Shown here piece after piece: positions 1 through 25,658 of a stretch of 25,658 nucleotides of DNA (position 1 is the first letter of the stretch; the number at the start of each line of letters is the position of its first letter). Below the pieces are notes generated by a model, which did no database searches, had not been told where the DNA came from, and saw nothing but the letters and a program-made list of their open reading frames with translations. Both the position numbers and the translations under genes were made by a program. Where the stretch lies: contig JBHLPR010000031.1 of NCBI GenBank assembly GCA_048939245.1, positions 1-25,658 on the forward strand, in the 5' to 3' direction. This DNA is from Promethearchaeota archaeon. GTDB lineage: Archaea; Asgardarchaeota; Hermodarchaeia; Hermodarchaeales; Hermodarchaeaceae.

Positions 1-2
1 GC

Positions 3-227
3 GATGCCGCCAAAAAGTGGCGCGCCAGTCATCACAATACCAAGAACCGTTGCCCGCTTCCGGTTAAACCAGGTCATGATGCTGACCTGCATGGGAAGGC
101 TGCCGCAAAGCGACCGACCGATGGGTATAAAAAGTCCATAAATAATCCATATGACCCTTACAGGAATGCCTCCACCTAATGGATTCTTTACGAACCAATA
201 TCGAACTTTACCGAGAATATCATATTG
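3..227 (-). pseudogene. Truncated MFS transporter fragment (TM4-TM5-like), running off the window edge
   Basis: Manual translation gives ...WIIYGLFIPIGRSLCGSLPMQVSIMTWFNRKRATVLGIVMTGAPLFGGI, matching the MFS 'WF.xKR..x.GI...G...GG' signature. There is an in-frame TAG at 228-230 and no standard start before ATG 92. Confidence 0.55.
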
Positions 228-299
228 CTAATTAAGACTAGATAGTCAACAATAGCAGAATATCTAATACTTGCGAGAGCCCCAATTGAGTTTATAAGC

Positions 300-430
300 G
301 AATAACAGCCACCATCTTCTTAAATCCTTAATTATTAGAATAGTTATAAAATTATTCAATACATTTTACATAATTTTTATCCAAAAATATCATATATGCA
401 GCCTTTGCACTAAGCCTCATCGGTGATTCA
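300..430 (+). promoter_or_regulatory. AT-rich promoter region and RBS of the nuo-like operon
   Basis: Very AT-rich, with TATA-like boxes (TTATAAAA ~344-351). GGTGA at 422-426 precedes GTG 431. Confidence 0.5.
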
Positions 431-802
431 GTGCAATTTACCCAGTTACCAGAACTGTTTGTCATCGGAATCTTCATTATTACTATTCTTTCTTCTGCAA
501 TCCTCATCCTCGTACTGTCTTACATCGTTAGCCCGCGTAACCCGAGTCCTCGTAAGGCCATGCCCTTTGAAAGTGGTCAAATTCCCACTGGCAAAGGACG
601 GACTCGTTTATTTATGCAATATTATCCCTACCTGCTCATGTTTCTACTTTTTGACCTAACATCAATTTTTCTTTATGCCTGGGCTTTAACCTTAAACGTT
701 CTTCCTTTAGGATCAATTATGTTTGTTGTATTCTTTATCGCAATTCTTGCATTTCCTCTGTTAATGGCTTTATATTTGTCTGGGAGACGAGAACTTTGGT
801 AG
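431..802 (+). CDS. nuoA: Complex I-like oxidoreductase subunit A
   Basis: Three TMs, PFESG loop, 'QYYPYLLMFLLFD' and a C-terminal W; first gene of the operon. Confidence 0.95.
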   Translation: MQFTQLPELFVIGIFIITILSSAILILVLSYIVSPRNPSPRKAMPFESGQIPTGKGRTRLFMQYYPYLLMFLLFDLTSIFLYAWALTLNVLPLGSIMFVVFFIAILAFPLLMALYLSGRRELW

Positions 803-1359
803 ATTATCAACTTCCAACTTCACACGAATTTCCTTGTTATGCTGCAGGCGATAAAAAAACCTTAGAACCTCCAACTGCCACAATACGAGTAGGAAGATTG
901 CGTCGTCTTGCATCAGCTCTAACCAATCTAAAACCCATCCGTTACCTCGTTAACTGGGGGCGTAAATATGCTCTATGGCCAGTTCATTTAACTGTAGCCT
1001 GTTGCAGCGTTGAGTTCGGAGCAGGAATGGGCCCGCGCTTTGATTTGGAACGATTCGGAATGATGCCCCTAGGTTCACTCCGCCAATGTGACTTATTACT
1101 AATAGAAGGTTCTGTCACGAAGAAGATGGCTTCCCGTGTTAAAATGATTTACGATCAAATGCCTGATCCGAAATATGTCATCGCAATGGGTGCCTGTGCA
1201 ATTAGCGGGGGCTTGTTTTGGGATTCTTATAGCGTTGTTCAAGGTGTTGATAAGATCATTCCAGTTGACGTGTATGTTCCTGGTTGTCCTCCTCGTCCTG
1301 AAACTCTTGCTGATGGCGTCCTTGAACTCCAACGAAAAATTCGAAATTCACGAGTGTAA
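796..1359 (+). CDS. nuoB: Complex I-like subunit B (N2-type 4Fe-4S)
   Basis: ACCSVE, RFDLERFG, YDQMPDPKYVIAMGACAISGG and VDVYVPGCPPRPE motifs. Start uncertain. Confidence 0.96.
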   Translation: MVDYQLPTSHEFPCYAAGDKKTLEPPTATIRVGRLRRLASALTNLKPIRYLVNWGRKYALWPVHLTVACCSVEFGAGMGPRFDLERFGMMPLGSLRQCDLLLIEGSVTKKMASRVKMIYDQMPDPKYVIAMGACAISGGLFWDSYSVVQGVDKIIPVDVYVPGCPPRPETLADGVLELQRKIRNSRV

Positions 1360-1364
1360 TTCAA

Positions 1365-1862
1365 GTGAAAAAGACTACCAAAACTGAATATGAACTCACC
1401 CTTGAGCTAGGTTCAGCTTTGGCTCAGAATATTCAGGAAATTGTTATTGCTAGACCAGGTCGTATTGACATTTCAGTACCTGCGTTAAAAATTCTTGATG
1501 TGGCTATTTCACTGCGTGATGATTTTGCATTTGACCAAGTAGTATCAGTGTCAGGTGTCGATTACGTTGAACAAGGAATTTTCTCGGTTATTTACCACAT
1601 CGTTATGCGAAGGGAAAAGACCTATCGTCAACTTGTTATCGCGCTTAAGACAGAAATTCCTCGAGACGCACCCCGGCTTCACACCTTAGCTTATGTTTGG
1701 CCTAGCGCTGAGTTTCAGGAACGTGAGACTCATGAATTACTAGGTATTGAATTTATTGAACACCAGAATTTGGGACCCTTTCTGTTACCTGAGGACTGGG
1801 AGGGGGGGTGGCCACTTCGCAAGGATTTCGTATGGCCCTCTTCTAAGGAGGTAGAAAAGTGA
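1365..1862 (+). CDS. nuoC: Complex I-like subunit C
   Basis: SGVDY, WPSAEFQERETHELLGIEF and LLPEDWEGGWPLRKDF motifs. Confidence 0.95.
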   Translation: MKKTTKTEYELTLELGSALAQNIQEIVIARPGRIDISVPALKILDVAISLRDDFAFDQVVSVSGVDYVEQGIFSVIYHIVMRREKTYRQLVIALKTEIPRDAPRLHTLAYVWPSAEFQERETHELLGIEFIEHQNLGPFLLPEDWEGGWPLRKDFVWPSSKEVEK

Positions 1863-2953
1863 CAAAAGTCAATGATGAACCCTTCGAAATAAGTGTTGGA
1901 CCTCAACATCCAGGTTCAGGTCATTTCCGACTTTTGATTCAGCTTGACGGAGATACAATAGTTAAGGCGAAACCAGATCCAGGCTATGTTCATAGGGGTG
2001 TTGAAAAAAGCGCAGAAAATAGGACTTTTCTCAACGTTATTCCAATGCTGGAACGCGTCTGTCTTCCTGATGTCAATCACCACGCTTTGGGATATGTTCA
2101 CGCTGTGGAAGAAATACTTGAGGTGACCCCCCCTGAGCGAGCACAATTTTTGCGAGTGATTATGTGTGAACTTAATCGAATTATGTCTCACCTTTATTGG
2201 TTGTCTATTTTTGGCATTTTCGTTGGACATTCAACGGCTTTCATGTGGGCTTTTGCTGATCGTGAAGCTGTTATCGATTTGATGGAGTGGGTAACTGGTT
2301 CTCGAATCTCCTATTTTGCTATAGTACCTGGTGGAGTAAGGTTTGATGTTCCACTCGGATTCGAAGAACGGACGAACGAAGTTCTCAACTTTCTTGAAAA
2401 GCGCTTCGATGAACACTCGCGCATGTTCTTTCATAATTCAATCCTTCGAAATCGAGCCATGAGAACAGGGATATTACCCGCAGATGAAGCAATACGACTT
2501 GGTGTTGTTGGACCTACTCTTCGTGGCTCAGGAATTGACTCCGATATTCGTGTAGATGAACCATATGATGCATACAAAAAGCTCGATGTTCCAATCGCGA
2601 TTAATGACGAATGCGATTCATATGCGCGATGTCTAGTACGGCTTGATGAAATGCGGAATAGTGTCTCAATCATTCGTCAAGCACTTAATGATTTACCAGA
2701 AGGAGAATTCCGGGTCAGAATTCCGTCACGAGTTAAAGAAGGAACATGTTTCACACGAGTTGAAGCAGCTCGTGGTGAACTCTGTCATTATTTGGTCACG
2801 GACGGTTCCAATAAGCCATACCGACTCAAAATAGCTACACCAAGTTTCCGAAACTTATCAGCTATACCATATGTCTTGCACGGCTGGCATCTAGCTGATA
2901 TGCCAACTAATTACATGAGTCTTGATTATTGGCCCGTTGATGCAGACAGATAG
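1859..2953 (+). CDS. nuoD: Complex I-like subunit D (no NiFe site)
   Basis: GPQHP, GYVHRGVEK, ELNRIMSHL, EAARGE, PYRLKI and terminal DADR. AAGGAGG RBS; no CxxC pairs. Confidence 0.95.
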   Translation: MTKVNDEPFEISVGPQHPGSGHFRLLIQLDGDTIVKAKPDPGYVHRGVEKSAENRTFLNVIPMLERVCLPDVNHHALGYVHAVEEILEVTPPERAQFLRVIMCELNRIMSHLYWLSIFGIFVGHSTAFMWAFADREAVIDLMEWVTGSRISYFAIVPGGVRFDVPLGFEERTNEVLNFLEKRFDEHSRMFFHNSILRNRAMRTGILPADEAIRLGVVGPTLRGSGIDSDIRVDEPYDAYKKLDVPIAINDECDSYARCLVRLDEMRNSVSIIRQALNDLPEGEFRVRIPSRVKEGTCFTRVEAARGELCHYLVTDGSNKPYRLKIATPSFRNLSAIPYVLHGWHLADMPTNYMSLDYWPVDADR

Positions 2954-2962
2954 GTGAAAACA

Positions 2963-4114
2963 ATGCAAGCGATACCAAATATCATTGAAATCATTGCGGG
3001 CTTAATTGCATTTACACTAATTCACCTTCCTGATTTTATTCGCGTCTTAATATTCCCTGGTTTCCTCACACTCACTTTAGCCGCTTACCTGATGGTATGG
3101 TTCGAACGGAAATTTTTAGCAAAAATTCAAATGCGAGTTGGACCGCAGTACGCAGGACGCTTTGGTGGAATATTGCAACCCGTTGCAGATTTTCTAAAAC
3201 TGTTTTTTAAAGAACACATCGTTCCTGAAAAAGCTGATCGATTATTTTTCCGTGTCGTTCCAATTGTATTTCTCACTTTGGCATCTCTCCCCATAATTGT
3301 GATACCTTTTGGATCATCAATTCTACCTATTCCTAACGCTACTTTTCAGGTATGGACACCACATATAGTCTCTTGGGTAATAATTAGTGAAGGCTTCGTG
3401 GCAACATATGGCTTGCTTATTTTCTTTGCTATCTCAGCACTCTTTCCGATGGTTGTTCTTATCGCCGGATGGGCAAGCAATAGCAAATACCCTTTCATTG
3501 GGGGAGTCCGTTCACTCTTTCAACAAGTTTCCTATGAGATTCCCATGTGGATATCAGCTTTAGCAGTCGTGGTGTTAAGCGGAACAATTAATCTGACACT
3601 AATTACATCCTCACAACAACAGATTTGGTTTATTATCCCCCTATTTCTTTCAGCCCTCATTTTCTTCATCGCTATTGTAGCAGAACTTGAGAGAATCCCT
3701 TTTGACTTACCTGAAGCTGAACCCGAAATTGTATCTGGGTGGATGACTGAATATTCTGGAGCGCCATTTCTACTCATCTATCTAAGCTTCTATGTCAAAA
3801 TGTTCACTGTTGCAGCACTATTCACAACTCTCTTCCTAGGAGGATGGCTCCCATTCCCCTTTTTCGCAGGTGGAATGTTAACCCCACCACTACCAGTTCT
3901 GTTTCCTAACTTTCTTCCAGAACCGATATGGTTTCTTGTAAAAGTTGGACTAGTTACTATAGTAATTATATTCTTGAGAGGAGTCTATCCCCGAACACGT
4001 CTAGACCAAATTTTGCGTGTAGCGTGGTCCATCTGGATTCCACTTTCATTTGTGGCTTTATTTCTTGCTGCATCTATGGTAATTTTTGGTATATTTCCGA
4101 TAGGAGGATTATAA
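2963..4114 (+). CDS. nuoH: Complex I-like subunit H
   Basis: ERKFLAKIQMRVGP, GILQPVADFLKLFFKE, SNSKY and RIPFDLPEAEPE..G..TEYSG. ATG 2963 follows a GGTGA RBS (ORF track starts at 2954). Confidence 0.96.
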   Translation: MQAIPNIIEIIAGLIAFTLIHLPDFIRVLIFPGFLTLTLAAYLMVWFERKFLAKIQMRVGPQYAGRFGGILQPVADFLKLFFKEHIVPEKADRLFFRVVPIVFLTLASLPIIVIPFGSSILPIPNATFQVWTPHIVSWVIISEGFVATYGLLIFFAISALFPMVVLIAGWASNSKYPFIGGVRSLFQQVSYEIPMWISALAVVVLSGTINLTLITSSQQQIWFIIPLFLSALIFFIAIVAELERIPFDLPEAEPEIVSGWMTEYSGAPFLLIYLSFYVKMFTVAALFTTLFLGGWLPFPFFAGGMLTPPLPVLFPNFLPEPIWFLVKVGLVTIVIIFLRGVYPRTRLDQILRVAWSIWIPLSFVALFLAASMVIFGIFPIGGL

Positions 4115-4116
4115 GA

Positions 4117-4587
4117 GTGGTAAGATTAATTGATTCAATTCGACCATTAATCTCTGGACTCAAACACATTTTCTGGAACCGGTTAACTATAAAATATCCA
4201 GACCAAAGACTTGAACTTCCTAAAAAAGAAAGAGGGCGTCATTTCTTAAAACTAGAACGCTGTATCGGATGTGGACAATGTGAACGAATCTGTCCAACAA
4301 TAGCCATTCATTTACAGAGCCTTAAGGAAAAATATTCTGAAAAAAACAAAAGAAACCGGTATCCAAGTATTGATTTTGGTCGGTGCTGTTTTTGTGATCT
4401 TTGCATTGAGGTATGTCCAACGAACGCATTAGAACACACTGATTTCTTTGAACTCTCAAACCTAACTAAGCCGCCGTTATATCTGTCTCCCATCGATTTT
4501 GCTAAGAAACCTGAGGCAAAAGGTTGGCGAAAAAAACAGAAACGAAAAGTCATGCAAATCAGTCGCAGGGGATTATATCATGATTGA
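4117..4587 (+). CDS. nuoI: Complex I-like subunit I (2x[4Fe-4S])
   Basis: TIKYP, CIGCGQCERICP and CCFCDLCIEVCP. GTG 4117 follows AGGAGG. Confidence 0.95.
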   Translation: MVRLIDSIRPLISGLKHIFWNRLTIKYPDQRLELPKKERGRHFLKLERCIGCGQCERICPTIAIHLQSLKEKYSEKNKRNRYPSIDFGRCCFCDLCIEVCPTNALEHTDFFELSNLTKPPLYLSPIDFAKKPEAKGWRKKQKRKVMQISRRGLYHD

Positions 4588-5116
4588 AGTAAGTGATATC
4601 TTATTCTACACAGTAGCAGTAATAATTATTCTATCTGCAATCCTTGCTCTAGAATCTCGTGATCTCATTTACGGAGCAATATCATTATCCATAACGTTTG
4701 TTGGAGTTGCATTTCTTTTCATATTACTCGGAGCAGCTTATGTCGCTATATTCCAGATTGCTATGTATATCGGAGCTGTGGTAGTTCTCATCCTCTTCAC
4801 CGTAATGGTAGTTGGAAGTAGTCAAAGTAAACCAAGGGATGAAAAACGGAGTGCCCGAATCGAACGAACATTAGAAGCTGGAGCTGCAATTATTGCTGTA
4901 TTCACTATAATTGCGTTAATATTCACTTTGGGTACTAGCTTATTCACAATTGCAGGTCCTTACAATCTTACACTAATCGATATAGGAATTGCTCTCTTCT
5001 CACAATATGGTCTCGTATTCATAATAATGGGTCTTGTTGTGGCATCAAGCCTTATGGGTGCTTTAACGCTTGCAAAAATCGAATCAAGGAAGGTAAATAA
5101 TGATACCAATAATTAA
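4580..5116 (+). CDS. nuoJ: Complex I-like subunit J
   Basis: Hydrophobic, with 'AIFQIAMYIGAVVVLILFTVM'. ATG 4580 overlaps the nuoI end. Confidence 0.93.
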   Translation: MIEVSDILFYTVAVIIILSAILALESRDLIYGAISLSITFVGVAFLFILLGAAYVAIFQIAMYIGAVVVLILFTVMVVGSSQSKPRDEKRSARIERTLEAGAAIIAVFTIIALIFTLGTSLFTIAGPYNLTLIDIGIALFSQYGLVFIIMGLVVASSLMGALTLAKIESRKVNNDTNN

Positions 5117-5408
5117 TTACTTAATCTTGGCTGTAATCCTTCTGGCTCTTGGTCTATACGGAATCATGAGAAAGCGTAATGCCATTCGAATGCTGTTTAG
5201 CATTGAGCTGATTTACAATGCCGTAAACATTACAGTCATAGCTCTAGCTCGTTTTTTCCAACCTACAACCGTAGTCGGGCAGGTTGTAGTATTATTTACG
5301 ATTGCGATAGCAGCCTCAGAAGCGGCATTAGGCTTAGCCCTTATTTTGGTTATCTATCGCCTGTACGGGGATATTGACATTCGAAAACTGACTAAACTAA
5401 AGGGGTAG
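5100..5408 (+). CDS. nuoK: Complex I-like subunit K
   Basis: RKRNAIRMLFSIELIYNA and AASEAALGLA, with both conserved Glu present. Confidence 0.96.
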   Translation: MIPIINYLILAVILLALGLYGIMRKRNAIRMLFSIELIYNAVNITVIALARFFQPTTVVGQVVVLFTIAIAASEAALGLALILVIYRLYGDIDIRKLTKLKG

Positions 5409-5447
5409 AAAAAAACGCAGATAATTTTAGACTTTATATATTCAATT

Positions 5448-6947
5448 GTGATGTTGCTCGAGCCAACACTTCTTTTACAAACTATTTTGGTTCCAATTGT
5501 TGCTACACCATTTGTATATTTAATCGGCAAACGAGTTGGAATACGCGTTGGTTGGCTAGTAGCCGCCCTGTTATTTTATTCGACCTTCTTGCTCAGCATA
5601 GGATCAATTTTTGGAATTGTCCAAGCTTCTTACCCTTGGTATCCTATTGGAGAATTTGGCTTCCGTCTCGATGGATTGAGTGCTCAATTCGCATTGATTA
5701 TCTCTCTTCTCTCGGCCCTTATCGCCATTTACTCTATGCCCTACATGAAACATCGTGTTGAGGGGAATGAGAATGCTAACCAACAATCTGCTGCGTATTT
5801 TGCTTTATTTCTCCTTTATTCTACTGGCATGCTGGGGGCGGTTCTCGCAACCAACCTTATAGAATTCTACTTATTTTTCGAATTAATGTTAGTTCCATCC
5901 TATTTTATCATCGCTCAATGGGGATATGGGGACCGCGAGAAAGTAAGCATGATCTATTTTATGTGGACGCATATAGGAGCGCTTGTATTGTTGGCAGGAC
6001 TCCTCGCAACAGGATTCCTCGCAGGAGGATTCAATATTGCGTCTATCACTGAGATTGTTATACCAGAAATATTTCGTGTGGGGATCATTGTTGCAATTTC
6101 GTTTGGGTTTCTAGTAAAGATGGCAGTTTTTGGTGTTCATGTCTGGCTACCACATGCTCATGCTGAAGCGCCGACACCCATTAGTGCAATGCTTTCCCCG
6201 CTAATGATTGGAATTGGAGGCTATGGTTTAACTCGATTAGTCATTTTAATTTTTCCAACAACATTTCAAGCTATTAGCATATATTTCGCGATTTTGGCTC
6301 TGCTTACTATGTTTTACGGAGGGATTATGGCAATTGCCCAAACCGATATCAAACGACTATTAGCATATTCCAGTGTTTCTCAAATGGGATACATCCTTTT
6401 TGGTCTAGCATCTTTTCAATTCTTTGGAATCGTTGGAGCAACATTTCATTATATCAGCCATGCAACCTGTAAAGCGATCCTCTTCTTAACTGCCGGAGCG
6501 ATTATTTTACAAGCAGATGGAATCCGAGATATTTCTGGCATGGGGGGACTTGTTCAACGAATGCCGGTTACTGCAACAGCGGCCATAATTGGTTTCCTAG
6601 GGATCCTTGGGTTTCCATCAACCAACGGTTTTCAAAGCGAATGGATGATCTTTGCGGGGGCATTTGGTAACGCTCTAGCGAATAACTCGTTAACGCTATT
6701 GATTATTGCAGCAATAGGTGTTATTGCCACTGTCTTTACAGCGGGATATTCTCTTTGGACTATCCGACGCATATTCTTTGGAGAACTACCCGAGGGGCTA
6801 AAAAATGTTGCAAGACCAAGCAAAAAGATTACAGTCCCACTCATAATTTTGGCGATCATCACTATCGTCCTGGGACTTTATCCTGAGCTTGTAGTTGCGC
6901 CTGTAAAAGCCGTCATTGAAAGTATAATACCATTTCCAGGAGTCTAG
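5448..6947 (+). CDS. nuoM: Antiporter-like subunit M, copy 1 (atypical TM8)
   Basis: DGLS, FFELMLVP, KMAVFGVHVWLPHAHAEAPTP, DIKRLLAYSSVSQMGY and GFQSE. Confidence 0.9.
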   Translation: MMLLEPTLLLQTILVPIVATPFVYLIGKRVGIRVGWLVAALLFYSTFLLSIGSIFGIVQASYPWYPIGEFGFRLDGLSAQFALIISLLSALIAIYSMPYMKHRVEGNENANQQSAAYFALFLLYSTGMLGAVLATNLIEFYLFFELMLVPSYFIIAQWGYGDREKVSMIYFMWTHIGALVLLAGLLATGFLAGGFNIASITEIVIPEIFRVGIIVAISFGFLVKMAVFGVHVWLPHAHAEAPTPISAMLSPLMIGIGGYGLTRLVILIFPTTFQAISIYFAILALLTMFYGGIMAIAQTDIKRLLAYSSVSQMGYILFGLASFQFFGIVGATFHYISHATCKAILFLTAGAIILQADGIRDISGMGGLVQRMPVTATAAIIGFLGILGFPSTNGFQSEWMIFAGAFGNALANNSLTLLIIAAIGVIATVFTAGYSLWTIRRIFFGELPEGLKNVARPSKKITVPLIILAIITIVLGLYPELVVAPVKAVIESIIPFPGV

Positions 6948-6953
6948 TAGCCC

Positions 6954-9254
6954 ATGTGGTTTAGTCTAGAATTAGCCGCACAATTGATGGTAATCACCCC
7001 TCAAGAAATGCTGGGGGTCCTATTTTTCTGGGTATTTCCAATTCCCTTTATAGGGGCACTATTGACTCCACTTGTAGGAAGAATTAATCCGAAACTTAGA
7101 GACTATTTTGCCGTTTTTATTAGCTTCCTAGCAGCACTTGCAGCTACAGCTCTTATACCAATTGTACTAGGTGTAAGTTTTCCTTTCCCTCTTCCACCAT
7201 GGCAATTGCCTTGGATCCCAACCCTGGGTATAACGGTGGGTGTTTTAATCGATCCACTTAGTGTGTTTATGGCGAACATTGTCGCCTGGCTTACATTTCT
7301 CATAATGGTTTACAGCTTAGGATATATGAAGGGAGAGGCGAGTCTCACTCGCTATTGGATTTTCATGAACCTTTTCCTCGGAAGCATGCTGCTAATTGTA
7401 ATGTCGGATAACTTGCTTCAACTGTTCTTTGGCTGGGAGGGAGTCGGACTTTGCTCATATCAACTTATTGGCTTTTATTATACTGATCAACGGGACAAAT
7501 GGGTTGGGGTGCCCGGTGAAACTGCATTAGGCGTCGATATGGCCTATCCGCCAAGTCATGCTGGAATGAAAGCATTTATCGTTACTAGGATTGGAGACGT
7601 TTTCCTTCTTGCAGGAATACTTGTTATTGGACTAACAGCAGGAACATTTAGCTTTATTGAACTAGCTGAACATACACCATGGGCTGCTCAGCTTGCGAGT
7701 GTGGGCTTATTAGTTCCAGTTTGTCTTTCCATATTTATTGGTGCAGTTGGAAAATCCGCACAATTTCCTTTACATGAATGGTTGCCTGACGCAATGGCAG
7801 GACCTACATCTGTTTCTGCATTAATCCATGCAGCTACTATGGTGAAAGCAGGCGTATATCTAGTAGCAAGGATGGCGCCCCTTTTCTATACTCTTTTGTA
7901 CACATATGGAGGAGTACAGATCTTTTTCTACACTGTTGCTGGAATCGGAGTTTTCACGGCATTTCTAGCAGGTACACAAGCACTCGTCTCAAGTGAAATT
8001 AAGAAAGTTCTTGCATATTCTACCGTCTCCCAAATTGGCTATATGATGTTAGGTCTGGGTGCAGCAGGGCTTGCACCAGATTTTGCAGGGGGTTATGTTG
8101 CGAGTCTTTTTCATTTAATGAGTCATGCCATTTTCAAAGCTTCACTTTTCATGGCGGCAGGGGCAGTTATCCACACGGTTGAATCTCGTTTTCTTGATGA
8201 CATGGGAGGTCTCAAGCACGTTATGCGTATAACCTACATAGCAATGATCTTGGGAGTTCTTTCTCTTTCAGGTGTTTTTCCTTTCTCGGGATTTTGGTCT
8301 AAGGACGCAGTTTTACTTGCTACATATTCAACTGGTAATATTGTCTTCTTCGCTTTAGGAATTGTTACTGCAGGTCTAACAATTCTCTATAGCTTTCGGA
8401 TGATCGGTATGGTGTTCCATTCACCTAAGAGCGCTCACTTAAAGCACTTAGAAGATGAAGGACACCAGCTTCACACTCCGGGTAAACTATTCTGGGTACC
8501 ATACGGGATTCTCGCTGTAGTTAGCCTTGTCCTTGGTTTCGCAGGACCACTTCTTGAGAGTGGTCTTCATATCTTCTTTGAACCACTCCTTCATGGAATA
8601 AGCAGTAACGGCGGAGCTATAGATCAGAGTCTTGCATTGGTTACAACCTGGACAGCCTCCGCGGCTGCATTATCCATTGGGGGGTTGCTTGGATACCTAC
8701 TTTACATCCACCCCTCCTTTGATATTCATAAAGCAGTTAAGCAGAACAGCATACTACGGGCATTCAACAAGTTCCTTGTTAATCGATGGTACATAAATCC
8801 CCTGTTCTACAAAATCTTCGTGTACGGAACAATTCAGGCTAGCACTAGCGCTTATAGACGAATTGAGATTGGAGGAATTGACCAACTCAATGTCAAAGTT
8901 GCACCAGCAATTATTCGAGGATCGAAGACAGTATACCATACCGTTGAACAACGCGGATTTGACTCCGCGAATACAGGATTTGCAAAACTTGGAATCAAAG
9001 CATCACGGGTAGCAGATTGGTTTGATGTTAAAGCTATCGATGCAATTGCCAACAAAATCAAGGGAGTTGGAGATTGGCTCTCCCGTAAGGTACGACGCCT
9101 CCAAACTGGTATTACTCACCAATACGTGTTCGCTCTGGTTGCAGGCCTTGTAGTTGTTATTTTACTATTTGAGCCACTGCTTCTGTTTACACCAATGGTC
9201 CTAGTAGTGATCATTGTGATTGTCGTTATTACCGCAATTCTCGCCTTGAGGTGA
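6954..9254 (+). CDS. nuoL: Antiporter-like subunit L with extended lateral helix
   Basis: GWEGVGLCSY, KSAQFPLHEWLPDAMAGPTSVSALIHAATMVKAG, KKVLAYST, GFWSKD and LQTG. Confidence 0.96.
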   Translation: MWFSLELAAQLMVITPQEMLGVLFFWVFPIPFIGALLTPLVGRINPKLRDYFAVFISFLAALAATALIPIVLGVSFPFPLPPWQLPWIPTLGITVGVLIDPLSVFMANIVAWLTFLIMVYSLGYMKGEASLTRYWIFMNLFLGSMLLIVMSDNLLQLFFGWEGVGLCSYQLIGFYYTDQRDKWVGVPGETALGVDMAYPPSHAGMKAFIVTRIGDVFLLAGILVIGLTAGTFSFIELAEHTPWAAQLASVGLLVPVCLSIFIGAVGKSAQFPLHEWLPDAMAGPTSVSALIHAATMVKAGVYLVARMAPLFYTLLYTYGGVQIFFYTVAGIGVFTAFLAGTQALVSSEIKKVLAYSTVSQIGYMMLGLGAAGLAPDFAGGYVASLFHLMSHAIFKASLFMAAGAVIHTVESRFLDDMGGLKHVMRITYIAMILGVLSLSGVFPFSGFWSKDAVLLATYSTGNIVFFALGIVTAGLTILYSFRMIGMVFHSPKSAHLKHLEDEGHQLHTPGKLFWVPYGILAVVSLVLGFAGPLLESGLHIFFEPLLHGISSNGGAIDQSLALVTTWTASAAALSIGGLLGYLLYIHPSFDIHKAVKQNSILRAFNKFLVNRWYINPLFYKIFVYGTIQASTSAYRRIEIGGIDQLNVKVAPAIIRGSKTVYHTVEQRGFDSANTGFAKLGIKASRVADWFDVKAIDAIANKIKGVGDWLSRKVRRLQTGITHQYVFALVAGLVVVILLFEPLLLFTPMVLVVIIVIVVITAILALR

Positions 9255-9259
9255 ATCAA

Positions 9260-10723
9260 ATGCATTTATTGATTATAATCTTTCTTCCAATAATAGCCGC
9301 TCCCTTGATTTACCTTATAGGTCGTCTTAGTCTCCGAGCTGCACGATGGACCACATTATTGATTAGTATTGTTGTCTTTTTGGCATCATTTCTAATTTAT
9401 CTTGGATTATTTTCACTTGATCCTAGCGACTTCCAGTTCACAATTAGTTTACCATGGATTGAATTCTTCGGCATTGGGATTCCTTTTGAGGTGGGTGTTG
9501 ATGGTATTAGTGCACCACTTCTTCTTTTAGCAACCACCCTTAACATGTTAGCCACAGCAGGCTCCTTTACATTAGTCAAAACTAATGAACGGCAATATTA
9601 CTCACTCCTTTTACTTTTCGGAGGAAGCGTTGTTGGAGTATTCACTGCACTTAACCTCATTGTGTTTTTTGTTTTCTGGGAATTAGCGATTATCCCAATG
9701 TTCTTTTTTATCGGCATTTGGGGAGGTTCTAAAAGAAAGTATGCTGCGATCAAGTTCTTGCTTTTTACCACACTGGGTAGTCTATTGATGCTTCTAGGAT
9801 TCATAGCAGTGTTTCTCTGGTCAGGTGGTAGTACGTTTGATATACCAACACTAATTGCAAACCGACTACCACAAGAATTACAATTTATTCCAGCTATCTT
9901 ATGCTTTATTGGCTTTGCAATTAAGCTTCCCGTAGTTCCTTTTCATACCTGGTTACCAGATGCTCATGTCGAAGCTCCATCTCCTATCAGCGTATTACTT
10001 GCAGGCGTTATGTTGAAAATGGGAGGGTATGGAATTATTCGGATAATAATTGGTCTATTCCGTGAATTCGCTATAATTTATGGCCAATTTATCATTGTCC
10101 TAAGTTTAACATCTGTATTATTTGCAGCTTTCACAGCGATGTTTCAAGATGATCTTAAACGAATGGTTGCTTTGACATCAATTAATCACATGGGTTTCGT
10201 TGCAGCTGGTGCATTTACGGTTTCATCTCTTGGTATTGCAGGGGCAGTATTACAGATGTTTTGTCACGGCTTCGCGATTGGTCTTTTATTTCTATTGACG
10301 GGTGTTATCCAAAGAGGAACAGGGACACGCAAAATTAGTCAATTAAAGGCCCTAGGTGTAGGAATGCCCCTGACAAGCCTACTATTGATATTGGGGTCCT
10401 TAGCTTCGATGGGTATACCAGGTTTTGGAAACTTCGTAGCGGAATTTAGTGTCATACAAGCAGCCATTGGTGTTCAGTGGATATTTGGTATACTTGTTTT
10501 AGGACCAGGAATTACTTCAGCTTATTTCTTATGGACCTTACAACGCATATTTCGACGAGCAGAACCAACAAATCCAGAAATGAAACCCGCATCAGCCTGG
10601 GAAATCGGCACACTGACATCATTTGTTGTGCCTATTCTAATCTTAGGAATATTGCCGTTTTTAATGATGTCTTTAGTTTATCCCGCGACATTAGCATTGC
10701 TTAGTTCAGTAGGAGGACCCTAA
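9260..10723 (+). CDS. nuoM: Antiporter-like subunit M, copy 2 (canonical motifs)
   Basis: GVDGIS, FWELAIIP, YAAIKF, KLPVVPFHTWLPDAHVEAP, LAGVMLKMGGYG and FVAE. ATG 9260 follows GAGGTGA. Confidence 0.94.
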   Translation: MHLLIIIFLPIIAAPLIYLIGRLSLRAARWTTLLISIVVFLASFLIYLGLFSLDPSDFQFTISLPWIEFFGIGIPFEVGVDGISAPLLLLATTLNMLATAGSFTLVKTNERQYYSLLLLFGGSVVGVFTALNLIVFFVFWELAIIPMFFFIGIWGGSKRKYAAIKFLLFTTLGSLLMLLGFIAVFLWSGGSTFDIPTLIANRLPQELQFIPAILCFIGFAIKLPVVPFHTWLPDAHVEAPSPISVLLAGVMLKMGGYGIIRIIIGLFREFAIIYGQFIIVLSLTSVLFAAFTAMFQDDLKRMVALTSINHMGFVAAGAFTVSSLGIAGAVLQMFCHGFAIGLLFLLTGVIQRGTGTRKISQLKALGVGMPLTSLLLILGSLASMGIPGFGNFVAEFSVIQAAIGVQWIFGILVLGPGITSAYFLWTLQRIFRRAEPTNPEMKPASAWEIGTLTSFVVPILILGILPFLMMSLVYPATLALLSSVGGP

Positions 10724-12175
10724 ATGGAGTTCATCTCTAATATCATTCTCGGAACACTAGCAATCACTGGTATCCTTATTCCACTCTTAGATCAAGTAAT
10801 CTATTCTCGTTCAGGGAAGCATGTTGCAGGATACATTGCAATACTTGCCCAATTAATCCCAGCTTTAATTCTTGGCTGGATTGTTATAGAAGAAATACCC
10901 CTGTCAACTTCGTTCGGAAATTTAATTTCCCCTGATGAGTTTGGTATCTTTTTTGCCATAGTATTTCTCTTAGTAGGAATTCTCATAACCATCGCATCTA
11001 TTAGCTTCATGCAGGACGACCCGAATCAGGGTTCTTATTATGCCTTGATTTTACTTGCAGTACTTGGATCAATACTAGTAGCTCTCTCAATTGATTTAGT
11101 TATGCTTGATGTTGCTTGGGATCTAATGTTTGTAACAACATTGGTTCTTATTGGAATTCGGAAAACTGATTGGTTTTCTAGTGAAGCCGCATTCAAATAC
11201 TACATTCTCGGAGCATTGTCCACAGCTTTTGTATTTCTCGCCATTGCATTCTTCATAGGAATAACGGGTACTACTTCTCTAATCGGTATAGCAATAGCAC
11301 TTCCAAGTGTTCCTATTGAGCTCCAACCACTATTGTTACTAGCAATTATTTTCACTATCATAGGATTTGGTATTAAAATGGCAATCGTACCATTCCAATT
11401 TTGGATCCCTGATGCCTATGAAGGCGCTCCGACCCCCATTAGTGGATTCTTAGCAGGTGGAACTAAAAAGGCAGGATTTGCAGCCACCCTCCGAGTTCTA
11501 ACGATCGTCATTATTTCGGCACCGGTCATAATATTAGCCCGGTGGAGCTTTACTATTGCATTTCTAGCCACGATTACTATGACAGTAGGCAATATTGCGG
11601 CCTTGACTCAGAAGAGTTTTCCTCGCATGCTAGCCTATTCCTCAATTGCCCACGCGGGATATATGTTAATAGGTATTGCATTTCCAAACACGGTGTATGG
11701 CATTCCTGGTCTCCTTTTTCATATCCTGAATCATGCCATCATGACCGCAGCAGCGTTCATTGCTGCGGCTGGTGTTTCTATAGCCCTGAAAAAGACCTCA
11801 GTTGATAGTTATGATGGATTAGCTAAAATCATGCCAAAGACGGCTTTTATATTAGCTTTGACGCTGTTTGCTCTAGCAGGAATCCCGCCGTTTAATGGGT
11901 TTTGGAGCAAAGCAATATTATTCATGACCACCGTTGAAGCCGATGCTCTTTGGCTTGGTGTGGTTATGATTCTCAATAGCGTCTTCTCATTGGGCTACTA
12001 TTCATGGATAATCAAACGTATGTATCTAGATGAAACTACTATCTCAGCCAGAATTGCAGAACCTCGCGGGATTTTAATTGCATTAATTATTGCCGGAGCG
12101 CTTATCCTAATTATTGGAATCTACCCGTCGCCATTCTTGATATGGATGAATAGAATTACAGGATATGTTCCTTAG
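10724..12175 (+). CDS. nuoN: Antiporter-like subunit N
   Basis: SSEAAFKYYILGA, KMAIVPFQFWIPDAYEGAPTP, RMLAYSSIAHAGY and AGIPPFNGFWSK. AGGAGG RBS. Confidence 0.95.
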   Translation: MEFISNIILGTLAITGILIPLLDQVIYSRSGKHVAGYIAILAQLIPALILGWIVIEEIPLSTSFGNLISPDEFGIFFAIVFLLVGILITIASISFMQDDPNQGSYYALILLAVLGSILVALSIDLVMLDVAWDLMFVTTLVLIGIRKTDWFSSEAAFKYYILGALSTAFVFLAIAFFIGITGTTSLIGIAIALPSVPIELQPLLLLAIIFTIIGFGIKMAIVPFQFWIPDAYEGAPTPISGFLAGGTKKAGFAATLRVLTIVIISAPVIILARWSFTIAFLATITMTVGNIAALTQKSFPRMLAYSSIAHAGYMLIGIAFPNTVYGIPGLLFHILNHAIMTAAAFIAAAGVSIALKKTSVDSYDGLAKIMPKTAFILALTLFALAGIPPFNGFWSKAILFMTTVEADALWLGVVMILNSVFSLGYYSWIIKRMYLDETTISARIAEPRGILIALIIAGALILIIGIYPSPFLIWMNRITGYVP

Positions 12176-12225
12176 AAAAACTTAGAATTTTATGAGTCTA
12201 TTATTGGTTTGAATCTATACAATTG

Positions 12226-12948
12226 TCAAATAGTTAAGAGTTCAATATCGCACTGCTTATCGCCTCGTGCCATACAACCCCTTCGGCTAACAGTCTTAAC
12301 ATTCATGTGGCAGACTAAAGAAAAAAGTTTTGGGTAATACATCTTATGAAAATTACACAAGAGACCTTCATATTTCCTACTGATTTCACTGTACAAACAA
12401 TTCTTTGTCGTAATGAGTATCCGTTTTTTCCTTAGAGAAACATGAGCGTTATATCCAATCATATTCAATTCTTGTCGCAGCCTTTGGCTGAAAGATTCAA
12501 GGCTCATAGGAAATCGAGAAGTCTGACTCCACCGTTCTGCTGTTGCAATCGCCGCATTTTCTCCCATTGTTTTAAATAGACGCTCTGTGGCATCTGTGCC
12601 AATTTCATTTAGTAATGTCATTATAATGCGGTCAGATAGTTGCCAATACCTACGGGGAGGAACAGAAAGAAGGAGCGCTTTTTTTAGAACATAATTTGAT
12701 GATGGACGTCCCCTTCCTCTTTTACCTGGCTTTTCTAAGGAGCTGTGGGCTTGTATAACATCTAAAGCAAGTAGATCAGAAATAACATACCGTATCGCTG
12801 CACTGCTTAGCTTCGTTCCTTCCGCAATCTCTCTAGTCGTTGAATTAGGGTTAGCAGCGATGAATTCTATAACAAGCGTGGCCGCGTTTACACGATTATG
12901 ACCTAGCTTAGCGAAGGATGCAGTACTTAGAATATTTTTTTCAATCAA
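12226..12948 (-). CDS. ArsR-like wHTH regulator with Cys-rich C-terminal sensor domain (SufR/COG2345-like)
   Basis: HTH (TTREIAEGTKLSSAAIRYVISDL), GRGRP..Y wing, PRRY, then NC..., LC..H and CMARGDKQC. Confidence 0.82.
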   Translation of the reverse strand: MIEKNILSTASFAKLGHNRVNAATLVIEFIAANPNSTTREIAEGTKLSSAAIRYVISDLLALDVIQAHSSLEKPGKRGRGRPSSNYVLKKALLLSVPPRRYWQLSDRIIMTLLNEIGTDATERLFKTMGENAAIATAERWSQTSRFPMSLESFSQRLRQELNMIGYNAHVSLRKKRILITTKNCLYSEISRKYEGLLCNFHKMYYPKLFSLVCHMNVKTVSRRGCMARGDKQCDIELLTI

Positions 12949-13081
12949 GATTTGATCAACTTCTTGAGCAGATGATGATTAAATATATTTATGATTTGTT
13001 CTTTAATTAATTTTCGATATTAATTTCGAGTAAATTTTAAAAGTTCATAATTCAGAGCCTTACTACCCAAACGGGTGTAGA
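12949..13081. promoter_or_regulatory. Divergent promoter region with palindromes
   Basis: AT-rich. Near-palindrome TCGATATTAATTTCGA at 13014-13029, plus AAATATATTT and TTAATTAA. Confidence 0.45.
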
Positions 13082-13327
13082 GTGATGTTTAAAGCGTTCA
13101 TCTTGGTCAAAGCTGTTCCTGAAAAAACACTGGAAATACTTGAGAAACTTAAAAAAATGAAGCCAGTAGAAGAGGCGGATATCGTCTACGGCGAATACGA
13201 TGTTATTCTAAAAACCCAAGCAAAATTACCTGAAAACTTGGACGACTTTGTGTTTAATACACTCCGGCAAATAGACGGAGTCAAATCCACCACCACCTGC
13301 ATCTGTGCGGGGAGTATACCTAGGTGA
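13082..13327 (+). CDS. Stand-alone Lrp/AsnC ligand-binding (RAM) domain protein
   Basis: KAFILVK...VEEADIVYGEYDVILK...LRQIDGVKSTTTC; no HTH. Confidence 0.88.
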   Translation: MMFKAFILVKAVPEKTLEILEKLKKMKPVEEADIVYGEYDVILKTQAKLPENLDDFVFNTLRQIDGVKSTTTCICAGSIPR

Positions 13328-13331
13328 TAGA

Positions 13332-13628
13332 ATGAGTGAAGTAGCTGCCTTCCGAGAATATAGATTAAACAATGTATCAAGTAAACAATCCATTGGTATT
13401 GTCAATAAGGTTTCAAAACTAATGAGAGACATCATAAGCCCAAATGCATGCGAGATTCACACAACGGCAAAAAAAGAGGATCCATCCCAAATCGTTATTA
13501 GAATGACATGTGTTGATGGGAGTGCTGTCCATTACGCAGATGTTCGTTCCATGTTTAAAATAATGCAATTGTGCGAAAAAGAACACATACCCCACGACAT
13601 AGGCGACCTCGAAGTAATTCTTGACTGA
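13332..13628 (+). CDS. Hypothetical protein (98 aa)
   Basis: ATG 13332 is preceded by GGTGA, which overlaps the upstream stop, suggesting translational coupling. Confidence 0.7.
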   Translation: MSEVAAFREYRLNNVSSKQSIGIVNKVSKLMRDIISPNACEIHTTAKKEDPSQIVIRMTCVDGSAVHYADVRSMFKIMQLCEKEHIPHDIGDLEVILD

Positions 13629-13760
13629 GCTCCTTTCTGGCTATGCTGGTTTCAATTCGCTCCACGAAAACCCATGAGTAGTAAGTCTGAAGCCTTCTTA
13701 GTGGTCACCATTTTTGTCTCGATGCCTACCGAAAGATGAAGGAGAACACTTAATCTGGAA

Positions 13761-13988
13761 TCAGAAGTCAGAGATTGCCTTTAAGACTGCATTTTCCTTT
13801 TCTTCTGAAAACGTTCCAACATCTCGCCAGAGAATATTGCTAGCACAATCGACTAAGAAGAGATAAATCGTATCCTCCGTAGGAATATCTGATGCGTTAG
13901 TAGATTCACTCTTATCGATATGGATGATAATCTTTCGAGCGCGCATTTCTTTGTCAAGTATTCCGCCCTTAATCTCGCCATCAATCAT
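13761..13988 (-). pseudogene. C-terminal remnant of a thioredoxin-fold ATP10-like prokaryotic protein
   Basis: IDGEIKGGILD...R.RKII...DK...DIPTEDTIYLFLVD...ILWR..G.F.EEK resembles the C-terminal half of this family as I recall it. An in-frame stop lies a few codons upstream and there is no room for the N-terminal half. Confidence 0.5.
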
Positions 13989-14086
13989 CTTGCTAGTTCT
14001 ATCTTTTTACAGATGGCTGATATGTTTTTATCTTACAGAACCTATTGAAACTACATTCCTTGCTTATTTGTTCAAATTTGACAAAG

Positions 14087-15448
14087 CTATTCATTAGGTG
14101 GCGTTACACGCAAAAACCGCCCAACAAGTGTGACAATATCGACAACTGGAATTTCTAACCCAAGCCTTTGCATTCCATGCGTTAAATTAAGAACACAAAA
14201 GGGACATGCTGAAACAACCATTGTTGCTCCCGTTTCTATGATTTCACCAACTCGTTCCCACGCCATGCGCTCTTCCAGAGGCATCGCGGCCTTTTCTTCT
14301 TCTGTTAGTTCATGATATTCACTTGTGAGTTTTCTTGCTGCATCCTTTACCTGAGTAGGAGAACTCGTAGGTTCAGCATCGTAGATTCGCTTCGCAGCAA
14401 TTTCCAGGGCAAGCTCAGGAATTCCAGCTTTGACTCCGCCTCCTGCTCCACAGCACCGAGAGTATTCTCGAGTGCGAATCATTTCGACTAATGTTATGCC
14501 AGGTAAAAGATCAAGGATTTGCCGTGGAGCATCATAGACACCAACATGTCGACCGAGATGACAAGGATCATGGTAGGCGACGCGTTCATTAACGCCTGGA
14601 AGAGGTTCAATCTCAATGCCTTCTAAAGCTTTAGCGAGGAATTGGGTAATGTGTTGTACTTTGAACGGTAATTTCCCATAGTATCTTGGCCAATCAAGGA
14701 CAGATGTCCGGAAACAACCCGAGCAGGAGAAGACAACGAGTCTAACGCCCTTTTCTTTGAGGGTTTCCACATTGTGTAGGACTAAATCTTTAACGACCTC
14801 AATTTGCCCTGTACGGATAAGAGGGGAACCACAACACCGTTCATCATTCCCAGGGAGCACAAAATCAACATCGAGTTTATTTAGAATGCGAGCCGTTGTG
14901 ATGGCTAGATGTTGCATTTTATACGAGGAGGTACATCCGACAAAGTAGGCGATATCCGCGGTCTCAGCAACTTTAACATCAGCAGGGAGCCAATCTGTAC
15001 GGGAGAGATGATCTTCTCCATACGGGTTATACTTGGTTTTCACGTTGTTTGGCCAAGCTCGCTGACGTTCGAGGGGGCCAAAACCCTGTTTCACCATATC
15101 AGCGCGTACTGTTTCCCATAAATCACAGCTTTTTATTCGTGACTCACACACTGTTTGACATTGTCCACAGACAGTACACAGATACAGGTCTTCAACAAAC
15201 TTGTCAATCGTATTCCTGTCTATTACACTTCCCCCTCGAGCACGCCCCATGATTCCATAGACATGTTTGACCATTTCTCGCAGGTTTCGGATTTTTCCAC
15301 GCGCTGTTACACCTTCGCGTTGTAACTGATCAAAAACTGGACAGAACTTAACACATTCACCACAATCGACACAAGCATCTAGCTCCATCGCCTGCTTCCG
15401 AGTTAATTGTGGAAAACTAACCTTTTCCTTATTCGTTGTCATTCTCAT
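14087..15448 (-). CDS. HdrD/GlpC-like Fe-S oxidoreductase (2x[4Fe-4S] plus two CCG domains)
   Basis: CVDCGECVKFCP, CTVCGQCQTVC, YFVGC, ERCCG, CSGC, YHDPCHLGRH, CCGAGGG and SACPFC. Start is 15448 or 15442, overlapping the upstream gene. Confidence 0.9.
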   Translation of the reverse strand: MRMTTNKEKVSFPQLTRKQAMELDACVDCGECVKFCPVFDQLQREGVTARGKIRNLREMVKHVYGIMGRARGGSVIDRNTIDKFVEDLYLCTVCGQCQTVCESRIKSCDLWETVRADMVKQGFGPLERQRAWPNNVKTKYNPYGEDHLSRTDWLPADVKVAETADIAYFVGCTSSYKMQHLAITTARILNKLDVDFVLPGNDERCCGSPLIRTGQIEVVKDLVLHNVETLKEKGVRLVVFSCSGCFRTSVLDWPRYYGKLPFKVQHITQFLAKALEGIEIEPLPGVNERVAYHDPCHLGRHVGVYDAPRQILDLLPGITLVEMIRTREYSRCCGAGGGVKAGIPELALEIAAKRIYDAEPTSSPTQVKDAARKLTSEYHELTEEEKAAMPLEERMAWERVGEIIETGATMVVSACPFCVLNLTHGMQRLGLEIPVVDIVTLVGRFLRVTPPNE

Positions 15449-16157
15449 CAGCCCCCGTGACTTCCCGGATATATTCCTCCTCCCACTTTTCTTCAATCGC
15501 ACTACGGACCATGATTATAGGTGCCGCGATGATATGCTGGAATTTTGAATAAAGTAAGACTGCAATCATCGTCCAGATAATGAATGCGTGAATGATTCCA
15601 TACCATCCTCGAATACCAATGACATATTCATATGAAAACGCCATATGCCCTGATACTGCAATGGACAATAATAGAATCAGTGGCAAGTAGTTATGAAGGT
15701 TTGTTACCGCCCGCCCCTCTTTTGAACCTATACGGCTCCAAAAAGCCATTAGTACGCCAATTACAAGTGATATGGTCAATACATCGTGAGCAATAATTCG
15801 CATTTCCAGTGTAGCCCAAGGAAAGAGAATAGTTTCACTAAGTAAAATGAATCGAGGGAGCCCATGAAAGAGAAAGAGCCCTACAAATCCTACCAATATG
15901 AATCCGTGTTTTACCCATCGAAATATGGACTGGCGTCTTATCGTTCCACCAAACGTCCAATCAGAGATCACCGTCTTAACAAAAGCAGTAAATTTGGTGC
16001 GAAAAGGTACATCGATGAGCCAACCAGCTGTATGCTCAGCAGGACCCTTGTGTGGTTTCGTCCAACGGAGAAGGATTCGAATGAAACCTATCGTAAAAAG
16101 GGCTAAGGCAATCCAACGGTAGAAAATCAAAATCTGAAGCACTAGCTCTAGTTGCAT
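15429..16157 (-). CDS. NarI/HdrE/DsrM-like membrane cytochrome b subunit
   Basis: About 5 TMs with His pairs (RWVKHGFILVGFVGLFLFH; IIHAF...YSKFQHII). Overlaps the HdrD-like gene. Confidence 0.82.
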   Translation of the reverse strand: MQLELVLQILIFYRWIALALFTIGFIRILLRWTKPHKGPAEHTAGWLIDVPFRTKFTAFVKTVISDWTFGGTIRRQSIFRWVKHGFILVGFVGLFLFHGLPRFILLSETILFPWATLEMRIIAHDVLTISLVIGVLMAFWSRIGSKEGRAVTNLHNYLPLILLLSIAVSGHMAFSYEYVIGIRGWYGIIHAFIIWTMIAVLLYSKFQHIIAAPIIMVRSAIEEKWEEEYIREVTGADENDNE

Positions 16158-16255
16158 AGAATCGCGTCTTTAATCTCTATCCAATACCCTCAAATTTTCA
16201 TCAAAAGACTTTCTAATTTACTATTTGCACTCCTTTTTAAACAGTTCAAGACTAT

Positions 16256-16311
16256 GAAAAGAAAGGGGAAAATTGGAGGACCTGACATGAAAATCACTGG
16301 CCCTCCAATTT
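16256..16311 (-). terminator. Stem-loop followed by a pyrimidine/T tract downstream of the DoxX gene
   Basis: Perfect 10-bp IR AAATTGGAGG (16270-16279) / CCTCCAATTT (16302-16311), extendable inward, followed on the minus strand by TTCCCCTTTCTTTT. Confidence 0.6.
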
Positions 16312-16329
16312 CGTTTTCGATATGCAAAT

Positions 16330-17028
16330 CTATGTCCATAATCCCAAGAATCGTAGGATTGCATTTTTGAATTCCTCAAGCTTTGGACCGAGCCACTGGT
16401 CTATACCAAGGTATCGACCGGCTTGATAAATTCCTACAACGAAGAATGCAATTGAGCCAAGGAAATTGACACCGAAGGTGGAGACACTCAGCCATCCTAG
16501 CAAGAAGAGGAATGTCCATTGCATGAGTACACCGCCAAATGAGCCTAATCGAGTGAAGAAACCGAAGGTAAGGGATAGTCCGACGATTAACTCACCTCCA
16601 GCGATAAGCATGAGAAAGAACGTTGGATTGATTAGAATGACCGCGTTGAAAAATCCTTGAATATATGGACTAGGCGCCGAAGATGCGGCAAGCATGAGTA
16701 GTCCATAGTCGGTGGGATAGGCAGGATTAAGGAATTTTTCTAAACCGCCATGCAGGAACTCATAGCCCAATCCTAATCGCAATGGTAGCAGAATAGCCAG
16801 AATTGGAATTTTGTTAGGCCAAACCCATCGCAAAAAGAATATTGTTGGTATCAGAATTATGGCGATAATAACAAGTGGCGATAAGGCTAAGTTGAGCCAG
16901 GGAAAGAGAATCGTAGGATCTGGAACCACCCATTGTGGCCCCAAAGTGAGTAGAACAATGGTTAGTAGAATCAGATCAACAATCACTAGAAATATTAGGG
17001 TAATCCATTTATTTCGATTTAATTCCAT
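16330..17028 (-). CDS. DoxX / TQO small-subunit DoxD-like membrane protein
   Basis: LRLGLGYEFLHGGLEK, GELIVGLSLTFGFFTRLG and AGRYLGID. ATG 17028 has a GGAGA RBS; two extra N-terminal TMs. Confidence 0.85.
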   Translation of the reverse strand: MELNRNKWITLIFLVIVDLILLTIVLLTLGPQWVVPDPTILFPWLNLALSPLVIIAIILIPTIFFLRWVWPNKIPILAILLPLRLGLGYEFLHGGLEKFLNPAYPTDYGLLMLAASSAPSPYIQGFFNAVILINPTFFLMLIAGGELIVGLSLTFGFFTRLGSFGGVLMQWTFLFLLGWLSVSTFGVNFLGSIAFFVVGIYQAGRYLGIDQWLGPKLEEFKNAILRFLGLWT

Positions 17029-17033
17029 AATTA

Positions 17034-17086
17034 TTTCTCCTAATAGAGAGATAGAATAGGAGAAACCGGGTTGCCTTTTTATATAT
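17034..17086 (-). promoter_or_regulatory. TATA box plus an inverted repeat covering the DoxX RBS
   Basis: TATATAAA on the minus strand at ~17085-17078. TTTCTCCTA-N14-TAGGAGAAA at 17034-17065. Confidence 0.5.
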
Positions 17087-17179
17087 TGCACTGTTGTATT
17101 TGTATAAAATTGAATAAATAGATAGGCTGCCATACAACCTATTTGATGGTTTCTTCATGTCTCTTCTCATTAATCCAGG

Positions 17180-17644
17180 TTATAGCTGGATTTCGAGTTG
17201 ACACCCGTCATCTCCATACGACATACAACCCACTCGCTCGACACTTCGAATTGGCTGGTCGCACATTAGTGAGAAAAGCGTTGGGGAGTAGTTGTTGTGA
17301 AAGCAGTATCTTTCGCTGCCTGTGTTCCCACGTCTTGAAAAAATTCAATTGTGCTGTTCTCTCCTAATTTTCTGATTTAAGTGGAAATCAGCATATCCGA
17401 GAGTTGCCAATACTGACGAGGAGGAGTCGTGAGGATTAATGCGTTTTGGAGACAGTATCGTTGAGCTATTTTTCCTCGTTTACGGGATTTATTTGTGTCG
17501 ATGTGGCTTTCAGTGACTACACCTCAGGCGATGAGATCAATAAGGGCGTATCGGATAGCAGATTCACGAGTTCTAGATACGGTTGTTTCGGGTGTGGCCA
17601 TTTAGTGCTACTCCTTGCAGACAAGTAGCATAGAAGGGTATCAA
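17180..17644 (-). pseudogene. Decayed paralogue of the 12226-12948 SufR-like regulator
   Basis: Manual translation in three segments: LIPF...ALNGHTRNN; SAIRYALIDLIA*GVV...ALILTTPPRQYWQLSDMLIST*IRKLG...VGTQAAKDTA; FHNNYSPTLFSLMC...VERVGCMSYGDDGCQLEIQL*. These are collinear with the intact copy. Confidence 0.92.
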
Positions 17645-17787
17645 AAGGGATATTCTTTGAAACGATATTAAAAATCCGTGCCATTATAGTAACCTACCTT
17701 ACAGCCTTGTGTTGTGAATAGATTTACATAAGACAAAGCAAAGATTGTACAGGTACCTGTTGTGAACTAACAGGCTAAGACTACTCA

Positions 17788-18171
17788 GTGATTACGATGA
17801 AAGACCAAGATTCAAGTGTGGAGTACAGAAATGAAGCCGCAAAAATGCGGACGTTACTAGCTGCGATTCGAACCCTTGAAGCCATTCGACGGAGTAAGCT
17901 AGCCGTACTTCGAACTGGCATTAGTGTCTTAGCAATTTCAATAACGATTATCACTGTACTAATCTCTACCTCTGCATTTTGGGACCTGGCAACAGTAATG
18001 GTCTTGTTATGGTTTGTCACTATCCTCCTTGCTACTCTTCTGATTATTGGAGCTTTTCTTTTTTGGAGGGGGTTACGCGGCATGCGAGAAATTGATCGGC
18101 AACGATACAAGCTAGCTCTGGAAGTTGAAGCTACAGATCCGACTTACAAAGATATCTTCCATGAACACTAA
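17788..18171 (+). CDS. Small two-TM membrane protein, DUF202-like
   Basis: Repeated R-T-x-L-A-x-x-R motif ending LAVLRTG, then two hydrophobic helices. Start may be ATG 17797. Confidence 0.65.
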   Translation: MITMKDQDSSVEYRNEAAKMRTLLAAIRTLEAIRRSKLAVLRTGISVLAISITIITVLISTSAFWDLATVMVLLWFVTILLATLLIIGAFLFWRGLRGMREIDRQRYKLALEVEATDPTYKDIFHEH

Positions 18172-18189
18172 CACCATGGTAAAAGTAAA

Positions 18190-19476
18190 CTAGATTGAAT
18201 CTGCATTGAAAGCAAGAAATGGTGTTAGTAGTTCATCCTTTGTCAAGGAACCATGACTGCTCAAAAGTCCTAGCCAGGGAAGAAGCCCCACAGACTCGGT
18301 GGCAAAGTCCTCTCGTTCCACTCGAAGACTCACTCCACTTCGCGCAATAAGAAGAAGGTCGCCAAGCCTTTGAATTACTCTTCGGCTTACCGGTTTGGAA
18401 AGTAATTTACTCTGATTAAGTTCTTTGGGATCAAGAAGAATAGCTTTATCTTCAATTCGTTCATGAAGCCAGTTTGTCAGTTGACGGCGTTTAGATGCAG
18501 ATCGACAGTAGAAATGGGTTACACGGCCTGAATGACCAGGTGGTATCTTAAGTGTTCCGCGTATCTCGTCAAGATCTTCCTGGGGGATGGTGATTGAGCG
18601 TCCTTCTTGGAGAGGATTTTGTCCATGGTCAGAACACAGGATAATTGTAGTGGTCTTTGCTACTGAGCTTGGAAGTTGTTCAATAAAGGCACGAAGCTGT
18701 TGATAAAATATATTACATCCAGCTTTGTATTCGGTTGAGTAGGCACCATATTTGTGGGCAAGTGTATCGATGAGTGGAAAGTATAGAGTTGTGAATAGTG
18801 GAGAGGAGGGGTATTCATCGAGTACCCGCCTTACCATTCCAAACGCATCGATGAACCCGTTATATGTGAAGACATTCTTTTTCAGAATAAAGAACCGCCC
18901 TAGACCTGTACCGGGTATTTCACGTGGAAGTCCTTCCGCTTGAATTAGTTCAGGATGCCGCTTGTTTAACAGGTCTGGGATGCCAGGGGCCCAAAGTAAG
19001 GTCTTGACATCAATTCCAGTGGCTGCAATAGCATCGCGCCAGCGTGTTTTATCACCGGACATTTTCAAGGTATCGATAAGCGCATTATATTCTTTGAAAT
19101 AAATAACATGTCCGAGAATTCCATGTTCACTAGGGGGGAGTCCAAAATAAATACTGGGAATTGCAGCAGAGGTGATTGAAGGAAAGGTACTGCTGAGCGT
19201 TATTCCATTCAAATCTTCGAAGAAGGCTGAAAGCTTGGTTCCTTGGAAGTTTTGTATTCCTAAGCTGTCTACTATGCAGATAATGACATGTTCGGCATTC
19301 AATGAGTTATTGGATTCGAGATGTTTAGCCACACTCGGAACATCAAAAAGATCATCACGCGGAATAGGTACATTCATACAACCGAGTGCTGTAGGCAAGA
19401 TGCGGTAGATGTTTTGTTGATAATCTGGAACAAAAAGATCATCGGTGTCCCCCAAAGGTGTTAATTTTAGTGACAA
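18190..19476 (-). CDS. Alkaline phosphatase superfamily protein (nucleotide pyrophosphatase/phosphodiesterase-like)
   Basis: IVDSLG, STFPSIT (Thr nucleophile), D...H (DTLAH), SDHGQ and HGSLTKDE metal motifs. Confidence 0.88.
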   Translation of the reverse strand: MSLKLTPLGDTDDLFVPDYQQNIYRILPTALGCMNVPIPRDDLFDVPSVAKHLESNNSLNAEHVIICIVDSLGIQNFQGTKLSAFFEDLNGITLSSTFPSITSAAIPSIYFGLPPSEHGILGHVIYFKEYNALIDTLKMSGDKTRWRDAIAATGIDVKTLLWAPGIPDLLNKRHPELIQAEGLPREIPGTGLGRFFILKKNVFTYNGFIDAFGMVRRVLDEYPSSPLFTTLYFPLIDTLAHKYGAYSTEYKAGCNIFYQQLRAFIEQLPSSVAKTTTIILCSDHGQNPLQEGRSITIPQEDLDEIRGTLKIPPGHSGRVTHFYCRSASKRRQLTNWLHERIEDKAILLDPKELNQSKLLSKPVSRRVIQRLGDLLLIARSGVSLRVEREDFATESVGLLPWLGLLSSHGSLTKDELLTPFLAFNADSI

Positions 19477-19660
19477 TAAGAGTGCCTCAAATAGTTTGGA
19501 TAATTGGTAGAACCACTTTCGGGGGATTTAATGTTGTGGAAACGTTGATTATGGGAAAATTGGGGTTCTCCACCATTTTAGCTTGAGGGACGAAAGACTC
19601 TTTATTAGTTCTAGCACAGTTGTCTAGAATAGGAGTATACGGCACAGGGGAATACTGACC

Positions 19661-20560
19661 GTGATAAAAGGATTCGCAGTCTTCCGCATGGACCCGAAGA
19701 TTGGCCCCCAGCGCATTTACCAAAGTGATACCATAGAAGAAATTAGTCACCAAGAAGTTCTGGCAATTTTTGCTACCCATAACTTGTTTCGTGAAGGCTT
19801 TCGTGGAGTTCATGTAAGTAACCGAACCTGGGCAACCTATGTTTTTCCGCCATGGATCATAGCGCTCTTGTTAGGACCCGACGAACCGATTGGACCACTT
19901 CGAGAGCCGATGCAAAAAACTCTTCACGAAGGTAAATTAGGTGAAGAGCAGAAACCTGAAGACTGGAAGAATCTCTACCATGAACTTTTAGTGGAAATCC
20001 AAAGTTCTCCTGTAGCAGATTTGTTGACATCGAAAAAGACGACAGATTTCCTCAAGGAAATGATTGCGTTAGACATTCTGTTTTTTGACCCACATTTCAA
20101 CTTTGAGATTGGAACTACTTATCCTGCGGCGGACCATCTTACAAGCCTTAACAGTTATGATACCCGTCTCTTTTTAGAGAAGCTGACCTTAGCGGGTATT
20201 TTCACTAGCGAGCCGGTAATTGGTGTTACGCATTGTCCAATCTGTCTGGGTTTCAAAGTGGTTAGCCGTTTAGCTTGTCCGCAATGTAGCGTAACTGCTT
20301 TGGATGTCGTTCGATTTCCTGCGTCAAAGAAATCTGATTCAAAAACGGTTAATCCTGTTAAAAAGCCAGTGGAACTTTTCTATTCTTGTCTAACCTGTCA
20401 ACATACCACGAGCGAACCTGTTGTTACTCTGCTGTGTACCGAGTGCGGGTCTCAATTCCAACCTGATGAAGCGGCTTATCGCAATATGGACCGACTTGTC
20501 TTGAATAGACCTATTGCTGATTCCCTAATCAAAAAAGTCGAAGAAGGCAATTCAGATTAA
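19661..20560 (+). CDS. Putative longin/uDENN-like domain fused to a wHTH plus Zn-ribbon (TackOD1-like) region
   Basis: N-terminal beta-hairpin motif GFAVFRMDPKIGP. C-terminal YP...LEKL...GI then CPIC, CPQC, CLTC and CTEC. Confidence 0.65.
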   Translation: MIKGFAVFRMDPKIGPQRIYQSDTIEEISHQEVLAIFATHNLFREGFRGVHVSNRTWATYVFPPWIIALLLGPDEPIGPLREPMQKTLHEGKLGEEQKPEDWKNLYHELLVEIQSSPVADLLTSKKTTDFLKEMIALDILFFDPHFNFEIGTTYPAADHLTSLNSYDTRLFLEKLTLAGIFTSEPVIGVTHCPICLGFKVVSRLACPQCSVTALDVVRFPASKKSDSKTVNPVKKPVELFYSCLTCQHTTSEPVVTLLCTECGSQFQPDEAAYRNMDRLVLNRPIADSLIKKVEEGNSD

Positions 20561-21108
20561 ATGCGGTCCCAGGGTTTTCCTGCTTTTTCATATGAAGAAT
20601 AGATTTTCTTTGCAAGGGATTCGAAGACATCATCGACGTTATAATCGTCTTTAGCGCTACTTTCCAAGAAGTCCATTTTTAATTCCTTAGCTACATCTTT
20701 CCCTTCTTTTTCCTTAACAACTCGCTGTTCTTTCAAATCAGACTTACAGCCAACTAGCAGTAGGGGAATGCCTTCGCAGCGTTGATAGACTTGTTGCATC
20801 CAATGATCTATCCGATCAAAAGATTGTTGGTCTGTTACATCGTAGGCAATGATGGCGCCCGCAGCACCCTCGAAATATAAACCGCGAATAAAATCGAAGC
20901 GTTCTTGTCCACCCGTATCGTAGATAACGAGTTTGATATTTGTGTCATCCTTAAGTTTGATCTGTTTGGTGAAAAAGTCAACACCTAAGGTGAACAGGTA
21001 GCTTTCATCAAATTGACCAGTGGTATAACGACGGGCAAGGGAGGTTTTACCAACCCCTGCATCGCCAACAACTATGACTTTGTAGACAACTTCAGCGAGT
21101 TCTTCCAT
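20557..21108 (-). CDS. Rab-like small GTPase (Ras superfamily)
   Basis: G1 GDAGVGKTS, G2 TLGVDF, G3 DTGGQERF, G4 CKSD and G5 SSAK. GGTGA RBS. Confidence 0.95.
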   Translation of the reverse strand: MEELAEVVYKVIVVGDAGVGKTSLARRYTTGQFDESYLFTLGVDFFTKQIKLKDDTNIKLVIYDTGGQERFDFIRGLYFEGAAGAIIAYDVTDQQSFDRIDHWMQQVYQRCEGIPLLLVGCKSDLKEQRVVKEKEGKDVAKELKMDFLESSAKDDYNVDDVFESLAKKIYSSYEKAGKPWDRI

Positions 21109-21327
21109 CCGATTTTCACCCTCTGGATTCCTAATTTATCACTCACTGACATCCCTTTAAGTGCTTCGTGTTGAATTCTGACCAGGGGTTGAAGATTAGG
21201 GTATCTACAAAAATTTAAACAAGGAAAAAAGTTAGAAGAGACTTTTTTGGTTGGAAGCGAAAGTCCTTTTGGGGAAAAGGATGCAGTAGATGAGTTACAA
21301 TTTGTCATGTATACGAAGGCGTTGATT

Positions 21328-22638
21328 ATGCCCGAAGTTAATAATCAATTCAATTTATCGGTTGATCAATTACCCCGACGTTGGTACAATTTAGCCGCGG
21401 ACTTACCCGAGCCATTACCTCCACCCCAGGATCCAGAGGAGGGCCCCTCACGACTCGAGATGCTTCCAAAATTTTTGTTAAAAACCGCGCTTGAACAAGA
21501 AAATTCTACTGACCGTTGGATCGACATTCCGGATGGTATTCGAGAACTCTTCATTCAAGCAGGACGACCACGCCCCCTCATGCGGGCGCTGCGATTAGAG
21601 AAGGCGTTGAAACTACCCAAAGACATTCGTCTTTATTATAAACGGGAAGACCTCTCACCCACGGGATCACATAAAGTCAACACAGCCCTTGCTCAAACCT
21701 ATTACGCTGTAAAAGAAGGATATTCAGAAGTTACAACTGAAACCGGAGCTGGTCAGTGGGGTTCAGCCTTATCATATGCAGCGTCACTCAATGGTTTGAA
21801 ATGTCGAGTCTTCTGGGTCCGCGCGGCCTATCGTTGGAAACCCGGGCGCCGAACGCTTATGAATCTATTTGGATCTGATGTATTTGCCTCACCGAGTAAA
21901 GAAACCGAATTTGGCCGCAAACTGCTTAAACAGAACCCCAAACACATTGGAAGCTTGGGTATCGCAATTAGTGAAGGTATCGAAGATGCTTTGAGCCGTG
22001 ATGGAAGCATCTATTGTTTGGGCAGTGTTCTTAGCCACGTATTACTCCATCAAACTGTAATTGGGCTTGAAACTATTGAGCAATTCAAGATTGCTGAGGA
22101 TACCCCCACACTCCTTATAGGTTGTTTTGGTGGCGGAAGTAATTTTGGTGGGTTTAGCTTGCCTTTCATCGGTGAAGTACTCCAGGGTAAACGAGAGTGC
22201 ACCTTTTTGGCGGCACAGAGCGAAGCTTCACCCAATCTTGTAAAAGGCAAATATACCTACGATCATGGTGACCATGCAGGAATGACTCCATTATTGAAAA
22301 TGTATTCGCTGGGTCATGATGTGGAGATGCCTGAAATATGGGCTGAGGGGATTCGCTACTCTGGAGCCGCGCCTATCATGAGTGCGGTTCGTAATCTCGG
22401 CATGCTTGATGCTGTTGCGTATCCAGTTGATGAGGTGTATGTCTATTCTCAGGCCCGTCGGTTCATAAAATCTGAAGGATTCATCCCTGCACCCGAATCG
22501 TCTTATGGTGTGTGTGCTGCGATTGATAAGGCTCTTGAATTTAAAAAGAAAGGTGAGGAGGCAGTTATTGCCTTCAATGTTTCGGGACACGGATTCTTGG
22601 ATATGCAAGCCTTCGCGAAACCACTAAAAATTGAGTGA
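21328..22638 (+). CDS. trpB2: TrpB2-type (stand-alone tryptophan synthase beta-like) PLP enzyme
   Basis: PRRWYN, SPTGSHK, TETGAGQWGSAL, GSLGIAISE, GGGSNF, PAPES and SGHGFLD. ATG 21328 preferred. Confidence 0.88.
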   Translation: MPEVNNQFNLSVDQLPRRWYNLAADLPEPLPPPQDPEEGPSRLEMLPKFLLKTALEQENSTDRWIDIPDGIRELFIQAGRPRPLMRALRLEKALKLPKDIRLYYKREDLSPTGSHKVNTALAQTYYAVKEGYSEVTTETGAGQWGSALSYAASLNGLKCRVFWVRAAYRWKPGRRTLMNLFGSDVFASPSKETEFGRKLLKQNPKHIGSLGIAISEGIEDALSRDGSIYCLGSVLSHVLLHQTVIGLETIEQFKIAEDTPTLLIGCFGGGSNFGGFSLPFIGEVLQGKRECTFLAAQSEASPNLVKGKYTYDHGDHAGMTPLLKMYSLGHDVEMPEIWAEGIRYSGAAPIMSAVRNLGMLDAVAYPVDEVYVYSQARRFIKSEGFIPAPESSYGVCAAIDKALEFKKKGEEAVIAFNVSGHGFLDMQAFAKPLKIE

Positions 22639-22674
22639 TTATTTTTCGTGAACCAGTAGATAATATTGAAAAGA

Positions 22675-23079
22675 CTAATTTGACTCAGTCTGCTCAAGCT
22701 CATCGATCAATTCCTTGATTTTCAGCCCAAATTCCTCAATTTGGTCTCCCATATATTGGGAACGTTGAGGAAGCTCTATAAGTTGATCACCCAGTTCTTT
22801 CAAATCAAGATAATTGATTTCACTAATTCGAGGAGCTAGTGGATGGCTTCGTCTACGAAGGGTTTTTTCCATATCATCCATTCGAACTTGAACATCCAGC
22901 ATTATCGCGGCAGCTTTTCTGGCAGTCGACTTCTGACCAGCGAATTCACCATAGGGAAAGAAAAGGCGCCATACCACATTTCGACTCTTTGGCCGTGAAA
23001 TTTCATCTAATTCTTCAAGTGCTTTATTTAATAAGTCAATGATATAGCGTAATTGTTTGAGAATTAGGTTGTCTCCCAA
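22675..23079 (-). CDS. Hypothetical helical protein
   Basis: 134-aa ORF filling the gap, co-directional with the ABC operon, with amphipathic helical composition. Confidence 0.7.
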   Translation of the reverse strand: MGDNLILKQLRYIIDLLNKALEELDEISRPKSRNVVWRLFFPYGEFAGQKSTARKAAAIMLDVQVRMDDMEKTLRRRSHPLAPRISEINYLDLKELGDQLIELPQRSQYMGDQIEEFGLKIKELIDELEQTESN

Positions 23080-23112
23080 GGTGAAGTCCCAACCAACTTA
23101 AGATAATTGTTG

Positions 23113-24165
23113 TTAAGTTTTAGTCTTTTCTCTTAATGATGCTGCAGGGTCGAACTCAAGGCGGAGGGGAGGTCGTGGGAACCAACAGGACACCCAATGA
23201 CCAGGTTCTAGCTCTTCTAATGGGGGTTCTTCTTGGCGACATTTATCTTGAGCGAACTCACAACGAGGAGCAAATAAACAGCCTGGCGGTGTATTGATCG
23301 GGCTACCGGGTTCACCAGGGAGGACTTTACGTTTTCTTAGACTTGTTGGGTCCGGTGACGGAACTGCAGAAATCAATGCCTGACTATATGGATGGACGGA
23401 GCCATGAATTACCTGATCGATAGAACCTTTTTCCATGATTTTTCCGAGATACATGATGGCGATTTTATCGCCGATATAGCTTGCTACAGAAAGATCATGG
23501 GTCACGTATATGTAAGCGATATGAAATTCACGCCGAATCCTTTCGAGTAGATTCAGAATTTCAGAGCGAATGGACACATCAAGCATTGATACCGGTTCAT
23601 CTGCTACAATGAAGGAAGGATTCACTACAATAGCACGAGCAATAGCAACTCGTTGCCGTTGACCGCCACTGAGTTCGTGGGGATAACGGAACGTGAATTC
23701 TTCAGGTGGAACGAGTTGGACCGCCTTAAGGGCTCTTATGACTCGATCCTCTTCGTCCTCTCCAGATTCAGCAATCTTGTTAAGTCGTAAGGGTTCTGCA
23801 ATTGTATCATAGAGACTGAGTCGGGGATTTAAGGAAGAGTAGGGGTCTTGGAAAATCGTCTGCATTTTTGCACGAAGTCGCCGAAGCTCACGTCGACTAA
23901 TCTTATTGAGGTCATGCCCCTCAAACTCGACGACCCCCTCTGTGGGTTCAATCAGACCAACAAGAAGCTTACCAGTTGTAGTTTTGCCACACCCTGATTC
24001 TCCTGCAAGACAGTAAAGATCCTCAGGGTATACATCTAATTCAACGTTGTCGACCGCTTTAAGCCAAACTTCACCCCCAAGAAGCTGAGAGAAGAAGCCA
24101 GCACTCACGGGAAACCATTTACGAAGTCCCCGACAGGTTACAATTGGCTCTTTACTTTTGCTCAA
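23113..24165 (-). CDS. oppF: Oligopeptide/dipeptide ABC transporter ATPase (OppF/DppF-like)
   Basis: GESGCGKT, FQDPYSSLNP, LSGGQRQR, DEP, HPY and a C-terminal Cys motif. Confidence 0.93.
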   Translation of the reverse strand: MSKSKEPIVTCRGLRKWFPVSAGFFSQLLGGEVWLKAVDNVELDVYPEDLYCLAGESGCGKTTTGKLLVGLIEPTEGVVEFEGHDLNKISRRELRRLRAKMQTIFQDPYSSLNPRLSLYDTIAEPLRLNKIAESGEDEEDRVIRALKAVQLVPPEEFTFRYPHELSGGQRQRVAIARAIVVNPSFIVADEPVSMLDVSIRSEILNLLERIRREFHIAYIYVTHDLSVASYIGDKIAIMYLGKIMEKGSIDQVIHGSVHPYSQALISAVPSPDPTSLRKRKVLPGEPGSPINTPPGCLFAPRCEFAQDKCRQEEPPLEELEPGHWVSCWFPRPPLRLEFDPAASLREKTKT

Positions 24166-25169
24166 TCTTCACCCTCCTTTTTTCCAGGCGTCCAACTTTC
24201 ATCTGTAATCTTTCCAGAGGCAAGATGGCAGGCCGCCTTATGACCAGGGCTCACATCTATTAAATGTGGATCTTCAACTTTACAGAGATCTTGAGCATAC
24301 TTGCAGCGCGGGTGGAATCGGCAGCCAGGTGGTGGATTTAAGAGATTGGGAGGAGACCCAGGAATGGATGCAAGCGTTTGATCGCTTGAGCGTTCAATTG
24401 AAGGAATTGAAGCGATTAGTCCTTGGGCATAGGGATGCCAAGGATGTTGAAAGATTTCAAGTACTGAACCTGTTTCAACAATTTTCCCTGCATACATGAT
24501 AAAGACATTGCGACAGGTTTCTGCAACGACAGAAAGGTCATGGGTGATGAGCATGAGTGTGATTCCTAGCTCATCAGCAAGTCTTCGAAGCAGCTGCATG
24601 ATTTGTGCTTGCACTGTAACATCCAGAGCCGTTGTGGGTTCGTCGGCAATGAGGAATTTCGGATCACAAGCGAGAGCCATCACTATCATGGCACGTTGTT
24701 TCATTCCACCACTGAATTCAAAGGGATAGTGATTAACACGATCTGGGTCCATGCCTACTAGTTTGAATAGATCTCTTGTTTTTACCAATGCTTCCTCTTT
24801 ACTTAATTCTCTGTTATGTTTAAGCATGGCTTCTGTAATCTGATCACTCACTCGAAGAATAGGATTGAGAGCGTTCATGGCCCCTTGAAAGACCATAGCG
24901 ATTTTTGTCCAGCGAATATTTCGAATTTCCTCATCGGTCATGGCAGCGAGGTCGTCACCATCAAAGTAGATGTGTCCTCCCATAATTTCACCAGGCTCGG
25001 GTAACATGCCAAGAATGGCAAACGCTACCGTGCTTTTTCCACATCCGGATTCGCCAACGAGCCCAACGGAATCACCTGCTTCAATATTAAAGGTCACATC
25101 TTCGACGGCTTGGCAGTCACCGCGCCGCATACAATAGTATACGGTGAGATTTTCAACTTTTAATGACAT
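24162..25169 (-). CDS. oppD: Oligopeptide/dipeptide ABC transporter ATPase (OppD/DppD-like)
   Basis: [34 protein letters not shown] and GCRFHPRC. Confidence 0.94.
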
Positions 25170-25181
25170 TACTAGCTTCTC

Positions 25182-25658
25182 CTACAATTTCCTAAGTCTA
25201 GGATTGAGTGCCTTATCCACAGCATACCCAATGAATACGAAGCCCATGGAGAGCAACGCAATACAGAATCCAGGCGGGAGAAAGAACCACCATGCAGGTG
25301 GAGTTTGCTGCATCGCCCCGCGGGCATAAGCTGCTTGGAGCATCCGGCCCCATGAAACTAAGTTCTGTGGAGTTAACCCAAGAAAGCTGAGGCCAGCTTC
25401 AGAGAGAATAGCCCCTGAAACACCAGTTGCGAGTTGGACAAAGACCAGCGTTAGCACATTTGGAAAAACATGACGAAAGATGAGGTATACATCTCCGGCA
25501 CCAGCAGCTTTTGCTGCTTCCACATAAGCTTTCTCTTTTTCAACTAATACTTGTGACCTAATTACTCTAGCGGGACCTGGCCACGCAAACAAAGCGATGA
25601 CAAAGACCGTAATCCCCAAGCTTGGCGACATCAACGCAGACAATATCATCATGATAGG
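25182..25658 (-). CDS. oppC: Oligopeptide ABC permease OppC/DppC-like (5' part outside the window)
   Basis: WPGPARVIRSQVL, YVEAAKAAGA (EAA loop), EAGLSFLGL, SWGRML and LNPRLR. Confidence 0.93.
   Translation of the reverse strand, partial: PIMMILSALMSPSLGITVFVIALFAWPGPARVIRSQVLVEKEKAYVEAAKAAGAGDVYLIFRHVFPNVLTLVFVQLATGVSGAILSEAGLSFLGLTPQNLVSWGRMLQAAYARGAMQQTPPAWWFFLPPGFCIALLSMGFVFIGYAVDKALNPRLRKL

Follow-up and report, generated by a model that had tools for sequence, protein, structure and literature searches.

The NuoL subunit encoded in the window (the whole 25,658-nucleotide stretch of DNA analysed here) carries a lateral helix, the strap, with three modules, in an operon that encodes three pumps beyond L in the gene order M-L-M-N. 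The strap is made of 27-residue modules, each an amphipathic helix of ~40 A that is roughly one antiporter-like subunit wide. The locus is a real, rare and conserved variant of the 2M-type complex I, and paralogous gene clusters of the same genus combine a strap of the same length with five antiporter-like genes. We favour, at a little under an even chance, the reading that the third module overlies a fifth pump position. How many ions complex I translocates for each pair of electrons depends on its count of antiporter modules, and this decides whether an organism can subsist on small energy differences or run electron flow in reverse. Hodarchaeota are the archaea closest to eukaryotes.

Gene content and affiliation of the operon

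The features of the operon are listed in Table 1. The first eight genes gave Pfam matches to Oxidored_q4, Oxidored_q6, Complex1_30kDa, Complex1_49kDa, NADHdh and Fer4. The assignment of nuoJ and nuoK was based on the domains Oxidored_q3 and Oxidored_q2, which Pfam detected in the orthologous genes of locus L010; these were matched to the window by BLAST. The preliminary description was right that only one extra nuoM is encoded. The enzyme comes from a Hodarchaeota (Asgard) archaeon and is complex I-like, of the 2M type and the 11-subunit type that has no NADH module.

In the tree, nuoM1 grouped with gene 1 of the Bathyarchaeia, the M of type B and gene 2 of type C, and nuoM2 with Bathyarchaeia gene 3, type C gene 4 and gene 3 of G023. 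M1 and M2 were found in two separate clades, together with both M genes of the Bathyarchaeia and Heimdall-group clusters. M1, L and M2 of the window were each sister to their Bathyarchaeia 2M-type counterparts, and N fell into the same clade without a resolved sister. The locus was placed as sister to the Bathyarchaeia and Thaumarchaeota-type clusters.

Table 1. Complex I-like operon of the window and the C-terminal parts of its NuoL
Feature	Position	Strand	Remarks
nuoA, B, C, D, H, I, J, K	431..5408	+	complex I-like operon without N-module (no nuoEFG)
nuoM1, 499 aa	5448..6947	+	canonical-M clade; PF00361 4.3e-66
nuoL, 766 aa	6954..9254	+	PF00361 1.1e-64, PF00662 1.4e-12
lateral helix start, residues 612-633, WYINPLFYKIF...	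8787..8852	+	columns common to 0-, 1-, 2- and 3-unit NuoLs
strap module 1, residues 634-660, motif EIGGIDQLN	8853..8933	+	closest to unit 1 of the five-pump paralogue
strap module 2, residues 661-687, motif VEQRGFDSAN	8934..9014	+	closest to unit 2 of the five-pump paralogue
strap module 3 and conserved end, residues 688-719, DVKAIDAIAN ... RRLQTG	9015..9110	+	aligns to the single unit of canonical NuoL
TM16, anchor helix at strap end, residues 720-744	9111..9185	+	AF2 helix 724-744; all NuoLs have a homologous tail
extra C-terminal transmembrane helix, residues 745-766, and stop codon	9186..9254	+	AF2 helix 746-765
nuoM2, 490 aa	9251..10723	+	'second M' clade of 2M complexes; PF00361 2.6e-68
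nuoN, 483 aa	10724..12175	+	N clade of the tree; PF00361 6.9e-59

NuoL and its strap modules

The identity of NuoL was verified by several approaches. Against solved chains, phmmer returned 6hum_F with 1.6e-90 and E. coli NuoL with 1.9e-81, and the closest solved relatives were NdhF, NuoL and Nqo12. The protein has the Proton_antipo_M core and the Proton_antipo_N domain at the N-terminus, and its gene lies within a nuo operon having A-D, H-K, M and N. The AF2 helices and the alignment showed the C-terminal extension with TM15, the long lateral amphipathic helix and the TM16 anchor, and the WY...QTG frame aligned with bacterial and archaeal NuoLs. The AF2 model of NuoL alone had a pLDDT of 80.9 and matched NdhF, NuoL and ND5 in Foldseek with a TM-score, normalised to the target, of ~0.8.

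Translation of the positions 8787-9110 on the + strand gave exactly 108 residues from W612 (RWYINP) to G719 (LQTG). Three E/D-x3-(I/F)-D-x2-3-N units start at the residues 634, 661 and 688, with the aspartates at 643, 670 and 696. This confirmed the span and the three tandem units, spaced 27 and 26 residues apart, that had been noticed in the preliminary description. At the strap end, Q717, T718 and G719 are nearly invariant or invariant across the aligned NuoLs. Module 2 together with part of module 1 forms a 27-residue block that is missing from two-unit relatives, and in the alignments a gap of 27 columns stood opposite this block in all relatives with 80-81 aa. When the strap was aligned to itself, the best lags were 27 and 53, and 16% of 3000 shuffles equalled that score, which excludes internal self-similarity alone as a proof of triplication. 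Since the gaps of the relatives are exact and in phase at 27 residues, the repeat is more than chance, though its internal signal is weak.

In the AF2 model the strap formed the continuous helices 611-667 and 673-716 with one break and no hairpin. The pLDDT was only 36-63 there, so no usable strap geometry could be taken from the model. The strap region alone gave no significant match among the solved chains, and hence no solved structure was found that shows how a multi-module strap is seated.

The second terminal helix is specific to the locus type of the window. The tail after QTG measures 47 aa, compared to 21-35 aa in most of the relatives listed; the list covered loci with zero, two or three units and, besides these, every tail of at least 36 aa. 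Among the orthologues, 5 of 24 positions in the extra helix were invariant. The additional helix hints that the anchor end of this NuoL has been remodelled.

Conservation of the three units

None of the five orthologues, which range down to 71% identity, showed an indel; each had a span of exactly 108 aa and kept the unit 2 motif VEQ(R/H)GFDS-x-N. The dN/dS values were 0.22-0.24 for unit 1 and 0.11-0.26 for unit 2, which resembles units 1 and 3, and ~0.1 for the core. Invariant positions in the five orthologues amounted to 52% in unit 1, 48% (13/27) in unit 2 and 41% in unit 3. By these measures all three units are under purifying selection.

The preliminary description had offered as an alternative that the strap is a relic of an ancestor with more pumps. 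In this reading, a five-pump ancestor would have lost one nuoM and left the third module to decay. The strap is indeed collinear, unit for unit, with that of a five-pump cluster in the same genus. Purifying selection on all three units, however, disfavours a decaying third module. The missing indels, and a unit 2 that evolves no faster than its neighbours and whose share of invariant positions lies between theirs, speak against decay, and the NuoL core is sister to the two-module type of the Bathyarchaeia and not to the five-pump NuoL. We regard the relic as very improbable.

Strap length and pump number

For the relation of strap length and pump number, 78 NuoL loci were sampled without selection. 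Two alignments, one with 125 and one with 85 NuoL tails, separated the zero-, one-, two- and three-unit forms by exact in-phase gaps of 27 residues. NuoLs with zero modules (27-28 aa) were accompanied by one further pump (L031/L038, L057). With one module (51-56 aa) two non-L pumps were found in 51 complete clusters. The canonical span of about 50-56 aa with one unit, as previously claimed, was recovered: 63 sampled loci, those of Agrobacterium, Burkholderia and Rickettsia among them, span 51-56 aa. Two modules (80-84 aa) occurred in 2M-type loci, among them Nitrospira, Bathyarchaeia and Nitrososphaerales, and a span of 80-81 aa was accompanied by three non-L pumps in L012/L042, L043, L055, L066 and L024. 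Three further three-module NuoLs (P0170, P0142, P0167) lie on contigs too short for pump counts.

In none of the 78 loci did the clustered pump genes exceed the capacity of the strap. Eight of the 14 two-module straps, however, were encoded in plain L-M-N clusters, so the strap length caps the pump number without revealing it. A correlation of repeat number with nuoM count therefore held as an upper limit and failed as an equality. A module without a gene is thus common and needs no extra pump. Where the genomes of such plain cases were checked, they contained only complete L-M-N triplets, and one of them (G038) had three antiporter-like genes in the whole genome.

These surplus modules bear on the possibility that the third module of the window is a spare over a four-pump arm of L, M1, M2 and N, with the extra 27 residues accommodated otherwise. 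The strap might run past NuoN over the K/J/A bundle with the two terminal helices anchoring it, or a module might lie on lipid or fold back. Its whole-module length would then reflect in-phase duplication and an amphipathic helix that is kept in register. The surplus two-module straps agree with this, as do the clusters of Ca. Manganitrophaceae that are canonical in their genes and still carry strap insertions in NuoL (PMC9040806). The same holds for the lineage-specific second C-terminal helix. The four subunits of the window are each closest to the Bathyarchaeia 2M type, whose gene set is the same and whose strap measures 81 aa. Near-identical tandem units were present in P0182 and P0220 and show that straps grow through fresh in-phase duplication, another point in favour of a spare.

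Other observations oppose a spare module. Motif and exact length of the third module are under purifying selection, and the predicted strap helices, of low confidence, show no hairpin. The spans cluster tightly at 51-56, 80-84 and 108 aa, even in deep lineages whose strap exceeds the gene count; old lineages hold whole-module spans without drift, which suggests that strap length itself is constrained. Finally, five pump genes match the same strap in the paralogous cluster. We consider the spare module almost as likely as a fifth pump position.

A five-pump cluster in the same genus

The paralogous clusters L014, L015, L016 and L025 have the gene order K-M-M-L-M-N with five antiporter-like genes, and their NuoL strap is 108 aa long. 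Here the 108-aa strap co-occurs with four pumps beyond L, i.e. two extra pumps. No other gene clusters were found whose pump genes explain three modules.

The units of the window strap were compared with those of this paralogue. Corresponding units scored 49, 62 and 43, and non-corresponding ones 9-33. Unit 1 of the window scored 49 with unit 1 of the paralogue and 13-33 with non-corresponding units, the highest of these being its match with unit 2. Like the window, the five-pump cluster has a collinear three-unit strap of 108 aa, an operon without the NADH module and orthologues of M1, M2 and N. Unlike the window, it has an additional M-type gene of 510 aa, whose ortholog was found neither in the window operon nor in the assembly. 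The window thus shares the 108-aa helix and encodes M1, M2 and N in place of the three M genes plus N. In the tree the extra M was sister to the M2 clade with an SH-aLRT of 85. The NuoL cores are ~40% identical and branch apart, and the paralogue has one C-terminal anchor helix compared to two in the window. A recent gene conversion from the five-pump NuoL found no support, as the strap identity of 33-39% is no higher than that of the core.

The proposal of the preliminary description that the strap has room for two extra antiporters is partly supported by this cluster. The longer arm of higher stoichiometry that was also proposed there would be possible for the enzyme of the window.

Search for a fifth pump

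A third pump encoded elsewhere, as had been suggested, was searched for with a PF00361 scan. No orphan nuoM or mrpD was found in the host genome, which is 88% complete. Besides the four genes described here, its only antiporter-like genes are those of a separate J-K-L-M-N cluster on contig C92. The scan also found no orphan pump gene in three members of the genus. In one of these genomes (G012, 89% complete), the antiporter-like genes beyond the four are limited to a separate J-K-L-M-N cluster and an Ech/Mbh-type hydrogenase subunit. Its lone antiporter-like gene of 620 aa was considered as a spare pump and rejected, as it belongs to the Ech/Mbh-type hydrogenase cluster.

The borrowing of a pump was tested by genome-wide pump counts in 10 genomes with two-module straps and 10 one-module controls. 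The former comprised 8 with plain L-M-N clusters and 2 with clusters cut by contig ends. No association of the two-module strap with extra pump clusters was observed, and 7 of the 10 one-module genomes also exceeded three antiporter-like genes. Borrowing from a second cluster was therefore dismissed as a general explanation; G038, moreover, has nothing to borrow.

A fifth pump might still be encoded and have escaped detection, either as a third M-type gene resembling gene 1 of the five-pump cluster, located in the 12% of the genome that the assembly lacks, or as the M of the C92 cluster, shared between both enzymes. The completeness of 88% leaves room for this, and nuo genes can be scattered in related archaea: the nuoN of the Bathyarchaeia lies 3 kb off the cluster, and P0008 and P0012 are nuoL genes that stand alone. 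In addition, two of the four genus members with the locus type of the window (G007, G014) also carry the five-pump cluster. Two independent assemblies with the locus type (G000, G012), however, lack a further nuoM-like gene, and the comparison with the controls argues against a shared subunit. We judge an unseen fifth pump improbable.

A possible role of the third module

Each module would serve as the docking element for one M-type subunit. With TM16 anchoring its end near NuoN, the strap would work like a clamp, its length determining the number of pumps it can hold. As its exact length and motif are conserved, the third module would most likely still cover a subunit the size of a pump, and the arm would then have five positions from four genes. 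The most probable route to the fifth position would be a second copy of the M2-type subunit, a choice favoured by the tree, in which the additional M of the paralogue branches as the sister of the M2 clade. Less likely, the position would be filled by a subunit from the second cluster of the genome or from a gene missing in the assembly. A structure prediction of the M2 homodimer from two copies and their own alignment, run without controls, gave no answer (score 0.00) and counts neither for nor against this route. We know of no complex I that uses one antiporter-like subunit twice.

More speculatively, and in our view rather unlikely, the strap is a molecular ruler that lets one nuoM product fill two neighbouring positions. 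A four-gene operon would then give a five-pump arm with a higher ion-per-electron ratio, and NuoLs that are one module above the gene count would mark re-used pumps, a step before nuoM duplication.

The Hodarchaeota locus and its five-pump paralogue show that the strap is lengthened in increments of exactly one pump width, to as many as three modules, and that the number of steps is never below what the pump genes need and often one above the gene count. The vague idea that strap length reports the stoichiometry is thereby turned into a testable rule with a defined exception. Enzymes with a surplus module are singled out, as their structures would show whether a pump subunit can serve twice.

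Comparison with known systems

The solved canonical subunits NuoL, Nqo12, ND5 and NdhF (3rko, 4he8, 6hum, 8e9g) share with the NuoL of the window the fold, the domains, TM16 and the motifs at both ends of the strap. They differ by a strap of 51-56 aa with one module, a length taken from the sampled sequences and not from the solved chains.

In the 2M complex I, a second NuoM is accompanied by a NuoL lengthened by an insertion of ~26 aa, and many members are without NuoEFG (Chadwick, Hemp, Fischer, Orphan 2018, ISME J 12:2668, as described in the citing papers PMC9040806, PMC6606698, PMC7117926 and PMC7300363). The preliminary description had stated this insertion correctly according to these citing papers, and the span of 80-84 aa in the 2M-type loci is in line with it. 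According to PMC7300363, the Thaumarchaeota 2M clusters belong to clade 2. The window resembles the 2M enzymes in its second NuoM gene, the longer lateral helix of NuoL and an inserted module of the same kind and length (26-27 aa). The known 2M NuoLs (Nitrospira, Bathyarchaeia, Nitrososphaerales and a Heimdall-group relative) have one extra module and 80-81 aa, in archaea as in bacteria, whereas the NuoL of the window has two extra modules and 108 aa with an equal number of pump genes. A span of 108 aa in the known archaeal 2M NuoLs, which by the preliminary description would have counted against its reading, was thus not seen. In the literature covered, only the one-module lengthening of 2M is described, and the sole five-pump design is built differently.

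This design is the Complex_I_3 of Ca. Manganitrophaceae, which was proposed to have five pumping subunits and whose strap-bearing subunit contains an insertion of 26 aa (Yu et al. 2022, mBio 13:e03421-21, PMC9040806). The mismatch of strap and pump genes reported there equals that of the window. In Complex_I_3, two MrpD-like subunits replace NuoL and the strap gains one module, whereas the enzyme of the window, with no MrpD-like genes, has a true NuoL with two extra modules.

The window operon and the strap of its NuoL

The nuo genes of the window form one operon (see the table), from which nuoEFG are absent. Its nuoL product is a true NuoL, and the closest named relative (84% identical) is annotated as Candidatus Hodarchaeota. 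Translation confirmed the preliminary description of the strap, the C-terminal lateral helix: it spans 108 residues from the W of RWYINP to the G of LQTG (612-719) and contains three units, starting at residues 634, 661 and 688, with the Asp of their motif at 643, 670 and 696. An AF2 model predicted the strap as two helices (611-667 and 673-716) with a pLDDT of only 36-63, and therefore no geometry was drawn from it. After the strap come the TM16 anchor (724-744) and one more helix (746-765).

Positions of the genes and features in the window and at related loci (L, locus; G, genome)
Feature	Position	Strand	Remark
nuoA-B-C-D-H-I-J-K	window 431-5408	+	tightly packed operon
nuoM1	window 5448-6947	+
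TM8 motif LMIGIGGYG of NuoM1	window ~6189-6226
nuoL	window 6954-9254	+	766 aa
Insertion DQRDKWVGVPGETALGVDMAYPPSHAG of NuoL	window 7482-7565		residues ~177-204
Second C-terminal helix of NuoL	window 9186-9251		residues 745-766
nuoM2	window 9251-10723	+
TM8 motif VMLKMGGYG of NuoM2	window ~10000-10032
nuoN	window 10724-12175	+
HdrD-like gene set	window 14087-17133	-
Small GTPase and TackOD1-domain genes	window 19661-21108
Five-pump nuo operon	L014:6357-14489		G003
Five-pump nuo operon	L015:5361-13493		G008
Five-pump nuo operon	L016:6352-14484		G004
Five-pump nuo operon	L025:1-7108		G014
Zero-module NuoL-like subunit	L038:13202-17669		G025
Zero-module NuoL-like subunit	L057:9941-13381		Hodarchaeota MAG DZ1B.339
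Stand-alone nuoL (P0008)	L122:10001-12100
Stand-alone nuoL (P0012)	L123:10001-12046
630-aa ORF on C92	L009:2820-4712	-
Ech/Mbh-type cluster	L037:5074-10464		G012

The strap is built from modules

The units of the window strap have diverged too far to establish a repeat by themselves: self-alignment gave best lags of 27 and 53, and 16% of the shuffles reached an equal score. It is the comparison with relatives, not self-similarity, that settles that the repeat is more than chance. Among the 120 best NuoL homologues the W-to-G span was 55 (n=1), 81 (n=112), 83 (n=2) or 108 residues (n=4) and had no other value, with the start anchor missed by the regular expression in one. MAFFT alignments of the relatives contained gaps of exactly 27 columns that keep the phase of the motif. 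When 85 NuoL tails from unselected bacterial and archaeal genomes were aligned, the spans were 27-28, 51-56, 80-84 and 108 residues, corresponding to zero, one, two and three modules. In two metagenome fragments (P0182 and P0220), two adjacent 27-residue units of the NuoL tail are nearly identical, e.g. LVFDKITPVVSGLSISLGNRLFR twice, which is direct evidence of strap growth through recent tandem duplications in phase.

Strap length and the number of pump genes

The antiporter-like genes (pumps) were counted around each NuoL locus. Zero modules were found with L and one pump (L031/L038 and L057); here W/Y-to-G is 27-28 aa, the single further gene comes after the NuoL-like gene (L038 and L057), and these proteins are the short end of one modular series. 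One module accompanied L-M-N or M-L-N in 51 complete clusters, including the second cluster of the window's genome (contig C92). Two modules occurred with four pumps in Nitrospira (L055, L066), Bathyarchaeia (L012/L042, with nuoN 3 kb off from its cluster), Nitrososphaerales (L043) and a Heimdall-group relative (L024). Three modules were found in a same-genus cluster whose five antiporter-like genes are consecutive, K-M(510)-M(541-597)-L(677-683)-M(486)-N(489). This operon, a candidate '3M' complex I, was seen in at least four genomes, and its strap has exactly 108 residues and three units. These pair one to one with those of the window NuoL (local scores 49, 62 and 43; non-corresponding pairs scored 9-33). 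The 108 residues had been read as room for two extra pumps. The five-pump cluster, with four pumps beyond L and a collinear strap, is therefore a natural example of this geometry, but the window locus itself has only M1, M2 and N beyond L.

Strap length as a pump count was not upheld by an unselected census of 78 NuoL loci, picked from GTDB species genomes by means of two core motifs. One module was present in 63, two in 14, none in 1 and three in 0. Four of the two-module straps had four pumps, two were cut by contig ends and eight were in plain L-M-N clusters (Methanodesulfokora, NC10, Acidimicrobiia, Udaeobacter, Zixibacteria, Terriglobia, Binatia and one other bacterium). Genome-wide scans of the surplus-strap genomes mostly showed complete triplets only, and G038 has three antiporter-like genes in all. 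Borrowing of a pump from a second cluster was not supported, since one-module control genomes had extra clusters equally often (7/10). Ca. Manganitrophaceae have been reported to show a strap-versus-gene mismatch of this kind (PMC9040806). At none of the sampled loci did the clustered pump genes exceed what the strap allows. The defensible rule is thus an inequality, modules ≥ pumps minus two, with a surplus of one being common; the window locus follows it one step higher.

The third module at the window locus

The window type of locus is also present in three other genus members and two further database proteins. A whole-genome scan of the 88%-complete assembly (G000) found seven antiporter-like genes, the four of the window and L-M-N of C92, and no further one; G012 (89% complete) has these too, and in addition a single subunit of an Ech/Mbh-type hydrogenase cluster. 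The five-pump cluster is carried by two of the four window-type genomes (G007, G014) and is absent from G000 and G012. In a tree of all these subunits, the sisters of window M1, L and M2 are their respective counterparts in the Bathyarchaeia 2M type (81-residue strap), and window N falls within the clade of Bathyarchaeia 2M-type N, with no clear sister there. The additional M of the five-pump cluster branches separately, as the sister of the M2 clade. That a fifth pump gene is missing or shared is unlikely, and less likely than the two leading readings below.

The preliminary description had also offered a relic. The strap has exactly 108 residues, and unit 2 its motif VEQ(R/H)GFDS-x-N, in every one of the five orthologues, whose identity goes down to 71%. 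Pairwise dN/dS was 0.11-0.26 for unit 2, 0.08-0.24 for units 1 and 3 and about 0.10 for the core, and the invariant positions amounted to 52%, 48% and 41% in units 1, 2 and 3. With unit 2 so like its neighbours, a decaying third module is very improbable and also ranks below the leading readings.

Taken together, our results show a modular strap that grows in pump-sized steps, is kept at three modules here and goes with five pump genes in the paralogue. Each module would dock one M-type subunit and TM16 would anchor the strap end, so that the strap would clamp the membrane arm; this role is based on solved structures and on the E. coli mutagenesis listed in PMC3274701. We lean, tentatively, to a third module that covers a further pump-sized subunit, because length and motif are kept exactly, old lineages hold whole-module spans and a deficit never occurs. 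The likeliest occupant would be another copy of the M2-type subunit. An arm of the four encoded pumps only, with the spare module accommodated otherwise, ranks just below and is almost as likely. The unique second hydrophobic helix that ends the window-type NuoL hints at a remodelled anchor: five-pump and Bathyarchaeia NuoLs have no counterpart of it, and nowhere in the protein is conservation lower, with 5 of 24 positions invariant.

Further features of the window and related loci

Compared with E. coli NuoL and cyanobacterial NdhF, the window NuoL has a ~19-residue insertion, DQRDKWVGVPGETALGVDMAYPPSHAG, between two core helices. It is well kept among archaeal relatives, with W183, V184, G185, M196-Y198 and P200-H202 nearly invariant. 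NuoM1 lacks the central TM8 lysine of NuoM2, as do the M of the second cluster (VMIATAAYA) and the Heimdall-group M (AMIETGAYA); gene 2 of the five-pump cluster retains it. The closest two-module relatives of the window NuoL (P0008 and P0012, 54-55% identical) are encoded outside nuo operons, beside A-type ATPase and succinate dehydrogenase genes.

Downstream in the window are genes for an HdrD-like CCG/4Fe-4S protein (471 aa), a 242-aa protein and a DoxD/DoxX membrane protein. The conserved set recurs beside orthologous nuo operons and may be a separate quinone-linked module. The genes of a Ras/Rab-like small GTPase (183 aa, Ras family 5.6e-55) and of a TackOD1-domain protein are arranged tail-to-tail. 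On C92, an ORF with eight matched ATP-synt_C stretches (3e-130) adjoins a V_ATPase_I gene and appears to encode a fused proteolipid (c-subunit) with several hairpins, of an A/V-type ATPase. The Ech/Mbh-type cluster, which encodes CCG, 30-kDa, 49-kDa (NiFe-like), 620-aa antiporter-like and NuoH-like subunits, is present in several genus members and was not found in the window's assembly.

Comparison with known systems

Three-module straps are rare. A strap-region search of 1.8 billion representative proteins gave 107 matches, among them about a dozen clusters with spans of 108-114 residues, most of these being fragments and two with freshly duplicated, near-identical units. In the papers searched, only a one-module strap insertion was found described, and an Asgard respiration preprint makes no mention of one. 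At the gene level the window locus resembles a 2M complex I: it has a second NuoM gene, and its NuoL strap carries the insertion, but doubled. It differs from the five-pump design of Manganitrophaceae in having no MrpD-like subunits, and from the five-pump cluster of its own genus in missing the third M.
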